Part shown: piece after piece, positions 1 through 64,000 of the stretch
Layout: each line of letters begins with the position of its first letter
Numbering within the stretch: position 1 is the stretch's first letter
IMG/VR virus record: IMGVR_UViG_3300029305_000620
Strand: one strand, 5' to 3'
Source: an uncultured virus (IMG/VR IMGVR_UViG_3300029305_000620)
Lineage: Duplodnaviria > Heunggongvirae > Uroviricota > Caudoviricetes
Length of the DNA stretch: 64,000 nt
The notes under the pieces: model-generated
Seen by the model: only the letters and a program-made list of their open reading frames with translations
Database searches by the model: none
What the model was told of the DNA's origin: nothing
Program-made: the position numbers and the translations under genes

Positions 1-3000
1 CCAGCTTCTCCTTTTCCTCCAGCGTGCGAAGGTTCTCCTGATACCGCTTCAGCAGCAGCTTCTCCGTCTCCGTCATGCGGTCGGTGGGCTTCATGCCGCC
101 CAGGAATTCCCGGATGCTCACGCCGTCCGGGGCTTCGTCGCGGCGGCTGAACTGCACGTTCTCCACCGCATTGGCCTTTTCGAGCCGGTCTTCATCCGTT
201 CCATCGTAGGTTGTATACTTGATTCCCAGCTCATCCAGCTTGGCAGCCAGTTCAGCAGGCATGTCCTGCGGTGCAATAAGCATTGCCACCTCGTCGAAAT
301 TCACGACGCGCGCAGGCTTTGCTTCAAAGTAGCCGGTGGGCATGTTCTGTGCCTGACGGATGATTTCCTGCGCATGTCGTGCCTTTGCCGGAGTGATCTT
401 CATGAAACCGTTGCTCTTGAACAGACGGACGATGCCACTGTTATCCATGGTGCTCTTTGCTGCCTTGACCAGCAGATTTCCTGCTTGTTCCTGCTTGTCG
501 TAGTCCCATGCTTCGATGCTGTTCAGGAAGTCGTGCAGCTCGTTGTCAATCTCTGCAAGCGCGGCGTTGTACTCTTCCTCGCTGACCTTGCCAAGGCGGC
601 TACTGTCTGCCCTGATGGCTTCAATGCTGTCATACCGTCGGGCCGCTGCGGCTTGAAGCCCCTTGGCGTTCGTGGGGCTGATGTCGCTTTCTGGCTCCTT
701 CTGCATGGCGCGAATTACATTCTCTGCCGTGTACGCATCATGAAGATACTTGAAGCTCCTGCGGTTTCCGGAGTTGGTGAACCGCTCCTTGCCATTGTAG
801 ATGCCCTTTTTGCCCATGAACTGTGCCAGCACATCCTCCACCCACGTATTGTAAGCTGTGCGGTCTATCTGCGCTTGCATGCCCAATCGGGTTGCATCGT
901 AGTTGTTCTCCGTCTTGGTCTGGACGGTTGTATCCCTGCCAGCGGCGTTGTATGCCTTAGCCTGGGTGACTCTGTTCAGCATCGCTATGCCGGAGCGCCT
1001 GTCTCCCGCCTGATACCGTCTGTATATCACAGCAAGCTTGTCGTTCGCGTCCGCAAGGGCTTGGCCGTACTTCTCGATGATGTCGATTCCACGCATGCTG
1101 ACGTTTGCATCATCGCCCATTACGTCGAGAATTGCATCGTACATTTCAGCGTTCTCAACGTTATACCCCCTGTCGACAACCACTTCGTGCGTCATGATGT
1201 TGACCGTCTGGCCTTGCTCGGTCAGGTAGGCCGCCAGCATACCGTGGTTATTCCATGCATTGTCCCGCAGGTCAGGAATACGACTGGTTGTTTCCTGCTG
1301 ACCGGCAAGCTGGTTGAAATACTGCTGCACTCTCTGCGCCATATAGCCATCCAGCTTTTTGACCGAATCGCTCATTTTCTTACGCACGTCCAGCAGCTTT
1401 TCGCTGTCGATTTCTGTTTCTACCGGAGGGAACGTGGGCGTCCATGCGTCGTTGCCGTATACACGGTTTTCAGCGTTCTTTTCCGGGTCAATAGTGTCCT
1501 TTCTGAAGATGACGCTGTAACCGCCGTACATGGTGTGCCCATGCTTCGCTTTTACAATGGCGATGGAAGGCATTGGGAATCCGCCCAGTTCCAGCGTGTC
1601 TGTCAGCTTGTCAGCACTCAGATTGTGCACCGCCATCAGGCCGTCCTCGCGCTTCTCCACGCTTGTACGCATGGAAAACTGGCGTGTCGTTGGCAACTCA
1701 TTCACCGGTACGGTCTGCTCCCTCGCCGATTTCTGAATGTTCCCATTGACAGATCCGGAAGATTGCGATACACTATTAGTAACAGAGCTGATGTGCGTTG
1801 CTTGCGCCTTCCCATCGGAAGGAATGCCGCCCGCAGGAGTAGGCTCTGTTTTTTCGTTGTCGTTATAGACAAACGCAGAGCCATCCGGCATCAGCACACG
1901 ATGTGTTTTGTAGTGGTTCTTGCTTGTTTGCTTGACCACAACAGCCATATTTCCGCGCATACCGTTGATCTCTACAGGGGCTGCAAATGTAACGGTTGTG
2001 TAGTTTCTGCCCTTGTGATTTTCGTGTCCGCTCGTCCTGATGCCTCGTTTTAGCACGCGGGGGATACATGCGAACGCCGCAATCTCTTCGCTGCTGTTGA
2101 GGTAGTTCAGGCTGTTGTTGATCTCTTTTTCGCCGTGCTCAACGATTCCAAAGTCTTTTACGTCGGTTTTGTATCCGCTGGACTTCAGTGCGTTTATCGC
2201 CCATGCTTTACGTTCTTTTTCCTTTACTCCATCGAATGACGGAGCATGTACGGATGCAACCACATCCATCGTGTTCAGTTGGTTTTGAACAGCACGCAAC
2301 TGATCCTTGATGCTTGTTTTTGCATCCGCTTCTACGTTTCGCGGACTGTACTGCACCATCACGCCTTCCTCGGCAATATGGTCCTCCCGCACTTTCGCTG
2401 TCGCCATCTCCACAAATCCCGCGTCCCACAGCTTCTGCAGTCGCTCGGAATACTGCATTACGCCGTTTCGCATCGTCCGCAGCGCCAGGGATTCCTCATG
2501 GCCTCCGGTCAGCGCCTTGAACGCCGCACGGATCTTCCCGATGAAGTCCTGTATGATCCGCTTGACCTTGTTCTTCAGCCCCGCGTCCATGTTCTGCACG
2601 AACTGGCTGTCCTGCAGCATGTACTCGGAGGCGTCCGCCACCACTTCGGCCTCGGCTCCCGCATAGGTCAGCTTCTGTCCGGCGCGCATGGCGGCGTCCA
2701 GCTTCTGCCGCACCAGCTGTGCCCAGTCCTTGCCGGCGGCGGTCAGTTCCTCCTTCACCGCCTGCTTGTACTGGTCGTAGAAGTCCACGCTGGTCGCCTC
2801 GATGGCGTGGGTCACTTCATGGCCCATCGTCCGCATGATGGCGTATCCCAGCGTCCCTTCTTCCTTCTGCCTTGCCAGCTCTGCCGCGTTGTTCACACCG
2901 GCGTTCACGTCCAGGTAGATGGTGTTGGTCGCTGCGTCGTAGGAGCCGTTCTGCGTGCTGATGCTGCCGCCGTCCATCGCCTTGCTTCGGAACATGACGA

Positions 3001-6000
3001 TGTTCAGCCCCGTGTTCCGGCTCAGGTTCTTCGCGAATTCCACCACCAGCTGCTGGCCTTCCGTCATTCCCTTGGTTGCTTCGTCCAGGGCTTTTGCGTC
3101 TCCGCTGCCCTTCACATCCGCATCAGAGGCCGCATCACCCAGCCAGCCCACCGTCGGCGCCGCGTTGCTCCGGGCTTCCTTTGCCCGTGCTACGCGGTTC
3201 TTTTCGTCCTTCACAGCTTCGTAGCGTCCGTGGTCGTATGCGATCTGCATCAGCTTGCTGGAGGGTTTCTGCTCCACGCCGCTGTATCCGGCGAGGTAGC
3301 TTTCCTCAAACTGCTGGATGAATGCTCCCGCATCGCCGCCCTGCTGGGCATATGTTCCTGCCATGATGTTGATTTCTTCCGCGCTCATTTCATGACGGGA
3401 TTCATAGGCTGCATATTCCAGAATGGTCGCAAGGCCCTCATCGCCAGCACCGGTCAGGCTATCCACGGATACTTCCTTCAGCTGATCGCTGCCATCCACG
3501 CTAATGCCGACCTTCAGGGTGTCCCCGTCTTTGATGACCTTCCTGAACTCGCCCTGTCCCTTGGTTCCGTCATCATAGGCCAGTTCCTTCGCCTGCAGCT
3601 TGTTCTTCCCCTTGTTGCCCTTGGTCAACGCCTTGGCGCGCTCTGCCGCCTTTCCGGCTGCGGTAACGTTGCTGGTCTTGCTGGTCATTGCCTCTCGGAA
3701 TTGTGCGGCCTTGCCCAGCGTACCCACTGCTGCCTCCGTCAGTTTCCCCTGCGTCTGCGCTTTCCAGCTCTGTCCTGCGCGGTTTTCTTCTCCCTCGCGG
3801 GTTTCCGTCGCCAGTTCCTTCACCACCTGGCTGGCATTGTCCGTCCAGGCGATCGCCGCACGCTCATGCATGGGGATTTTTTCGCCCCTGCTTACCTTGC
3901 GGATCGTCGGCGCCAGGGTCTTTGCGCTGGCTGCGTCCTCGCCCAGCTCCACCAGCCGATCCTCGATGGCCTCCTCGTAGATCCGGTTGACGGTCGCCGC
4001 GTTTTCATCGCCGATGTCCTTTGCCACGGCGTTGACCAGTTTCCCCAGGCTGCGGGTGCTGACCTTTTTGCCACGCTTCTGCATATCCCGGATGGGCGCC
4101 GCTGCCTGGGCAGACGCACTCCCTGCCGGCATGCTCTCCGCGATCTTCAACACACCTTCGATGTCTCCCTCACGCTGCAGCTGCTTGCCCGTCGCGCGGG
4201 TATTCATGTCCTGGCTGATCGCGCCTCCACCGCCCATCAGCAGGGAGGATATGGCGGTCTGCACAATGGTGTTCAGCAGGTCGGTCCCACGCTCTCCGGC
4301 GCTCTTGATCTCCGCTTCATGCCCGAAGATCATCGCAACGACGTATTCCACGCCCTCTTGTCCGATGGCGTTCACTACTTCTTCGCCGATCTCCGCGCCC
4401 ATGCTGTTGATGAGATACTTCGACGCACTTGGTACATCCACCTTGAACAGATTGTCCAGGCCGATCTTCTCGGTAACGACTTCAAGTCCGCCGATCAATC
4501 CTGCCTGCACAACCTTCGCCGCACCGGACATATCATCCCGCAGCGACAATTCCTGCAATGCGCTTGATGTACTGCCCAGTCCCGCCAGCGCCAGCGCGCC
4601 GAACTTTCCGCCTGCCCCAATGCGCAGCGTATTGTCCGCCGCCGATGTACCTCCAGTGTACAGGTGTTGAAGGATATTCTTCCCGCCGATCGTGCCCAGA
4701 TTGTTTGCCCACTCTACTTCACCCAGTCCGGCTTCCTGAGCAGCGTTCACCATCTGCTGCATGTTTCCGAAGTCGTTTGTATGGCCGTAGTAGTTGTCAT
4801 CTCCGCTCAACGCCTCTGCGGCTTTCACAGGAGCCATCAGCGCGTCTGCGATTCCTGCAACGCGACCGATCATCCACATCGGTACAGACAATTCCTTCGA
4901 CGTCGCCAGCACTTCTGTCTCGGCGTTCTTGACCATGTATCTGCGCTTGCTCAGTTCTCCCTCCAGCGAGTCCAGGAAGCCCTGGGCGATCTTCGGATCT
5001 GTGTGATACAGGTCATTGTAAACGACGATCTCGTCCGGCAGCAGGTAGTTGTATCCCTTGTCGTAATAGGACTGCACGGTCCGCTGTTCTTCATCCGTGA
5101 ACAACGAGCCCAGCCCTGCGCCCTGCATCATGCTCTCCACATTGAACTGCTGGCCGCTGCCGCCCTGATGGTTGATGAAGTACACCAGATTCGCCATCCG
5201 GTCGCTGCTGAACACCTGGGGGTCGTACCCTTCGATGTTCTCCGCGTAGTACTTTTCAAGATCCAGCGTGCCGGGGGTCTGCTCCGCCAGCCCTTTGTAG
5301 GTGTCCCAAAGCTTGCGGGCTTCCTGCTCCTTCACCGCGTCGTTGTACTGCTTCTCCAGTTCGGCAGTCTTGCTCTCATAGACCGGCATCTGCGGATTCA
5401 TCAGCGCTTCCCAGTCCAGCTCATCAAACTGCTTCTGCAGGCGGGCTTCCTCGGCGTAGTACTCCTCGTCGCTCATCGCCTCATATCGGCTGTTGATAGC
5501 ATCGAAGTCAAACAGTTCTTCCTGATCGCCCAGCAGGTAATCCGCCATCAGCCAGTTCTGCCAGCGTGCGGCTTCCTCCACCGGCATATTGGTCGTGTTG
5601 GGCTTGCCATCGTCCATGGTCTCGCCGGAATAGCCGCGATCCTTCTCTGCGTACAGTTGCTTCCAGCGTTCCGCATTCTTCGCAAGCTTCTCATATTCCG
5701 CCATCGCGGAGCCGGTTGCACACTCTGCGTCTGCAGCCTGACTGTCCTGATATTTCTTCAATAGCGCAGGGATCTGCGCGGCCAGGAATGTTCCTGACCA
5801 CGCAGAGGGGGCGTTGCCCTCCACATCCCATACGCCCTCGTCGCGGAATTTCCGAAGAAAGGCTTGCTGATCGAGGTAGCTGCGGAAGGTATGCTCCGGG
5901 TTGTATTCCTTGATCGTTCCGGCTGTGTAGAAGTTCTTGTTGTTCAGCTGGGCCGATGCCTGGCTGCTCAATCCCTGGCCACCCGCCTGCTTGTACTTCT

Positions 6001-6130
6001 CATACTCCGTCAGTTTCTGCGAGGCGGGGCCGCTTTTTGTACGCCACATCTGCTCTGCAGCTTCATCAACAGTCCCCTGCTGGATGAAGCGCTCGACGGC
6101 CAGCTCATACGGTGTCTTGATCCTGGGCAT
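1..6130 (-). CDS. Giant (>2040 aa, 3'-truncated by window) large polyvalent virion/ejection protein
   Basis: ATG at 6130 with GGAGG RBS. No terminated ORF from this start is in the track, so the frame appears open to the window edge. Contains HExxH (TMGHEVTHAIE ~2800-2830) and an LPD3-like segment (AAFACIPRVLKRG...TVTFAAPVEING ~1900-2100). Confidence 0.85.
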   Translation of the reverse strand, partial: MPRIKTPYELAVERFIQQGTVDEAAEQMWRTKSGPASQKLTEYEKYKQAGGQGLSSQASAQLNNKNFYTAGTIKEYNPEHTFRSYLDQQAFLRKFRDEGVWDVEGNAPSAWSGTFLAAQIPALLKKYQDSQAADAECATGSAMAEYEKLAKNAERWKQLYAEKDRGYSGETMDDGKPNTTNMPVEEAARWQNWLMADYLLGDQEELFDFDAINSRYEAMSDEEYYAEEARLQKQFDELDWEALMNPQMPVYESKTAELEKQYNDAVKEQEARKLWDTYKGLAEQTPGTLDLEKYYAENIEGYDPQVFSSDRMANLVYFINHQGGSGQQFNVESMMQGAGLGSLFTDEEQRTVQSYYDKGYNYLLPDEIVVYNDLYHTDPKIAQGFLDSLEGELSKRRYMVKNAETEVLATSKELSVPMWMIGRVAGIADALMAPVKAAEALSGDDNYYGHTNDFGNMQQMVNAAQEAGLGEVEWANNLGTIGGKNILQHLYTGGTSAADNTLRIGAGGKFGALALAGLGSTSSALQELSLRDDMSGAAKVVQAGLIGGLEVVTEKIGLDNLFKVDVPSASKYLINSMGAEIGEEVVNAIGQEGVEYVVAMIFGHEAEIKSAGERGTDLLNTIVQTAISSLLMGGGGAISQDMNTRATGKQLQREGDIEGVLKIAESMPAGSASAQAAAPIRDMQKRGKKVSTRSLGKLVNAVAKDIGDENAATVNRIYEEAIEDRLVELGEDAASAKTLAPTIRKVSRGEKIPMHERAAIAWTDNASQVVKELATETREGEENRAGQSWKAQTQGKLTEAAVGTLGKAAQFREAMTSKTSNVTAAGKAAERAKALTKGNKGKNKLQAKELAYDDGTKGQGEFRKVIKDGDTLKVGISVDGSDQLKEVSVDSLTGAGDEGLATILEYAAYESRHEMSAEEINIMAGTYAQQGGDAGAFIQQFEESYLAGYSGVEQKPSSKLMQIAYDHGRYEAVKDEKNRVARAKEARSNAAPTVGWLGDAASDADVKGSGDAKALDEATKGMTEGQQLVVEFAKNLSRNTGLNIVMFRSKAMDGGSISTQNGSYDAATNTIYLDVNAGVNNAAELARQKEEGTLGYAIMRTMGHEVTHAIEATSVDFYDQYKQAVKEELTAAGKDWAQLVRQKLDAAMRAGQKLTYAGAEAEVVADASEYMLQDSQFVQNMDAGLKNKVKRIIQDFIGKIRAAFKALTGGHEESLALRTMRNGVMQYSERLQKLWDAGFVEMATAKVREDHIAEEGVMVQYSPRNVEADAKTSIKDQLRAVQNQLNTMDVVASVHAPSFDGVKEKERKAWAINALKSSGYKTDVKDFGIVEHGEKEINNSLNYLNSSEEIAAFACIPRVLKRGIRTSGHENHKGRNYTTVTFAAPVEINGMRGNMAVVVKQTSKNHYKTHRVLMPDGSAFVYNDNEKTEPTPAGGIPSDGKAQATHISSVTNSVSQSSGSVNGNIQKSAREQTVPVNELPTTRQFSMRTSVEKREDGLMAVHNLSADKLTDTLELGGFPMPSIAIVKAKHGHTMYGGYSVIFRKDTIDPEKNAENRVYGNDAWTPTFPPVETEIDSEKLLDVRKKMSDSVKKLDGYMAQRVQQYFNQLAGQQETTSRIPDLRDNAWNNHGMLAAYLTEQGQTVNIMTHEVVVDRGYNVENAEMYDAILDVMGDDANVSMRGIDIIEKYGQALADANDKLAVIYRRYQAGDRRSGIAMLNRVTQAKAYNAAGRDTTVQTKTENNYDATRLGMQAQIDRTAYNTWVEDVLAQFMGKKGIYNGKERFTNSGNRRSFKYLHDAYTAENVIRAMQKEPESDISPTNAKGLQAAAARRYDSIEAIRADSSRLGKVSEEEYNAALAEIDNELHDFLNSIEAWDYDKQEQAGNLLVKAAKSTMDNSGIVRLFKSNGFMKITPAKARHAQEIIRQAQNMPTGYFEAKPARVVNFDEVAMLIAPQDMPAELAAKLDELGIKYTTYDGTDEDRLEKANAVENVQFSRRDEAPDGVSIREFLGGMKPTDRMTETEKLLLKRYQENLRTLEEKEKL

Positions 6131-6141
6131 ATGTGACCTCC

Positions 6142-6927
6142 TCACTGCTGAAACATCTTCAGGTAATCTTCAAAACTGAAACCCGGCGTTGTGTTTCCGG
6201 GCATGCTGGTCCGTCCACTCAGCATATTCTGCAGCATCTGCATGTACGCGGACGTGTCATCGCCTTCCTCTGCGCTTTTCTGCTGTACGGTGTAGGTCTT
6301 CGGTCTGATCGCCTCCACCATGCCAGGGTGCGCCGCTGCCAGCTCATACTGCTTCATCATCCTGTTGCCCTCTGCCATGTAGGCGTTCAGCGCCTGCTGG
6401 TACAGATCCGGGATGTTCTGATTCAGCGCCGTCATGTACTGCTGGTTCGCCTGTGTACCCACCTGCTGTGCGTAGGAGTTCCCGTAGCCGCCCGTCAGTG
6501 CCGCCGCCTGCCCCATCGCATTGCGGGACGCCTGCGCGCCCATCTGCGCATACTGGTCCGCCATCTGCTGGTATAGCAGGTCTCCGTTCAGGTCATACTG
6601 AAAGGGCTTGCGGTTCATGATCTGATCGTACAGCGCGTTAAGCTGGTTGACATAGGGCTGGTTACCCGCGTTGACAGTGTAGGTCGCGCCGCCGGCGCCT
6701 GTTGTTCCTCCCCCAACGCTTGTTGATGTTCTTTCCGCTGTCGTTCTTGTTGGTGCCGTTGGGTAGTTATATGCTATTTCTTCGAAGCTTTGGTCTTTCA
6801 TGCCTTCAGGCCATATTGGGCCAATGGGATAAGCGTATTTTTGCTGTTCACTTGTCGTTCCTCTTGTCTGTTCTGGTCCGATTGTTGTCCCATAGTTGGT
6901 GAATTCGTCATACGGTTTTCTGCTCAT
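6142..6927 (-). CDS. Putative ejection/internal virion protein (Gln/Ala-rich)
   Basis: 261 aa ORF with YQQMADQY...AAALTGGYGNSYAQQ; lies between the tail protein and the giant protein. Confidence 0.6.
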   Translation of the reverse strand: MSRKPYDEFTNYGTTIGPEQTRGTTSEQQKYAYPIGPIWPEGMKDQSFEEIAYNYPTAPTRTTAERTSTSVGGGTTGAGGATYTVNAGNQPYVNQLNALYDQIMNRKPFQYDLNGDLLYQQMADQYAQMGAQASRNAMGQAAALTGGYGNSYAQQVGTQANQQYMTALNQNIPDLYQQALNAYMAEGNRMMKQYELAAAHPGMVEAIRPKTYTVQQKSAEEGDDTSAYMQMLQNMLSGRTSMPGNTTPGFSFEDYLKMFQQ

Positions 6928-7075
6928 TTTCTATCTCTCCTTCCTTCACAAGGTTGTTGATGATGTGCTCCAGATGTTCAGAAAGCCGGAACAGGTATCT
7001 GTATACCTGCTCCCAACGTTGCTCGTCCGTCCCCCTTGGCCGCTCCGGCCTCGGCACTTCATGATAAGTCGCCAT
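6908..7075 (-). CDS. Small hypothetical virion-module protein
   Basis: MATYHEVPRP..., translationally coupled to both neighbours. Confidence 0.55.
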   Translation of the reverse strand: MATYHEVPRPERPRGTDEQRWEQVYRYLFRLSEHLEHIINNLVKEGEIENEQKTV

Positions 7076-9300
7076 CAGTTTCCTCCTTCCTCGAATACCC
7101 TTGCGATGGAATAGATCTTCACATCTCCCACGCCGCTGATTCGCACCTGGCAGTGATCGCACCTCCGCGGGATGATCGGCAGCGTGAACGTCTGCAGTGT
7201 CCTGCTTTTCATCGTCCCCATGCGTTCCCATTCTCCGCTGGAGTCGTACTGGATGTCGAAGTGCATCACGCTGCCGGCCACCATCTGTGCCCTGATATTG
7301 AATCGGGACAGATATTTGCTCCGTTCAAATTCGAATCCGAAGATGCCAAACGTCGCGCTCCAGGGCTGATCGTTCACGCCTTCCTGTGCTTTTGCAGCGT
7401 TTTGCAGCAGCGTTTCTCCTGCTTCCTCCACCGCCATCACCAGCTCATTGCTGACAGAGGCCATCAGCGGGATACGCCGATTATCTTCCCGGTACCACAG
7501 CCCCTTCGCAGTGTCCAGCACATAGGTGCTGTACTGCATCCGGCTGTCCCTCATGTTGATGTAGTATTTGTCCCGCTGTGCGCCGCCCACCGCTTCGTAG
7601 TAGCGCTCCGTCCCCAGCTTTTCGCTGACGGAGTAGGGCATAGCACCGTCGTAGGCCATCACATCTGTTGCGGCCTTGTACATCAGCGTTTCATTCACCA
7701 CCGCCAGCGACCGCCAGGAGCCGTCCTGTACGCCTCTGCATTTGAGTGTGTTCAGCGTGAAGTTGCTTGGCTGTGTGCCGCTTATCTTGTGCAGGAATCC
7801 TTCCTTCCACATCAGCGGCACGCCCTGCAGGCTGTATGCTCCCGTGAATTTCCCGTCCGATCCGACCGACATGACATAGCTGTCCATGCTTGTCCCCTCG
7901 AACCTGTACCAATTCCGGAAGTCACCCAGCGCGCAGCAGCGGATCTCGTTGGTCAGCGTTCCGTCGATCTTTGCGTAGGAGCATCCCCAGATTCGGTTGT
8001 TCGCCTCGCACACATAGTCCAGGTCGGGGATCTTCAGTTCCACCGCAAGGCTCTCTGCAAGCGTCACAGCGGCCCTCAAAAGACCTGCCACGATGATGTA
8101 GTTATCTCCGCATCCATACAGGATGTTCGTCGTGTTCAGAAAGTCCACATCTGCATCCGCCGGCGTTGCGGTTACTTCATATGTGATTTCCAGCACAACG
8201 CCCGTGAAGCTTACGGAGCCACCGTGCTGACCGCTGACATTCGCGTCGTTGTTGCTCTGAAAGCGGAACAGGAAGGAGTACTCTCCATTTCCCGATGCCT
8301 CCACCGGCACCTCGTTTTCCTGTCCTTCCTTGATGGATGTCCCATTGACCGTCAGAAGCTTCGCTCCATATGCGGATGATCCGGCTGTCACTTTCAGCAC
8401 TGCGCTGGTCACCGCCGCTCCTTCCGGGATCCCGTCCACCTTGAAGGTTTTTGTCCTCTCTGCAATATTGGCAGTGCTGCTCACCCAGTTGGTTCCGCCC
8501 ATGTGGGTTGTATTGAATGCAGAGTACAGGTGGAAATCGTCTGTAGGGTAGGGAAGTGTTTCGGTTCCTGCTTCCGCTGCTGGTGCAGCTTCGCCCTTCA
8601 CCTTGGCGCCGCTGATGTGCACCACGTCGGATTCCTTCAGCCCCTTGCCGATCCCGTCCGCCTGAATCTTGATGTAGGTAGTCGCTACCTGGATCCACTC
8701 CTGGTGCATGGCGCTGTACTGCTTCAGCACATCTGTTTCACCGGATGTGTCCAGCCACATCTGCCGGTCCTCCGGTTCCGCCGGCGCAGTTTCGCTGATG
8801 GTGATACTGTCCTCGTCATAATTCGTGCCGTCCTTGCGGCACATCATCGCAGAAATGGTAGCATCCCCCTCCGGTCCCCATTTCTTTCCCATGTCCCCGC
8901 TGTCTTCCGGGTTGGTGACGTTGAAGTACTTCTTGTCCGGCCAGATGCATACATACGCGCCCATGCTCACAAGGTGCTTGGGCTGCATGCTTTCGTCCGT
9001 TGACAGCTTGATCGGCATTTCCGCGCCGTCCATATACACCTTGTCCTCATGGCAGAGGATCAGGCGATCCGTGCCCAGCATCCCGCTCAGCGGCGTTGCA
9101 AACCTGTTTTCTCCGCCCTCGGGCCATGTGTGCATCGCGCGCGGCTTGCGGGTGGACAGGACAGGATAATGATCACCGCTCATGTTGAGCATGTCTGCCA
9201 TTTCTCCATCTGCAATGGACAGTCCGCGGTTCAGCCCCAGGAAGGCTTTTGTGTTGATGGTTGCCGTTTCCCACATCGGCAGCTCAGGGAAAAATGCCAT
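7075..9300 (-). CDS. Tail/packaged-DNA stabilisation protein (P22 gp10-like position)
   Basis: 741 aa; FLGLN...GEMADMLNM N-terminus and PRRCDHCQVRISGVG C-terminus typical of podovirus tail-hub proteins. Confidence 0.65.
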   Translation of the reverse strand: MAFFPELPMWETATINTKAFLGLNRGLSIADGEMADMLNMSGDHYPVLSTRKPRAMHTWPEGGENRFATPLSGMLGTDRLILCHEDKVYMDGAEMPIKLSTDESMQPKHLVSMGAYVCIWPDKKYFNVTNPEDSGDMGKKWGPEGDATISAMMCRKDGTNYDEDSITISETAPAEPEDRQMWLDTSGETDVLKQYSAMHQEWIQVATTYIKIQADGIGKGLKESDVVHISGAKVKGEAAPAAEAGTETLPYPTDDFHLYSAFNTTHMGGTNWVSSTANIAERTKTFKVDGIPEGAAVTSAVLKVTAGSSAYGAKLLTVNGTSIKEGQENEVPVEASGNGEYSFLFRFQSNNDANVSGQHGGSVSFTGVVLEITYEVTATPADADVDFLNTTNILYGCGDNYIIVAGLLRAAVTLAESLAVELKIPDLDYVCEANNRIWGCSYAKIDGTLTNEIRCCALGDFRNWYRFEGTSMDSYVMSVGSDGKFTGAYSLQGVPLMWKEGFLHKISGTQPSNFTLNTLKCRGVQDGSWRSLAVVNETLMYKAATDVMAYDGAMPYSVSEKLGTERYYEAVGGAQRDKYYINMRDSRMQYSTYVLDTAKGLWYREDNRRIPLMASVSNELVMAVEEAGETLLQNAAKAQEGVNDQPWSATFGIFGFEFERSKYLSRFNIRAQMVAGSVMHFDIQYDSSGEWERMGTMKSRTLQTFTLPIIPRRCDHCQVRISGVGDVKIYSIARVFEEGGN

Positions 9301-9312
9301 ATTTTCCTCCTC

Positions 9313-9690
9313 TCAGAATCGCAGTTCTGTCACTTTGCTCTTGGGCATATGCTCTCTTGTCCAGTAATCGCATAGCGTCTGCCATGCGTTGTTGAACAGC
9401 AGCATGTCCTTGGTGTACTCATTTGTTTCCCGTGTTGCTATATCTATCTGCGTCGCCATGTAGTGGCGGTATATGTCTGCGTATGGTTCCGGTGCAAGAA
9501 GTGTCACACCGAATTCTGTGTCCTGGTCGTATCCTTCAAAACAAATGCCGTCCGGCACACCTTCGTGCTTCATGATGATTTCCCGCCAGATCATTCCATC
9601 CAGGTCACTCATCCATGCGACCTTTTGATTCGGCGGTATCATGTTGGGTTTCAGCATATCGATCGTGTCGATGGCAGCCTGTATGGTCAT
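9313..9690 (-). CDS. Head-tail adaptor-like protein
   Basis: 125 aa, position after the capsid; LLAPEPYADIYRHY motif. Confidence 0.5.
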   Translation of the reverse strand: MTIQAAIDTIDMLKPNMIPPNQKVAWMSDLDGMIWREIIMKHEGVPDGICFEGYDQDTEFGVTLLAPEPYADIYRHYMATQIDIATRETNEYTKDMLLFNNAWQTLCDYWTREHMPKSKVTELRF

Positions 9691-9707
9691 GCTATTCCTC
9701 CTCGTAA

Positions 9708-9742
9708 CAAAAAGGGGGACGGGGTTGTCCCCATCCCCCTTG
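9708..9742 (-). terminator. Rho-independent terminator after capsid genes
   Basis: GGGGATGGGGACAACCCCGTCCCCC followed by TTTTTT on the minus strand. Confidence 0.7.
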
Positions 9743-9746
9743 CGGG

Positions 9747-10061
9747 TCAGCCGATGTTGCGGCTCATGTTTTCCTTCGCTTCCTTCGCGATGTCATCGCG
9801 CACCTCGTCCAGCATGTCCATCTGGATTTCCATGCGCTTCAGCTGCTCGTAGATGGGCAGCGGCACTTCCCACTCCTTGCCCGTGGGCACGTTGTAGGCG
9901 CGGCCGTTCACCGCGACGTATACAGACTTCTTGTCACCGCCCAGGCTCTTGTCCAGGCGGATCTTCTTCTTCACCGCCCAGGGATTCTGCTCCTTGGCAG
10001 GCTTCTTGGCGGCTTCAGGCTTGGTCTCCACTTCGGTGGTCTTGACTTCCTTGTCAGCCAT
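9747..10061 (-). CDS. Hypothetical protein downstream of capsid
   Basis: 104 aa with RBS; VYVAVNGRAYNVPTG...EVP motif. Confidence 0.7.
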   Translation of the reverse strand: MADKEVKTTEVETKPEAAKKPAKEQNPWAVKKKIRLDKSLGGDKKSVYVAVNGRAYNVPTGKEWEVPLPIYEQLKRMEIQMDMLDEVRDDIAKEAKENMSRNIG

Positions 10062-10075
10062 TGCAGGTATCCTCC

Positions 10076-11134
10076 TTAATTGGCTTCGTCCAGGTCAGAG
10101 TAGCTGGACAGGCTCTCCAGGGTCAGCATACGCTCAGGGTAGAGGATGCCGGCGCCCATCTCGAACTTCGCGCCCACGGTGCTGAACTGGTTCAGGGGTC
10201 CGCCGATCTCGCTGCGGTCCTTGATGATGGTCTCCATGCCCGCGCCTTCGGGGTCGATGACCGCGAAAGCGTCCTTGCCGAAGAACATGGTCAGGTACAC
10301 CGCCACTTCGCCCTCCTTCACGATGGGGGCAAGGTTGCTCTCCACGAAGCGCACGCCGTGCAGCTCACCGATCTCGCCATTAAAGATCTCCGCAGAGGCG
10401 TCGTACTGGTGGGCCTCGATCCAGCCCTTGCTGTTGCGCAGATCCTCGGCAACGGAGGGATGGATAACAGCCAGGTACTTGCCGCCGGAGAAGGTGGGGG
10501 CGTTGTTCTTCTTCAGGATGGTAACAGCCTTGTTGACCATGCGGGGGGTCAGGTAGGCCACGTTAGCAGTCGCCTGGGCCAGCGCGGCGCGGGTCGCGGG
10601 GGTGCTGACGAAGTTGCCCTCGGCGTCCAGCACGTCAGCAAACAGCACGTTCGCGTTGGTCATCAGGATGCTGCGGATCAGCTTCTCGTAGGTCAGGCCC
10701 GCGCTGTAGCCGACTTCCTCGGTCGCATGCAGGATGATGTTGTCGATGGCGTGCATATCCAGCACGTCGGAGATGGAAACGTACAGGCCCCACTGGTCAA
10801 TGGGCACATTGACGCTGGTGGTGGTCAGCTTCTTTCCCTCAGGGATGACGCCTTCCTGCAGCTTGTCAGCCTGGGGCAGGGTGTCGAACTTGCGCCACTC
10901 AACGCTCTTTCCGTGGTTCGCAGGCAGGCTCTGCTTGCTGCCCAGCTGGCCGAAGATCATCTTCTCACGGCTGTTCTCCAGAACTTCCGTGTTGTAGAAG
11001 ATCTTCATCTCCGCGCTCATCGCGTTGGTGTTGGTGGTCGCTCCGGTGTAGGAGTTGACAGTACCGGTGGTCACGTTGGTCACAGTGCCCGCCTCAGCGA
11101 ACATCTGCAGGTTGAAAAGATAGAACTTCTTCAT
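10076..11134 (-). CDS. Major capsid protein, N4-gp56 family
   Basis: LPANHGKSVEWRKF, LQEGVIPEG, GEIGELHGVRFVES, GPLNQFSTVG motifs; N-terminal NLQMFA Prp site. Confidence 0.9.
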   Translation of the reverse strand: MKKFYLFNLQMFAEAGTVTNVTTGTVNSYTGATTNTNAMSAEMKIFYNTEVLENSREKMIFGQLGSKQSLPANHGKSVEWRKFDTLPQADKLQEGVIPEGKKLTTTSVNVPIDQWGLYVSISDVLDMHAIDNIILHATEEVGYSAGLTYEKLIRSILMTNANVLFADVLDAEGNFVSTPATRAALAQATANVAYLTPRMVNKAVTILKKNNAPTFSGGKYLAVIHPSVAEDLRNSKGWIEAHQYDASAEIFNGEIGELHGVRFVESNLAPIVKEGEVAVYLTMFFGKDAFAVIDPEGAGMETIIKDRSEIGGPLNQFSTVGAKFEMGAGILYPERMLTLESLSSYSDLDEAN

Positions 11135-11181
11135 TTTCTGCTCCTTTACGCATTGGTCCATGCCATGCGCGAGGAGGCTTG

Positions 11182-12150
11182 TCAGAGGATGATTCTCCTG
11201 CCCATTCGCGCCTGGCGTTTCACTTCCTCACGGTCCGCCTTGGACCACTTGGAAGGATCGTCACGGATTTCCAGCGGCGAGGAGACATGCTGCGTTCCGT
11301 TTTCGGTCGGGCGCTGGATGCCGCTTTGCACACTCTGGCTCAGCTTCTGCTGGGCCTTCTGTGCCGCGACTTGCATCTGCGCCGCCTCGATCTCGGAACG
11401 GTGGATCAGGTAGTACGCGTCCTTGACGCTCACGCCTACCTCCGGGGAGGTCAGGCGCTGAAACCGCGGATTTTGCAGCTCTGCTCTCAGGTCTGCATTG
11501 GGAAACAGGGGTTTGATGTCGCGCTCAAAGGCTGTCACCATCCCTTGCACATGCTCCTGGAACTTCTGCTGCTGCAGCGTCTGTGCATCTCTCGCGTCCC
11601 TGGCTGCTTTGTCTGCCTCGAGCGCTTTGAGCTGCTTGTAAGCCGCGGTGGGCACGCCTGCCTTGGCGGCGTCCTCCTCGTACAGCGAATCGTCATCCGT
11701 GTACGCGGCGATGATGCCGTCAATGTCGCTGGCTTCCTTGCCGTACTTCTTCCCCAGTCCTTCAAAAACCGGGGCCAGCTTGCCAAGGGTTTCCTCCGCT
11801 TGCTTCGAGTTCCGCAGGCGCTCCTGTACGATGGCGGACGTGTCGGCATTGAAGCGGTCTTTGTACTTCTCCTTCACGGCCTTCCACTCTGCGTCAGGAT
11901 CGCTTGTGGCCTCCTGTGCCGGCGCGCTCGGCTGTTCCTGGGCTGCAGGTGCTTCCGGCTGCTTGCCGTACTGCACGTTTGCCAGAGGATTTGTCCTGCG
12001 CTGCCGTCTGTTCGGATTCGTCGGAACGGCGGCTTCCGATGTTACGCCCGCGCCCGATCCTGCTCCGCCCTCTCCTCCGGCCGCGCCAGCTCCTGCGCCT
12101 CCGTCATCAAAGAGCGTCAGATCGAACTTCCTCATCACTTTTTCCTGCAT
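11182..12150 (-). CDS. Capsid scaffolding protein
   Basis: Position before the capsid; FDLTLFDD leader, coiled coil, RPTENG near the C-terminus. Confidence 0.75.
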   Translation of the reverse strand: MQEKVMRKFDLTLFDDGGAGAGAAGGEGGAGSGAGVTSEAAVPTNPNRRQRRTNPLANVQYGKQPEAPAAQEQPSAPAQEATSDPDAEWKAVKEKYKDRFNADTSAIVQERLRNSKQAEETLGKLAPVFEGLGKKYGKEASDIDGIIAAYTDDDSLYEEDAAKAGVPTAAYKQLKALEADKAARDARDAQTLQQQKFQEHVQGMVTAFERDIKPLFPNADLRAELQNPRFQRLTSPEVGVSVKDAYYLIHRSEIEAAQMQVAAQKAQQKLSQSVQSGIQRPTENGTQHVSSPLEIRDDPSKWSKADREEVKRQARMGRRIIL

Positions 12151-12270
12151 GTGTATCTCCTTTCTCGCTGTATCGTCGCGGCGCCGCGGGGTGCAAGAAT
12201 CCCCGATTACATCGCTATCGTAGCAATAAAAAAAGCGGAATGAGAGTCTTTTTCCCATCCCGCTTGTCGA

Positions 12271-12597
12271 TCAATTTTCCACAGCCATTCTGATGCTCTG
12301 TGGATATTGCTGTCCCAGGGCATACAGCCCATCCACCGCCATCTGGAACCGCGCCGCGATCTCGCACCACAGCTCCAGGCAGTCCGTCACCGTCACCACC
12401 GCATGCCCGTGGCCGGTGTGGTATACGGTGTTCACATCCTCCACGTTTGCACAGCTGGTCGCCAGCGTGCACATGATCGTGGATACCGCGCAGCACACAA
12501 GGTCATGGTCTTCCTCGTTGCGCTGTGCATGAGCATGGCCATCAGCCGATATGGAGAAGGTCAGGTCACGCCCCAGTTCTGCATGTATCACGATCAT
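12271..12597 (-). CDS. prp: Prp-family (ribosomal-processing) cysteine protease
   Basis: GHA...DLVCCAVS catalytic motif; C-terminal QQYPQSI. Confidence 0.8.
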   Translation of the reverse strand: MIVIHAELGRDLTFSISADGHAHAQRNEEDHDLVCCAVSTIMCTLATSCANVEDVNTVYHTGHGHAVVTVTDCLELWCEIAARFQMAVDGLYALGQQYPQSIRMAVEN

Positions 12598-14708
12598 TGC
12601 GGCCTTGTCGCCTCCTCGCTCTGCGCCTCTGCCTTCTTCACGAAGGGGTGCTTCTCTTCTTCCAGATTCCCGCTGGTCGCCTCGCTCTTCGGCATCTCAA
12701 AGTCGCCGCTTTGCATCGGCTGCATGCCGGCAGTTCCTCCACCGCCTGCGGCTGTCATGGCGATCTGCTGGATCATCGCCGCGCTCTGCTCATCGCCCAG
12801 CTGCATGGCCATCTGCGCCGCAATCTGGCCGATCTGCTGAAGCGCCATCGCCATCGTGCCCATCTGCCGCACCTTCTGAAGCAGCTCTTCCTTGCCCTTG
12901 AAGTCCATCATCTCCAGCAGCAGCGCCGTCTGGTCCGCCAGTTGCGGGTTGAATACGCCCAGCTGGAAAAGCTGGATTCCCAGCTCGTTCTGCGCTGCCT
13001 TGGTGTATGCCGTCTCCCGCTGTGCGCGCACGTCGATATCAAACGCCGGCAGACGGTATCCCATGTCCACGCCTCCGTCGAATCCCTGATGCTGGGGAAT
13101 AAGGCCAGCGTTGGTGTAGCCCTCGACGTACATCTCCCCGCCGTCCGGCCCCAGGATGCGGAACTGCCGCGGCATGTCGTAGAATTGCCGGATGCGCTCG
13201 ATCACCATCGTCACGATCTGCGAATACGCCCGGTACGCCGCCTTGTTGGAGTCCTTGCTGGATCGGCCCGCGTCCTCCTTCAGCGCCGCAATGGCACTCG
13301 CCGCCGTCACGCCGCTGGGGGTGCCTCCGTTGTTCACGTCCGCGTTCCCCGTCACAAATTTCAGCTCGTCAACCTTCATCGCCAGCACGTCGATCACGTT
13401 GCCCGGCAGCGCAGGATTCACCACGGGGATCAGGTTCTCCGCGTTCAGGTTACCCTTGTAGTGAATAAAGGGCTTGGTGGTGTCCGCCGCTTCCTCCTCG
13501 TTGATGCCGCCGTCCTGACGCACAAACCATCTCGGCGTTGCGTTTACCGTCGCGTTGCTCACCACCGCCTGACTGATGCGGTCGATGTCCGTCTGGGTGT
13601 CCTTGCCCACATGGATGTATCCGAATCCGCAGGGGGATCCCTCCACCGGGAACAGAGGATCCAGCACGAAGGGATATAGACCATCATCGTACAGGCCGCG
13701 CTGCTGGCACTCCGGGTCATCCATCGTCGCATAAAGAACGTGTTCTCCCACGTATTTCACATAGTGCAGGATCTTCCGGTTCTCGTTGTAGGTGTGGTAG
13801 TACCAGTCCACCACCAGGCTCTTGTCCGTCGTGCTGATGCTGTCATCATAGCGGTATTTGCTCACCGTGGAAGGGGAGGACAGCGTCTTCCCCTCCAACT
13901 GCGGGTACATCTGCACCAGCTGCTCATTATCCACCAGCGCGATGTGGAAGATGTTTTTTGAGTCCTGGATGTCGCTCACGCCAGGCTCCCAGAACAAGTT
14001 GAGGATGCTCACCTTGCGGATGCTGATGTCCCCCAGGCCGTTCAGCTTCTTTTTGTCCCAGTAGATGCCATACGCGCCCGTGCCCTCCAGCATCTTCTGC
14101 CACGCACAGTCGCTGTACACCTGCTCGAATCCGTTGATCTTCATCACCACCGGCACAATGGCGTTGAGCTTGGCGGCTTCCAGCTTGTCATCCTTCATCC
14201 GGGGCAGGATCGCCGGTTCGGGGTAGGAATCCATCGCGTCCGCGTGTTTGCCCACGATGCAGTTCCACAGCCATGCCGTGCTGGATTTGCTGCTGCTGGA
14301 GCCTCGGATGCCCTTCTTCTCGGTGATCTGCTCCCAGTTCTTCAGCTTCCACCACTCCTGCGCCTCGATGATCCTGCGCTCCAGGCTGGACTTTCCCTGG
14401 CGGTAGCGGTGCATGGTGTTCGTCGCCTTTTTCAGCATCTCCACCGTGATCCGGCTGCCCGCAGGGCGATATACGGTTCCGCTTTCCTCCAGTCCCGCAC
14501 GCTCCTGCATGCCGGGGGTCTGTACAGGCGTCATGCCCGCCTGCTGGTTTTGCGCTGTCAGCGCCGCCAGCACTTCAGGGGTGGGCAGCTGCGCCTCACG
14601 GTTCACATCCTCCATCCCGCGCTGGCTCGGCGCCAGGTTCCCCGTCTGCTGGTCCTGCTGCTGGCTCTTGCCCAGCTTTGTCTCCTGCTCTGTTTTCTTG
14701 ATGGCCAT
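12594..14708 (-). CDS. Portal protein (phage A)
   Basis: 704 aa after TerL; YPFVLDPLFPVEGSPCGFG and GVTAASAIAALKE motifs. Confidence 0.85.
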   Translation of the reverse strand: MAIKKTEQETKLGKSQQQDQQTGNLAPSQRGMEDVNREAQLPTPEVLAALTAQNQQAGMTPVQTPGMQERAGLEESGTVYRPAGSRITVEMLKKATNTMHRYRQGKSSLERRIIEAQEWWKLKNWEQITEKKGIRGSSSSKSSTAWLWNCIVGKHADAMDSYPEPAILPRMKDDKLEAAKLNAIVPVVMKINGFEQVYSDCAWQKMLEGTGAYGIYWDKKKLNGLGDISIRKVSILNLFWEPGVSDIQDSKNIFHIALVDNEQLVQMYPQLEGKTLSSPSTVSKYRYDDSISTTDKSLVVDWYYHTYNENRKILHYVKYVGEHVLYATMDDPECQQRGLYDDGLYPFVLDPLFPVEGSPCGFGYIHVGKDTQTDIDRISQAVVSNATVNATPRWFVRQDGGINEEEAADTTKPFIHYKGNLNAENLIPVVNPALPGNVIDVLAMKVDELKFVTGNADVNNGGTPSGVTAASAIAALKEDAGRSSKDSNKAAYRAYSQIVTMVIERIRQFYDMPRQFRILGPDGGEMYVEGYTNAGLIPQHQGFDGGVDMGYRLPAFDIDVRAQRETAYTKAAQNELGIQLFQLGVFNPQLADQTALLLEMMDFKGKEELLQKVRQMGTMAMALQQIGQIAAQMAMQLGDEQSAAMIQQIAMTAAGGGGTAGMQPMQSGDFEMPKSEATSGNLEEEKHPFVKKAEAQSEEATRPQ

Positions 14709-14724
14709 TTGTTATCTCCTCCTG

Positions 14725-16137
14725 TCAGTAGTTCGTGAACATGTCCAGCGGGTCGCTCATAACCGCCGGCGAGTCCTTCGCCTCCATCGGGCTGATCGGC
14801 CGCGACATGCAGAAATAGCGGAATTCGTCCGCGATGTGGTCCTCACCCTCGGTGTCGATGTCCTCCACCTTGTGATCGTCGTATTGCAGCGATGGCAGCG
14901 TGCGGATGAAGTCCCTGCAGCTGTCCAGCACATACATGCGCGGGTATCCGTCCTCGTCAAACTGCATCCGGTAGTGGCATTGCATCCATCCGGGGATTCG
15001 CTTGTGGTCTCCCGGCGTGAAGGAGATGTGATGCTTGTACGCCATCTCCGCCACGCTCACGCCCATCTCCGCGTCCCAGATCGCCGGATCTGCAACGCCG
15101 CTGATGTCCCTGTTCTTCAATAGCGGGTGATTGTTCTCAAATTCCCGGATCTCCGCAAACACCTTGTCAGGGCTCCACTTCAAGCCCTCGTTCGCGATGG
15201 ATTCTCCTGTCCTCGTGTCCCGCTGGCATCCGTAATACTCCGCGATGCGGTATATCACGCCGTCATAGTCCACCGCCCAGTAACCCATGGAGAACGGCCT
15301 GCGGAATCCCCAGTCGAAGGAACGGTACACCTCCCACGTCTTGGGCAGCTTGAATCCCTCCGCCTTGATGACGTGCGTCCAGCGCCGGTCCTCATTCTCC
15401 GGGGCGTTGATGAACTCTTCAAAGAACGCGCCCTCAAAGATGTCCCAGCTGCCGTCTCTCCATGCCTTTCTCAGCTTCGGCGGCAGATTGTCCAGCTGCG
15501 CCAGGTAGTCAGGCTGCGCGCGCATCAAAGCCTTGTTGTCCGTGGCCTTTGCCTGGATAAACTCGTATTCGTCCGGGTTCTCGTTGCCCATGAACCGCCG
15601 GTCGATGAACAGCCGTTTGAAATAGTTGTGGCTCGGTCCTCCGGGGTTCATCGTGTAGAAGATCTGCTTGGGGAAGTTGTTCACGCCGCGCAGACAGGCC
15701 GTGATCTTCATGATCCATTCCTCCTGCAGCTGCGTCGCCTCGTCCACGAAGATCACGTCGTACTCGACGCCCTGGTACTGCATCAGGTCGTTGTCGTTGT
15801 TGCAGTAGCCGAATTTGATCGTGGAGCCGTTGGGGAAGTAGAATCGTTTTTCGGTCTTGTTGTACCTCGCCAGCTTGGCAAGGCTCTCCCGCAACGGGAT
15901 GATGTGGTTGTTCTCCAGTTCTGCATAGGTCCGGCGGACGATCAGGATCTTGATGCCCGGATACTGCAATGACAGCAGCGTCGCCTTCGTGCGGACAGAC
16001 CAGCTCTTGCCTCCACCGCGCGCGCCTCCGTATCCGACGTACTTCTTTGTCGAATACAGGAACCGGTATTGCATGATGGATACTGCAAGGTTCAGGACGA
16101 TCTCGTCAGCCTTGGGCTGTTTCAGCATTCGCGGCAT
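14725..16137 (-). CDS. terL: Terminase large subunit (phage A)
   Basis: Walker A GGARGGGKS, VDEATQ, TMNPGG, nuclease DWG and EDHIADEFRY. Confidence 0.93.
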   Translation of the reverse strand: MPRMLKQPKADEIVLNLAVSIMQYRFLYSTKKYVGYGGARGGGKSWSVRTKATLLSLQYPGIKILIVRRTYAELENNHIIPLRESLAKLARYNKTEKRFYFPNGSTIKFGYCNNDNDLMQYQGVEYDVIFVDEATQLQEEWIMKITACLRGVNNFPKQIFYTMNPGGPSHNYFKRLFIDRRFMGNENPDEYEFIQAKATDNKALMRAQPDYLAQLDNLPPKLRKAWRDGSWDIFEGAFFEEFINAPENEDRRWTHVIKAEGFKLPKTWEVYRSFDWGFRRPFSMGYWAVDYDGVIYRIAEYYGCQRDTRTGESIANEGLKWSPDKVFAEIREFENNHPLLKNRDISGVADPAIWDAEMGVSVAEMAYKHHISFTPGDHKRIPGWMQCHYRMQFDEDGYPRMYVLDSCRDFIRTLPSLQYDDHKVEDIDTEGEDHIADEFRYFCMSRPISPMEAKDSPAVMSDPLDMFTNY

Positions 16138-16663
16138 CTTCGCCCTCCACCGTGATCGTTACCTTCACCTCTGCCGTCTGGTTATCCGCGGCTGCCTTGC
16201 CCTCTTCAAACCGCTGCTTCCGCTGGTCAAGCGCAAGCCGCTGGCGGGCGATCTTCTGTGCTGCCTCCTGTGCCGGCGTCTGGATCCCGTACAGCTTCAT
16301 CAGCGTCTCCGTGTTCGATTGGATGGCGCTGGCTGTTGCGCTCAGCCCCTTAAGGCTTTTCAGGCGCTTCTCCTTTGGCTCCAGGGACAGCTCATCCACC
16401 GTCTTCTCCAGCAGGATTGCCAGCTTCCCCGCCGCGCTGGATATGACCTCCAACTCGCGCGCACGCACGCGCGCGCACCGCGCAACGTACTTTTCTTCCG
16501 TTTTCTGCCGGATTTTATCAAGGGTCTTTTTCCAGCCTTCAGATGAAACTTTTTTGTAAATCTGGTTCGCGCTCTTGGGGTATTTTTCGCTCAGTTCTTT
16601 GACCGTGTATTCCCCCGTCAGATAGTCCGCTTTGATCGCGTCCCATATTTCCTGCTCTGTCAT
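16106..16663 (-). CDS. terS: Terminase small subunit (phage A)
   Basis: N-terminal HTH (WDAIKADYLTG...ELSEKY); overlaps the TerL start. Confidence 0.7.
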   Translation of the reverse strand: MTEQEIWDAIKADYLTGEYTVKELSEKYPKSANQIYKKVSSEGWKKTLDKIRQKTEEKYVARCARVRARELEVISSAAGKLAILLEKTVDELSLEPKEKRLKSLKGLSATASAIQSNTETLMKLYGIQTPAQEAAQKIARQRLALDQRKQRFEEGKAAADNQTAEVKVTITVEGEDAANAETAQG

Positions 16664-16744
16664 GTCCTGTGGCGCCTCCTTCCCGCCGTTTTTCACCTCC
16701 ACCATACAAAATCAAAAGCTGGAATGAGAGTCTTTCAAAACGCA

Positions 16745-16776
16745 AAAAGCCGGAGAGCATCTGCTCCCCGGCTTCT
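16745..16776 (-). terminator. Terminator between early and late regions
   Basis: AAGCCGGGGAGCAGATGCTCTCCGGCTTTTT. Confidence 0.7.
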
Positions 16777-16777
16777 A

Positions 16778-17035
16778 TCACTCCGTGTCATACTTCTCAC
16801 GCATCAGCATGCGGTAGAATTCGCACTTCTTGTATTCTTTTTCGCAATAGGTCGACTGGAAAAAGGCTTTGAGTTTTTCGTTTCGGAATATCACTGCTGT
16901 GGTCGCTCCGTCCATCACGCCCTCGCATCGGATCTCCGTGGAGTCGTGACGCCGGAAGAATGGGCATTGGATGTCCCTTGTCCCCTTGGTGCTTGATAGT
17001 GATAGCTGCTGTTTTTTACCCCCTTGCTTTGCCGT
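16778..17035 (-). CDS. Cys-rich (CPFF...IRCEG...YC...C) putative late-gene regulator; ACG where the start codon is expected
   Basis: Manual translation gives an 85 aa frame. A purine-rich RBS precedes ACG, and there is no upstream ATG/GTG in frame. Confidence 0.55.
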   Translation of the reverse strand, partial: TAKQGGKKQQLSLSSTKGTRDIQCPFFRRHDSTEIRCEGVMDGATTAVIFRNEKLKAFFQSTYCEKEYKKCEFYRMLMREKYDTE

Positions 17036-17067
17036 ATTTCCTCGCCCCTTTCTCCAGTCTTTTGCGA

Positions 17068-17466
17068 TTACTTGTCAGTTTTCATGGCGTTCCTGTTTGC
17101 CTTTGCAATCATGAAGAACGTATCATGGCACAGATCCCTGATGTCATCCATCGTGAGCCTTGCATCCTGCTCATCGTTGATCAGCACCTTCCAGCCGATC
17201 GTCATTGCCGGCGGATCATATCTGTCCGGCTGCTTGTAGCCAAGTTCTCTTTCCCTCGCATTTTCGCACCTGGGGAGCGTCACGATCATGCTGACCTCGT
17301 GGATGTCCTTGCCAGCCCGCTTGCAGAATTCCTTGGCCTGTTCCCATGCATAGGCATAGTGTTCTTCGATGATTTCGATCGCAGCTGCCTCGTTGATCAC
17401 CACGAAGTTTCCGTATCCGTAGATGTTCCTGTTGTTGATGTTACCGTCTTCCACATAGTTTGCCAT
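17068..17466 (-). CDS. Hypothetical phage protein
   Basis: 132 aa ORF with AAGGAG RBS. Confidence 0.6.
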   Translation of the reverse strand: MANYVEDGNINNRNIYGYGNFVVINEAAAIEIIEEHYAYAWEQAKEFCKRAGKDIHEVSMIVTLPRCENARERELGYKQPDRYDPPAMTIGWKVLINDEQDARLTMDDIRDLCHDTFFMIAKANRNAMKTDK

Positions 17467-17479
17467 ATTTATTCTCCTT

Positions 17480-18025
17480 TCACGCGCCAGCCGCCTCACT
17501 CTGCAGCCGCGCTCTTTCTGTCAGGCTCATTTTCTTCCCGCCAGGCTTCCCCCGGTAGCAATCCCATGAGCAGTAGTCGTGCTTGTGCCCATTGATGATC
17601 CTTGTGTACTTCCAGTCCTTGCTGGTCCGTACAAATCGCTTTTTGCACTGCCGGCATTTGCACTCGGTCATCATGTGCTTCAGGTTTGTGATGTCCTGCT
17701 TGGACAGTTTCATCCGGCCAGCCGGTGCTTCCTTCGGCTCCTGCTCCGGCTCAGGTGCCTCCTGCCTGGGTTGTTTTTCAGGTTTCGCCCGTAAACACCC
17801 GCAGCTTTTGACGGTCTCCTGCGTGATGTACTGCCTCGGCAGCACCTTCTCCTTACCGCACGCACACCGGCATAGCCACCACGTCCCGCGAAACTTCAGG
17901 TTGTTCCCCTCCGGCTTATCGGCCTGGGCGATGACTTCCATCTTCGCCCACTTGTGTCCTACCAGGTCATTGCCCAGCAGCCAGCTCCCTCGCTTTTGCG
18001 GTTCACTGGTCTTCCTTGTTTCCAA
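17480..18025 (-). CDS. Zn-binding protein (WLCRCACG...SCGCL, AP2/HNH-associated N-domain)
   Basis: Cys motifs; a similar domain occurs at 53512-53826. Confidence 0.6.
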   Translation of the reverse strand: METRKTSEPQKRGSWLLGNDLVGHKWAKMEVIAQADKPEGNNLKFRGTWWLCRCACGKEKVLPRQYITQETVKSCGCLRAKPEKQPRQEAPEPEQEPKEAPAGRMKLSKQDITNLKHMMTECKCRQCKKRFVRTSKDWKYTRIINGHKHDYCSWDCYRGKPGGKKMSLTERARLQSEAAGA

Positions 18026-18338
18026 ATTCCAGACATCCCTTCTCCTGATACCAGGCCATGATCATCTTCTCCTCATGTTTCCGGTCCTCGCGGCACACCT
18101 CGCGCATCGTCATGTCGTATGTGTGCCCCTCCACCGCCAGGATCGCGCTCATAGCAACCCCCAGATTCGTGACGTACCGCGTCAGCAGGTACTGCTGCAG
18201 GTTTGCTCCGTCACGCCTCTCCGATACCGTGTACATCCTCGCCACCCGCGGCCGCTTGTCCCCTCGTTGCTGATGGAACATCTTCCCCGCGATCAGGTAC
18301 GATGGATGCATGATGTCTGTCTGTTTGATTCGGGTCAT
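18003..18338 (-). CDS. Hypothetical phage protein
   Basis: Coupled ORF in the early operon. Confidence 0.55.
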   Translation of the reverse strand: MTRIKQTDIMHPSYLIAGKMFHQQRGDKRPRVARMYTVSERRDGANLQQYLLTRYVTNLGVAMSAILAVEGHTYDMTMREVCREDRKHEEKMIMAWYQEKGCLEFGNKEDQ

Positions 18339-18808
18339 GCTTCTTCTCCTCCGTTCAGCCACTTCCGCACCCGCCAGCACACCAGGTATGCGTTGTGATG
18401 TGCGTCCCAGCAGATGCAGAAGATCTGTTCCGCGCTCGTCAGCGTCGGATGGTCCTCCGATTCGATCAGGTCATTCGCCCCTTCTGGCGTGTTTGCCCAG
18501 TCGTACTCCACGATGTATTTGTACTGTCCCATGTGCCCTCATTTCTGCGGACAGTATCCCGTCCGCCTCTTTGCTCCATCGCAGTGTGCGCCCATCGCTT
18601 CCTGCTCCACCGCCCTCAGTTCCCGTTCCCATACCACCCGCCGCTGGTAGTCCTTGTACGTCTTGCAGCTGGTGTGGCACGTCGGGCTTCTGTCTGGACA
18701 GTCGCGCTTACATGGTGTTGCCGACATCAGGTGCCTCCTTCTTCCCGTTCAGAAATTCGTCCAGCTCCTTTGAACAGTCCCGGCATAAGTCGATGTCGAT
18801 CACAGAAT

Positions 18809-19183
18809 TCAGTCTTTTTGACTATCATGCCCATCACACTCCACCTCCTTCGCATCCATCTTCGCGCCGCAGTTCGGGCAGTAGTAGCACTCTGTCCGAT
18901 ATCCCCAGTACGCTTTCCCACAAGCGGTGCATCGTGTCTGCGGGAATCGTATGCCGGCGATGATCTCCGTCGCATCCTCCCACCGCCCATGCACTATCGG
19001 TGCAGCGTCAACAGTAGGGAAGTTGTCCAGCTTGTCTCGTAACGATCTGATTGCGGATTCCGCGCCATCCATCGCGAATACCATCAACCCGGCTCCTGGC
19101 TCATTTCTGGTCTTTTCTGTCAACTTCATGAATTCATCCAGGCACATCCGCAAAAGCTCTTTGCTTATCAGACCATCAGCCAT
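18809..19183 (-). CDS. Phage early protein, VHGRW...CPNCGAKMD family
   Basis: Motif; paralogs at 19176-19463 and 50968-51303. Confidence 0.7.
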   Translation of the reverse strand: MADGLISKELLRMCLDEFMKLTEKTRNEPGAGLMVFAMDGAESAIRSLRDKLDNFPTVDAAPIVHGRWEDATEIIAGIRFPQTRCTACGKAYWGYRTECYYCPNCGAKMDAKEVECDGHDSQKD

Positions 19184-19463
19184 CCGCCTCCACCTCCTTC
19201 GCATCCATCTTCGCGCCGCAGCTTGGGCAATACGGCGAATACCACATCGCACGGTATGCCCCTATCTGGATGTATTTGCATACGGAGCACACAGCATCAC
19301 GCCCTTGTGTTTCCCACCGCCCATGCACCACATCCATCACCGGAAACCCCTCCAGCTTTGAAATCGCCATGTTCAGCACGGCGATTGCGGTCGGCTCCAT
19401 GCCATCTCGCATTTCAAGCAGCTTTCTGCGCACCAGTTCAATGCTGACTGGATAATCAGCCAT
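19176..19463 (-). CDS. Phage early protein, VHGRW...CPSCGAKMD family
   Basis: Motif; shares a ~34 bp 3' end with its neighbour. Confidence 0.7.
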   Translation of the reverse strand: MADYPVSIELVRRKLLEMRDGMEPTAIAVLNMAISKLEGFPVMDVVHGRWETQGRDAVCSVCKYIQIGAYRAMWYSPYCPSCGAKMDAKEVEADG

Positions 19464-19728
19464 CAGCCTCCACCTCCTTTTCAAGCAAATCTTTTATCAG
19501 TTCCCTGTACCTTTCAGGGAATTCGTCCGGGTAAAACCATCCCAAATCCATACTCACGCCGGAGTCGTAAAACCCCAGCCGGTCCCACTTCTCCAGCAGG
19601 TAGTGGCATCTCTTGACGGGGATGAATTCGCACACCACGCGGATGATGTCTCTGAAGTTGATGTACCGCTTCTTGTCGCTCCACCAGCGATAACATGTCC
19701 GGAAGAATTTCTTCTCGTCATCCTTCAT
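19456..19728 (-). CDS. Hypothetical phage protein
   Basis: 90 aa; YLLEKW...GFYDSGVSMDLGW. Confidence 0.6.
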   Translation of the reverse strand: MKDDEKKFFRTCYRWWSDKKRYINFRDIIRVVCEFIPVKRCHYLLEKWDRLGFYDSGVSMDLGWFYPDEFPERYRELIKDLLEKEVEADG

Positions 19729-19732
19729 ATTT

Positions 19733-20617
19733 TCACTCCCTCCTGCACATCACCGCGTACACATACGCACCGGTGACCCACTCTGATGTCCTGACCTGCA
19801 TCTCCAGCACTTCGTATCCCGGATAGCAAGCCTCCATGTGCAGCCTCGCCAGGTCGGGATCGCGCTTGATCTCCTGCGCGATCTTCTCCACCCTGCGCCT
19901 GCTGATCTTCTTGTCCGCCTCCGTCGGCTGCGGTATTTTGAGGCCCTTCGATGCAGCCCAGCGGTGACGGCTTCTGAATTCCTCCGCGTTCCCTCCGGCG
20001 CATACCTGCTTGGCGATGTACCGCGCGTACCCCGTCAGGCCCTCGCGCTCGTCCCAGCCGATCCGGATGTTGCCGTGCCCGTGCTTCTGACGCCACAGCG
20101 CCTCCACCTCGTCACGGTCCAGCTGAACCGCCAGCACCATGTGGTGATGGTAGTCCTTGCCTCGTGTCTTTTCCAGCGTCTCTGTGACGTACACATACTT
20201 CGGATCCGGCACGCCGCGCTTGGCGCACAGCCGCCGCAATCGGGCGATGAAATTCTTTACGTCCTTCTGAGCTTCTTTCAGGTCCTTCGGACGTTTCCGC
20301 GGGGAGTACGTCAACGTCGGAAGCATGTCACCCGCGCCGAAGTTGGCGTTGATGATCTGCACCAGCTTCTGCTCCGCCTTCCTCGCGTTGAGCCGCGCCT
20401 GCGCCGCCGATGTTCCCTTGCGTTCCCGCGCCTTGGCCAGCTGCGCCTCCGCCTCCCGGCGTGTCGCCGTGTCCCATATCGGGTAGGAGGAGCAGTACAG
20501 CAGCTTCCCAGCCTTGATCGTCCTCGTCCGCTGGATCTCCACGCCCCTCTGCCAGCCGGGCCTGATCTCCCTGTCCGGGCTGATCTCCATCAGCAGGCGG
20601 ATGTCGCTTTCCCGCAT
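19733..20617 (-). CDS. HUH-superfamily replication-associated protein
   Basis: Motif I TLTY, motif II YHHHMVL preceded by YVYVTE, motif III ARYIAK. Confidence 0.75.
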   Translation of the reverse strand: MRESDIRLLMEISPDREIRPGWQRGVEIQRTRTIKAGKLLYCSSYPIWDTATRREAEAQLAKARERKGTSAAQARLNARKAEQKLVQIINANFGAGDMLPTLTYSPRKRPKDLKEAQKDVKNFIARLRRLCAKRGVPDPKYVYVTETLEKTRGKDYHHHMVLAVQLDRDEVEALWRQKHGHGNIRIGWDEREGLTGYARYIAKQVCAGGNAEEFRSRHRWAASKGLKIPQPTEADKKISRRRVEKIAQEIKRDPDLARLHMEACYPGYEVLEMQVRTSEWVTGAYVYAVMCRRE

Positions 20618-20639
20618 TGGTGCTCCTCCTTTCGTTCAG

Positions 20640-20996
20640 TTAGTCCTTCTGTACGCCGCGCCACTCAAAATCTCGTCCTGGAATGTTACAATGAGAACAT
20701 ATATAGTCATCATTCTTGTTTTTGCAAATACGGCAAGGCCTTGCGATGTTTATGTCTGCCACCGCCGCATCCCGTTCCTTTTCAAGACGGCTCACGGCAA
20801 CAGACAGGATTTCAGCGTTTTCCATGGCCCTCTTTTTGTCTGCTTCAATCTGCTGGATGTAGGCGAGGGCATCAGCGTGCAGAAATTCCAGATCATGCAA
20901 GGCAAGCGATGTCAGGCGCGGCTCAATATCGGCAATGTGATAATGGACATGAATCGGATCAGCCAGCCCCTTCTTGATCTCGTCAGCAGATTTCAT
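20640..20996 (-). CDS. Phage early protein (K.ADEIKKGL...FEWRG family)
   Basis: Paralogous to 20983-21390 and 48353-48934. Confidence 0.6.
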   Translation of the reverse strand: MKSADEIKKGLADPIHVHYHIADIEPRLTSLALHDLEFLHADALAYIQQIEADKKRAMENAEILSVAVSRLEKERDAAVADINIARPCRICKNKNDDYICSHCNIPGRDFEWRGVQKD

Positions 20997-21390
20997 CGTT
21001 ATCCCCCTCAACCGTAATTCCCAACGGCAACCATTGCCATGCAACAATGTGCTTTCTTCCGATCCCTGCAAAGTCGTTTCTTTGCTCGTACCATTTCGCC
21101 GTGCAAACCTTGCCGCTTGCTGTGCAAACGATGTAACTGCCAGTGTACGGAGGCAGGTCATACGGCAGGATGTGCCAGATGGGCTGTTCTCTTTCAAGCT
21201 GCTGGATTCTCGCATCCTTTTCGGCGTTCTCAGCCTGTAGCTGCCGGATGAGGGCGAGGGCATCCTCTTCAATCGCATAAAGATCTTCCATACATGTCCC
21301 ATCACCATAAGGGCATCTAACGCATTTTGTACGTTCCCCATCGTTGATGCAGCACTCCAGCCCCTTCTTGATCTCGTCAGGCGTCTTCAT
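20983..21390 (-). CDS. Phage early protein with DUF551-like C-terminus
   Basis: KTPDEIKKGLECC N-terminus; VAWQWLP C-terminus. Confidence 0.6.
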   Translation of the reverse strand: MKTPDEIKKGLECCINDGERTKCVRCPYGDGTCMEDLYAIEEDALALIRQLQAENAEKDARIQQLEREQPIWHILPYDLPPYTGSYIVCTASGKVCTAKWYEQRNDFAGIGRKHIVAWQWLPLGITVEGDNDEIC

Positions 21391-22042
21391 GTCCTTTGCA
21401 GTACCCCTTCTCGTCGTAGTTGTCGCACTCTTCTGCCGGGATGACTACCATTCCGGCTTCCTTTGCCGCTTTCAGCATCTTCTTGACTTGCCCGGCGGTC
21501 CTCAGCGATTCTCCATCAACCCGACAGCACGGTGCAAGTTTTTTCAGCTTGTAATCAGATTGATTCAGCAATCCGTCTATGCTAAACCCGATGTGTCTGA
21601 TTCCCATGTAGTCTCCTCTCACCGCCTCCTGGGAGGTGGCTCCGTTTCACTCCGCCCCCTCCCGCCGGCGGGGGCGCCCACCCCCTTCTGCTGGGTGTCA
21701 ACCACCGACCACAGAACATGACAGGATGTTTGATTTTTTACTACCACATTCGAGCCGGATAAGAGGCATTTCAGCCCCTCAAATCATCGGTTCTTCAAAG
21801 CCTTCGGAGCTGCTTTTCACAGCCCCGAAGGCGTCGGTCCGATTGGTTATTTCAACATTTTCAGCAGAGGTCCCATCATCTTCTCCTGAAGATCCTCTGT
21901 CACGGCTTTCCCTGATTCGATCTTCATCTGATGGATTTCCTTCACAGCTTCAACAGCCTTGGCAAACTGTTCCTTTACTTCCTCGCAGTCTCCCTGGACT
22001 TCCACCTCGATGTCGCCTTCCTTGATTTTCATCGCCAGAACC

Positions 22043-22402
22043 TTATCCATTTTCTTTTCCCTCCTCAAAAACCCGCTTCAGCAGCGCTTCGTTCGCGCAA
22101 TGCACATCCAGCGGATGGCCGGCTGCACGGAATTCGATGCCGTCAAACTTGTACTCCAGCACCATGGGGATGGGGTCAACCTTCGGCAGGTCCAGCAGCT
22201 TCCACTCCGGATCCTTCTCATGTTCCTTCGCCTCATGCTTCCCCAGCTGGCGGATCACCGGGATCCCGTCGTTCTGCACGATGTCGCGCATCATGTCGCG
22301 GATCTCCCGAAAGGTGTACTGCCCGCCGATGCTCTCCCGCATCTCGCCGTCCGCGTCGTAAATCTCGATCGTCACGCGGCTTTTGTTCCTGCGATTCTTC
22401 AT
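22043..22402 (-). CDS. Hypothetical phage protein
   Basis: 119 aa ORF with GGAGG RBS. Confidence 0.55.
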   Translation of the reverse strand: MKNRRNKSRVTIEIYDADGEMRESIGGQYTFREIRDMMRDIVQNDGIPVIRQLGKHEAKEHEKDPEWKLLDLPKVDPIPMVLEYKFDGIEFRAAGHPLDVHCANEALLKRVFEEGKENG

Positions 22403-22439
22403 GCTTACCTCCTTGTGTTTTTTGTGGCTTATGCCAAAG

Positions 22440-22511
22440 AGCTGCCAGCAGGATTCGAACCTGCAACCCGCTGATTACAAATCAGCCGCTCTGCCGTTGA
22501 GCCATGGCAGC
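22440..22511 (-). tRNA. tRNA-Thr(TGT)
   Basis: GCTGCCA acceptor, CTGAT-TTGTAA-TCAG anticodon arm, GGTTCGAATCC T-arm. Confidence 0.9.
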
Positions 22512-22641
22512 ATGTGCTATAGGGAGCCTTTGCCCGGTCGCAACGGGAGGCTCCCGCCCTGGGCGATAGTGAGAAAGTCCCAGCGGCTCGGCTTCACTTG
22601 CCTATGGAGGTGTAGACAATGGCACTGCTCATGCCTGCTAC

Positions 22642-22705
22642 TGGTGCGGCCTGCCGGAGTCGAACCGGCCAGCGTGGGAGTTTAACGCCTGAACCCCTGC
22701 CGCAC
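22642..22705 (-). ncRNA. Degenerate tRNA-like element ending in CCA
   Basis: T-arm GCCGG-TTCGACT-CCGGC and GCGGC/GCCGC-ACCA acceptor; no D-arm, 9-nt loop. Confidence 0.45.
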
Positions 22706-22869
22706 ATACTGGCGGGCGCTCCTTTGATACCCCTGGTGTACAGGAGCGCCATCGTGGTCTCATGCAGCCCATTCCTATAACCGCATGATTGTCCACCGAC
22801 CGGGGCACGCTTCCCCCTAAGGAGGTCTCCTCCCCGTGAGGGAAGGCGACGGATCGGGCTACCCGCCCG

Positions 22870-22944
22870 TGGTGCACCAGGATGGTGTCGAACCATCTCA
22901 CCCCCGGTTATGAGCCGGATGCTCTTCCGTTGAGCTACTGGTGC
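22870..22944 (-). tRNA. tRNA with CAT anticodon, most like Ile2 (lysidine type)
   Basis: GCACCAG acceptor, TCCGG-CTCATAA-CCGGG anticodon arm, encoded CCA; lacks initiator features (three G-C anticodon pairs, 1-72 mismatch). Confidence 0.8.
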
Positions 22945-23027
22945 ATACGAGCGGCGCTGACGTCCAATTCCCACATAGTCCGCAGCGCCGCCGCTGAAAG
23001 GATGACGGAGGGTGTCCAGGCCTCCGT

Positions 23028-23101
<74 letters not shown>

Positions 23102-23127
23102 ATAGGCCGGATACCCGGCCGAATTAC

Positions 23128-23598
23128 TTATCGCCGATGCAGTTCCACCACATCGCAGTTGATGTGCCGCGTCTTGCAGAACTTCTTCACAGCCTGCAGA
23201 TCTGCGAACTCTCTGCCCTCGAAAATTCTGCAATTGGTGCATTTCCCGCACGTGAACTCAATGATGCGCCCATCTGTCACCATGCTGTTCTTGCTGTTGA
23301 TCACAGCGACAGCACCGGTATACCCGGCCTTTACGTTGATGAGCATATTACCATCCTTGGGAAAAAGCTTCTGCACCGCGTATGCTGCCAGCGTTTTCAT
23401 GTCGTGACGGTCACGCGGTTCACGTTTGAGCCGTACGCTCCTGACAAGTTCATTGTTCTTCACATACTTAGCCATGGCATTGTCGCCATCCGTATAGATA
23501 ACGATGGTTTCCTTCGGCACGAAAGCCTTCTTTTCAGGCTGTTTGGCAGTTCCCTTGTACACAATCTGGATCATCATATTATCCTCCTTTTCGTTCAT
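23128..23598 (-). CDS. Hypothetical phage protein
   Basis: ORF in the early operon; start uncertain. Confidence 0.5.
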   Translation of the reverse strand: MNEKEDNMMIQIVYKGTAKQPEKKAFVPKETIVIYTDGDNAMAKYVKNNELVRSVRLKREPRDRHDMKTLAAYAVQKLFPKDGNMLINVKAGYTGAVAVINSKNSMVTDGRIIEFTCGKCTNCRIFEGREFADLQAVKKFCKTRHINCDVVELHRR

Positions 23599-23810
23599 GT
23601 ATCCACGCCACCACAAACAGGATCAGCGCCATCTCACACGTTTCTCCACCGGCGTCATGTCCTCATGGTACAGGCTGCAGTCCTTGTTCTTGTTCTGCAG
23701 CTCACCGAATGGGGAGCATGGCCAGTCCTTGCCCTTCTTCTTCCGCTTCGGGTCGTAGTACGCGCAGTGTTCGCACTCGCGTTCCCCGTGCTTCGCCGGT
23801 CCGTTGGAGT

Positions 23811-24059
23811 TCATGCAATCGCCCCCACGATCTCGCCTTCCCAGCCCAGCACGCGCAGGAACGGGATTCGCGGGATCTTCGTGGTGTTGCCCAGCCGGAT
23901 CACCCGGAAGCCCAGGGCATCCCGTCCTTCCGGCGTTGCCGCCGCCAGCCGGATCGCGTTCGCGTCACAGCCGATCACGTCCGCCGCCTGCTCCGGCGTC
24001 AGGTACATTTCATCCTGTGCTGCCCAGTAGGACAGCGGAACACTTGCCGACTTTGCCAT
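23811..24059 (-). CDS. Excisionase-like HTH protein
   Basis: YLTPEQAADVIGCD...GFRVIRLGNTTKIPRIPF. Confidence 0.65.
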   Translation of the reverse strand: MAKSASVPLSYWAAQDEMYLTPEQAADVIGCDANAIRLAAATPEGRDALGFRVIRLGNTTKIPRIPFLRVLGWEGEIVGAIA

Positions 24060-24424
24060 TTAAGCCACCCCCTGCATCATCAGTACCGCGCTCACGATCA
24101 GGCTCCCAACAGCAAGAGCCATCGCAAAGCCGTACAGCGTCATCCACAGCGCATGTCCGTCCCGCGGCCGGGCAGTCTGCACCAGCCAGCGGTTCGGATT
24201 CTTGTGGTTGTACCTCGTCACATGGTCGGGCAGATTCCCTTCTGCGTACATATCAGTTCGCCTCCTGCGCGGTTCCACTCGCGCTCTGTACCCCTGCGAT
24301 GAAGCCCATGATCAGCGCCCGCAGTTCGGGTGTGCGCTCCTCCGGGGCATTGCGGATCGTGTCCGCTATCTCCTGCATTGTTTCGGTCTTGGCCTTCTGT
24401 GTATCTGTCATGTGGATTCCTCCT

Positions 24425-25130
24425 TTATGTGGTCAACGGCCCTGCCCATTGCTCTGCCATTGCGCGGGCGATGCCGGGGAAGGTCTTTGCTCTGTTCTTT
24501 GCATCTTCGCCGCGTTTAGCCGCTCCATACTTGCTCCGATCTTTTCTCCCGGTTCCGCTTGGCACATACGGCCCGACGGGGATTGCTTCCGGGCTTGTCG
24601 GCTCCAGCGGATCAAGCCCAATCAGCCATAGCCCTGTACGTTTTGTGTACGGGTGAACAATTCCATCTTCCTCGCGTTGCATCTGATACGGATGTATCCA
24701 TTGAGTAGGGGGGGGGAAGTTTAAAGACGCTTGACGGAAGCGGATTCTCTACAGCTATTCTCGGACAGCGTGCGTTATAGAAAGCCATGAAGAAAGCCTT
24801 CGCCGCCAGCCCCTTCGCGTACCTGTCGGGATCTATCTGCCCCTTGCGAGGATACAGTCGGCATGCGCCAGCGTTGCTCAGGAATGTGCATGGCGGATGA
24901 GCAATCAGCATATCCCACGGGCCGTTGATCTCGTGCCATTCTCCATCCATCGTCTGAAAGCGGCAGTTGCCATTGATCAGCTCCAGCGCATCCCCCTTGA
25001 TATGCCATTCCGGGTGCCCGCCGGAGCAGTCCTGGATGTCGCAGGAATACGCCTCATGCCCCAGACGTCGCAGCTCAATCGTGATGGCTTGCGATTCCTC
25101 ACAGGCTACAAGAATCCTCACGCCCTCCAC
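24425..25130 (-). pseudogene. Phage DNA cytosine methyltransferase-like gene split by a frameshift in a C9 tract
   Basis: LVACEES, AHPPC and VENP motifs in 24612-25130. Removing one C at 24708-24716 joins the C-terminal part (HPYTKRTGLWL...KTFPGIARAMAEQW). Confidence 0.8.
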
Positions 25131-25142
25131 CTCCTCTGCGTC

Positions 25143-25273
25143 CGCAAGCTAATTATTAATTTTGGTTTTCGCTTGCAAGCTAATAATACCACGCATTATT
25201 TCACCTGTCAACTACTTTTTCTAAAAATTTTTGAAAATTTTAGCTTGCAAGCGAAACAGACTTGTGATATACT
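25143..25273. promoter_or_regulatory. Divergent lytic/lysogenic promoters with a GCTTGCAAGC operator pair
   Basis: Leftward TTGACA-17-TATTAT (25211-25183); rightward TTGCAA-17-TATACT (25245-25273); 17-bp inverted operator copies at 25167-25183 and 25240-25256. Confidence 0.8.
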
Positions 25274-25296
25274 GTCCGCAAGGAGGTGATACCACC

Positions 25297-25644
25297 ATGA
25301 AGGATCGAATCCGCAGGGTCCGCAAAGATCTCAATATGAATCAGACCGAGTTCGGCAATGAGATTGGAGTAACCTTCGCGGCGCTGTCCAAATATGAATC
25401 CGGGAAGGTCATTCCAGACAAATCTATCCGACTGCTGATCTGTCAGAAGTTCAACGTGAACGAGTCCTGGCTGGAGACGGGCGAGGGCGTGCCTTATAAG
25501 GAAGGTCTGATCCCTGCGCTGGCAAATGCGCTGCAGGCCATGCCTGATGTCGCCGCCGCCCTGGAGCGTGTCCTGCCCCGGCTCACCCCCCAGGATCTTG
25601 CCAACCTGAACGAGCTGATCAAGCACGCCTTCCCGGAGGAATAA
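25297..25644 (+). CDS. CI-like XRE repressor (no S24 peptidase domain)
   Basis: HTH_3 (RIRRVRKDLNMNQTEFG...SKYESG), WLETGEG. Confidence 0.88.
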   Translation: MKDRIRRVRKDLNMNQTEFGNEIGVTFAALSKYESGKVIPDKSIRLLICQKFNVNESWLETGEGVPYKEGLIPALANALQAMPDVAAALERVLPRLTPQDLANLNELIKHAFPEE

Positions 25645-25676
25645 AAAAAGAGCTGCACGATGGCAGCTCTTTTTTA
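25645..25676. terminator. Bidirectional terminator
   Basis: AAAAAAGAGCTGCACGATGGCAGCTCTTTTTT. Confidence 0.75.
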
Positions 25677-25732
25677 CGTTCTCTTTCACGTTCGCCTCAC
25701 ATAGCAGTACAATGTTTGTATGAGGTGATTGT

Positions 25733-26824
25733 ATGAAACGACAGTTTATTCTGTTGGTTCTTCTTTTTTTGTTTCTATTTTCTATGCCAGCGCATGCTCA
25801 TCCAGGTTCAACCGATGAATATGGTGGTCATTATGACTATGATGCTGGCGAGTATCACTACCATCACGGCTATCCTGCGCATCATCATGGATTCGGAACA
25901 TGCCCATATGATTTTGATGACCGCACCGGAGAGAATTCCGGCACTCCTGGCATCGGCTCCAGTACATACCTGTATACCACAGCCCCTCGTCCGCTTCAAA
26001 CCACGAGGGTCACTTCTCCGAAACATGATTCAGATCTTCTTACAGGTATTAAGTGGCTTGGCATGATGATCGCTGTATTTGTGTTCCTGTTCATCATGGC
26101 CTGTGTATTCGGCGGTCGCCCCCGCAAACCACGCACAGAAAACACGGACAATTCTCCTTCATCTCTACCGAAACAATCAGATACTCTGTCTTCTGCCTAT
26201 AACGAGGCACACAACCTGAACCGTTTGAGTGGCCTGTCGGTTATCACAGATACACGTCCGAGTCCACCTGCTCCTCCACCGCAGCCGCCGCTTCCATTAC
26301 CTGAACCAGCGCCCGTACCCCCTCCCGATCCAACACCGGAACCAGAAACTGTGTCAGCACCTCCTTCCCGCAAGATGGATTCACCTGTGCCCGTCCCGGA
26401 TCCTGTACAACCGATCAGACCAACGTCTTCGGTTGTACCCGGTGATCCGGAACCGGAAGAAGGAGACATTCCTGACTGTCCTAACCTTTACCGCTCCCAG
26501 TACCCTGCAACATGGTCATACATAAATCGCAACGCAGATCACTCCGAAAGCTATATATACTACTACCATTTTGTATGGGGAGAACTGCAAGCGAAGCATG
26601 GTGACGGCATCATATATGGCAGCCTATCAGAGGATGAACAGGCGCTTGTCAACTACCCTCCCATCGGCAAAACCGTTTATATTTCTGCGGTCAACAGTAA
26701 AACCTATCATTCTACCCCTAACTGCTATGCTCTACTGAAGTCTACTCCTATCGAAGTCGATGTGATACACACCATCGTGAGGAAACGCTGTACCAAATGT
26801 GTAGCACCGCGCGACATAGAATAA
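25733..26824 (+). CDS. Membrane protein with signal peptide, YHYH domain, TM helix, Pro-rich linker and C-terminal Zn-type motif (moron)
   Basis: HPGSTD..GGH.D....YHYHHG; TM ~aa 105-127; YHSTPNC...CTKC. Confidence 0.75.
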   Translation: MKRQFILLVLLFLFLFSMPAHAHPGSTDEYGGHYDYDAGEYHYHHGYPAHHHGFGTCPYDFDDRTGENSGTPGIGSSTYLYTTAPRPLQTTRVTSPKHDSDLLTGIKWLGMMIAVFVFLFIMACVFGGRPRKPRTENTDNSPSSLPKQSDTLSSAYNEAHNLNRLSGLSVITDTRPSPPAPPPQPPLPLPEPAPVPPPDPTPEPETVSAPPSRKMDSPVPVPDPVQPIRPTSSVVPGDPEPEEGDIPDCPNLYRSQYPATWSYINRNADHSESYIYYYHFVWGELQAKHGDGIIYGSLSEDEQALVNYPPIGKTVYISAVNSKTYHSTPNCYALLKSTPIEVDVIHTIVRKRCTKCVAPRDIE

Positions 26825-26850
26825 GCCCCGCCACACCGGCGGGGCCTTCT

Positions 26851-27006
26851 TTATGCCTTCTTCTTTTTCTGCCTGCCATCCTCCACCGACTTGCTTACCA
26901 TCGCGCCCAAGGTGTGCATCGCCTCCTCTATATAGGCTTCGTCCAGCATGTTCACCATCAGGTGCAGTTTCTCCCGCGGGGGCATGTCCTTGATCTTACG
27001 CTTCAT
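26851..27006 (-). CDS. Small helical protein
   Basis: MKRKIKDMPPREKLHLMVNMLDE...; GAGGA RBS. Confidence 0.55.
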   Translation of the reverse strand: MKRKIKDMPPREKLHLMVNMLDEAYIEEAMHTLGAMVSKSVEDGRQKKKKA

Positions 27007-27160
27007 GGTTCTTTTCCTCCTCGTATTTTTTGTTAAGGCTCCGCGCCACATAGGGCTGCAGCAGCCATTTAACCGTTGCCAGGTCTCCCTCGTCCTCGAT
27101 CATATCCACCAGCTTGTGGATCCACTCCCGGTTGCTCATGCCGTCTTCGGTGTTCTTCAT
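26996..27160 (-). CDS. Small helical protein (54 aa)
   Basis: Manual translation MKNTEDGMSNREWIHKLVDMIEDEGDLATVKWLLQ...; AAAGGA RBS. Confidence 0.55.
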   Translation of the reverse strand: MKNTEDGMSNREWIHKLVDMIEDEGDLATVKWLLQPYVARSLNKKYEEEKNHEA

Positions 27161-27493
27161 GGATTTCTGTCCTTTCTTCCGGCGGCTCTTGTCCGCTCCT
27201 GCTGTCTATTATGGTATATTGTTGTTCTTTGCGGTTATTTGTTGTTTGTTCGCTTTTCTGTTCGCCCTTACATCTGATACAATATCAATATTATAGATTC
27301 GGCAGATTCTGTTTACCTTCACTTCCTGCCGTTTCTTGCGCATTCGCGGATGATCTTCCATCGTGTTTCCCTCCTGTTGGCGGAATCATATCATCCCGGC
27401 GCACGTTTCGTCCATAGTCAATCTTTTGAAAACCGTTTCAAATAAGTGGAACGCCCCGTTCCAGCGTTGTGAAACACTGAAAGGAGACGCCCC

Positions 27494-28045
27494 ATGGTAT
27501 CCATCAAGGCCATCGAACTCATTGCACATCGCATCGAAACCTGCGGTAAATCCCTGGACCGTATCGAAAACGAGTCCACCGTCTCAAAGTCCACTCTCTC
27601 CCGCATCGTGAATAAGCATGCCGCCAGCCGTCCTGTCCTGGATATCCTCGCCGCGTACTTCGAGGTTGGCGAGGAATACCGAAAGCTGGTTGATTCCACA
27701 GAGCACTCCTGCGCCTTTGCCGCAGAACTTGTGCAGGAGCTGGATTCCGTCCGCACCTATTACGAGCAGAAGGGGGCGTCTCTTCGTCAGCACTATGAGG
27801 AGCAGATCGCGTCTCTGCGTGAAATGTACGACCGCCAGGAAGCAGAACGCAACCGGGAGCGTGACAGCCTTCAGGCCCTCTATGACAAAACCACTTCGTC
27901 ACAGGAGAAGGAGATTGAACGTCTTCGCGGCGAAGTCAAAAGCTTTACCACGAAAAAGAGCATCGTATTCTGGGTGCTTGTCGGCATCATCCTTGGCCTG
28001 ATCGTCGCCCTCGTCTATGCCCTCGGCACAAATGCCTTCTATTAA
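27494..28045 (+). CDS. HTH + coiled coil + C-terminal TM protein
   Basis: SLDRIENESTVSKSTLSRIV HTH; hydrophobic C-terminus. Confidence 0.7.
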   Translation: MVSIKAIELIAHRIETCGKSLDRIENESTVSKSTLSRIVNKHAASRPVLDILAAYFEVGEEYRKLVDSTEHSCAFAAELVQELDSVRTYYEQKGASLRQHYEEQIASLREMYDRQEAERNRERDSLQALYDKTTSSQEKEIERLRGEVKSFTTKKSIVFWVLVGIILGLIVALVYALGTNAFY

Positions 28046-28056
28046 GGAGTGATCCC

Positions 28057-29205
28057 ATGACCTGCCGCAAATGCTCCCGCGCTCTCCCGGAGGGCGCTGT
28101 GTTCTGCCCTGCATGCGGTGTTCGCCAGCAGCGACGCCAGCAGAATCCCAAGTCCAAGGGGAATGGTACTGGCAGCATCTATAAGGATGCCTCCCGTTCC
28201 GGCTGGGTCGTGGCCTACACCACCGGAAAAAAACTTGTCCGTCTGCCCGACGGCACGATGAAGCTTCGTCTTGATCGTCACAAAAAAACCGGCTTCCCCA
28301 CCAAGAAGGCCGCAAACGAATATCTTGCCCAGGTGATCGCCTCCGGCGAAGCCCGGCACATCAAGAAGGTTCCCACCGTCGCGCAGCTGTACGATCAGTA
28401 CGAAAATGCTCCCGGCAAAAAGCCGGGAGCCTCCACCCTGACTGCGTATCGTACCGCCTATAATCGCCGTATCGGTCCTGCCATCGGTGATCTTGAAATT
28501 GATGTCGTTACCCTCCAGCACCTTGAAGGGATCGTCCATGGCCTGACCTACGATCCCGCCAAGGACGTGAAGGACCTCATGTCCAAGTTGTTCCAGCGCG
28601 CCATGGCAGATGGCTTTGTGCAGATCAATCCCTGCACGCTTCTTTCCCTGCCGGAGAAAACCAGCACGGAGATCCCCGCATGGCAGCCGGATGAGATCGA
28701 GCGCCTCTGGCATGCCTGGGATGGGGGAGACCGCATCGCCGCCACTTGCCTGCTCATGATCCACACCGGCATGATGCCCGGTGAGCTGTTCAAGCTTAAA
28801 TCTGATATGATCAACTGGGATGCCCGCACCATCATCGGCTGCGGCCTCAAAACGAAGGAGCGCAAGGAGAAGCCTATCGTTTTCCCTTCGGTGATCGACC
28901 CTGTCCTCCGGGATCTGTGCGATACGTCCGTTTCTCGCCAAGGCTATGTCCTGGGCATTAACAAGGACAAATACTACGATCTTTTCTCCCGGATGAAGAA
29001 TTCTTTGCACATCCGCCCCGAAGTCCGTCCGTATTCTTCCCGCCACTCCACCGCTACGGAGCTGGAGCTGCTGGGTGTTTCTCCGTCCGTCATCGCCTCT
29101 GTCCTGCGTCACAAATCCTACGCCACTACCGCCAAGCATTACATCGACATTACCACGGACAAATCCCGCGCAGCTGTCGATCTTATTTCCCGCAAGCCTG
29201 AGTAA
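28057..29205 (+). CDS. int: Tyrosine integrase with N-terminal zinc ribbon
   Basis: CxxC..CxxC, GNGTGSIYK arm domain, TGMMPGEL, YSSRHS, LRH...TAKHY; adjacent att. Confidence 0.9.
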   Translation: MTCRKCSRALPEGAVFCPACGVRQQRRQQNPKSKGNGTGSIYKDASRSGWVVAYTTGKKLVRLPDGTMKLRLDRHKKTGFPTKKAANEYLAQVIASGEARHIKKVPTVAQLYDQYENAPGKKPGASTLTAYRTAYNRRIGPAIGDLEIDVVTLQHLEGIVHGLTYDPAKDVKDLMSKLFQRAMADGFVQINPCTLLSLPEKTSTEIPAWQPDEIERLWHAWDGGDRIAATCLLMIHTGMMPGELFKLKSDMINWDARTIIGCGLKTKERKEKPIVFPSVIDPVLRDLCDTSVSRQGYVLGINKDKYYDLFSRMKNSLHIRPEVRPYSSRHSTATELELLGVSPSVIASVLRHKSYATTAKHYIDITTDKSRAAVDLISRKPE

Positions 29206-29459
29206 TGGGAGCAATAGTGGGAGCAATAGGACGCAATTCCTATCTAAACGTACCCAAATGTGACAAATCACCAAACATCCAACCACAAACAAAAATAGCC
29301 GCAAACCCTTGAAAACAGCGGGTTTGCGGCTATTTAGCGCAGATGGAGAGATTCGAACTCTCGCACCGGTTATCCCAGTCTACTCCCTTAGCAGGGGTTG
29401 CAAGAATCCAGTAAAATCAAGGGATTGAGGTGTCACAGGGAGCAATGTGGGAGCAATAG
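29206..29459. other. attP-like site: tRNA-Ser(GCT) 3' half flanked by integrase arm repeats
   Basis: TGGGAGCAATAG x2 at 29206-29229, GGGAGCAAT and TGGGAGCAATAG at 29438-29459; core 29337-29397; hairpin 29293-29335. Confidence 0.85.
29337..29397 (-). pseudogene. 3' fragment of tRNA-Ser(GCT) (att core)
   Basis: CCCCTGCTAAGGGAGTAGACTGG...GAGAGTTCGAATCTCTCCATCTGCGC; tRNA structure stops within the anticodon stem, no D-arm. Confidence 0.85.
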
Positions 29460-29551
29460 ATATTTTTCTCCACGCTGTTTCCCAAAGCAAGTATATCATG
29501 ATTTTCTCCTTTTGACAATGGAAAAACCGCCCCTTTCGGGGCGGCTGGGTG

Positions 29552-30385
29552 TCAGTTATGCTTCACAATGTGCTTCACATATTCCTCCACCTTGTTGTCC
29601 TTGGCGTCAGGATCTTCGATGAAGCACTTTGCCAGGTGTGCGTAGAAATCTGGCTTGTCCACGCCGAACTTCTTTCCTACCTTGTGGAAGTCAGCATACA
29701 TGGCGTTCATGGCCCAGAAGAACTCCAGCAGCCTCTGCTGGCCGGTGATTCCCATGTTCATGGCGTATTGCTGCGCTTGATGCCAGGTATACTTTCCGCC
29801 CCTCACGCCTTCGCCGTCCTCCATGTCCTCCACCCATCTCATGACTGTATCCTTATCCAGGCCGTTTTCGCTTGCCTGCTGGAAGCCGATCTGCCGCGGC
29901 TGTTGGAAATGTTCCTTCCCGTCGCGCTGATCCAGGGGATCGGTCTTGTGCATGAAGTAGCTGACGTTTCCGTATCCGCCGTCGGGCCGATTGTAGTTGA
30001 TCTCTCCAGCGGACGTTTTTCCGTCAGTCATCCGGCGCATTTCGCTATCGTTGCGCTTTTCTTCCTGCCGGCGGTACACTTCCGGCTGTCCGCCGTATGG
30101 ATTCTGCCCATCGGGCTGATCTTCCATCCTCCGCATCCGGCTATCATCCAGATACGGAGGCATGTGTGGTTCCGGCCAGTAATGAGATGTTGCACCGCCC
30201 TGCTCCATACGTCCGTAGTTACCCTGGTTACCTTCCATGTAACGTCCGCGGGAATCACGGCGCCGGCGCATTTCCGGCGCATCCATCATGTTCATCTGGT
30301 CGCCTTCCATGTATCTGCCACGGGAGTCGCGCTGACCGGCTCTTGCCATTGCCATCATACGCATGCCGCTGGACATCTTGCCCAT
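29552..30385 (-). CDS. Cargo operon gene 5: Met/Gly/Arg-rich protein with RDSRGRYMEG repeats and a helical C-domain
   Basis: 277 aa; FFWAMNAMYADF...FYAHLAKCFIEDPDA. Confidence 0.75.
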   Translation of the reverse strand: MGKMSSGMRMMAMARAGQRDSRGRYMEGDQMNMMDAPEMRRRRDSRGRYMEGNQGNYGRMEQGGATSHYWPEPHMPPYLDDSRMRRMEDQPDGQNPYGGQPEVYRRQEEKRNDSEMRRMTDGKTSAGEINYNRPDGGYGNVSYFMHKTDPLDQRDGKEHFQQPRQIGFQQASENGLDKDTVMRWVEDMEDGEGVRGGKYTWHQAQQYAMNMGITGQQRLLEFFWAMNAMYADFHKVGKKFGVDKPDFYAHLAKCFIEDPDAKDNKVEEYVKHIVKHN

Positions 30386-30399
30386 AACGTCACCTCCCC

Positions 30400-30822
30400 T
30401 TACGCAACGCGGATCAGCGTCAGGCTGGCCGCATTAACGGTGATTTCATCAGCGCCAACATTGGCAAGGCCCACGGTGATGGACGCGCCGCAAGGCACGC
30501 GCACCAGGGCTGTGGTCGCCAGCTGCGCCACATCGTCCGCCGCGGTGATGGTCTCGGCCATGGTTGTTCCTGCCAGCGCCTCGCCATTGGTGGTGATCGC
30601 CAGGGTCGCAACCGTGCCGGCAACCGCCGACGTGACCTGAGTGCCAACGCCTACCAGGTAGATGCCGGGACGGGAGATAAGGAACTGACCGCTGCCGTCC
30701 TCATGGGTGAGCCAGCCGCCGTTGCAGTAGCAGGAATTGTTCGTGCGTGCGCGGGATCCGGGGAACAGTACATTCGCGCCGGCCGCAACAGCAACAGGGA
30801 TCGTCACAAAAGCGTTAATCAT
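30400..30822 (-). CDS. Cargo operon gene 4: beta-rich protein resembling the BclA C-terminal/C1q fold
   Basis: GSGQFLISRPGIYLV...NAASLTLIRVA. Confidence 0.6.
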   Translation of the reverse strand: MINAFVTIPVAVAAGANVLFPGSRARTNNSCYCNGGWLTHEDGSGQFLISRPGIYLVGVGTQVTSAVAGTVATLAITTNGEALAGTTMAETITAADDVAQLATTALVRVPCGASITVGLANVGADEITVNAASLTLIRVA

Positions 30823-30907
30823 AGTATTTCTCCTTTCAAAAACAGGGGCGGATATTCTCCGCCCCTTTGTGGTTGTGGGGAATGGCGGAGCGCCAAACTA
30901 TCCCGGA

Positions 30908-31648
30908 TTATGCGAAGTTGTTGCAGCTGCCGTTGTAGCCGTAGCCGACGCCCAGCGGGTTGCCGTAGCAGCAGTTGGGGTTGGGCACGACGTAGGCAGG
31001 CACGGGGCAATCGCGGCCCAGACGGCGGATCAGCTCTGCGGTCTGCGCGTCCTGGTTCGCGGTGATGAAGGCGTTCTGCTGTGCCTGAGAGGCCGCAAAC
31101 TTCAGCGCCTGGTTCTCCGCGGTCAGGGTGCTGATCTTATCGGTGGTCAGGAAGTCCAGGATCGCGCGGGTGTTGGCGTTCTGGTTATCCATCAGGTCGC
31201 GGGTGGCGTTCTGAATCAGGTTGCGGGTGTCGCACGCCTGAGTGGCCATGTCATAGCGCACCTGGGCGATGGCGGCACGGTTCTCGCAGCAGCAGTCGGA
31301 AATCTGGTGAGACAAATCACACAGGCCGCGATCCACGCCGTGGAAGCCATTGGTGATGGTGCCGGTCAGCGCGTAGGTCGCGTCAGCGATGCCCTGCTGG
31401 ATGGCAGTGATACCGCTGGTGATGTTGTTGAGGGCAAAACCCTCGTTGATGTCCGCACGGGTGGCCATGCCCTGTATGCCAGCGCCGCCACCGAAGCCGC
31501 CAAATCCTCCGAAGCCCAGACCGCCGCCCAGTAGCGCGATCAGCAGCAGGATGCCCAGCCAGCCGCCGGAGCCACCGCCGAACCAATCACCGCCGGAGTT
31601 GTTGTTGTCCTGACCCATGGCGTAACCCATGGCAAAATTCTCGTCCAT
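30908..31648 (-). CDS. Cargo operon gene 3: Gly-rich hydrophobic N-terminus, CCC motif, coiled coil
   Basis: GGWLGILLLIALLGGG, DINEGF, CCCENR, PVPAYVVPNP. Confidence 0.8.
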   Translation of the reverse strand: MDENFAMGYAMGQDNNNSGGDWFGGGSGGWLGILLLIALLGGGLGFGGFGGFGGGAGIQGMATRADINEGFALNNITSGITAIQQGIADATYALTGTITNGFHGVDRGLCDLSHQISDCCCENRAAIAQVRYDMATQACDTRNLIQNATRDLMDNQNANTRAILDFLTTDKISTLTAENQALKFAASQAQQNAFITANQDAQTAELIRRLGRDCPVPAYVVPNPNCCYGNPLGVGYGYNGSCNNFA

Positions 31649-31733
31649 AAAATTCTCCTTTCTTCTGCGATCGCAGAATTTTTCTTTGCGATCGCGTATC
31701 TATGCTAAAGGCCGCGTGCACTCAGCCCTTGCA

Positions 31734-31997
31734 TCACTTGATGCCCAGCCTCTCGATCAGTGCCGGGATGGTCACGCCGCGCTTTGCGGCGAGGTTCTGG
31801 ATGATGCCGGTGACCGCTTGCGGTGCATTCCCGCTGATGATCTGCATCGCCTGCATGACCGTGGGGTCTTTTTTGGCGAGCTTCGGCAGCACGTCCTGCG
31901 GGCGCTTGCCGGATCGCATGGCATCCATCAGGGTCTTCATGGTGTTATTCGTCGGATTCTGTTGCGGGCTTTGCCTTCCGAACAGGCTGCTTGCCAT
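31734..31997 (-). CDS. Cargo operon gene 2: small Gln/Met-rich helical protein
   Basis: 87 aa, coupled to the upstream gene. Confidence 0.7.
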   Translation of the reverse strand: MASSLFGRQSPQQNPTNNTMKTLMDAMRSGKRPQDVLPKLAKKDPTVMQAMQIISGNAPQAVTGIIQNLAAKRGVTIPALIERLGIK

Positions 31998-32349
31998 TTG
32001 CGATCATCTCCTTCAGTTCGTCGAATTCCTGCCGGGTGACGTATTCCGTCTGCTGAGTCGGTGCTGCCTCCTGCATCGGGGCAAAGGTATACGCCGCAAT
32101 GGTCGGGTATCCGCCAGCGTCCGTCCTCTTGATATACATCACGTCACGGTCTGCATCAAACAGGGCGGCTACGCTGTTGGGGGCCAGAGGGTACGCCTTC
32201 GCGCCCTCCATGCCGGTCACCTGGATCAGGCCCGGTGCTGTCTGCTGCTGGGGGATCGGGGCCATCGGCGTGTAGTAATTGCGGGCCGGTGCCTGGGGCT
32301 GCTGGTACTGCATCGGGTAGGGATTGCCGTAGATAGGCTGGTTGAACAT
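31945..32349 (-). CDS. Cargo operon gene 1: Gln/Pro-rich protein
   Basis: VTGMEGAKAYPLAPNS...YIKRTDAGG...EYVTRQEFDEL. Confidence 0.75.
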   Translation of the reverse strand: MFNQPIYGNPYPMQYQQPQAPARNYYTPMAPIPQQQTAPGLIQVTGMEGAKAYPLAPNSVAALFDADRDVMYIKRTDAGGYPTIAAYTFAPMQEAAPTQQTEYVTRQEFDELKEMIANGKQPVRKAKPATESDE

Positions 32350-32401
32350 GTTGCATCGCCTCCTTGCACCAAAATTGTCCCATAATTCGCCGTTTTTCAC
32401 G

Positions 32402-32451
32402 ATGAAAGGACGGTGCAACCTCTGGGCAAGGAAAGTGCAAATTCCGTGCAA
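32402..32451 (-). promoter_or_regulatory. Five TTGCAC-like boxes with 11-bp periodicity upstream of the cargo operon
   Basis: TTGCAC, TTGCAC, TTGCCC, TTGCAC, TTTCAT at 32451, 32440, 32429, 32418, 32407. Confidence 0.7.
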
Positions 32452-32453
32452 CA

Positions 32454-32481
32454 TAAAAAAGCCCACCCCGTAGGGTGGGCC
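32454..32481 (-). terminator. Terminator after the lysis/HTH genes
   Basis: GCCCACCCTACGGGGTGGGCTTTTTT. Confidence 0.75.
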
Positions 32482-32487
32482 TGATGG

Positions 32488-32673
32488 TCAAAGTATCTTC
32501 TTTTTGTTCCGCTGCACGACGTACTTCACGCCACGGGCGCTCATGCCGACTTCTTCTGCCAGCGCCTCATAGGTGATTCCGTCGATCAGCTTGCGGGCCA
32601 TGATCTGCCTGTCCCGCTTGGAGTGGATGCGTTCCCGGATGTTGTTCGCAAGGGTGCTGTTGTCAATGTCCGT
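32488..32673 (-). CDS. Small sigma-region-4-like HTH protein; ACG at the start position
   Basis: (M)DIDNSTLA...RDRQIMARKLIDGITYEALAEEVGMSARGVKYVV; RBS GGGGGTGA, in-frame TGA just upstream. Confidence 0.65.
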   Translation of the reverse strand, partial: TDIDNSTLANNIRERIHSKRDRQIMARKLIDGITYEALAEEVGMSARGVKYVVQRNKKKIL

Positions 32674-32688
32674 CGCGCATCACCCCCT

Positions 32689-33051
32689 TTACATCAGCGG
32701 CGTCTGCGGTTCCTCGTCCTCATCGGACGTCTCCTCATCGTCGGGCAGCTCATCAGTATTTTTGTGCTTTCCCCACTCGCCGAAGTGCATCTTCACGGTG
32801 GCCTCAATCATATTTCGGTCAATGGTATATCCGCGCTCCATCAGCTGCGCTTCGACATAGGCCAGCTTATCCTCGCCGTGGCCGGAACCATAGAGCTGCT
32901 CGGCTGCAAAGCACAGCGTGCGGTAGAGTCCCGCCAGGGCCTCCTGCTGCTGGACGCTGGCCTTGGCCTTTATCCACGGGATGACAAAGGCGGTAATGAC
33001 AGCCGCCAGCAGGGCGATGATGGCGTTGAACAGGTTAGTCAGATCAATCAT
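32689..33051 (-). CDS. Holin (LL-H-like)
   Basis: N-terminal TM, AAEQLYGSGHGEDKLAYV, IEATV. Confidence 0.8.
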   Translation of the reverse strand: MIDLTNLFNAIIALLAAVITAFVIPWIKAKASVQQQEALAGLYRTLCFAAEQLYGSGHGEDKLAYVEAQLMERGYTIDRNMIEATVKMHFGEWGKHKNTDELPDDEETSDEDEEPQTPLM

Positions 33052-33066
33052 GGTGTTTCTCCTTTC

Positions 33067-33321
33067 TTACTCGACAACACGCCAGTCAGTAGCAAGCATG
33101 TCGCTCTGAGAGGCAAGCCAGCCCAGCTGCACACCGCTGGTTCCAACAAACGCAAATGCCTGATTGCCAATCGCGTCATGGTTCGCATTGACAATTTCTC
33201 CCTTAGCGTTCATATACGAGATGTTGGTGGCAAGCTCGACATACTGGTTCTTTCCGTTCCAACCGCTGCGGGCGATACGCGCACCCTGCTTGGCCATGTT
33301 GATAGCGTTTCCGAAATTCAT
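33067..33321 (-). CDS. DUF2829 / Tad2-like anti-Thoeris sponge protein
   Basis: MNFGNAI...GARIARSGWNGK...GWLASQSDMLATDW. Confidence 0.75.
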   Translation of the reverse strand: MNFGNAINMAKQGARIARSGWNGKNQYVELATNISYMNAKGEIVNANHDAIGNQAFAFVGTSGVQLGWLASQSDMLATDWRVVE

Positions 33322-33336
33322 GTTAATTCTCCTTTC

Positions 33337-33588
33337 TTACCAGTCGGCGATGCACTGGTTCTCAAACTTCTTGTAGGCATCAATGTACCACTCTTTCTTG
33401 TCTCCATTATAGGTGACTTCGTAGTACATGCCATCAGACAGTGTGGTCGAAATCAGATACTTCCAGTTCTGAAGGATCTTGCTTTTCCATACGATGAACA
33501 CACCGAATGTGGTGGCAGTATCCGACTTATCCAGGTGCTTGTTAGCATAGTCTCTGACAAGACTCATTGCCTTTACGTCCATGTCCAT
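33337..33588 (-). CDS. DUF6275-like protein
   Basis: VFIVWKSKILQNWKYLISTT..DGMYYEVTYNGDKKEWYIDAYKK. Confidence 0.7.
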   Translation of the reverse strand: MDMDVKAMSLVRDYANKHLDKSDTATTFGVFIVWKSKILQNWKYLISTTLSDGMYYEVTYNGDKKEWYIDAYKKFENQCIADW

Positions 33589-33670
33589 CGGATTGTTTCT
33601 CCTTTCTAGCTTAAAGAATCTGCATATTTATTGTCTTAGATTGTGCAGTTAGTTTGTAAATAAGGCAAAT

Positions 33671-33979
33671 TTACGTCACAACTTCCCACTCATCGACTTC
33701 CTTTTTGATCTTGTCGATAAATGAGTTTCCCTTCAACGCCTTGTACGCCTTGTAGAGCAGCAGGAAGTTCTCGTACTCGTACTGCCGGATGGTTTTCTTT
33801 TCCCGGTTGTGGTAGTAGATCGTCAGCATCTCATTGCGCAGCAGGCACTTGACGCCGTTGCAGATCATGATGACCGCCGCCAGGACCGGAGCCAGCGCGG
33901 TCAGTTCCACAGCGATGGCGGGCCAGTTTTCGATGATCGTCTGCACAATGCCTATGGTGTTATCCAATGGAACCACCAC
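33671..33979 (-). CDS. Holin-like/membrane lysis-module protein
   Basis: One TM; GVKCLLRNEM...YKAYKALKGNS. Confidence 0.6.
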   Translation of the reverse strand: MVVPLDNTIGIVQTIIENWPAIAVELTALAPVLAAVIMICNGVKCLLRNEMLTIYYHNREKKTIRQYEYENFLLLYKAYKALKGNSFIDKIKKEVDEWEVVT

Positions 33980-34883
33980 CCTCCATCGCCGTCAGGCGTT
34001 CATTTAGGTCTTCAACCTTTTCCTCGATGGAAAGAGTTTCCCAACGGTCCGAGGGCTCCTGCGGGCCGTCAGGGGCTTCCACGGGCTTGTCCTCGTCCTC
34101 GTCATCGTCCGGCTCATCGTCTTCCGTCTGCCGCAGGGCATTGAGCGTCAGCGGACCGGCGATGCCGTCAGGCTTCAAACCACGGTCATGCTGGAAGGCC
34201 CGAACGGCACTCAGGGTCTCGCTGCCGTACTTGCCGTCGATCAGAGGCGTTCCGTCCTTCTTCTTGCCCACGTCGTACCCTTCGCGGACAAGCGCTTCCT
34301 GCAGCTCCTTCACGTCCTCGCCGCTGTCACCCTTGCGCATCGTGCGCGGAGGAATCTCGATGACGTTCGGCGGAAGATCATAGTCCACCTTGACCATCTC
34401 TCCGCCGATCTTGACCAGCAGTTCGCCCCACTCATCCCACGCGGACAGCTTGCTTTCGACAACGCCTGTCCGCGTCCCCTGGGCCTCAATGACGGTATCC
34501 ACGCCGTACTTGCCCTCGCCGACGTACATGCCGACGTGTGTACGCTTGCCGTCGGTGTTCTGATAGACCGCCGTGCCGGGATAGATTTCCATGCGGCCAC
34601 CCACAGCCCCGCGATGTGCGGGGTCTGTGTAGGTGTTCCACATGGTATTGGAGCCGTGGTATATGTACGCGCCCAGCTCATTCGCCGCCCAACGGAAAAG
34701 TCCGGAGCAGTCTGCCACGCGCTTCCCGACCCATTGCTGACCATGCTGGACTGTCATCTCACGGGTGGCGGAATCCTGCTCTTTCTGCGTCCAGATACCG
34801 CCGGATTCGCCCCAGATGTAGCCCCAGCGCTCGTCACGGGCTTGTCGGAACAGGCGGCAAAGGTCTGATGCCTTGATGGTCAT
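33960..34883 (-). CDS. Endolysin: NlpC/P60-like catalytic domain + peptidoglycan-binding domain
   Basis: GYIWG, ADCSGL, HVGMYVG; GDSGEDVKELQ..L...DGKYG..T..AVRAFQ..GLKPDGIAG. Confidence 0.88.
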   Translation of the reverse strand: MTIKASDLCRLFRQARDERWGYIWGESGGIWTQKEQDSATREMTVQHGQQWVGKRVADCSGLFRWAANELGAYIYHGSNTMWNTYTDPAHRGAVGGRMEIYPGTAVYQNTDGKRTHVGMYVGEGKYGVDTVIEAQGTRTGVVESKLSAWDEWGELLVKIGGEMVKVDYDLPPNVIEIPPRTMRKGDSGEDVKELQEALVREGYDVGKKKDGTPLIDGKYGSETLSAVRAFQHDRGLKPDGIAGPLTLNALRQTEDDEPDDDEDEDKPVEAPDGPQEPSDRWETLSIEEKVEDLNERLTAMEGGGSIG

Positions 34884-35288
34884 TTAGACCACCTCCCACC
34901 CTGCCGGATACTGCTCCGGGGTGTACACGTTCGCGTCGATCAGGGACTTGTACAGCACATCGCCCCACCAGCCGTGCTCGTCCTTGCTGAACGCCGTGCC
35001 AGCCGTGATGGTCTCCGGGATGATTCGGTAGCCCTGCTTGTAGGCGATGTCCTCCCACAGGGTCGGGGCGTTGTCCGGGTTGTTCTGCTCCGTGTCCCAC
35101 AGGTCGGAGGCGGCGCGCTTGATCGTGCCGTGCCAGTTGATGCGCGTGCCAGCGCGGACGAGGGAGCCGTCCTGCTTGAGGGCCGGGAAAAGCTCTGCCG
35201 CGTTGCTGGCGGACGCATCATCAAGGGAGGCCGATGCCTGTACGATGTAGGGGCGCAGCTTCCGCGCCTTGTTGATGTACTCGCTCAT
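34884..35288 (-). CDS. Carbohydrate-binding (CBM5/12-like) tail-associated protein
   Basis: NPDNAPTLW; LYKSLIDANVYTPEQYPAGW. Confidence 0.65.
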   Translation of the reverse strand: MSEYINKARKLRPYIVQASASLDDASASNAAELFPALKQDGSLVRAGTRINWHGTIKRAASDLWDTEQNNPDNAPTLWEDIAYKQGYRIIPETITAGTAFSKDEHGWWGDVLYKSLIDANVYTPEQYPAGWEVV

Positions 35289-35519
35289 TTATTCCGCCTC
35301 CCCCACAAGGATGTCGTATGCCTTGGCCTTCGCTTCAACCTCGGACAGGTCGGTGACTTCCTCCGGCATGACCTCGCCCTCGGTGTAGACCCTGCCGGAA
35401 TCCAACGGGTCGATGGCCTCGGAGTAGGAAACGCCGTCACGCACCACGAAACGGTTGGAGTCGCTGTAGGTGCGGATGAAGTCACGGTTTCGGATGGTTA
35501 CTCGCTCGGTGATAATCAT
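35289..35519 (-). CDS. Small tail-fibre-associated protein
   Basis: IRTYSD...GVSYSEAIDP...YTE. Confidence 0.6.
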   Translation of the reverse strand: MIITERVTIRNRDFIRTYSDSNRFVVRDGVSYSEAIDPLDSGRVYTEGEVMPEEVTDLSEVEAKAKAYDILVGEAE

Positions 35520-35531
35520 GGTCGCACCTCC

Positions 35532-36641
35532 TTAATATGCCTTGATGTAGTCAGCGTAGGTTGCCCAGTTGGTCGCCGCAATCCACTCGTCGTAGAGGGC
35601 CGCAGGGACACGGATTTCGCAGTCGGCGGGGATGCCGGTGAATGCGTTTGTATTTGCCAGCGACGGTACTGCTGTGTGAGCTGTGAAATCGTAGAAAGCA
35701 ACGCCATTGCAACCGTAGAAAGACCTCGCTTCGATAGAGATGACTTGCGCTGGGACGATCACGGATGCAAAACTGGAGCAGGAAGAGAAAACTGAGTTTC
35801 GATATGATGTAACGCCTCTCTCTGGATAAGACACGAAAGACAAGCCGTAACAATTTGCAAACTGGTTCGACATAGTTGCCATTACAGTTTCTCCGGTCGG
35901 AACTGTAATATATTTCAGCCCAGTGCATCCGTAGAAAGTATATGCTCCTTGCAAAACAACATTGGCGGGGATCGATACGGATGCGAGGCTGATACAGCTA
36001 TGGAAAGCAACGCCTTCAAGTTGAACATTTGCGCCTATTTCAGCTTTACGGACTGCATAAAGGTAATTTTTATTGCGGTTGTCCGAACTTTCTGAGTGCC
36101 GCAAAACACAGGAACCACCTGTGCCTGTCATACCAAGAAGTCCCATCTCGCCATCCACCGTCAACCGGATAACGTAATCACCCGGCGCGGCGTATGCATG
36201 TTCCGGTGTCCACTTGGTCGTGCTTATATCCGTACCCGTCAGCACATTCGGCTCCGTCCCATCGCCCCAGTCCACCGTTACCGTGCCATTCACACCCACG
36301 CCCAGCATGGGGCTGGTGCGGCCTTCCTGCAAGGTGATATACAGGCGGGTCGTGCCGTCATCGGTGGTGTACATCGCACCGATATTCATGGCGCGGGTCA
36401 GGCCCTTCACGCCCTCCAGCGACCAGTTCCAGCCCTGAAACACAAGCCCGGGATGCTCCGGGCCAGCAGGGAGTTCGGACAGGGCTTGCGCTTCTGCTAC
36501 CGTGTAGGCATGAACGCAAGTGCCGTCGTAGTCGTAGAAGTTGACCTCCTTGGGACTGACACCAGCAGACCCGCCGCCCGAGCCGGAGGAGCCCCCGCCA
36601 CTACCGAACAGCGTTGCCATGATCAAGTCTTTTCCGACCAT
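35532..36641 (-). CDS. BspA-type leucine-rich-repeat protein (putative receptor binding)
   Basis: AFxxCxxLxxVxIP repeats, VDWGDG, IRVPAALYDEWIAATNW. Confidence 0.8.
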   Translation of the reverse strand: MVGKDLIMATLFGSGGGSSGSGGGSAGVSPKEVNFYDYDGTCVHAYTVAEAQALSELPAGPEHPGLVFQGWNWSLEGVKGLTRAMNIGAMYTTDDGTTRLYITLQEGRTSPMLGVGVNGTVTVDWGDGTEPNVLTGTDISTTKWTPEHAYAAPGDYVIRLTVDGEMGLLGMTGTGGSCVLRHSESSDNRNKNYLYAVRKAEIGANVQLEGVAFHSCISLASVSIPANVVLQGAYTFYGCTGLKYITVPTGETVMATMSNQFANCYGLSFVSYPERGVTSYRNSVFSSCSSFASVIVPAQVISIEARSFYGCNGVAFYDFTAHTAVPSLANTNAFTGIPADCEIRVPAALYDEWIAATNWATYADYIKAY

Positions 36642-36645
36642 CTCA

Positions 36646-36873
36646 TCACCCCCTGAACTTCGTCCACACGCCCGACGGACTCAGCATGTACCCCACGCTC
36701 AGGTCGGCGGTGTAGGCGAAGGAACCGGGCGCAGGCTTGACGGTCTTTTTGCCGTCGCTCACGACCTCGCCCATGCCGGTGATGTCGGATTCCGCATCCG
36801 CCAGGATGGTGCATTCGACCTCCGGGGGAATCTTGCTGCGCACGATCTTGGGCTCAATGATTTTCAGTGCCAT
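36646..36873 (-). CDS. Small protein preceding the LRR gene
   Basis: 75 aa; APGSFAYTAD...YMLSPSGVW; AAGGAG RBS. Confidence 0.65.
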   Translation of the reverse strand: MALKIIEPKIVRSKIPPEVECTILADAESDITGMGEVVSDGKKTVKPAPGSFAYTADLSVGYMLSPSGVWTKFRG

Positions 36874-36911
36874 AGGTTATCCACTCCTTTTTGTTCGTTG
36901 GGTAAGCCACG

Positions 36912-36944
36912 AAAAAAGCGCCCTGCCGCAATGGCAAAGCGCTT
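36912..36944 (-). terminator. Terminator after the MuF/ncRNA unit
   Basis: AAGCGCTTTGCCATTGCGGCAGGGCGCTTTTTT. Confidence 0.7.
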
Positions 36945-36958
36945 ATGTATGTTGTTGT

Positions 36959-37115
36959 TTATGCGGGGGAGAATTTGCATCTCCCATGACAAGACACTCC
37001 CGTCCTAACCGTGCCCTGCGCGGTCAGCTATTTCGCTGTGGTTACGCGCCGATGGAGTCGAACCATTAGGCCTGTCTATCTGCAAATAGCGTCTACCTAT
37101 TCCGCCACCGCATAA
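36959..37115 (-). ncRNA. Extended tRNA-like RNA with two alternative 3' halves
   Basis: Leu-type D-arm GTGGCGGAATAGGTAGACGC; inner T-arm plus CCA ending at 37039; outer T-like arm and 8-bp terminal stem. Confidence 0.55.
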
Positions 37116-37129
37116 TATCATCCTCTGTC

Positions 37130-37330
37130 TTATTCGGGTTGGTAGAAGTCGCACTTCTCGCCCTTCCAGAGCACGCCCGGGGGCTTGTCGCTGTAGACCG
37201 AGCAGGTGCCGTACTTGTACCGTTCCACCTTTTCACCCATCACTTCGATGGGCCTGAGACGGTGCTTGCACGTCCGGCAGGGGATGTCGTTCCCAGGCTC
37301 CGTCGTGCGGATGATCTCATCCTTCTCCAT
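37130..37330 (-). CDS. Small Cys-rich protein after MuF toxin (candidate immunity/partner)
   Basis: CRTCKH...C..Y.DKP..V....KCDFY; GGAGG RBS. Confidence 0.65.
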   Translation of the reverse strand: MEKDEIIRTTEPGNDIPCRTCKHRLRPIEVMGEKVERYKYGTCSVYSDKPPGVLWKGEKCDFYQPE

Positions 37331-37392
37331 TGCGTGGCCTCCTCCGTTCAGAATGTCATATTATACCACGTTTTGAGCGCCCACGCAACACC

Positions 37393-39837
37393 TTATTGAC
37401 CGACAACATCCACGTCAACAAAGAGCTTGTGGCCCACCTTCTCGACCTTGGTGATCTTGTAGCTTGTGCCGCGCTGCAGGATGACCTCGAACTCATAGCC
37501 GAAGCCGCTCTGCCCGGACTTGCCGTCCCAACTCGGGGACTTCGCACCGTGTCCGTATGCGGAGAATGGTTCTGCATAGATCATCTTGGTGCCCTTGGGC
37601 GCGTAGATGTTAAGGATCAGACGGCCACCGAATCCGCTGCCCTTCGCTGCTGCCGCGGATGTGAATGCCTCATCCTTCACGACCTTGCCCACAAGCATCT
37701 GTTTGAGCTCTGCCTCGGATGCATCAAGCATCTTCTGCGGGATGCCCAGGAAGCCAGCCGCGCCGGGGTCGCTTTCCACGCCGCGTTGCAGCCAGATGTC
37801 GAAGTTGTACTTGCTCTTGTTGATGAGGTCGGTCATGTGCTGGATCGCCGCGCCGCTGCCCTCATAGTCGAGGTCAACCTTGCCAACACCCTTGAAGAAG
37901 CTGTTGCTCCAGCCGCCCGCATAGCCGCGCAGAGGGCGGTTGAAGGGGCCGCTGCCCGACGTGTACTTGTAGACCGCCTGACGCTCTGCAAGCGGCGCAG
38001 AGGCCCACAGCGTGCCGGTATCGGGGCGCAGCACCTTGTCTGCGCGGGGCTTCGCATCGTTGCCCGTAAACCAGTATGCCTTATCCTTGCGAGCCTTGGA
38101 GAACTTGTCATCCTCCAGCATGTAGCGCTTGCGCACAGCAGCCAGCTCATCGGTCAGGTCAAGCAGCTTCTTCTCCAGCTTCGCGATCTCTGCCGGATCG
38201 CCAACCGTGTCGGACAGCTTTTCGAGGGTGTCCTTGAACAGCTGCTTCTTGTAGTACGGGACGCTTGCATCCATCAGGCCCTTCATGGTCAGCTCGCCGT
38301 AGCTATCGACGAACTTCTTGATCGTGTCAACCTCCATATCAGGCGTGATGGTTTGGTACGCCTCAATGAGCTTCTTCTGGTCGAAGTTCTTGACCTTCGT
38401 GCCCATGGAGACCTTTTTCTTCTTGGTCAGCCCGGCGATCTTGGCAGTCAGATCGTCGATGTCCTTCTGCATCTTGTCCGGGTCAATGCCGCGAATCTTC
38501 ATGACTTCCCGGCTTGCCGCCTTGAGCTTCTCCGTCGCATCATCCAGCGCCTTGCCCAGCGTGGTGTACTTATCCTTGGCCAGCAGGTACTTCTTGCCCG
38601 CGGCCTCGAACTCATCGCACAGGTCGAGCATGTCCTGCTTGCTGTTGGCCTGGAAGTAGGCGCGCTTGGCAGGCAGGCGGTCTTTGAGGGTTTCGTAGTC
38701 CTTCGCAGTGACCGGGTTCTTCCAGATGTTCACGAACTGCTTGGAGTCGATCTGCTGCATCTCATCCTCAGCGGCTTTGCAGTCCGCTTTCAGCTTCGTA
38801 TGCTCGCTCATCAGCTGCATTTCCTTCTGGCGTGCCAGTTCCTCCGGGGTAGGCCCAGAGGATGGGAAGTGCCGCCCGGTGGCCTTGAAGAACTCCGCAT
38901 CCGTCATGAGCCTGCGGGAAGCGCGGCACCGGCAGTTGCAGTCATGCCCGGCCACACCGCTGCAGCCAGGGCAGGAGGCGAAGTTGCCGTCCTTGAGGTC
39001 GAACTTCTCATCCGCCAGCACCACCTGTCCATTGAGGATCATGTGGTTCGCGCTGGATTTCGAGATGCCCCGCTTCCAGCCCTTCTTGGACTTGCGGACG
39101 TACTGCGGGCGGACGCGCTCGTCCCCCATGTTCTTCCACGTCTTGGTCATTCTCAGGCCCGAGGTGCCGTCCTGCAGCGCCTTGTCCACCGCAACGCCTG
39201 CATCATCGTTGCCGGCTTCCCGGACGCGGTGAGCCTCCGTGCGGGCAATCAGCACGGCGTTCTTGTAGGGGCCGTTCTCCTTGTCCAGTGCGGTGGTGAT
39301 CCTCTTGGCGATGGTGGAGTACCTGTCGCCGTTCATGAGGCCGATGCCGACCGCCTGCCGGATGTCGTAGATAATCGTCTTGTGGTTTTTCAGCAGCGCA
39401 ACTTCCATGTGGGGGTTGCTGACCGCCGCCTTGATCTGCTGCGGTGTGATCTGAACGACCTCTGAAAAGGTTTCACCCAGGTCTGCACCCTTGGCCACCT
39501 TCTCAACGCCCTGCACCATGCTCTGGTAGCTGAGCTCGTAGACTTCCTCGACCAGCGCATGCAGCTCCTTGGCCACCTTGGGGGTCGCCACACCGATGCG
39601 CTTCTCGATCTCCGCCAGGAAGCGTGCGTCATAGCCCTTCGCCTGAAGGTCAGCAAAGGACAGTGTGCCGTCTCCCTTGGCAAATTTCTCGTGCACCTCT
39701 CCGACGTAGGCTTTCAGATCCTTCAGCAGGGACTTGAATATCTTGTGGATTTCTTTTTCCGCGCCAGCTTCCCGGTGTGCTGCGATTCTCCGGGCCTGGG
39801 CCTCATACCACTCAAGGTCTTTCGCCATGCCCGTCAC
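37393..39837 (-). CDS. MuF minor head protein fused to a VIP2-like ADP-ribosyltransferase
   Basis: IARTEAHR, KTW, DERVR, NCRC (MuF); YT.GS..FN..LR, LQRG, FTSAA, EFEVILQRG (ART). Confidence 0.85.
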   Translation of the reverse strand: MTGMAKDLEWYEAQARRIAAHREAGAEKEIHKIFKSLLKDLKAYVGEVHEKFAKGDGTLSFADLQAKGYDARFLAEIEKRIGVATPKVAKELHALVEEVYELSYQSMVQGVEKVAKGADLGETFSEVVQITPQQIKAAVSNPHMEVALLKNHKTIIYDIRQAVGIGLMNGDRYSTIAKRITTALDKENGPYKNAVLIARTEAHRVREAGNDDAGVAVDKALQDGTSGLRMTKTWKNMGDERVRPQYVRKSKKGWKRGISKSSANHMILNGQVVLADEKFDLKDGNFASCPGCSGVAGHDCNCRCRASRRLMTDAEFFKATGRHFPSSGPTPEELARQKEMQLMSEHTKLKADCKAAEDEMQQIDSKQFVNIWKNPVTAKDYETLKDRLPAKRAYFQANSKQDMLDLCDEFEAAGKKYLLAKDKYTTLGKALDDATEKLKAASREVMKIRGIDPDKMQKDIDDLTAKIAGLTKKKKVSMGTKVKNFDQKKLIEAYQTITPDMEVDTIKKFVDSYGELTMKGLMDASVPYYKKQLFKDTLEKLSDTVGDPAEIAKLEKKLLDLTDELAAVRKRYMLEDDKFSKARKDKAYWFTGNDAKPRADKVLRPDTGTLWASAPLAERQAVYKYTSGSGPFNRPLRGYAGGWSNSFFKGVGKVDLDYEGSGAAIQHMTDLINKSKYNFDIWLQRGVESDPGAAGFLGIPQKMLDASEAELKQMLVGKVVKDEAFTSAAAAKGSGFGGRLILNIYAPKGTKMIYAEPFSAYGHGAKSPSWDGKSGQSGFGYEFEVILQRGTSYKITKVEKVGHKLFVDVDVVGQ

Positions 39838-39852
39838 ATCCCTTCACCGTGG

Positions 39853-41382
39853 TTATTCCTCGTCCTCATCGTCCGGGGCCTGCTTGCGCTGGAAGGGGGT
39901 GTTCTGCCCGCCTTCCTCGTCCTCCCCGAACATCAGGGACGGCATGCTGTCACGTTCTTCCTCGATCAGCTGCATAACGTAGTCCACATCGTCCACGAAG
40001 GACAGCTGCGCGTAGGCAACAGCCTTGGGCAGACCGGCAGCAACAAGCGCCTGCACGTTTGCAGCCTCGCCCTGCACATCCACAGGGAAGTTGCGGCGGA
40101 AGTCCATCACAACCTGCAGCGGGTCGATCTTGATGGTCTTCTTCGCCCAGGCTTTCGACAGCAGCGTGAACATGTAGGTGCCGGCAGAGATCATCTTGGC
40201 CTCGAACATGCCGCACTTGGTTTCCAGGCCGGTCAGCTTGAACTTGAGGGAAACGCCGGAAGCCGTGCCGAAGGATTCATCGGACATGTTCGGAGTCTTG
40301 GAGAAGCGGTAGATGTTCTCCTCCAGGCGGTCAAGGTGATGCTCGATGAAGGTGTCGTTGATTTCCTTGGTTAGGAAGCAAATATCTGCATCGGATACGC
40401 CGTTGGACTGAATCTCAAAGGAACCAGCCGCCTGTGCCGCCTGCCTCTCCTTCTCATCCAGGTGCACGTTCTTGAACACCATGTATGCGTTGGCGAAAGC
40501 GTCCGCCTCGTTGGAGTTGTCGGACAGCGCCCGGTCATACGCATCAATGAGGGTCAGAACCTTCTCCGCGTCGCCCTTGAGCTCCAGGTTGTTGGGAATG
40601 CCCTGGAGAGGACAGCCGTCGAACAGATTGGGCTCGTTCTTCACCTCGTGAAGGTCGCTCACGTTTCCGCCCTCGTAGTAGTGGATGAGGCCGTCGTCGT
40701 AGAACTCCGCCTTGACTACATCGTTGTCGCTGATGTCCTTGGTCGTGTAGTAGCGCACGCCGTATGTAGGGTGGGTGATGTCGCGGGTCTTGGAGAGGAT
40801 GATGCACTCATTCGGGGGCACCACCATCACGCGCTCGTCGCCTTCCTTGTCGATGTAGAACAGGCGGCCCGCATAGCCGCAGATGGCTGCATACTTGGTG
40901 CATTCCATATCCACGTCGAACATGTTGGATCGGGTTACAAAGTCGGTGATGACCTTGCTGGCCGCGTCCACGGCTGCCTTCTGCTCCGCGTCGTTGTCGC
41001 CCGCGTCGCCGGTGTCCTCCTGGCTCTCATCGGTGACGGAATAGCTGTAGCCGATGGGGTTGCCGGCGAAATAGCCCGTTTTGAAGTCGATGATCTCCGA
41101 GAAGAAGTCGTTGTTCAGCTTGTGGTTGATAGCATCGTCGCTGTCACTAAAGCGGGGCGTGCGGCCGAAGATCGGCACACCGTCTGCCAGGGCTTCGTAT
41201 CGGTCAATCAGCGTCTTGTTGTATTCCGCGTTGTCCCGGTGCTTTTCGATGATCCGCCGCAGCAGGGCATCGGAAATGCCGTCCTTTTCCAGCGCCTCGA
41301 TCTCTGCGGTGTAGTCCGGGTATTTTTCCACCCGCATGCGCACCGGGTGCTCCATGTGGCGCATCTTGAATGCTTCGCTCAT
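39853..41382 (-). CDS. SPP1-type portal protein (phage B)
   Basis: GYFAGNPI, LIDAYDRALSD, GTASGVSLKFKL. Confidence 0.9.
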   Translation of the reverse strand: MSEAFKMRHMEHPVRMRVEKYPDYTAEIEALEKDGISDALLRRIIEKHRDNAEYNKTLIDRYEALADGVPIFGRTPRFSDSDDAINHKLNNDFFSEIIDFKTGYFAGNPIGYSYSVTDESQEDTGDAGDNDAEQKAAVDAASKVITDFVTRSNMFDVDMECTKYAAICGYAGRLFYIDKEGDERVMVVPPNECIILSKTRDITHPTYGVRYYTTKDISDNDVVKAEFYDDGLIHYYEGGNVSDLHEVKNEPNLFDGCPLQGIPNNLELKGDAEKVLTLIDAYDRALSDNSNEADAFANAYMVFKNVHLDEKERQAAQAAGSFEIQSNGVSDADICFLTKEINDTFIEHHLDRLEENIYRFSKTPNMSDESFGTASGVSLKFKLTGLETKCGMFEAKMISAGTYMFTLLSKAWAKKTIKIDPLQVVMDFRRNFPVDVQGEAANVQALVAAGLPKAVAYAQLSFVDDVDYVMQLIEEERDSMPSLMFGEDEEGGQNTPFQRKQAPDDEDEE

Positions 41383-41522
41383 TTCTTCTTACCTCTTTTC
41401 CGGCTCAGTGCGCCCGGCAGCTCCTTGTCGAGCATCACCTTGCCGTCGATCAGGCTCACCGTCAGCCCGCAGCGGGGGCACACGCGCACCTTGTTGATGG
41501 TCTTCCAGATATGTTTGCACAT
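41379..41522 (-). CDS. Small CxxC protein between TerL and portal
   Basis: MCKHIW...CPRCG; coupled ORF. Confidence 0.55.
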   Translation of the reverse strand: MCKHIWKTINKVRVCPRCGLTVSLIDGKVMLDKELPGALSRKRGKKK

Positions 41523-41523
41523 G

Positions 41524-42768
41524 TTACAGCCTCCTTGCCGCCGTGATCCGCGCCGAGAGCATGGCCTGCTCCAGCGCATAGCGGGTAGCGTCGATGGTGT
41601 GGTTGTCCTTGTCCGGGTATTCCGGCAGGAAGTCGCCGTTTTTGTCGGTCTCGTACTCGTAGGACGAGAACTCCTTGGCGATGTTGGGCGTGCGTTTGGG
41701 GTCAACGATGATCGCACCCAGGCTTTGGAGCCAGCGCATGCCGTGCTCAACACTGCCGGGGCCTTTCTTCACTGCAATGGTCTTGATGCCGCGCTTGCCC
41801 AGCTCAGAGATCATGCGGGGGTCTGCGCTGTCACATCGGACAATGCCCTGCGTGCGGCTCTTGACCGCATTGGCCAGCCTGTCCACGCTGTTGCCGCTGC
41901 CGTAGAACTCATCCACCGCGTATATGCGCCGCTGCTGCGCGTCGTAGGCCCAGCAGACGTATGCATCCGGGTCAACAGCGAAGCCGAAGTCCAGGCCGCT
42001 GTAGAACGTGCCAAGGCGGTTCAGATCGTCGGTGATGTCCCTCAGCTCCAGGTTGGTGAAGACCGTGCCGCCCGTGCCGGTGACCTCGCCCAGGTACATA
42101 TGCCGATAAGCACGCTCATTTGACGTTCTGAGGGCCTCCGCTTCCGCGATGAACTCTCTGCCCAGCCATTCCGGCGGCGCGCCCAGATACGTGCTGTGGT
42201 GCGTCAGGCGGGTGCTCTTGGGGATCAGGGCCTCCTTGTTCACCCAGTTGCGGGAGGTCATCGGCGGGTTGTAGCTGTAGAAGGTGTAGGACTTGTCGCC
42301 ACCGCGGATGATGGATGCCTTGATGGTGCGGATGTCGTCCATGCCACCGAACTCCGCCAGCTCCTCGAACCATAGGATGCCGAAGTAGCCGAAGGAGATT
42401 TTGATGGACTTGGACTTCATTGGATCATCAGCACCACGGAAGATGATGCGCTGCCCCGTTTCCGCGTATCGTATCTCCATAGGGGAGACGCGGTACTGGA
42501 AACGGTCACGCAGGCCCAGCATGTCAATGGCCCAGATGATCTGCTCATACACCGACTCGCGCAGCGTGTTGCCCACGCGCCGGTAGATGATGGCGTGCAT
42601 GTTGGGGTTCTGAATCAGCAGCAGGACGATCTCGATGGAAATAAAGGAGGATTTCAGCGAGCCACGCCCGCCATCCAGCCAGTATTCGCTGTGATCCCCG
42701 CGCTTGATGTCCCGGTGTACAGGAATGAAGGGCTTTGCAATCAGGTTGGAAAGCCGGATCTCACTCAC
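41524..42768 (-). CDS. terL: PBSX-family terminase large subunit (phage B)
   Basis: GGRGSLKSS, WFEE, SYNPP, DFGFAVDP, DNHTIDATRYA. Confidence 0.93.
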   Translation of the reverse strand: MSEIRLSNLIAKPFIPVHRDIKRGDHSEYWLDGGRGSLKSSFISIEIVLLLIQNPNMHAIIYRRVGNTLRESVYEQIIWAIDMLGLRDRFQYRVSPMEIRYAETGQRIIFRGADDPMKSKSIKISFGYFGILWFEELAEFGGMDDIRTIKASIIRGGDKSYTFYSYNPPMTSRNWVNKEALIPKSTRLTHHSTYLGAPPEWLGREFIAEAEALRTSNERAYRHMYLGEVTGTGGTVFTNLELRDITDDLNRLGTFYSGLDFGFAVDPDAYVCWAYDAQQRRIYAVDEFYGSGNSVDRLANAVKSRTQGIVRCDSADPRMISELGKRGIKTIAVKKGPGSVEHGMRWLQSLGAIIVDPKRTPNIAKEFSSYEYETDKNGDFLPEYPDKDNHTIDATRYALEQAMLSARITAARRL

Positions 42769-43202
42769 TCGCCATCGCCATCCCCAAAGTCGTCAATGAT
42801 CGTCACGCTCGACTTGCTCGTAACCTCCGTGTCTGTCTTCTGCGTATATCCGTAGTGGGACATCCACAGGCCGGCCAGACGGGAGTCAATGGTGCCGTTT
42901 TCGAACTTCTCCCGCGCATCCATCTCGCAATCCAGGTCGATTCGCGCGATGACCAATTCAAATTCGGGATCGTTTTTGTATACTGCGTAGAAGTTTTGCT
43001 CCGTCATGCCCAGGAAAGCGCAGAAGCCCTTTTTCGTCGCCGTGACGGGGTGGGGAACCTCCTGGGTGACGAATCTGCCCTCTTTCTGCGAGAAGGCCGT
43101 CATGAGCACGGTCTTGCCGTTGCAGGCTTCCTTATATTCCAGATAACTCTCCCACAGATAATCCGGGCCGGGGATTGTCCTGTTTCCGCCTCGTGTTGCC
43201 AT
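42765..43202 (-). CDS. terS: Terminase small subunit (phage B)
   Basis: Position; C-terminal VTIIDD. Confidence 0.65.
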   Translation of the reverse strand: MATRGGNRTIPGPDYLWESYLEYKEACNGKTVLMTAFSQKEGRFVTQEVPHPVTATKKGFCAFLGMTEQNFYAVYKNDPEFELVIARIDLDCEMDAREKFENGTIDSRLAGLWMSHYGYTQKTDTEVTSKSSVTIIDDFGDGDGE

Positions 43203-43206
43203 ATCG

Positions 43207-44098
43207 TCACCCCTTTCTGTATCGTGTCAGGTCTGCCCATTGGAAGTTGTCGTCGAATACATCCCGAATGGCTTTGATGTCCCCCTTGTAGAACACCAGC
43301 ACATTCTGATGCACCTTTGTTATCTTTCGGTGCTTGAAGTTGTTGGCCGCCCGCATGGGTGCCGTTCCGTATTGCTCCAGGAGCACGCTGTCGTTGTAGA
43401 GGATCAGGCCCGCGTCCATGAACAGGCGCTTGGTCAGTCCTACAAAGTCCCGGTATGCTCCCTTGTTGTCCCGTATTTCACCAACTACAAACACAGCAAA
43501 GCGGTTCTCCTTCAGCTTCCTGCATGCGCCGGCGATGATGTCGGCATATGCTTCCGTGAATTCCGCATAGCTCATGTTGGAGAGGTCAAGCGGATGGTCG
43601 CTGTACTTCTCCAGGTTGTGATACGGTGGACATGAAAAAACCAGATCGGCGCTGCCGTCTGGTAAGTATGAATCCATATTCCTGCTGTCGTCGCAGTGCC
43701 ATGCCGGGCATACACCCAGCTTGTCCGCGTTGAGTTGGTTCGCATCCACCTGCATCTCTGACAGGTCAATGCCTATGTAATGACGGCCCAGCATTTCCGC
43801 TACCACGCCGCGAACAGAGCCGCCAGCGAATGGGTCAAAGACGATGCCGTCCTTGGGGCTGAACCAGTTGTAAATGACCTCGCATAGTACCGGGTCGAAG
43901 ATTGATGTGCCTGTCAGGCTGCTGCCCTGCTTTTCTGCCAGCTTCTTGAGCCCGCTGCCCAGTAGTGCATCAGCGCGTCCGACCTCGCTCTGCAGGCCGA
44001 TTGCTTTCCATTCACGCTTCCGTGATTGCCAGTAGCCTTGCTTGCTGTCAAATGCCGAAAACGGTGGGTATGAGGTATCGTTCATTGAGCGTACCCAT
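43207..44098 (-). CDS. DNA amino-methyltransferase-like protein; probable +1 frameshift near the 5' end
   Basis: DPFAGGSVRG and SCPPY motifs. The RBS-linked ATG at 44098 is out of frame with the body; an alternative ATG lies at 44085. Confidence 0.75.
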
Positions 44099-44285
44099 GT
44101 AACCACTCCCTTGTCTTGTGTATAGAAAAAGCCCGCCCGCACCTAATTTCTACCCTGCGTACTAAACGCAAGCCTTCGATGCGAGGGGGCTTTTTGACCT
44201 ATTTTGATATGCTATATAATAGCACGGGTTGATGTACAGCGGTTGTACAATTTTCGATAGTGCGTGTACATTTTTTCGCACTATT

Positions 44286-44798
44286 TCACACTTTCACACT
44301 ATTCCAACGCTTGATCTGCTCCACCACCGGCTCGATCTGCTGCGCGTCGATGATCTTCTTCACCTTGGGGAGTGCAGAGCCCTTGAGGCCACGTGCCCAG
44401 GAGTAGGACTTGTCGCACGCATCCGCCGCCTCCTGCAGGCTCAGGTACCGGAAGTGCTTGCGGCCGTGCTTGTCGGTGCAGACCTCGCCCACATAGAGCT
44501 TGTGAAGAACGTCGTATTCATCCACCGGCAGCTGCTCGATGACGGCAATGATCTGCTGCCGGGCTGTGGATAGCTTGTGGATATACTCGTCGATTTCTCT
44601 GCCGATGTCCACGCTCCTGTCCACCGCGTCCGCCATCCGCGATTGACTGCCGGAGGATTGCACCCTAACGCCCGTATCGGGAGCAGCACCCGCCGAGGTA
44701 TCCATCGCCAGCATCAGCCAGCGCTCCTTCTCGTTCCGCTTGTTCTCAATCATCCTGTCCAGCTTCTTGATCTGAAGCAGGAATGTTTCTGCCTTCAT
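44286..44798 (-). CDS. Late transcription activator (ArpU/RinA-like)
   Basis: Last early gene before the packaging genes; SRMADAV, C-terminal HTH. Confidence 0.65.
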   Translation of the reverse strand: MKAETFLLQIKKLDRMIENKRNEKERWLMLAMDTSAGAAPDTGVRVQSSGSQSRMADAVDRSVDIGREIDEYIHKLSTARQQIIAVIEQLPVDEYDVLHKLYVGEVCTDKHGRKHFRYLSLQEAADACDKSYSWARGLKGSALPKVKKIIDAQQIEPVVEQIKRWNSVKV

Positions 44799-44866
44799 CG
44801 TGCTGCCTCCCTTCTTTTGCTCTGCCCCATTTTGACCGGGCCGGGGGTAGGCCCTGTTGTAGCTCA

Positions 44867-45199
44867 TCAGATGTCGCCTGCCTTGCGGTGGAGGGAATGG
44901 TCTGCTGTGAAGCCTTCCGGGTAACGGGCGTTGAGCTTTTCAATGTTCATGGTGAGCACATCGTCCAGCTTCCAGCAGTTCACGGTGCAGAACTCCGCGA
45001 TGAACCAGGCAAGATCGCCCACTTCCTTCATGACGTGTTCCGCGTCCATCTCGTGCCCCTGGTAGAACTTCTGATACAGGCCGTGGATTTCGCCCACCTC
45101 CGCGCACATGCCGTGAAGGGCATGGCGGGAGGTTTCTTCAAAGGACAGCGCCGGATTCATCGTCCGGGCCGCTGCCACCTGGTAGTCGTTCAAAGTCAT
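44867..45199 (-). CDS. MazG-like nucleotide pyrophosphohydrolase
   Basis: EVGE, EVGDLAWF, NIEKLNARYPEGF. Confidence 0.85.
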   Translation of the reverse strand: MTLNDYQVAAARTMNPALSFEETSRHALHGMCAEVGEIHGLYQKFYQGHEMDAEHVMKEVGDLAWFIAEFCTVNCWKLDDVLTMNIEKLNARYPEGFTADHSLHRKAGDI

Positions 45200-45213
45200 A
45201 CTTCTTCCCCCTT

Positions 45214-45618
45214 TCAGGTCGGGCCGGAGCCCAGGAGCATGTAGTCTGCACTATGCAGCATGCTCTCCAAAGACGGCTCCAGGCTGTTGGAATAGCCGTA
45301 TTTCTGTGTCGCTTTGCATATTCTCTCCGCAGCCTCTTTTTCCTGCTTGCCCGGTTTCAGGAAAGCGTTCAACAGGCCGCTTGCTTCCCAGTGCATCGCG
45401 CTGAGCTTGGCCTTGACCTCGCTGATCGCGGGCGGGAAGGGGCTGGAGCTGATCGCCTTATGTACTGCCATGAGCACGATGTCCGCGGGCATGTCGGCAA
45501 ACTGCACCGCCCAGACGGAAATGGTGCCCATCGCTTCCTCCTGCGTCATGTTCCGGTAGGAATTAGGGTATGCGGCCTTGAGGATCGCCAGGATCGTCGC
45601 CGCTTCCTTCTTGTTCAA
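45214..45618 (-). CDS. Replicative helicase loader/inhibitor (G39P-like)
   Basis: ILAILKAAYP...W...FPPAISE. Confidence 0.7.
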   Translation of the reverse strand: MNKKEAATILAILKAAYPNSYRNMTQEEAMGTISVWAVQFADMPADIVLMAVHKAISSSPFPPAISEVKAKLSAMHWEASGLLNAFLKPGKQEKEAAERICKATQKYGYSNSLEPSLESMLHSADYMLLGSGPT

Positions 45619-46304
45619 TCAAGGTCACCTCCTTTCAATGCGTCCAAGAATGCGTTGCCGCTGTTCCTGCGGGCCTGGGTGGTCTGCTTTTGTGCATCCT
45701 CCCTTGCCCATTTGCGGATGGTAGCCGCGTGGGAGTCGTAGTGCTTGCCGGTGCGCTTCATGTACTCGGAGAGCTTGTTGACCTTGTTCTGCAGGTTCGG
45801 GATTTCGGCCTGCAGCTCCAAATACTCATCATCCGTCAGCATAACATTCCAGTAAAGGCCGTAGGCGCGGGGGGTGTTATCCCCTGATGTTGACGCTCTC
45901 GCTGGAGTTGCCGTTGGAGTTGATGTTGGAGTTGTTGTTGAGGTTGGAGTTGGAGTTGGTTGATTTTGTTGCCCTGTGTTGCCTTGTGTTGGCATGTGTT
46001 GGCATGTGTCAACATGTGTTGGCATGTGTTGGCCATTGTCGGCAAGTGCTTGCTTCTTGGCCGCGCTTGCCTGGCCTGCCTTGCGCCGTTTCTCCACCAG
46101 CTCCTCATACCTGGCAGCATCCCGGTCGATGCTGTTGGCCACAAAGGGCCACACGGCGGCCAGTATGCCGTCCATAGGCGGCACGGTGCCATGCTCCCCA
46201 TATTCCATGATGGCCTCGAACAGGCGGCCCTTGGTCTCGTAGTCAAGCCCCTTGATGGACTGCCCCGTCTCGAAGTAAATCATCACACCGGGTTTCTTCG
46301 CCAT
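45615..46304 (-). CDS. Replication initiator (DUF6291-like N-terminus)
   Basis: KGRLFEAIMEY, IDRD..RYEE, YDSHAATIRKW; internal iteron-like repeats. Confidence 0.75.
   Translation of the reverse strand: MAKKPGVMIYFETGQSIKGLDYETKGRLFEAIMEYGEHGTVPPMDGILAAVWPFVANSIDRDAARYEELVEKRRKAGQASAAKKQALADNGQHMPTHVDTCQHMPTQGNTGQQNQPTPTPTSTTTPTSTPTATPARASTSGDNTPRAYGLYWNVMLTDDEYLELQAEIPNLQNKVNKLSEYMKRTGKHYDSHAATIRKWAREDAQKQTTQARRNSGNAFLDALKGGDLD
45903..46050. repeat. 10-bp (TGTGTTGGCA) and 6-bp (GTTGGA) tandem repeats, candidate replication origin
   Basis: About 8 imperfect 10-mers at 45965-46050; about 9 6-mers at 45903-45960. Confidence 0.7.
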
Positions 46305-46533
46305 TGGTATCACCACCTAAACTGTACTTTTTCACGCGGCACTTCTCGCCGTAGCGGTTGGTCACCGTCACCCATTCGCAGTCGATCTCATAGCCGCTCT
46401 TGCGAAGGTTGGTAATGCGGGAGGCCAGGCGCATCACGCCCAGCTCCGTCAGAGCCTCCAGCTGCGTGATGCTGCCGTGCTTCTCCATATAGGCGAGAAT
46501 GCGGGTGCATTGTGATGGGTTACTGTTCGTCAT
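46243..46533 (-). CDS. Winged HTH protein
   Basis: GSITQLEA...GVMRLASRI..LR..GY. Confidence 0.7.
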   Translation of the reverse strand: MTNSNPSQCTRILAYMEKHGSITQLEALTELGVMRLASRITNLRKSGYEIDCEWVTVTNRYGEKCRVKKYSLGGDTNGEETRCDDLLRDGAVHQGA

Positions 46534-47242
46534 TGCTTTCTCCTCTCTTTCGTGTTGTTTATATGGGCGGCATGCTTGCCCAGCTCAACGCGCCCCACCC
46601 ACTTGAAGCAACTGCCCGCCTTGCAGTCTCGGCAGATGCAGGCATCGGTGCAGGTGGTGCAGTCCATTTCATGTCCTGGGGTCACGTCGCAGGGCTTGGT
46701 GAAACTGTTGTCGCAGTGGTCGCAGGCCGTCACGCTATGCCGCAGCGCGTCGATCAGAGCGGCCTTGTCAGCCTTCAGGGCGTTGCACTCCTCAATCAGG
46801 AGCCGGATGTCGTTCAGGATGTTCATCTGCTGCTTGTCCATAGGTTATGTCCTCGCTTCTCTGTTGCATTTGGTCGTTCTGCTGTATCCGCGCTTCTCGG
46901 CCTGCCTTGCATCGTATGCCCGTGTACAGCCCCAGGAGCAGAGATATATCTTGTTATGCACATACCCGCGCCAGTAGGCCCATTCGTTGGTGTGCTCGAA
47001 CTTCTTCTCGCACACAGGGCATTTCGCGCTGGTGTAGTAGTTGAGCCCGTTGCCCTTGAGGTCTTGTCTTTTGAGTGCCATGGGTCAACTCCCCTCCGGC
47101 GGTTTGTCTGTTTTACTGCCCTTCACTGAAAAGGTAAGAAACAAAGCAAACAGCACAATCCACCATTTATCGAAATGTATTGCCAATTTCGTTAAACAGA
47201 CCAATTCTGCGATGACACAGGCCGCCCAGCAAACGTATGCCA

Positions 47243-47461
47243 TCATACGCTACCCTCCGGCGGCAGCTCCGGAATGGGCTGCCAGTGGGACACATCCCGC
47301 GCGGGGATCAGGTTGTTGTAGGTGACGCTCCACCAGGCACCGTTGCGGTTCGCACCGTATGAAGCCATTTCAATGTGCCTCTGCTTGCCCACGCCCACAA
47401 CGGCCAGCACCGTGACCTTCTTCGGGGGCTTGCTGTCCTTGACGCTGATCCAGTCCTTCAT
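47243..47461 (-). CDS. DUF551 protein
   Basis: WISVKD..P...VSHWQPIPELP. Confidence 0.75.
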   Translation of the reverse strand: MKDWISVKDSKPPKKVTVLAVVGVGKQRHIEMASYGANRNGAWWSVTYNNLIPARDVSHWQPIPELPPEGSV

Positions 47462-48072
47462 GCCTCCGCCTCCTTTGCACGTACCCACCGGCACGATACC
47501 TCGCGGGTGGTGCGGGTCACCATCTCGCCGCTGTTCAGCACCTTCTGATACTCGCGGCTCTGATACCGGCCTTCCAGCTCCACCGTGGTGCCGACCTCCA
47601 GCACGCTGACGTTCCGTGCCGATTGTCCCCAGGCAATGCAGGGGATGTATGAACTCCGGCGGCCGTGGTTGATGGCAAGAATGAAGTCGCAGATTTCCCG
47701 GCCGAAGGGTGTTTCCCGGAAGCTGGGTGCTTTGCAGATGACACCCTCCAGCGTCACCAGGTTGTCGTCCTCTGCCTGGTCTGCGTCGGTGATGCTCCGA
47801 ACCAGCAGGGAGGTGAATAGGCAGTGCTTGCCGCCCAGGAGCTTGTTGTATGACCGCATCACGCCCTCCAGGCGGAGGTGGCGGCCTGTCAGGGGCGCGC
47901 CTTCCCCCACCATCGCCGTGGGGACGAAGATGGGCAGAAGGTCGCTGGTGCCGGATTGACGCTGCACCTTGAGAATGCCGTCGAAAAAGGTTTCGCCGTG
48001 GGTGTTGGTGATCATATCCGGCTCACCATCCAGGCGGCCCACCAGCACGACGTGGTTGTTGTGGTGTTGCAT
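47458..48072 (-). CDS. ssb: Double-OB-fold single-stranded DNA-binding protein
   Basis: Two SSB repeats; RETPFGREICD, SYIPCIAWG, GRYQSREY. Confidence 0.8.
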   Translation of the reverse strand: MQHHNNHVVLVGRLDGEPDMITNTHGETFFDGILKVQRQSGTSDLLPIFVPTAMVGEGAPLTGRHLRLEGVMRSYNKLLGGKHCLFTSLLVRSITDADQAEDDNLVTLEGVICKAPSFRETPFGREICDFILAINHGRRSSYIPCIAWGQSARNVSVLEVGTTVELEGRYQSREYQKVLNSGEMVTRTTREVSCRWVRAKEAEA

Positions 48073-48352
48073 GTTTTTCTCCTTACTTGCTGCAGAATGC
48101 AATAAACCGGACGATGAACCAGACCAGCGCAACGTAGACGATGAGGCCCAGGATCACCTTCATGTCGTTTCCTCCTTCATCAGCACAGCGCCCGCGCCAG
48201 GTTCAGCGCGCAGACGGCCACGTCCAGCAGGATCACGGCCACATCCAGTACCTTCGCATTCTTGGGCAGGTACCGCCAATTCTTGCGAACAGTCAATACC
48301 AGGTAGACCGTAACGCCGCCAACCAAAGCGGCAAGGATCAGGTATATCAGCT

Positions 48353-48934
48353 TCATTTCGTTTCCTCCTTCTGTACGCCGCGCCATTCAAAGCAGTTATT
48401 CTCAAAATCGCAGTGCAGACACGGTTCATTGAAGCCAACGCCTAAGTGCTTGCACCCATGACAACAGCGATAGGATTTCAGGTCAGCCACCGCCGCATCC
48501 CGTTCCGCTTCAAGCTGCTCAATCGCTTGCAAGGTTATCTCTCTGGCTTGCGATGCCCTGCCTATTGCAGTAGTTCCATTCAAATCCTCGTCCGGGTCAT
48601 AAGCAGGAACATCAAGCCACTTATCAACGAAGTGCATCACACCAAGGATGGTGTGGTACATGGCATTATTCCTGCTTTCCAGCACCCGGATTTTCTCATC
48701 TTTTTCAGCGTTCTCCGCTTCAAGCTGCTTGATGAGGGCGAGGGCATCGGCATTTTTCGCCACGGTGCATCCCCAGCCTTCGTCCACTGTGTCGTAGGGG
48801 CATTTATGGCAGGCATCAAAGGTTCTGTTGCAGCACTCCAGCCCCTTCTTGATCTCGTCAGGCGTTTTGTGACCGACTTTAATGTCGGCCGCATTGTCAG
48901 GACTTTTCACCAGGGTACCTCCTCGTGTGGTCAA
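48353..48934 (-). CDS. Phage early protein (KTPDEIKKGLECC...FEWRG)
   Basis: Shares segments with phage A genes at 20640-21390. Confidence 0.6.
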   Translation of the reverse strand: MTTRGGTLVKSPDNAADIKVGHKTPDEIKKGLECCNRTFDACHKCPYDTVDEGWGCTVAKNADALALIKQLEAENAEKDEKIRVLESRNNAMYHTILGVMHFVDKWLDVPAYDPDEDLNGTTAIGRASQAREITLQAIEQLEAERDAAVADLKSYRCCHGCKHLGVGFNEPCLHCDFENNCFEWRGVQKEETK

Positions 48935-49315
48935 TCATAGTGCAATTCGCGCGAATCCGCTTCGACACAACCTCCATTGCCTTGATGCCGCCAATGCCAT
49001 TAGCAACATCTGCAAGGCCCTCCATGATGGTTTCGCACAGCGGAGGAAATTCGTTGGTGGGAACGAAAGCGCACACCTTCACGAATGCTTCTGCCATGTC
49101 AGCCAGACAACGGGTCATTTTCTCTTGCTCATTTTTAGTCAGGATTTTCATTGTTCGCCCTCCTTTTGCCCTTGCACTCCGGACAAATTACCTCGCCTGT
49201 TGACTTAACAGTCCACCCCATCTCCCTCACTTCGGCAGTCAATCTCTTAACGCTGCCATTGATGTCAGGTTCATACGAGATGATTTTTTCGCAACAGTCG
49301 CAGATGACCCACATT

Positions 49316-49528
49316 TCAACAGTCTTTCCTATCGGCATCGTTCGCCCTCCTATTCCACGTTTCAACAGCCATTTTCGCAGAGCTGAAATCGCAAGTCCGA
49401 ATATAGCAGACGGAACACCTCACACAATGGTATGTGCCGCTGCCTGTAAACACAGAGCCGGGATAGCTGTCAAGGTTGGCTTTCCCCCCGCAGAAGGGGC
49501 AGGGCTTCAGGTCAGGCGTGTAGCTCAT
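49316..49528 (-). CDS. Lar-family restriction alleviation protein
   Basis: LKPCPFCGG...C..C...AVETWNRR. Confidence 0.7.
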   Translation of the reverse strand: MSYTPDLKPCPFCGGKANLDSYPGSVFTGSGTYHCVRCSVCYIRTCDFSSAKMAVETWNRRANDADRKDC

Positions 49529-50967
49529 CCCAATTCCCCCTATTTCGCACCCACTTGTTGATAATGCGGTTCATGTTCTTCCGCCGGGTGCGGTATTTTC
49601 TGCCGTGCTGCATCAGATGGGTTACACGGTAGATATTGCTCATTTGACCACCCTCCAATTCTTCGCGCGGTTCCACTTGCGGATCGCGCCCCACTTGGTG
49701 AAGGCGGGCTTTCCGCTGAAATGGCAATAACGGCACTCGATGTGCTTATTGCGCCGGCGTTGATATGAGTACACCGTGTAGAGGTGTTTGTCACCGCAGG
49801 CCGGGCAGGGCTTCAACTTCTGCCGTACTTTCTTCTTGGGCTTCTTCATTCTTTCACCACCCCTCGAACATACTGATCTGCCCTTCGATGGGCTCGTTAT
49901 CGGGCTGTTTTGCGCGTCTCAGGCGCTCCTGCAGCGGAACGTGTCCAATATACACCCCGCACCTGTAAAGGCCGCAGGCGGCCCAGGAACGCGCCCAGGA
50001 GGCCGCCGGGCCGGTGGGGCCGTATGCCTTGCACTCGTAGAACTTTCCGGTGATGGACTGCACCCTGTACAGCCAGGGGCAGTCGCCGCACTTGTAACCG
50101 TGCGCCTTGCCGTACTCCTTGTGCATGGCAGCGAGCTTGCGGTCAGGCATCGTCTGTACCTCCGTCCACGACCTTCACCAGCAGCACGACCTTTTTGCCA
50201 TCCTTGCGCTTCCACTCATAGCCGCCCTGCAGCTTGCCTTCCTTCTCGTTCAGGCACTCGCTGAGCATGTAATCACGCACAGAACAGATTGCTTCATCCG
50301 TCACATCGGACTTGTTTCGCCACATTTGGGGCTTGCCGTCCTTTTTCGGCATCAGCGTTCCGGCGTAGATTCCGAACACGCCAGCAGAAACATGGTACTT
50401 AGCCATTATTCGGCACCTCCATTCTTGGTAGGGACATTTATGTCCTTCGCAACCTCGTTGAACAGATGTCCATTGGTGTAATACAAGAGCCGAGCTTCCG
50501 TATACATAAGCTGATTCCATTCTTGAGCAAGCCTTTTAAGCAACTTGCTGGGCTGTTCATACGGGACAATCACTTCCACCTTCTTGTGCCTGTGGAATCC
50601 GTAGCCTTTGCAGAATGCCCATGCGACGGTCACATCGTATGTATTTACATATGGCTTCTTCCCGCAGATCGGACACTCAAAGAACGCCACATCACACGTC
50701 CTTGCCATCATTCCGCGCCTCCATCTTCTTGCCGCAATAAGGGCAATGCGTCAGCTTGATTCCGTGCCAGTCCATGCCGCAGTGCTTGCATTTCTGGTAG
50801 ATCATACGGTATCCCCATCCTTTTCTCCGAAGTAATACCCAGCAATGACCTTCCAGCAGAAGAAGGACAGCCACACGGTAGCCTCCCGGAAATCTGCATC
50901 ATAGCCCATAACCAAGCCAACCTTGAATGAGCCGTTTTCCCTGTATGTATTGAAATAGAATCCACGT

Positions 50968-51303
50968 TTACGAGTTGGCATCTTCCGCACCTCCGTCCAT
51001 CTTCGCGCCGCACGAATGGCAATACGGCGGATATCCTTCCGGGTTGTCAGGCTTTGCTTCCCAGTCTGCCGGGCTACACCCGCACTTGCTACACGCAGGG
51101 AATCCAGCCATCATCACCCACCGCCCATGCACCACCGGCACAGCGTCGATGGTGGGGGCTTCGTCTATCAAACCAACCACCTGATACCGCTGAATAAGAA
51201 AACCGCCAGCGCCCATCCTCGTCCCATCGAAAAGCACAATTCTCATGTCTGTGGAAAACGCTTTTTTCAGCGCATTCGCGTCAATCAGCCGCTTGTCAGA
51301 CAT
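50968..51303 (-). CDS. Phage early protein, RLIDA...VHGRW...CGAKMD family
   Basis: Motifs. Confidence 0.65.
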   Translation of the reverse strand: MSDKRLIDANALKKAFSTDMRIVLFDGTRMGAGGFLIQRYQVVGLIDEAPTIDAVPVVHGRWVMMAGFPACSKCGCSPADWEAKPDNPEGYPPYCHSCGAKMDGGAEDANS

Positions 51304-52288
51304 CACAACCACCCCTCTTGTTTTCCAACTCCAGCCATGCCTTGATATACCTCTTCCAACAGCAATGATCTCCATCATCGGGGCAACCATCTCTGCCGCA
51401 ATCAAGAGAAAGCATTTCATCTATGTTGTTGTAATTACAAGGAACACTATCCCCCATAAGGTTTTCGAGCATTTTTGCAACCACATCAATATGTATTGCA
51501 TCCACACTCGGAGCCATGCTCACCTTCGCCAACACCGCATCGGTGCGGACGTAGGGCAGGCCCTTCACGATGATGCTCTCCTCGCGTTGCAGGGCCTTGT
51601 GCAGCCTGCTCCGGCTAATCAGGTCATTCTGCACCGTAGACCTCCTCGTCCTTCCGCCGCCACTTCTCCACAAGGGCGTGGAGCTCGGCCTTCTCGTCGT
51701 CGGTGAGCATGTCCGGGGTGAAGTCGCCCAGCATGTCACGGTATGCGTCGTTTTCTTCCTTCTCCAGCTTGTATTGGGTGTGGTAGTCATGGTACCGGCT
51801 CTCGATTGCGCATGCCTTGGCGATCAGGTTGTCAATCGCTGATGCCATGACACCCCTCCCGCAGCCGGTCACCTTTTCGCACAGGTCATGATCGGCCAGC
51901 AGTTGATGCTTGATGGAAATCAGCATGGAAATACTGCGCGCCGGGATGAAAAGGTGGTCATTCATGGTCTTTATCCTCCTCCTGCAAAATCGCCCAGATG
52001 AGCCGCCCGCCATCCGTGATGCCGCAATTCAGAATCTTGTAGCCATGCGCGGTGAAATCATTGAGAGCGTCCTCGAAGGCTGCCTGGTCGCATATGCCAC
52101 GGAGCGGTCTTTTCAGGATCACATGCTTCATTTGTCATCCTCCTTCACAAAGTGCGCAGTGCAAAGCGTTGATACCAAAGCGGTGACAGCACACGCGAGG
52201 GCAGAAGTACCGCCGATCCAGCAAACAAACAAGCCAACTAACTGACCGATGAGGATGCACTCCCAGCATATGAGTTGATTTTTCGGAC

Positions 52289-52858
52289 TCATTCTTTGCC
52301 GACCTCCTTGCTCCTGTACGCCTCCAGCGCCTTGCGGTACGCCGGGGTGTTCACATAGCCGCAGCACTTGTCCTCAAACTCCGGGCAGAATCCCCGGTAG
52401 ATGCACTCAGGCACCATCACCGAGGCCAGCACCGGGTCAACCTCCTTAACCAACGCCTTGACCTCCTGCCACGCGCCCCGCGTTTCCGGGCTTGCTTGGC
52501 CGCACAGACGGCGTCGGGAGATGAAGATGAGCGCTTGTGCATTGGCCTCGCACTCGTGGCTCACAGGGGCGTTCTGGGGGCTCAAATCGCGATCCACGCC
52601 GGTGCGGTCAGACCGCTGCGTCGTGACCCAGTGCTCAATGCCGCCGTGGTGCCGCACGAAATGCACCGACACCCAGCTTTTCAGATCCTTCCACTTCCAG
52701 GAGAAGCGGAGCTTGCGGATGGGGGAGTGCTCCGCCAGCAGGATGGTCTTCTTCCAGCTGTCGGAGGGGTACGCGCCCGCGCCATCCTTGCTGATGGTCG
52801 TGCGGGCGGCCTGTTTCACCTTGGGCCATGTGTCGGCCCAGTCAAACCATTCGATCAT
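52289..52858 (-). CDS. ThyX-like flavin-dependent thymidylate synthase family protein
   Basis: EHSPIR, HFVRH, TQRSDR, RRLC, VPECIYRGFCPE. Confidence 0.7.
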   Translation of the reverse strand: MIEWFDWADTWPKVKQAARTTISKDGAGAYPSDSWKKTILLAEHSPIRKLRFSWKWKDLKSWVSVHFVRHHGGIEHWVTTQRSDRTGVDRDLSPQNAPVSHECEANAQALIFISRRRLCGQASPETRGAWQEVKALVKEVDPVLASVMVPECIYRGFCPEFEDKCCGYVNTPAYRKALEAYRSKEVGKE

Positions 52859-52860
52859 GG

Positions 52861-53202
52861 TCAGCCCTCCATGTTCAGAATCATCAAAGCAGTTTGCGGC
52901 CACTTCGTGTCACTGCCCCAGCCGGGCGTTTCGCTCTGCATCTTGTAGCAGGGCTCAATCTTTCCGTCTATTTCCAGCTCAGGCACAGCCCAGGTAGACG
53001 CAAGGTATGTATAGCCTTTGAAGTACGGCTTGCCATCCAGGAAAATCGTGCCGCCGGTGTACTCCCAATCGCCACGCAGACCCGCATACGCATCGCTGCA
53101 CCCGCTGGCCTTGATACGCCTCGCCGCCTCATTCCAGTCAAACACCATCAGCTCACAGCCACGGTGTGCTTCGCCCATCGCGAAGGCTTCCATAGTGTTC
53201 AT
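52861..53202 (-). CDS. Hypothetical phage protein
   Basis: VFDWNEAA...AGLRGDWEYTGG...YLASTWAVP. Confidence 0.65.
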   Translation of the reverse strand: MNTMEAFAMGEAHRGCELMVFDWNEAARRIKASGCSDAYAGLRGDWEYTGGTIFLDGKPYFKGYTYLASTWAVPELEIDGKIEPCYKMQSETPGWGSDTKWPQTALMILNMEG

Positions 53203-53511
53203 TCCTTCTGAGCCTCCTGTACTCTCTCATCATCGAACGGTGCGCGGAAGTTGATCCACACGCCCGCCTTTTGCAATGCTTCCTCAATGACTTCATCCTT
53301 GTCCAGGGTGTTGATGATGTAGCCGTCCATCCGGCGCAGGAAGCGCGTGTTGCGCTTCTTGCCGTAGCCTTCCAGGTCGTGCAGGGCCATCACCGCGCCG
53401 GCGTAGCAGGTTCTCATAGCGAAGTTGCATGCGGCATCCCAGCCCTCTGCGTAGCCCTTCTGGAATGTGACCTCTCCCATCGGATGCGTCCGCCGGTGGT
53501 TGATGATCTGC

Positions 53512-53826
53512 TCATTGATGTACACGATCCTCCGAGCTTCCTTCCGGCGTTGCTGTCGGTTCATTGCTTTCCCACCTCCTTCTGCACAAGTCTCTTGCGA
53601 TTTCGCGGTGAATGTCCCTTGACAGGCAGCCGCACGACCGGGTGCGCTTCTCGCGGAGGTTCACGCCCAGGACGGTCACCACCGCGCCGCACTTGCAGCT
53701 GCACAGCCATTCAGGCTCGGAGCGTAGCACCCGCCCGCGCTCATCGTACTGGCGGCGCGTTCCCGCCCTCGCCAGCACTTTCAGGCGGTCAAAGTCTCGC
53801 CCGGTCAAATCAATCAGCACGCCCAT
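53512..53826 (-). CDS. AP2/HNH-associated Zn domain protein
   Basis: DLTGRDFDRLKV...WLCSCKCG...SCGCL. Confidence 0.6.
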   Translation of the reverse strand: MGVLIDLTGRDFDRLKVLARAGTRRQYDERGRVLRSEPEWLCSCKCGAVVTVLGVNLREKRTRSCGCLSRDIHREIARDLCRRRWESNEPTATPEGSSEDRVHQ

Positions 53827-54101
53827 CTTACTTCCTCCCGCGGTACACCTTGTCGCCAACGGAGTAGCGGTAGTATGTGTTTTCATCTACCACCCACACC
53901 GTGCTCCGCTTTCCGTCCGTGCTCGTGATACCCAGCGAATACACCCAGGGCGTGTCGTCGTTTGCCGGGGAATATGCCGGATGGTGGGTCTTGCTGTCGA
54001 TGTAGCCCGTCATAGGGGACGGATTGACCGTCAGCAGGTAGAACGTGCCCACCAGGAATACCAGGGCAAGGCCCAGGCAGATGATGCTGATAATGATGTC
54101 G

Positions 54102-54479
54102 TTACTCATTTGTGTCATTCTCCTTTGTGTGTTCTTTCAGCCATAAATCCGCGGCGTACTCGCGGTATATGGTCATGAAGTCGTCCAGCCGCATCGTCAC
54201 GAGGATGTCAGCGTTGTTTTTCTTATGGAATACGGCGGGGATGTTGCCCTGACCGCCCGCCTCAGCGTCGCGGACGGCTTGTGCCATCCAGGTGTAGAGG
54301 CTCATTTTCTCTTGGTGCTTCGCCTCGCAATGTATGCCAGGAAGGCCTACCACATCGGACGCATCGCCCGTGTTGCCGCAATATTGGGCCGTTCTGCGGG
54401 CATCGTAGCCGTACTCCCGGAACCGGGAGGCAAGGGCGCGCTCGAAGCGCTTGCCCTTGTCCCTTGATGCTTTGCCCAT
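54102..54479 (-). CDS. Holliday junction resolvase (PD-(D/E)xK)
   Basis: SRDKGKRFER, DVVGLPGIHCEAK. Confidence 0.75.
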   Translation of the reverse strand: MGKASRDKGKRFERALASRFREYGYDARRTAQYCGNTGDASDVVGLPGIHCEAKHQEKMSLYTWMAQAVRDAEAGGQGNIPAVFHKKNNADILVTMRLDDFMTIYREYAADLWLKEHTKENDTNE

Positions 54480-54890
54480 TCAATCACCACCTTTCAGCAG
54501 CTCAGGGTTGTCGTGGATGTTGCCATCAACGCGGTATACAGCATCATGGTACATGTAGTAGAACCGCTTACGTTTCTTGTCATCAATTCCGAAGGAGCCG
54601 TCCTTGAACACGATCACGCCGCGCCCGGACAAGCCTCTGGTGCGCATCTGAACAACGTCCCCCTCGAAAATCTTCTTGCCGTTCTTGTCGGAAAGGCCGG
54701 TGTACTGGCCCACGGTTTCGGGGATGACTTCGAAATAGATGTCACCACCAAAGCACCCACTTGGATGCTTATGATTGACAATGTAGGCATGGATGTCAGG
54801 CTTGCCATAGAACTCTGTATCTTTCACAAGTAAGCCTTCAACCCATTCGTCGTTGATAACCTTCTTGCCCCGGAACAGGATCTCACGCAT
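54480..54890 (-). CDS. YopX-family protein
   Basis: REILFRGK, TVGQYTGLSDKNGKKIFEGD, GNIHDNPELL. Confidence 0.85.
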   Translation of the reverse strand: MREILFRGKKVINDEWVEGLLVKDTEFYGKPDIHAYIVNHKHPSGCFGGDIYFEVIPETVGQYTGLSDKNGKKIFEGDVVQMRTRGLSGRGVIVFKDGSFGIDDKKRKRFYYMYHDAVYRVDGNIHDNPELLKGGD

Positions 54891-55308
54891 GACCTGCACC
54901 ACCTTTCAGCGTGGCCTCCGCTTCCTTGTTAACAGAGGCCAGCGTCTGACCCTTCTTCAAGCCCACCATCCACGCGGGCGGCGTGGGCATGTCCTGCTCC
55001 AGGGGCCGCCACAGGTGGAGGCAGTACGGGTGGGTGTTCACATATTCGCTCTCCGCCGGGTGGTACTGGACGACGACTTCATCGGGGTGGAAGAACATGT
55101 GCTTGATCTCGCACATCTCCTCCCAGGTGGGGCAGCGGTGATTGAAACTGACCGACACATGCTCCCAGCCGCCGCCGTTTGAGAATACCACCGCAGCGGG
55201 CCGCTTCTTCGGGGAGCTGGCCAGGAGGGCTGTCGCCCACCCGCCATCCTCACCCGCTCGAATGATTGTCAGGCGCGGAACCGCCAGCAGCTCTGTCAAC
55301 GTCTTCAT
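54883..55308 (-). CDS. Hypothetical phage protein (GWEHVSVS...PTWEEMC)
   Basis: Motif; HPYCLHLW. Confidence 0.7.
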   Translation of the reverse strand: MKTLTELLAVPRLTIIRAGEDGGWATALLASSPKKRPAAVVFSNGGGWEHVSVSFNHRCPTWEEMCEIKHMFFHPDEVVVQYHPAESEYVNTHPYCLHLWRPLEQDMPTPPAWMVGLKKGQTLASVNKEAEATLKGGAGHA

Positions 55309-55311
55309 GGC

Positions 55312-55821
55312 TCATCCCCCCATGTTTGGCATCAGGCAGTCCCAATACCAATCGTCGAACTTAGTTTCCTTGTCGGTGACGATTTCTCCGTTCACGATCT
55401 CGACGGTCTGCATAAACTGCATGCCACGTTCAAAGCCAACGATCTTGATGTCGATGTTGTGCTTCCGAGCCTTGTCCAGATAGGGAGCAGATTCAACACC
55501 CCATGCGGCCTTGAAACCGTCGATGCATACCGTTTGCACGCATTCGGGGTCATCGTCAGGTTCTACAGAAATAGAATCGCCATCGATGAAATTGCGTCGA
55601 GTATCTTTGATGTAATTAGACGGCCAAATGTACTTCTCGCCACATTCTGGACGGCTCAGCGTGATTTCATAGCCATCGTCGTTGAATACAAGATCACGTT
55701 CAACGCTTCCGAGGATGTTACCAGCCGGGGTGGCGACAAACATCAGTTCATTTTTGAGAAAACTCGCAATACCGTCGCGCTTGCCACGCAGGCGGATGTT
55801 ACCTTCAACCCAATTCGGCAT
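55312..55821 (-). CDS. Hypothetical phage protein
   Basis: MPNWVEGNIRLRG..., GGAGG RBS. Confidence 0.65.
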   Translation of the reverse strand: MPNWVEGNIRLRGKRDGIASFLKNELMFVATPAGNILGSVERDLVFNDDGYEITLSRPECGEKYIWPSNYIKDTRRNFIDGDSISVEPDDDPECVQTVCIDGFKAAWGVESAPYLDKARKHNIDIKIVGFERGMQFMQTVEIVNGEIVTDKETKFDDWYWDCLMPNMGG

Positions 55822-55825
55822 ATTG

Positions 55826-56218
55826 TCATTCCTCCGTCAGGTAGGGAAGATCCCTGTCGATGTCATCCGGCACGTTGTCGGCCCACACATAGCTGTTTTC
55901 GAGGATGTATGTGTTGTAGGTGGCCGCCGTGCGGTTGGCGCGGATCATGGCCTGGTCGGCCCAGCCGCGCTTCTCCTCCGAGTCGCTGTCCTTGTACTGC
56001 TGCCAGGTCAGCTTGTCCGCCTCATAGCTGGCGATCATCGCCCGGCAGGTGTCTTCAACCTTTTTCAGGGTCTCGTAGCGCGTCGCGTCGTCCGCCTTCT
56101 GCACCGCGTGCATATGGGTATTCATATCAGCGCGGAAAAGCGGGGAGAAGTTGTACAGCAGCACCAGCGCGATGATAAACGCCGCAATGGCGAGCACAAT
56201 CTTTTCGCCCTTACTCAT
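55826..56218 (-). CDS. Membrane-anchored protein
   Basis: N-terminal TM; ANRTAATYN. Confidence 0.7.
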   Translation of the reverse strand: MSKGEKIVLAIAAFIIALVLLYNFSPLFRADMNTHMHAVQKADDATRYETLKKVEDTCRAMIASYEADKLTWQQYKDSDSEEKRGWADQAMIRANRTAATYNTYILENSYVWADNVPDDIDRDLPYLTEE

Positions 56219-56789
56219 TGTCGCTCACCTCGTAACGCACAACGGGGGCATCCACCACGAAGGGAATATCGCTGTACAGGTATTCGCCCGTCCACTCGAC
56301 GTACTTGCCGTCCGGGGTGAAGAAGAAGATGCCGTTGTCGTTCTCGCCGTAGCTGCCATCAACGTCGGCAAGCCATTCGTTTTCATATGCGGAGGAACCG
56401 TTGATATAATCGCCAGCAACTTCGTAAAACAGAGAATCCGGGGTCAAGAAGCTGTTCAGGCTGGAGACCTTGCCGTCAACCACGAAGGAGCCGACTGTCG
56501 CATTGCCCGCAAAGAGGACGATGTAGCCCAGGGGCCTGTCGATCTCACAGGGCAGCGTGATCGCCTTTTCTCGCATACCATTGACCCAGTATGCTCGGCG
56601 GATCAGGTTGTAGCGCTCCAGGCTGTACTCGATGTCGGACGGGGTGGGTTGGCGTTGGGCCAGACCATGCGCGTTCTTTGTCGTCTGGGCAACGTCGGCT
56701 TCCGTGCCGGTTGCCACATACTCGTCACAGCTGCAAAGGGCAAACATCATCAGAACGAGAACGAGAACCAGGGCAATACGCTTCTTCAT
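56211..56789 (-). CDS. Lipoprotein
   Basis: Signal peptide with lipobox LCSC; GKVSSLNSFLTP, DVDGSYGEN. Confidence 0.75.
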   Translation of the reverse strand: MKKRIALVLVLVLMMFALCSCDEYVATGTEADVAQTTKNAHGLAQRQPTPSDIEYSLERYNLIRRAYWVNGMREKAITLPCEIDRPLGYIVLFAGNATVGSFVVDGKVSSLNSFLTPDSLFYEVAGDYINGSSAYENEWLADVDGSYGENDNGIFFFTPDGKYVEWTGEYLYSDIPFVVDAPVVRYEVSDNE

Positions 56790-56823
56790 TTTTGCTTTTC
56801 CTTTCTTTCAGTCGGGCCGTTCA

Positions 56824-57237
56824 TCAGAACGGGAGTTCATCGGTTTCAACCTCGGTGTAGCCGCTATTCGGCACCGCAGGCGCGGGAGCCGGAGCAGCAG
56901 GCGCAGCGGGTGCCGCCGCCTGGTCATCGTTGCGGCTGGAAAGGAACTCAACGTCCTCCGCCGTGACCTCCAGCTGCACGCGGGTGCTGCCGTCGTTGGC
57001 CTGATATGTGCGGTAGCTCAGAGGGCCGGAGACGAACACCTTGCGGCCCTTGGCCAGGAACTTCGCGCAGCTCTCGCCCAGGCCGCGCCAGGCATTCACG
57101 CGGAAGTACATCGTGTTGTCCTGGCCGTTGCGCTTCTCATTGACGGCGATGTCGAAGTTGCACACCGTCACGCCCTGGGGGGTGGCGCGCAGCTCCGGCG
57201 GCTTAGTCAGGTTGCCGATCAAGATGATTTTGTTCAT
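56824..57237 (-). CDS. ssb: Single-stranded DNA-binding protein
   Basis: MNKIILIGNLTKPPELR...DELPF tail. Confidence 0.9.
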   Translation of the reverse strand: MNKIILIGNLTKPPELRATPQGVTVCNFDIAVNEKRNGQDNTMYFRVNAWRGLGESCAKFLAKGRKVFVSGPLSYRTYQANDGSTRVQLEVTAEDVEFLSSRNDDQAAAPAAPAAPAPAPAVPNSGYTEVETDELPF

Positions 57238-57395
57238 ATACACCATTCCTTTCTGCCGCCAGGAGGGTGATGGTCTTCCCGCCCAGCTTGGTCTTCTCTG
57301 TCCAAACCTTGTAACCGTTCTTGACCAGGATCGTCGCCACGGCCAGCCGGTCTTCCAGCTTGTCAATCTGCATCAACATGGTTTTCACCCTTTCA

Positions 57396-58631
57396 TCAAA
57401 TGAAGCTCGGCGTGCTCGTGTCTTCTTCACGCTTGCGCTTCACCATTTCGAGATAACGCTCATAGGCGGAGGATTTCTGCTGGGTAAAGGACAGGCCCTT
57501 GCACCAGTAGTCATTGCGCAGCAGGCACTTGCACACGCGCCGCCAGCTGGGCACATCCTTCTTCTGTTCGAGCTGGTAGTCGGCCTCATCGGGGATGCCG
57601 TCGGGGTAGCCTCTTTCCTGCCACCACTTGACGAACTTGTAGATTTTGTTCTTGTAGTGCTCCTGCGTTTTCGGGGGCATGGAGTTGATCAGAAGGTTCG
57701 CGAAGCTCTCCCAGGTGTGGCCCTCCGGCCTGGAGACCTTGTTGTAGCCGTTGATGTTGCCGCGCTCGTTGATGTACATAGCACCGCTATTCGCGCCATT
57801 GACGCGGGCCACTACCTTCGCCCAGGTGTCGGGCTCGATCAGGTGGAACAGCCACAGGCCGCGCCGCTGATCGTCGCCGTAGGGCTGGCAGATGCGCATC
57901 TGATGGATGGTAAGCCCGGCCAGGTGCATGTAGTCATACAGCTCATTGTAGGGCTTATCGGGGTTCTTGCCCTGGTAAATCCAGTCGTCCTCCGTCTTCC
58001 AGTCGTAGATCGGATAGACGTTGTATGTATGCTCCGTGACCTTTGTCGTCCACATCCGGCCCTCATACGGCGTTTTGTACCGGTTGGCAATCGTGCGGTA
58101 TCGGTTCAGGCTTTCGTCGGATCGGATGCCCACGCAGCACGCGCAGCTCTTGCCCTGCGAATACCATTCACCGAATAGCGGCACAAACTCCTCGAACTCC
58201 ATGCCGTCCACAAAGAACGGGAAATAGGCCGGATCGGAAATGCAATCCTTGGGCATGGGGCGAATCCAGTTCTTTTCGGCCTCAGCGTCCCAGCACTTCC
58301 GGAAAGGCTCATACACCGAGACGGCGTTGCGCAGATGGATCGGCAGGCAGCACCAGTACCATTCCGAGTGATCCTTGTACATTTCGCGGCACTTCTCCGC
58401 GTGGTCGATGGTTTTCTTGTACTGGCCCTCAAGGTCAATCAGCAGCACGCCCACCTTGCGCCCGCGCTTGATGGCTTCGTCCATCACCATGTGGAGCATA
58501 CAGGTGCTATCCTTGCCGGCAGAGAACGAGACGTAGATGCGCTCGAACGTGTCAAACGTCCAGGCAATGCGCTGCTTGGCGGCCTCGTAAACATTCATGC
58601 TGAGATATGTTTTCAAAACATAGCCCTCCAT
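57396..58631 (-). CDS. PAPS-reductase/DUF3440 family protein (IbrA/YbdN-like)
   Basis: SFSAGKDS, GIRSDESLNR, YPIYDWKTED, MRICQPYG, NDYWCKGLSF. Confidence 0.85.
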   Translation of the reverse strand: MEGYVLKTYLSMNVYEAAKQRIAWTFDTFERIYVSFSAGKDSTCMLHMVMDEAIKRGRKVGVLLIDLEGQYKKTIDHAEKCREMYKDHSEWYWCCLPIHLRNAVSVYEPFRKCWDAEAEKNWIRPMPKDCISDPAYFPFFVDGMEFEEFVPLFGEWYSQGKSCACCVGIRSDESLNRYRTIANRYKTPYEGRMWTTKVTEHTYNVYPIYDWKTEDDWIYQGKNPDKPYNELYDYMHLAGLTIHQMRICQPYGDDQRRGLWLFHLIEPDTWAKVVARVNGANSGAMYINERGNINGYNKVSRPEGHTWESFANLLINSMPPKTQEHYKNKIYKFVKWWQERGYPDGIPDEADYQLEQKKDVPSWRRVCKCLLRNDYWCKGLSFTQQKSSAYERYLEMVKRKREEDTSTPSFI

Positions 58632-59026
58632 TCATCGAACATGGAAATCTGCTGCCCGTGTTCCGTATCGTGTGTGTGCAGCCATTCTTTGATGACGGTG
58701 GTTGCGATTGCGTTCGCGGTGGTGCGCTGGGGAATGGTGAGCAGCCCCCAGGCTTCCCGCGTTTCGTCCTCATGCACGCCGCCGTAGATGCTGCAGCAGG
58801 CTTGCCCCAGCCACGCGCGGCGGTTGATCCCGGCGTTGGAAAGGTTGAACTCCGTCGCCACCGGCCAGGTGTCAACCACCATCCGCATTGCCTTCTCACA
58901 GGTGGCCGGATCACCAAGGATGGAGGCCGCGAGCTTCACACGCTCATTGCGGGACTCCCTGTCCTCGTCGTACATGCCGTGGTGGAAGTCCTCCCACTTG
59001 TTATAGTGATGAAAAATCCGTTTCAT
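58613..59026 (-). CDS. Hypothetical protein inside the IbrAB-like locus
   Basis: WEDFHHGMY...NRRAWLGQACC; overlaps both neighbours. Confidence 0.7.
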   Translation of the reverse strand: MKRIFHHYNKWEDFHHGMYDEDRESRNERVKLAASILGDPATCEKAMRMVVDTWPVATEFNLSNAGINRRAWLGQACCSIYGGVHEDETREAWGLLTIPQRTTANAIATTVIKEWLHTHDTEHGQQISMFDEWRAMF

Positions 59027-59672
59027 CCAGGCCGCCTCCCAGGTCGTCAGAAATATCGACCTCCCACGCCGTGGAGAACTCCTTGTCCGCGAACATTTCA
59101 GCCAGGCCGGTGATCTGCGAGAGGCGAAGCACCTCGTCCGCGTCCATGCCCAGCTCGCGGGCAATCTTGGCATCGCTCCAATTCCGGCGCTTGAGCTCGA
59201 CCACGATGTCGCTCATGGCCTCGACGCGATGCTTGCCGCGGGCGCGGTTGTGTCGGATCGTCGAAGCAATGCGGTCACCCTTTTCCTCGCGGTCATTGTT
59301 GATGACGACCACGGGAAGGTAGCCGTGAATGCGGTCTGCGATGTCCTGGTATTCCTTGCCGACGCGGTTACGGTGGAAGCCGTCAACGACTTCATAAATG
59401 CCGTCATGCTGCCATACAACAATCGGCTGGGTGTAGCCGTCCTCCTGGATGGAAACGTGCAGCAGCTCCATTTCGGGAGGAGCAACGCTGTTCGGGTTGT
59501 AGTCGTTGGCGATGACCTGATCTGCCTTGACCCACTGGACACATTCCACCGGCTCGGCGGTAAAGGGACTGATCTCCTTCAGGAGGGCCTTGACCTCATT
59601 GATTGCGATGACCTTTTCGCCCAGCTCCATCCCGGAGATTTCCAGCAACTTCTCGCGCAATGCGTTATCCAT
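59001..59672 (-). CDS. ParB/Srx-like protein (IbrB/YbdM-like)
   Basis: ANDYNPNSVAPPEM, DGYTQPIV, VVDGFHR, STIRHNRARG. Confidence 0.85.
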   Translation of the reverse strand: MDNALREKLLEISGMELGEKVIAINEVKALLKEISPFTAEPVECVQWVKADQVIANDYNPNSVAPPEMELLHVSIQEDGYTQPIVVWQHDGIYEVVDGFHRNRVGKEYQDIADRIHGYLPVVVINNDREEKGDRIASTIRHNRARGKHRVEAMSDIVVELKRRNWSDAKIARELGMDADEVLRLSQITGLAEMFADKEFSTAWEVDISDDLGGGLDETDFSSL

Positions 59673-59952
59673 ATCTTTTGTGCCTTCCTTTACTTCTCGT
59701 TGATCTCCGTGGAGATGGCGGGCTTGGCCTTCTTGGCCGGGGCCTTCTTGTCGGTATCGCCCGGCTCGGTCTTCGTGACGATCACATGGGGCAGGGATGC
59801 CCTGAATGCTTCCATTTCGGCCTTCTGCTGACGCTCCTGCTCCTGCAGCAGCTCATAGCGAGCCACCTTGGTCACAAGGTCTCGGTACTCCCAAATCGGG
59901 ATCGTAACGTAGTTGATCATGTTGTCGGGCTCGCGCTCGATGGTGTGGTTGC

Positions 59953-60495
59953 TCATTGTTGTGCCTCCTTTTTCTTCTTCCAGTCCTCATCCTGCCAGAC
60001 GAAGACGCGCTCTTTTGTCTTGCTATTCTTGATGGCCAGGGCCACAATGCGCTTGTTTTCAATGACAATCTTCTCAACCTCGAAGCTGTCATAGCATTGC
60101 CAGCGGGAGCCGTTTTGCTTCAATGCCGTGCACTTCGCCGCCGGAATCCAGATGAACGGGGCCGTGTACAGCTCCCTACCAACCCCCCAGTTGAATGCAG
60201 CGCGCTTGAAGCTGTCCGATGCAAGGCCCTTGGCGGCTTCCGTGTTGCTCTCGGTGCCGGTGTCCTCCTTGCTGATCCACATCTGCTTTTCCTTATCCCA
60301 CAGGGACACGGTGCAGTTGGCGTTGTCGCGGCTGTGCTGCCGCTTCCAGTTCATCGGGCCGACGGTCTCATCCAGAATGTTCATGTCGCACCGTGCATCC
60401 TTGTACAGCAGCACGGAAACGCCGTTCTCTTTTGCCTGGGCGACACGGCACTCAATCTCATCACTCCGCAGGTCGCGGAACATGTACTCTGCCAT
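59953..60495 (-). CDS. Rad52/Sak-like single-strand annealing protein
   Basis: YKDARCDMNILDE, KGLASDSFKRAAFNWGVGRELY. Confidence 0.8.
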   Translation of the reverse strand: MAEYMFRDLRSDEIECRVAQAKENGVSVLLYKDARCDMNILDETVGPMNWKRQHSRDNANCTVSLWDKEKQMWISKEDTGTESNTEAAKGLASDSFKRAAFNWGVGRELYTAPFIWIPAAKCTALKQNGSRWQCYDSFEVEKIVIENKRIVALAIKNSKTKERVFVWQDEDWKKKKEAQQ

Positions 60496-60508
60496 GCGTC
60501 AGCCCTCC

Positions 60509-60991
60509 TTATTTCACCTGGATGTTGGATCGCTTGACCAGCTGTGTGCCAGGCACGATCTCGCCCTTCTTGATGAGCTCCTTGATGGCCGTCTTGTTGG
60601 GCTCCGGCAGCTTGTAGTTCAGCAGATCGGTGTTTTCCTTGCTTGCCCACATGCGGAAGAACTCCGGGTCTGTGATCTCCACCGCCTCTGACGTGCGGAA
60701 GCTGACGGCAGCCTTTGTGGAGGTGAACTTCTGGCCCTGCAAAGCGTATTCGAGCCATTTCTTGAGGGATTCAGCCTTGTTCCGGGCGACACGCTCACGG
60801 GTCGCAAAGACCTCTTTTTCGGCCCTGTAAGCCTCGGCCTCTGCCACCAGGTTCTTCACCCACATGGCAACGTTCTCAATCTTCTCGTAGCGATCCATGT
60901 TCAGGGCATTGAGCTTCTCCTCGTCAATGACTTCGCCTGTCTCCGGGTCGATGCAGGACATGATCGCCCATTCAATCTCGTAAAGTTTCAT
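60509..60991 (-). CDS. Siphovirus Gp157 family protein
   Basis: MKLYEI...DPETGE, PNKTAIKELIK.G..VPG. Confidence 0.8.
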   Translation of the reverse strand: MKLYEIEWAIMSCIDPETGEVIDEEKLNALNMDRYEKIENVAMWVKNLVAEAEAYRAEKEVFATRERVARNKAESLKKWLEYALQGQKFTSTKAAVSFRTSEAVEITDPEFFRMWASKENTDLLNYKLPEPNKTAIKELIKKGEIVPGTQLVKRSNIQVK

Positions 60992-61882
60992 TCTTGCGCT
61001 CCTTTCATTTTCTCGGGTGTTGTTACTGCTTCTTGTACTTGGCTACCAGCCACATCATCAGCACGAAGGCGTAGGCCAGCGCGGTGACGGTGCAGCAGAT
61101 GATCAGGATGACCTGCACATGCGGTGCCATGGTGCCACTCCTTTCTAACGTTCGTTCTCGCGGCTCAGGATCTTCCGCAGGCCCTTGAGGGCACCGTCGC
61201 CGTCGCCGGCAAGCACCTGGCCGCGAAGGGTGGCGTATTCCTGGGCCGTCAGCCTGTCACGGCAGGCCATGACGTGCATGAGGGCCTTGAAGTCGATTTT
61301 CTGCATCCTGCCTCCTCCTTTCGTGTCCGCTGCGATAGCGCAGCAGTTTTCGCTTTTCCGCTGCGAAAGTGCAGCGTTGGCTTCTCACTCAATAAGATCG
61401 GCAGTCCACTTGAGGTACTTCTTCTCCGCGCACTCCTCGTGCATCGGGCCGTCTCCGAAGTCCCAGCAGCGCTCGTCGTCTATCACATGGTCGCACTCAA
61501 TGCAGAGCGGGAACATGTCGTGCAGCGCGTCCTGGTGCTCGCAGTATGCGTCCCAGTCAGCGGGGCCGTCATCCGTATAGCGGGGCCAGCGTGGTCTTCT
61601 TGGCAGCATTCTTGGTCACCTCGCTTTTGTGCATCTCCTTGCCGAAGGCCGTCACGGCCCGGCGCAGGGTGTCCTCGCGCTTGTGTCGCTCCTTGTCATC
61701 AAGGGCGGGCCGGTGAACGACGATCTCGCACAAGCCGTATGTATAGGTGTTCGTCCGGGCTTCCATCGGATCACCCCTGCTTCCTGGCCTTCAGGTACTC
61801 GCGCACTCGTTTGGCGTTCTTCTTTTTGATTTCTTCCATCAGCTTCAATTTCTCGCGGATGGTCATGGTGTGGCCTCCTTCA

Positions 61883-62258
61883 AGTTTTGATTTCAAAACT
61901 TTTTGCAAAAAAAATATAGGTGGACATGCTCAATCGGGATTCCCAGCAGCTCGCAAGCCTTCTCAATCTCCTCCCGCTTCCACGGGGTCGTATTGTTCAG
62001 CTTGGCGCTCAGGGTCGCCGGATTCATACCCATCGCGATGGCGAAGGCGGTTTCCGTCTTGAAAACCTCGCGAATCTTGCCACGCAGCATATCGTAACTC
62101 ATGCTCTCACGCTCCTTCCTGGGTAGTTTTGATTTCAAAACCCGAAAACATGATAATACTACTCGCAAGTAATGTCAAGGGGGAAAATTGAATTTTCACG
62201 ACTTTTATTATAAAATTTTCGTGTTTTTATTGTATTTTCTCAATTTCGGTGGTATATT
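61883..62258. promoter_or_regulatory. Phage B switch: AGTTTTGATTTCAAAAC operators and divergent promoters
   Basis: Palindromes at 61883-61900 and 62125-62142; leftward TTGACA-17-TATCAT (62178-62150); rightward TTGTAT-17-TATATT (62230-62258). Confidence 0.7.
61893..62102 (-). CDS. Cro-like HTH (DUF739-like)
   Basis: YDMLRGKIRE...AFAIAMG...LSAKLN...YFF. Confidence 0.8.
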   Translation of the reverse strand: MSYDMLRGKIREVFKTETAFAIAMGMNPATLSAKLNNTTPWKREEIEKACELLGIPIEHVHLYFFCKKF

Positions 62259-62283
62259 ATACCCATCGCAAAGGAGGGTTAGT

Positions 62284-62655
62284 ATGGCAAAATTTGAGCG
62301 GATAGACAGCACAGCGAATCGCCTCCGCATCGCTATGGAGGAAGCCGGGAAGCGTCAGGTGGATCTCGTTCGAGAAACCGGCATTGATAAAGGCGCTCTA
62401 TCCAACTACCTGAAAGGCCGATATGAGCCAAAGCAGGATGTAGTCTACAAACTGGCGGTTGCATTGAACGTATCTGAAATGTGGCTGTGGGGTTATGACT
62501 GCAAGAAGGAAAGAACACAAGAGCAAAAAAACAACGACCTGCTTGCGCAGATCGTTGTAAGGCTTCGTAATGACAAAGCGTTTTTCGACGCTGTGTCTTC
62601 TCTCTATAAGATGGACTCAGACAAGCTCGAAAGTCTATCGGCTTTTCTGAAGTAA
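62284..62655 (+). CDS. CI-like XRE repressor (no peptidase domain)
   Basis: RQVDLVRETGIDKGALSNYLKGRYEPKQ, LNVSEMWLWG. Confidence 0.88.
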   Translation: MAKFERIDSTANRLRIAMEEAGKRQVDLVRETGIDKGALSNYLKGRYEPKQDVVYKLAVALNVSEMWLWGYDCKKERTQEQKNNDLLAQIVVRLRNDKAFFDAVSSLYKMDSDKLESLSAFLK

Positions 62656-62736
62656 TTTGAGTATGAAGTCCAGCAAGGCCAAATCTTCACACTTTTCGAG
62701 CAACGCGTTTATTGATTTCAAGAGTCTTTCTCTCAA
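62635..62736 (-). CDS. 33 aa peptide convergent on the repressor; candidate antirepressor
   Basis: TTG start with GAGGAG RBS; MRERLLKSINALLEKCEDLALLDFILKLLQKSR. Confidence 0.6.
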   Translation of the reverse strand: MRERLLKSINALLEKCEDLALLDFILKLLQKSR

Positions 62737-62772
62737 AGCAAATTCCTCCTTTAATTCAATTTTATCGGGGCA

Positions 62773-62784
62773 GAACGCGTGTTC
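62773..62784. promoter_or_regulatory. Bacillota-type LexA (Cheo) box
   Basis: GAAC-GCGT-GTTC, 7 bp downstream of a minus-strand TACAAT (62797-62792); TTGTCA -35 at 62821-62816. Confidence 0.7.
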
Positions 62785-63011
62785 ATGGGTCATTGTACCC
62801 TATTCCAGTTATCTCTGACAAATGGGAATCGTTCCCTTGCCAGTATAGTACAATCATGGGCCGGATCAGTGCCCGCCGACACAAAAAGACATGAAAGGAG
62901 GTGGTTGTTTCAAAAATGGAAAATACCACTTTTGAGAATAAAGGAGGTGACACTTTCAGCTTTGCAACAAACATTGCAACATAGTTGCAACCACACAGGA
63001 GGAAAAATGAA

Positions 63012-64000
63012 ATGTCAGAGGTTTACCTAACATCCGACGAGTACATCATGTACCTTCGGAAATCGAGGGCGGACAATCCGCTGGAATCAGTAGAAGAAGT
63101 GCTGGAGAAGCACGAAAAGATGCTGCAGGACTTCGCGTTGAGAACGCTGGGCGGATACATCCCCGAGCACTGCATCCTGCGGGAGATCGGATCGGGGGAG
63201 ACAATCGCCGAACGTGAGAAAATGCAGGAGGTGCTTGCACGGGTAGAAGACCCAAAGGTGCGCGGCTGCATCGTCGCTGATAGCTCCCGCCTTTCCCGTG
63301 GCGACCTCTCCGAATGCGGCACCGTCGTCAATGCTTTTCGGTATACGCGGACGGAGATCATCACGCCGCGCATTACCTACGACCTGACGAACGAGATGCA
63401 CCGGCAGTTTTTCGAGCAGGAGCTCATGCAGGGCCGCTCATACCTGGAATACACAAAGCGCGTGCTGCTGATAGGCCGGGAGAATGCCATCAAGCAAAAA
63501 GGCGCATACATCGGCAACATCCCGCCGTTCGGCTATGATAAGGCCGTCATCGACGATGTGCACACCCTCAAACCGAACGATGCTGCTGCTGCCGTGCTGA
63601 TGGCCTTTGAGATGTACGTCAACGAGGGTAAGACCTACCTACAGATCGCCCGCCACCTTGACAGCCTGGGCATCAGGCCAACCGTGAGCAAGGTGTGGGA
63701 GAAATCGTCCATCCGGGCAATGCTACAAAACAAGCACTATATCGGCATGGTATACTTCGGGAAGTACAGAACAGAAAAGACCATCGAAAACGGCCAGGTC
63801 GTGAGCCGATCCGTGCGACAGCCGGATGACAAGGTGATCATTGCCAAGGGCAAGCACCAGGCAATCGTGCCGCTGGAGCTGTTCGAGGCGGCCCAGGAAA
63901 AGATGGACAATAACCCTCGTGCGAAATGGGACATGCCCCTGCAGAATCCGCTGGCCGGCTTGATCGTCTGCCATAGCTGCGGCAAAGCGTTGGCACAGCA
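63012..64000 (+). CDS. Large serine recombinase (3'-truncated by window)
   Basis: YLRKSR catalytic Ser, DSSRLSRG, PPFGY, GKHQAIV, LAGLIVCHSCG zinc ribbon. Confidence 0.92.
   Translation, partial: MSEVYLTSDEYIMYLRKSRADNPLESVEEVLEKHEKMLQDFALRTLGGYIPEHCILREIGSGETIAEREKMQEVLARVEDPKVRGCIVADSSRLSRGDLSECGTVVNAFRYTRTEIITPRITYDLTNEMHRQFFEQELMQGRSYLEYTKRVLLIGRENAIKQKGAYIGNIPPFGYDKAVIDDVHTLKPNDAAAAVLMAFEMYVNEGKTYLQIARHLDSLGIRPTVSKVWEKSSIRAMLQNKHYIGMVYFGKYRTEKTIENGQVVSRSVRQPDDKVIIAKGKHQAIVPLELFEAAQEKMDNNPRAKWDMPLQNPLAGLIVCHSCGKALAQ

Follow-up and report, generated by a model that had tools for sequence, protein, structure and literature searches.

The 64,000-nt stretch analysed here (the window; record IMGVR_UViG_3300029305_000620) raises the question of whether two phages have been physically fused or whether one contig runs from the genome of one phage into that of another. 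Matches to PHROG and Pfam profiles agreed with the count made in the first-pass annotation: terminases, portals, HTH repressors and integrases number two each in the window, and within it there is just a single major head protein and a single holin/endolysin set. In the region of interest (29206–41400), for which megablast against GenBank phages gave zero matches, a lysis arm abuts the MuF-portal-terminase genes of the second phage, as the same annotation had read. The two phages, designated A and B, are temperate phages from animal fecal metagenomes with gut Clostridia as hosts. The results described below indicate that the window is probably a walk through two complete, otherwise unrelated temperate phages, most molecules of A and B being separate.

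Phage A encodes a tyrosine integrase of 382 aa (28057–29205, plus strand; PHROG_1, E = 6.9e-42; Pfam Phage_integrase PF00589, E = 2.5e-12), for which only distant relatives were found, with 49% identity in one Clostridia MAG. Two bases past the end of its stop codon (29205) begins the first of two direct GGGAGCAAT repeats (29207 and 29219), which make up the P-arm (29207–29227, plus strand), and two further direct GGGAGCAAT repeats (29438 and 29449) form the P'-arm (29438–29457, plus strand). These four are the only exact copies of the motif in the 64-kb window, two on each side of a tRNA core, compared with about 0.5 copies expected by chance (128,000/4^9). When one mismatch was allowed, there was no enrichment (14 matches vs 19 expected). 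The core (29338–29397, minus strand) is 60 nt long and corresponds to the 3' part, from the anticodon stem to the acceptor end, of a host tRNA-Ser(GCT): 12 loci in Clostridia MAGs contain the 60-mer without a mismatch, and in 11 of these it makes up the 3' portion of a complete tRNA-Ser(GCT) gene. The arm motif was absent from all 12 host loci. The identity of the core as tRNA-Ser rests on these loci because cmscan (E <= 1) reported no tRNA model for the partial tRNA, nor for a tRNA-like stretch at ~37.05–37.11 kb; ARAGORN called no tRNA at 29338–29397. In runs X6 and X8, contigs diverge at 29336/7 and at 29397, i.e., at the borders of the core, and in run X9, where B is scarce, one contig crosses 28680–30202.

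In the lambda-type attP of tRNA-targeting phages with a tyrosine integrase (the logic of P4 and P22), a core that copies the 3' part of the tRNA restores the tRNA upon integration. The site in phage A resembles these in that the gene for the tyrosine recombinase adjoins it, the core coincides with the 3' portion of a host tRNA gene, and direct arm-type repeats and phage DNA are found on both sides (P-O-P'). It differs from the known systems in its GGGAGCAAT motif and spacing, which are peculiar to phage A, and in the distance of its integrase from its relatives.

Phage A was directly closed into a circle of ~44.7 kb by an independent contig (IMGVR 3300022601_000051), which contains, in this order, window 30473–36719, 6,402 nt, 1,583 nt and the window from position 1 onward (1–22529). 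The new 6.4 kb comprises the end of a giant ORF and four genes, encoding 862, 83, 167, and 92 aa. The same contig ties the lysis arm to A's giant gene, which bears out the earlier assignment of this arm to A: it is the end of the late region of A (distal late/lysis arm, 29552–34883, minus strand). PHROG and Pfam matches in this arm, all on the minus strand, included a DUF7841 protein, BclA_C-like, phrog_16490 and DUF6275 matches, a holin (32689–33051), a Tad2-like protein (33067–33321), and an NlpC/P60+PG_binding endolysin (33960–34883). Neither a tape-measure nor a sheath gene was found in phage A. When relatives were sought via the 862-aa protein and the endolysin, we found only identical contigs and one weak match. 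Polyvalent proteins occur in phages and conjugative elements (Iyer et al. 2017, PMC5512222); the giant protein of A (~3,520 aa) resembles them in bearing PBECR5 and LPD3 domains (Pfam), and it lies outside the joint between A and B.

Since the closed circle includes the lysis arm, both flanks of 29338–29397 belong to A, and the site is predicted from its sequence to be the true, intact attP of this phage, with two exact arm repeats on each side; the attP geometry proposed in the first-pass annotation was thus upheld. Tandem Campbell integration likewise produces a junction that has a phage arm to either side, and the attP-like site would accordingly be expected if it were the hybrid junction of two prophages integrated one after the other in tRNA-Ser. 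We consider this very improbable. The right neighbour, B, has a serine recombinase and is without A-type arm repeats elsewhere, host genes and a complete tRNA-Ser are absent from the window and from two related contigs (G002 and G003, see below), and A closes on itself via the independent contig. A tandem A-A array would be indistinguishable from a circle, yet it would leave the junction with B unexplained.

Phage B is a circle of ~55.9 kb with a large serine recombinase, and it is a sheathed (myovirus-type) phage, not the siphovirus that had been supposed. Its genes are in the order TerS-TerL-portal-MuF/ART, cassette, then scaffold-capsid-tail-lysis, with the scaffold and what follows lying past the right end of the window. 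The completeness of B was observed directly in G003 (58,158 nt, CheckV 100%), which is 100% identical to window 33225–64000 (30.8 kb) and, past the window, encodes the serine integrase, an endolysin, a holin, baseplate, fibres, tape measure, sheath, neck, the major head protein, a decoration protein, and the scaffold. The B integrase in G003 (520 aa) matched PF00239, PF07508, and PF13408, the last below the cut-off, and is predicted to be a large serine recombinase with Resolvase, Recombinase, and zinc-ribbon domains.

Within the window, head and tail genes are missing after the MuF gene of B, as would be expected of a defective or helper-dependent phage that had lost scaffold, capsid, and tail and kept terminase, portal, and MuF. 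G003, with its complete complement of head, tail, and lysis genes, refutes this loss of morphogenesis genes, which the first-pass annotation had entertained; we give it almost no credence, unless G003 should itself have been mis-joined from two different B-like phages. In addition, of the 42 relatives in which MuF was matched, 34 have head genes after it: in 33 loci MuF is followed by a variable 0.5–5.5 kb and then scaffold/capsid, and in the 34th (L039/G004) a capsid gene 93% identical to that of B lies further downstream.

On the B side of the region of interest, an SPP1-type portal (39853–41382, minus strand; Pfam SPP1_portal, E = 1.3e-85; PHROG_64) precedes an 814-aa MuF head protein with an ADP-ribosyltransferase (ART) domain (37393–39837, minus strand; Pfam Phage_Mu_F PF04233 and ADPrib_exo_Tox PF03496; PHROG 16625/115). 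The MuF polymorphic toxins of temperate phages (Jamet et al. 2017, PMC5576092) share with this protein an N-terminal MuF domain (PF04233), a gene position after the portal, and a variable C-terminal toxin-type domain, which is ART in phage B and a different domain in the relative L039. A Cys-rich protein of 66 aa (p66; 37130–37330, minus strand), encoded downstream of the ART domain, accompanies the ART C-terminal domain in both relatives bearing that domain (L046 and L052) and is possibly an immunity or partner protein. Between p66 and the cassette we read a terminator-like hairpin followed by a T run (36911–36950, minus strand), for which cmscan gave only a weak match of the sRNA-terminator style. 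Two contigs abut at the MuF/ART domain border (38600/38601). An ART domain at the end of the giant protein of A, which would explain contig breaks at 38600, was considered and rejected, as Pfam found none and BLASTP revealed no similarity to MuF-ART.

Phages A and B have in common a four-gene cassette (window 34895–36873) encoding a 75/92-aa protein, a BspA-type LRR protein, a 76-aa protein, and a 134/135-aa protein. Its left flank in the window (34895–35337, minus strand; the 134-aa gene and the 3' part of the 76-aa gene) is of the A type and diverged: left of 35338 it showed 58 differences in 446 nt from the B-type copy (L017/G003), and p134 and p135 are 84% identical. It is followed by a 1.38-kb exact repeat, R (35338–36719, minus strand), with 0 differences from the B-type copy in L017, which adjoins the scaffold of B. 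This repeat includes the gene for the BspA-type LRR_5 protein (35532–36641, minus strand), the rest of the 76-aa gene, and the last 24 codons of the 75-aa gene. Identity to A's contig ends at 36719, and the remainder of the cassette (36720–36873, minus strand) encodes the N-terminal part of the 75-aa protein in its B-type form; the homologue of A is 92 aa long, and the two proteins are 64% identical over 70 aa. The flanks around the identical core range from ~64 to 88% identity between A and B.

By these comparisons, the switch from A to B is predicted to lie somewhere inside R, at or left of 36719, rather than at ~36.9 kb as first placed. The proposal that the joint is the shared LRR/small-gene cassette held up, as judged from the A and B copies in G003, L017, and 3300022601_000051. 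A second copy of the cassette beside capsid and tape-measure genes had also been suggested; it does exist, the right end of G003 being an 89.7% copy of window 34895–35464, and it lies to the right of the B integrase and not in the left flank, where it had been sought. Since a 1.38-kb core is identical within diverged flanks, A and B probably underwent a recent exchange or recombination at the cassette. This points to a BspA-type LRR gene swapped very recently between two unrelated temperate phages, which would mean that A and B share a host cell. A 40-mer from the centre of the repeat had 0 matches in metagenome_contigs and 0 in genome_contigs, and a second 40-mer, specific for the B-type flank, had 0 matches in metagenome_contigs.

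Mosaic temperate phages swap moron cassettes, and figure-eight assembly graphs result. As in such phages, a near-identical segment occupies non-essential slots in the late regions of both A and B, and it is here that contigs end or change genome; unlike other cases of moron cassettes, that of A and B has an exact 1.38-kb core in ~64–88% flanks, and the cross-genome path recurs in three assemblies. Two circles with one exact repeat in common would give a figure-eight graph, in which the contig behind the window would enter the repeat from the A side and exit on the B side. The A-to-B join would then be a path that short reads cannot verify, and it is probably not the main physical form. The apparent fusion is located exactly in the shared stretch, and an ambiguous assembly path is therefore likelier than a true phage-in-phage fusion. 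Chimeric viral contigs are dealt with in PMC3901335.

Besides the window record, three IMG/VR contigs cross the whole repeat: one goes from A to A, and two (G002 and G003) go from A to B, as the window does. This distribution speaks against two separate circles, and we have no simple assembler rule that would predict the recurrent choice of the A-to-B path. The B-to-B path, which two circles require, was seen in none of the repeat-crossing contigs. Five contig ends (L001, L016, L017, the right end of G003, and 3300024303_001409) fall at or within ~127 nt of the repeat borders, those that stop inside the borders doing so ~123–127 nt in.

Depths were taken as contig-level values from Logan contigs (k=31) of 24 sequencing runs, and those of A and B were uncoupled. 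In the fecal run X6, depth was 31.2 on the A side (34878–35495), 41.1 in the core (35517–36638), and 11.9 on the B side (36690–40345), the core value being roughly the sum of A and B. The sharp coverage step that the first-pass annotation had named as a mark of a chimera is thus present (31/41/12). In runs X9 and X10, the A side had depths of ~2–6 and the B side of 0–1.6, uncovered parts being no proof that B is absent; one X9 contig extends from the repeat for 323 nt into the right flank of A itself. The depth step would also fit samples in which free A occurs together with a fused molecule.

A real co-integrate would have arisen by a single homologous crossover inside the 1.38-kb core between circular, replicative forms of A and B, both attPs staying intact. 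The molecule would measure ~100 kb, with hybrid copies of the cassette flanking each genome, and may exist alongside free A; the window would then be junction 1 (MuF side of B, core, endolysin side of A). We regard this as unlikely, though not negligible. In its favour, the junction of an A flank with a B flank recurs in the window record and in G002 and G003, whose IMG/VR sample numbers differ from that of the window, and G003 ends in an A-type flank on one side and a B-type flank on the other, as expected of a co-integrate segment. The 100% identical core amid diverged flanks proves recent recombination between A and B at this very site, and the lack of a B-to-B contig among those examined fits as well. 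Furthermore, a Logan contig of run X8 (34837–36998) joins A-specific sequence to the B flank and switches at another place, being A-type as far as 35189 and B-type at 35190–35337, which suggests a second crossover point; its depth of ~5 at k=31 makes it weak evidence.

Against a co-integrate, the reciprocal junction 2 (B-type flank, core, right flank of A) was found in no contig. Of the two hybrid-flanked repeat copies that it should leave, junction 1 is seen in the window, G002, and G003, and the second copy is seen beside the scaffold of B, its link to the right flank of A being unseen. The two phages are unequally abundant (contig-level depths of 31 for A and 12 for B in X6, with hardly any B in X9 and X10), and all of the spanning evidence comes from short-read assembly over a repeat that, at 1.38 kb, exceeds the usual inserts. 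The samples may also come from one campaign, and a 100-kb molecule is larger than the capacity expected of either capsid (judged from genome sizes), so that it would not spread as a phage. That two temperate phages with one gut Clostridia host in common, the first podovirus-like and the second sheathed, fuse time and again by homologous recombination in the LRR cassette, to give a ~100-kb co-integrate, is slightly more doubtful.

Two separate phages thus remaining the preferred reading, the window illustrates that two complete phages with one moron cassette in common can pass for a fused or defective element when contigs are catalogued; completeness was rated at 96% for G002 and 100% for G003, though each includes a piece of the other phage. 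If the co-integrate were physical, it would offer a direct view of an intermediate in phage mosaicism, and a repeated A/B co-integrate, assembled in several samples, would be a standing intermediate for the trading of late genes between unrelated phages. The biology gained is modest but clean: an intact, predicted tRNA-Ser attP, with its 60-nt core and arm repeats, and a probable recent exchange of an LRR gene.

Nearly all genes of the window lie on the minus strand. Phage A occupies its left part and, with the lysis arm, extends up to a cassette shared with phage B, which occupies the right part. The A part opens with a giant ORF, incomplete at the window start (2-6145), which carries PBECR5 and LPD3 domains. 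It also encodes an internal virion protein, the major head protein (10076-11161), a 704-aa portal, TerL, TerS, an HNH endonuclease, and a replication initiator, and carries three tRNAs (Thr, Met, and Gly; 22439-23101). An HTH repressor (25231-25644) and a tyrosine integrase (28057-29205) are encoded on the plus strand. Between the A and B parts, minus-strand genes encode DUF7841, BclA_C-like, holin, Tad2-like, DUF6275, and NlpC/P60 endolysin proteins, and the minus-strand cassette encodes proteins of 134 and 76 aa, a BspA-type LRR protein (35532-36641), and a 75-aa protein. The Tad2-like (Thoeris anti-defence 2) protein (84 aa, 33067-33321, minus strand) had a Pfam E value of 1.7e-20. Phage B comprises a MuF-ADP-ribosyltransferase fusion (MuF-ART, 37393-39837), an SPP1-type portal, TerL, TerS, a methyltransferase, and a long early region; two plus-strand genes encode a repressor (62188-62655) and, from 62985, a serine recombinase that continues past the window end. 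GenBank phage relatives of both are distant: the portal of A shared no more than 52% identity with unannotated contigs of fecal phages, and that of B 38.8% with Bacillus phage phi4J1 and its relatives.

Some smaller features were observed in the B part. An Rfam DUF3800-VIII RNA match (44128-44193, minus strand; 46 bits versus a gathering score of 40.2) lies directly upstream of the methyltransferase/terminase block. A repeat with a 10-nt period (TGTTGSCWTG-like, seven overlapping copies, 45957-46046), within a 233-aa gene (45615-46316), is a possible iteron-type origin for phage B. A tRNA-like stretch between p66 and a terminator (37030-37113, minus strand), with an acceptor/D-arm-like 5' part and a T-arm-like part, GGTTCGACTCC, was called by neither ARAGORN nor cmscan; one contig of the public metagenome run X9 shared only 37082-37113 with the window and differed on both sides.

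The first-pass annotation had proposed a tRNA-Ser(GCT) core with arm repeats in attP geometry; the core and the repeats proved to be real, and the geometry is that of an attP. Four exact copies of GGGAGCAAT were found in the whole window (at 29207, 29219, 29438, and 29449), surrounding a partial minus-strand tRNA that ARAGORN did not call. The 60-mer 29338-29397 matched 12 Clostridia MAG loci exactly, in 11 of which a complete tRNA-Ser(GCT) gene has it as its 3' part, and the arm motif was present in none of the 12. The twelfth (contig CAMFCQ010000020.1), with the exact 60-nt core, no tRNA call, and an adjacent integrase 49% identical to that of A, is probably an att junction of a related element. 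Contigs of runs X6 and X8 matched the window over 29337-29397 alone and differed on both sides, which marks the core borders and indicates other core contexts in those samples.

The proposal that the lysis arm belongs to phage A was borne out by IMG/VR contig 3300022601_000051 (36,761 nt), which matched window 30473-36719 at 100% and continued with 6,402 nt absent from the window, then 1,583 nt, then window position 1 onward. The new stretch encodes the end of the giant ORF, in frame with 2-6145 (about 3,520 aa in total by our own arithmetic), and genes of 862, 83, 167, and 92 aa. The 1,583-nt part matched the first 1,583 nt of the related contig G002 at 99.1%. Thus, phage A closes at about 44.7 kb, with the attP inside. 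The 0.9% difference between G002 and other contigs was confined to the 1.58 kb immediately left of the window. The giant protein is a single ORF made up of window 2-6145 plus 9806-14980 of contig L014 (PHROG 22978, profile length 3,513), and it matches the polyvalent proteins of PMC5512222. A contig in runs X6 and X10 linked 29832 to 34089 through 16 different letters, which would make it a variant of the arm in which about 4.2 kb, with the holin and Tad2-like genes, is missing or replaced.

Phage B is complete. The linear contig G003 (58,158 nt, CheckV 100%) was 100% identical to window 33225-64000 and extended 27 kb further, through the serine recombinase (520 aa), some 5 kb of plus-strand small ORFs (DUF3846 and YodL-like), and minus-strand genes for endolysin, holin, fibres, baseplate, a 1,212-aa tape measure, sheath, neck, major head protein, decoration protein, and scaffold; its right end matched window 34895-35464 at 89.7%. 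The gene run past the recombinase indicates that the att region of B is likewise unsplit. The B circle measures about 55.9 kb by our own arithmetic.

The two phages meet in a 1.38-kb exact repeat (35338-36719) within the cassette. Contig L017 (4,444 nt) carries the capsid, decoration, and scaffold genes of B followed by 135-aa, 76-aa, and LRR genes, and ends within the cassette at the position matching 36719. It showed 58 differences from the window over 34895-35340 (446 nt) and none over 35338-36719. Proteins p134 and p135 were 84% identical, and p75 of B was 64% identical to p92 of A over 70 aa, with the last 24 residues identical. Thus, A and B each own a homologous four-gene cassette with an identical central 1.38 kb, and the window cassette combines the p75 end of B with the p134 end of A. 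One X6 contig (depth 7.5) linked 35520 to 36574, omitting 1,053 nt, most of the LRR gene; a cassette variant without LRR coexists in that run. The A and B early regions (20.6-21.4 kb versus 48.3-48.9 kb) also had short stretches that were 81-95% identical (e.g., 21345-21387 with 48826-48868), apparently a second, older trace of exchange.

The short-read graph is identical whether two circles have a single exact repeat in common or one large circle carries it twice. A and B are probably separate phages, and the join an assembly path that cannot be verified. The repeat centre was present in only four IMG/VR contigs, of which one had A flanks on both sides, two (G002 and G003) crossed as in the window, and one (L017) halted at the border; no contig had B flanks on both sides or the reciprocal hybrid junction. 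Contigs L001, L016, 3300024303_001409, and the right end of G003 ended about 122-127 nt inside the repeat. These breaks, the missing reciprocal junction, the self-closure of A, and the completeness of B all argue for separate phages, as do the public runs. These were 24 fecal, gut, or unspecified metagenomes, all seen as Logan contigs (k=31); the 11 main runs with window sequence were fecal metagenomes from 2018, five of which may be the source of the window, and depth was compared in four (X6, X8, X9, and X10). In X6, contig depths were 29.2 and 31.2 for A, 41.1 for the repeat, and 10.3-13.1 for B; in X9 and X10, they were about 1-6 for A and 0-1.6 for B. Because depth is one figure per contig, this shows uncoupled abundance and not junction stoichiometry. 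One X9 contig continued beyond the repeat for 323 nt of A's own flank, its loose-end letters matching L014 position 6248. A 2,165-nt X8 contig (34837-36998) was A-type up to 35189, B-type over 35190-35337 (19 of 19 variant positions, plus a GCG insertion), and then passed through the repeat into the B flank; this mosaic (depth about 5, k=31) may be a graph artefact. A physical co-integrate, possibly beside free A, would fit the hybrid path being the same in three assemblies, the lack of a B-to-B contig, and the identical core, taken as proof that the A and B genomes recombine at the cassette; we consider it rather unlikely, and all other explanations together very improbable.

Relatives of B place the cassette in a natural slot. 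Among 52 portal-related loci analysed (56 less copies of the window), 42 had a MuF match, followed after 0.5-5.5 kb by scaffold, decoration, or capsid genes in 33. Eight of the other nine had less than 4.7 kb of sequence left; the ninth, L039, differed in the MuF C-terminal domain and carried a 1,681-aa gene, an LRR-like gene and, further along its contig, a capsid gene 93% identical to that of B. The ends of two IMG/VR contigs from differently numbered samples (L003 from the right, L004/G002 from the left) abut exactly at 38600/38601, where the MuF domain borders on the ADP-ribosyltransferase portion (aa 412/414); the site resembles one of domain swapping in a polymorphic toxin and seems to occur in more than one context there. 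The MuF-ART of B matches the MuF polymorphic toxins of temperate phages of PMC5576092. The gene order of the relatives indicates that the MuF-to-scaffold slot is a moron site in the B lineage, the natural order in B being MuF, cassette, scaffold.

Follow-up and report, generated by a model that had tools for sequence, protein, structure and literature searches.

Five genes on the minus strand of the 64-kb stretch of phage DNA analysed here (the window) form a cassette that is a widespread mobile accessory operon of unrelated gut phages. Its order is conserved, three of its positions carry interchangeable alleles, and it is flanked by signals of its own. As to what the proteins do, our reading is tentative, and we hold it at somewhat below an even chance: they would form a late-made, non-enzymatic complex that sits on the infected cell's membrane and acts on the host.

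A conserved, modular gene order

Followed along the minus strand from the holin (32689-33051, minus strand; Phage_holin_6_1, E 7e-07; phrog_6918, E 1e-17), the locus begins with an HTH gene, a terminator and a set of boxes; g1 to g5 come next, closed off by another terminator, and beyond this lie the 3' fragment of a tRNA-Ser(GCT) gene and a tyrosine integrase gene. All elements from the HTH gene to the second terminator lie on this strand where the initial annotation had placed them, and each of g1-g5 has a Shine-Dalgarno sequence.

Gene families were counted with iterative profiles over 83 related loci. The anchor gene, g3, was detected in 81 of the 83 loci and the g1 family in 71, always 5' of g3; the families of g2 (at position -1), g4 and g5 are present in 34, 43 and 26 loci, respectively. 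Gene order is constant (g1, a small protein, g3, a protein of ~140 aa, a protein of 150-290 aa), which bears out the earlier claim that the five genes co-occur as an ordered unit. Position -1 is filled by g2 (26 loci) or by the Met/Gln-rich family phrog_22984 (25), position +1 by g4 (32+5) or by a Cys-rich beta family of ~135 aa (22+4), and position +2 by g5 (21) or by the ~150-aa phrog_28802 (27). No homology is detectable within any of these pairs – hhalign gives a homology probability of 0.1-0.2% between the alternatives at +1 and at +2 – and all four combinations of +1 and +2 alleles are observed. The HTH family adjoins the cassette in only 15 of the 83 loci; given this, and the two families available at each of three positions, the notion of six genes travelling as a unit is not supported.

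The carrier genomes differ in particle type (siphophage-type, crAss-type and others). At most loci the cassette lies 3' of lysis genes and adjoins an integrase; the integrase family occurs in 30 of the 83 loci, in 25 of which, as read from the locus map, it lies 3' of the cassette and is encoded by the other strand. Butyrivibrio phage Ceridwen has the HTH gene, a terminator, phrog_3754, g1, a small protein, g3, g4 and a phrog_28802-type protein, 3' of endolysin and holin-like genes; the available part of its description (PMC7372960) has it in lytic growth only, and its authors deem it virulent. In crAss-like phages the cassette lies beside virion structural genes, and in cr115_1 and cr52_1 a holin and a LysB/FtsL-like gene are accompanied by a gene for a DUF7841 protein, which matches the g5 profile at E 3e-30, and by a homologue of g3. 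The complete genome of Dulem virus 35 has the cassette within the head module, with a MuF-like minor capsid gene on one side and scaffold/capsid genes on the other, ~15 kb from the lysin gene. Further carriers are Bacteroides phages, contigs binned to Prevotella and Paludibacteraceae, and a 61.9-kb circular element of B. thetaiotaomicron that also carries cassette genes. The occurrences in Ceridwen (lytic, in what is available of its description), beside the holin of crAss-like phages and in a block of head genes speak against the initial annotation's view of the cassette as lysogen-expressed.

The families concerned are catalogued without tested function: PHROG 16490 (g3), 21718 (g1) and 20016 (g4) and Pfam DUF7841 (g5), to which the cassettes of relatives add PHROG 22984, 28802 and 3754. 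Membership is clear (E rounded to 4e-60 for g3, 1e-15 for g1, 4e-12 for g4 and 3e-18 for g5), and the gene order matches that of phage records; in the literature searched, no mention of DUF7841 or phrog_16490 was found. Pfam, NCBIfam and PADLOC returned no enzyme family for any of g1-g5, in agreement with the earlier statement that no enzymatic motif is evident, and neither defence families nor solved structures were matched.

Signals bracketing the cassette

The HTH gene (32488..32667, minus strand) is the last of the holin transcription unit and encodes a small protein resembling sigma-70 region 4, 59 aa long if read from an in-frame ATT (32667-32665) or 37 aa long from the ATG at 32601. Its matches to Sigma70_r4_2 (E 0.004) and HTH_24 (E 0.0016) are both under the Pfam cut-offs; the homologue aligned from locus L007 is 59 aa long, has an ATG where the window has ATT, and matches Sigma70_r4_2 at E 2e-05. 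Directly 3' of the gene is an intrinsic-terminator-like hairpin with a T run (32459..32482, minus strand; 10-pair stem, 7 GC), and the succession of HTH stop, hairpin and T run is repeated in related loci.

Next come four TTGCMC boxes repeated every 11 bp (32413..32451, minus strand; in order TTGCAC, TTGCAC, TTGCCC, TTGCAC), located by pattern scan and alignment. The phasing that the initial annotation had noticed stands out from chance: TTGCMCN5TTGCMC has three overlapping matches at the boxes and none elsewhere in the window, whereas 100 shuffles give an expectation of 0.06. The cassettes of L006 (three matches), L007, L001 and L025 are likewise preceded by the pattern; it was not found in the other 82 loci scanned. 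The boxes are kept in the alignment of the window with related loci, and in L006 they are present but the DNA differs at the place of the HTH gene. We regard them as a candidate regulator-binding array. An extended -10-like element, TGGGACAAT (32374..32382, minus strand), was read by eye ~25 nt 5' of the g1 start codon, and TGnGAnAAT is kept at the aligned positions of L006 (TGGGAGAAT) and L007 (TGCGAAAAT). It may be a g1 promoter element; a consensus scan called no sigma-70-type promoter upstream of g1.

A terminator-like hairpin (29525..29546, minus strand; 9 pairs, 7 GC, T run) closes the cassette. Under a strict definition (hairpin plus T run), a terminator precedes the cassette in 26 of 75 loci and follows it in 26 of 79; among random windows ~2% have one. 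Further on, positions 29337..29397 (minus strand) align with the part of Clostridia tRNA-Ser(GCT) genes that runs from anticodon stem to 3' end, the 5' half being absent; ARAGORN found no tRNA there. The 28-mer at 29337-29364 has exact matches in 30 Clostridia contigs and lies at the 3' end of tRNA-Ser(GCT) in 8 of the 8 matching contigs scanned. By this alignment the fragment is evidently the phage attachment site; it separates the cassette from the integrase that faces it (28057..29205, plus strand; N-terminal zinc ribbon; Phage_integrase, E 2.5e-12; phrog_1, E 7e-42).

Phage morons are promoter-gene-terminator units inserted between modules in HK97- and lambda-type phages. The cassette resembles them in its terminator brackets, its own upstream signals, its place between lysis genes and attachment site, and its movement between unrelated phages. 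Where a moron is a single gene, however, the cassette has at least five that are co-adapted; it also occurs in phages for which only lytic growth has been seen, and its expression may depend on an activator instead of being constitutive in the prophage.

The cassette proteins

The anchor protein g3 (30908..31648, minus strand; 246 aa; phrog_16490, E 4e-60) has at least 7999 relatives, none with a name. An acidic N-terminal tail without Lys or Arg leads into a hydrophobic helix (residues 29-40), followed by a GGFGG-rich linker, a long helix (75-210) and a Cys-rich tail. By hydropathy g3 is the sole cassette protein with a membrane-type segment (maximum over 19 residues 2.12, against at most 0.84 in g1, g2 and g5). 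Both the membrane helix and the long helix are predicted: AlphaFold2 gives a helix at 29-40 and models the long one as a single helix of 136 residues that includes a CCC (119-121) invariant across 69 g3 sequences, with pLDDT up to 93 but a pTM of 0.28. Among 69 g3 relatives the mean number of Lys/Arg is 0.65 in the 30 residues before the hydrophobic helix and 1.9 in the 45 after it, a modest charge bias that points to an N-out, C-in topology.

Two-component spanins, such as lambda Rz/Rz1, include an i-spanin whose N-terminus forms a membrane helix and which also has a long helix and conserved cysteines. With the same three features in g3 (its long helix being of coiled-coil type), and with the cassette directly 3' of the holin in the window and 3' of lysis genes in Ceridwen and crAss-like phages, the proteins could be an extension of the lysis module: a membrane complex that times lysis in antiholin fashion, or one that brings envelope disruption to completion through a spanin-like fusion driven by the g3 coiled coil. 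Most carriers, however, infect single-membrane Clostridia, so spanins would have no target there; no outer-membrane lipoprotein partner is seen among the cassette translations, and spanins offer no counterpart to the other four genes. Terminators also part the cassette from the holin unit, and in Dulem virus 35 the lysin gene is far away. We accord this explanation only a small chance.

Upstream of g3, g1 (31945..32349, minus strand; 134 aa; phrog_21718, E 1.2e-15) has a Gln/Pro/Tyr-rich N-terminus, a conserved beta-rich core of ~55 aa and a C-terminal helix, and g2 (31734..31940, minus strand) encodes a helical protein of 68 aa. The g2-g3 spacer contains a perfect 16-bp palindrome, TTCTGCGATCGCAGAA (31663..31678), 5' of which GCGATCGCA occurs a second time. 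In the g3-g4 spacer a GC-rich hairpin with a weak T tail (30844..30866, minus strand) is a possible attenuating terminator, which RNA-library contigs of relatives span. Such contigs, from two animal-gut studies, hold relatives 90-99% alike of g5, g4, g3, g1 and the HTH gene, and attest presence in RNA libraries, nothing further.

The beta protein g4 (30400..30822, minus strand; 140 aa; phrog_20016, E 4e-12) matches BclA_C at E 5.3e-07, below the family threshold (30 bits against a cut-off of 38), in an alignment that spans nearly all 128 model positions; 7 of 41 members of the g4 family match at E<=0.01. From this sub-threshold match g4 appears to be a distant relative of BclA_C, with a TNF/C1q-like fold. 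The C-terminal domain of BclA is a TNF/C1q-like trimer in the exosporium nap of Bacillus anthracis/cereus, and the initial annotation had named a spore-surface or exosporium fibre, expressed in the lysogen, among its possible assemblies; on such a reading a BclA-like fibre would be joined by Cys-rich, cross-linked partners. Besides the weak g4 match, g1, being Gln-rich, and g3, with tails rich in Cys and in Gly/Tyr, are reminiscent of spore-coat proteins, and the position between lysis genes and attachment site is moron-like. Yet g4 stands alone at 140 aa, with neither the collagen-like repeats that make up the BclA stalk nor an N-terminal targeting region, and four of the five cassette proteins lack an export signal or membrane segment. 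Butyrivibrio and Bacteroides are non-sporulating, and the carriers include a phage of Butyrivibrio fibrisolvens (lytic, in the available part of its description), crAss-like and Bacteroides phages, the B. thetaiotaomicron circular element, and contigs of Prevotella and Paludibacteraceae. With hosts that form no spores and phages seen only in lytic growth, the cassette is probably not a spore-surface structure: that explanation is largely refuted by host range, and we leave it scarcely any probability. The other part of the same proposal, a structural assembly or membrane complex, remains reasonable, since g3 is of membrane type and has a long helix.

The last protein, g5 (29552..30385, minus strand; 277 aa), matches DUF7841 at E 2.9e-18 (66.6 bits against a cut-off of 25.2). 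An N-terminal helix is followed by ~150 residues, predicted to be disordered, that are rich in Arg, Met and Tyr and include two RDSRGRYMEG repeats, and then by the C-terminal DUF7841 domain, predicted to be helical (AlphaFold2 pLDDT >90 over about 180-260). RDSxGRY is present in 4 of 24 g5-type and 11 of 27 phrog_28802-type proteins, and in 23 among all 7252 ORFs of the loci. Phage records with DUF7841 number 38, among them cultured phages of Bacteroides fragilis, and the fold of the domain is seen in further crAss-like phages (rmsd 1.4-2.1 Å over about 100 residues).

Fold comparison raises the idea of a membrane-gated transcription switch, in which DUF7841 would act like sigma region 2, the HTH protein like region 4 and g3 like an anti-sigma tether, with the boxes as target. 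Sigma region-2 domains fill most of the top 30 rows of a wide VIA-align search with the g5 model (AlgU, Z 4.9, rmsd 3.8, 73 aligned; BldN, Z 4.8, rmsd 3.0, 70 aligned; SigH, Z 4.8; also sigma-28 and sigma-70); depositors labelled a crAss-like homologue of g5 'RNA polymerase sigma factor/ubiquitin-like protein'; the HTH protein matches Sigma70_r4_2; and TTGCAC can, in our own reading, be likened to a -35 hexamer. A two-subunit sigma factor is known from SigO-RsoA of Bacillus subtilis, and the weak region-2-like fold, the neighbouring region-4-like HTH and the single-pass membrane protein recall both that pair and ECF sigma/anti-sigma systems. Against this, Z values below 5 for a small helical domain are within the tool's range for common arrangements, Foldseek found nothing in the PDB for the g5 model at E<=0.001, the g5 profile had no PDB sequence match, and none of 24 g5 family members matched Sigma70_r2 at E<=1. 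Moreover, g3 has no recognisable anti-sigma domain, the alternative family at the fifth position bears no likeness to DUF7841, and the HTH gene is absent beside most cassettes. We consider such a switch very improbable.

Proposed role

The main rival to a membrane complex is that the proteins are accessory parts of the virion: either a fibre, in which g3 would be the stalk and g4 or the Cys-rich protein the knob, assembled with the help of g5 or phrog_28802, or ejection proteins packaged in the capsid, whose hydrophobic Gly-rich segment would enter the membrane of the next host. A long single helix beside a separate small beta protein has the shape of a stalk-and-knob fibre, and knob and following gene are both swapped, much as fibre tips and their chaperones are exchanged between phages. 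Carriers known only as lytic fit as well, and the Dulem virus 35 head module and the structural-gene neighbourhood in crAss-like phages are compatible with a virion role too; among the weak fold matches of DUF7841 are head-tail adaptor proteins (HK97 gp6, Z 4.0, rmsd 3.8, 67 aligned; FCWL1, Z 4.0, rmsd 2.8, 61 aligned). Docking normally requires a matched partner, however, and here one block serves differing particles; terminator brackets and upstream boxes of its own are unusual for structural genes; the usual place is after the lysis genes, adjoining the integrase; and profiles of g1, g3, g4, g5 and the alternative families match no solved virion chain by sequence. A virion role seems unlikely to us, if by no means negligible.

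Since the cassette moves between phages of unrelated structure, we take the host cell, not the virion, as the target of the membrane complex that we favour. In such a complex g3 would be the anchor, fixed in the cytoplasmic membrane by its short acidic tail and one hydrophobic helix, and its ~136-residue helix (~20 nm if straight), with the CCC, would form a stalk, probably oligomerising, that ends in the Cys-rich tail. A globular head would be provided by g4 or, in other phages, by the Cys-rich beta protein of ~135 aa, while g5 (or phrog_28802) and g1/g2, with much low-complexity sequence, would serve as adaptors; RDSxGRY, common to both fifth-position families, may be a docking motif. The terminators would insulate the operon, whose own promoter is probably activated through the four phased TTGCMC boxes, and the sigma-region-4-like HTH protein from the preceding holin unit could read them. 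In that case expression would come late in infection, not in the lysogen. The most likely roles would be a block on further phage entry, or the timing or assistance of lysis; nothing specific favours exclusion over lysis control, and the choice is a guess. With the cassette present in a cultured phage, its function is now open to test.

Layout, control signals and surroundings of the cassette

The cassette – g1 (31945–32349), g2 (31734–31940), g3 (30908–31648), g4 (30400–30822) and g5 (29552–30385), all on the minus strand and each preceded by a good ribosome-binding site – belongs to a minus-strand series running from 33051 to 29300. The series begins with a holin gene (Phage_holin_6_1, phrog_6918) and a small HTH gene resembling sigma region 4, directly after which lies a strong hairpin with a T run (32459–32482). 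Four boxes (TTGCAC/TTGCAC/TTGCCC/TTGCAC, 32413–32451) follow with an exact spacing of 11 bp, then the five genes, closed by a second hairpin with a T run (29525–29546), and 3' of this a 61-base stretch that corresponds to the 3' part of tRNA-Ser(GCT); next comes, on the plus strand, the gene for a tyrosine integrase. The HTH gene, terminator, phased boxes, five genes and terminator listed in the initial annotation were thus all found on the minus strand, and in possessing insulating terminators the cassette resembles a moron. The name attP, also used there, is a fair one, because the tRNA-Ser(GCT) piece lacks a 5' half and its last 28 bases are the tRNA 3' end, identical in 30 Clostridia contigs (confirmed in all eight scanned).

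The open frame of the HTH gene starts with ATG at 32601 and encodes 37 aa. Its homologue in the related locus L007 is 59 aa long and 83% identical, and the ATG of that gene aligns with an in-frame ATT at 32667, so that either the HTH gene of the window is truncated or its translation begins at a rare codon. The TGA of a five-codon mini-ORF (32663–32680, minus strand, ATG at 32680) shares bases with this ATT (ATTGA), an arrangement that suggests possible stop–start coupling onto a rare start codon.

The box array is not due to chance: a two-box pattern occurs three times in the 64-kb window, each time within the array, against an expectation of 0.06. Such an array also precedes the cassette in L006 (four boxes), L007, L025 and Butyrivibrio phage Ceridwen. 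Since L006 retains terminator, boxes and leader but carries unrelated DNA in place of the HTH gene, the boxes belong to the cassette; in HTH-bearing loci a hairpin with a T run stands directly 3' of the HTH stop. On the 3' side of the boxes three close relatives share GTCCTTTCATCGTG together with a TGnGAnAAT element. A consensus scan 5' of g1 called no sigma-70-type promoter, and a strict extended −10 pattern showed no enrichment 5' of relatives (3 of 75 loci against a background of 3%). Strict terminators are found upstream of 26 of 75 and downstream of 26 of 79 relatives, compared to approximately 2% of random windows. The cassette would, we infer, be transcribed from an activator-dependent promoter, with the region-4-like HTH protein, made from the holin unit, as the candidate activator; it would then constitute a very late operon.

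Contigs from the RNA libraries of two animal-gut studies (90–99% alike) cover g5, g4, g3, part of g1 and the HTH gene, and two of them span the g3–g4 junction. This shows that relatives of the cassette are present in RNA libraries, in which timing is not readable and DNA carry-over is possible; nor can such contigs separate lysogenic from lytic expression. In four RNA runs the cassette was covered and the terminase-to-portal region and lysis genes had little or no contig cover; given that runs were picked by cassette words and that the contigs derive from many mosaic relatives, a lack of cover is not to be read as a sign that those parts are silent.

The window appears to contain a junction of two phage-like elements. 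The left-hand element (2–29205), past the attachment site, encodes the integrase, a 183-aa HTH/coiled-coil/TM protein, a replication initiator, three tRNA genes (Thr, Met and Gly, 22439–23101), then TerS, TerL, portal, capsid and an internal virion protein, and ends with an ORF of at least 2048 aa (phrog_22978) that runs off the window. It also contains, at 25733–26824 (plus strand), a 363-aa protein with a signal-like N-terminus, one membrane segment, a long Pro-rich region and a His/Tyr-rich YHYH motif (NCBIfam E 1.8e-06, below cut-off). The cassette probably goes with this element, since the order cassette, integrase, 183-aa protein recurs in other loci. The right-hand element (34884–64000) encodes a serine recombinase, repressor, Gam, Erf, ParB-like and PAPS-reductase-like proteins (adjoining at 57396–59672, minus strand; phrog_2159, E 3e-72, and phrog_2302, E 2e-84, respectively), SSB, RusA, a methyltransferase, TerS, TerL, portal and MuF. 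The last is an 814-aa MuF-like minor head protein (37393–39837, minus strand; Phage_Mu_F, E 3e-09) with a C-terminal ADP-ribosyltransferase domain (ADPrib_exo_Tox, E 2e-15). No capsid or tail genes were found in this element ahead of the lysis genes; the interval holds small ORFs and one BspA-type LRR/PKD protein (35532–36641) alone. Possible explanations are a prophage with a deletion, an insertion or a chimeric assembly. Two further genes are situated between endolysin and holin (33067–33588, minus strand), one Tad2-like (Thoeris anti-defence 2, Pfam E 1.7e-20), the other encoding a DUF6275 protein (E 5.5e-29), so that the lysis region also serves as an accessory or anti-defence slot.

The five proteins

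The best-conserved of the five proteins is g3 (246 aa), which matches the PHROG 16490 profile over its full length (E 4.2e-60, residues 12–243). An acidic N-terminal tail devoid of Lys and Arg is followed by a hydrophobic stretch, a GGFGG-rich linker, a helix-forming region that includes an invariant CCC, and a Cys-rich tail. An AlphaFold2 model built with 69 relatives as input contains a helix at residues 29–40 and one unbroken helix at 75–210; with pLDDT values of up to 93 and an overall pTM of only 0.28, it looks like the subunit of an oligomeric coiled coil folded alone. Among g1–g5 only g3 has a membrane-type segment. Lys and Arg are nearly absent from the N-terminal flank of the membrane helix (the 30 residues before it hold 0.65 on average, the 45 residues behind it 1.9), which mildly favors an N-out, C-in topology that would bring stalk and partners together in the cytoplasm.

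The remaining proteins carry neither an export signal nor a hydrophobic N-terminal signal ending in Cys of the lipoprotein kind. In g1 (134 aa, phrog_21718) the N-terminus is rich in Gln, Pro and Tyr, a conserved beta-rich core follows, and a helix forms the C-terminal part; g2 is a helical protein of 68 aa. ESM Atlas look-ups for g3 and g1 returned unnamed viral clusters only. The earlier remark that no enzymatic motif is evident holds: none of g1–g5 matches an enzyme family or NCBIfam name in Pfam, NCBIfam or PADLOC. Against PADLOC defence proteins, HTH, g1, g3, g4 and g5 gave no match at E≤0.01, and g2 matched PD-T4-6 at E 0.016 over 46 residues.

The 140-aa g4 had been described as BclA/C1q-like. 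It does match BclA_C (PF18573) at E 5.3e-07, but with 30 bits against a curated cut-off of 38; matches at E≤0.01 are found in 7 of 41 relatives. A distant relationship to BclA_C is likely on this basis. The translation contains no collagen-like GXX run – the beta domain opens the protein directly – and g4 thus differs from a BclA-type exosporium fibre, in which a collagen-like stalk precedes the domain.

The model of g5 (277 aa) comprises a short N-terminal helix, some 150 disordered residues that include two RDSRGRYMEG repeats, and a confidently predicted helical DUF7841 domain. Residues 170–271 belong to DUF7841 (PF25223; 66.6 bits against a cut-off of 25.2), as do 22 of 24 family members, and Foldseek aligned the model with DUF7841 proteins of crAss-like phages at an rmsd of 1.4–2.1 Å and with nothing in the PDB at E≤0.001. 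Profiles of g1, g3, g4, g5 and two families found in relatives (phrog_3754-type and Cys-rich) returned nothing meaningful from all PDB sequences: no solved relative for g4, no match for g5. A search for longer, fused forms of DUF7841 came back empty, which is weak evidence of their absence.

The cassette as a sigma-like switch is a long shot. In its favor are the depositors' label in crAss-like records and VIA-align comparisons of DUF7841 with sigma region-2 folds, although the best rows (Z only 4.0–4.9, approximately 70 residues, rmsd 3–4 Å) fall within the range that the tool calls a common helical arrangement. Sigma70_r2 matched none of the 24 g5 family members at E≤1, so that region 2 is unrecognisable by sequence. 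An elaborated version, in our estimate just as improbable, is a membrane-gated transcription or host-control switch in which the g3 stalk would hold a sigma-region-2-like DUF7841, complemented by the region-4-like HTH protein, phased −35-like boxes and exchangeable sensor heads (g4 or a Cys-rich beta protein). It would be a previously unrecognised type of machine, common to Crassvirales and the tailed phages of Clostridia and Bacteroidota.

A conserved order with exchangeable slots

Scanning one genome per species gave 84 confirmed g3 relatives, of which 80 were retained and joined with three phage records to give 83 loci, whose ORFs served to build the iterative profiles for counting cassette families. 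Family g1 is present in 71, g4 in 43, g2 in 34, g5 in 26 and HTH in 15. Almost everywhere the order is kept: g1, a small protein, g3, a protein of approximately 140 aa and one of 150–290 aa. The earlier proposal of a self-contained unit is therefore borne out for the five slots but not for the HTH regulator. Three slots around g3 have an alternative occupant: phrog_22984 (Met/Gln-rich, 62–85 aa) for g2, a Cys-rich beta protein (approximately 135 aa) for g4 and phrog_28802 (approximately 150 aa) for g5. Profile–profile comparison gave no homology between the alternatives for g4 or for g5 (probability 0.1–0.2%) and a probability of only 32% for those of the g2 slot. All four pairings at the two last slots occur, the window's g4 with g5 being among the rarer ones. 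Both fifth-gene families have in common the motif RDSxGRY (4 of 24 g5-type and 11 of 27 phrog_28802-type proteins, compared to 23 of 7252 ORFs overall). The swapping of alleles at these slots suggests an arms race.

In 16 loci (including L008, L017, L023, L025 and L034) a phrog_3754 gene (approximately 125 aa) lies directly 5' of g1; it also opens the cassette in Ceridwen and Dulem virus 35 and is missing from the window's. With its invariant Asp-Cys, His and Asp, the family is possibly papain-like, and may represent the sole enzyme in the extended block. These residues and the Gln-rich g1 prompted two further ideas, a bacteriocin with a double-glycine leader and a transglutaminase-cross-linked coat; neither found support beyond composition.

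At least 7999 relatives of g3 exist in public data; all scored candidates passed, and none of the 7999 scored bears a name other than 'hypothetical protein'. The family is phage-bound: many carrier contigs have roughly phage-genome size (37–50 kb), and the window's integrase family is present in 30 of the 83 loci. One locus, L010, comes from Anaerotruncus colihominis DSM 17241, a cultured lysogen with the block. A plasmid collection yielded only four matches, on phage-like or very large records, and thus no sign of cassette life outside phages.

In Ceridwen the order is endolysin, small genes, HTH, terminator, phrog_3754, g1, a small protein, g3 and g4, with a phrog_28802-type gene further on. 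Its published description (PMC7372960) records only a lytic cycle and considers the phage virulent, which argues against the lysogen-expressed assembly of the initial annotation. In the crAss-like phages cr115_1 and cr52_1 the holin gene is followed by one resembling LysB/FtsL, then by genes for a DUF7841 protein (E 3e-30 against the g5 profile), for a homologue of g3 and for two unassigned proteins: the g5–g3 pairing therefore outlasts changes of gene order and of phage order. Phage records with DUF7841 number 38, among them those of cultured Bacteroides fragilis phages, and fold comparison adds further crAss-like phages. Dulem virus 35, a complete circular genome, has the block between a MuF-like minor capsid gene and scaffold/capsid genes, far from lysin and integrase; in a 61.9-kb circular record from B. 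thetaiotaomicron the g3 homologue is approximately 4 kb from an integrase. The idea of a spore-surface or exosporium structure, which we now regard as very improbable, is contradicted by this host range: carriers infect Butyrivibrio fibrisolvens and Bacteroides and include crAss-like phages, so that the cassette, unlike a spore-surface system, is not confined to spore-forming hosts.

Function and significance

Our leading proposal, held tentatively and at somewhat short of even chances, is a non-enzymatic complex on the cytoplasmic side of the infected cell's membrane, with the host and not the virion as its target. It is favored because the block moves as a unit between phages differing in particles and hosts, and because it is insulated, enzyme-free and composed of one membrane protein and four proteins lacking export signals. 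The main rival, a virion fibre or ejection protein, is rather unlikely. A lysis accessory is less likely still: the cassette differs from a two-component spanin in that no lipoprotein (o-spanin) partner is found among g1, g2, g4 and g5, and in that the attachment site, a Clostridia tRNA-Ser, does not indicate a double-membrane host. As a guess, the host-side membrane complex may act in exclusion or lysis control, which fits with the Tad2-like anti-Thoeris gene two genes upstream and the flanking lysis genes and integrase.

A literature search on the cassette and its families found nothing. The block is carried by phages of both dominant gut phyla, crAss-like phages included, and no member has a tested function. 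To this the window contributes a clear regulatory layout (HTH, terminator and four phased boxes), a short motif linking both fifth-gene families, and evidence against a spore-tied or lysogeny-tied role. As the cassette is present in a cultured phage–host pair – Ceridwen on B. fibrisolvens DSM 3071 – the question is accessible at the bench. Unrelated phages keep gaining this conserved, non-enzymatic, mix-and-match module of five proteins: it must therefore confer some general advantage in infecting gut anaerobes.
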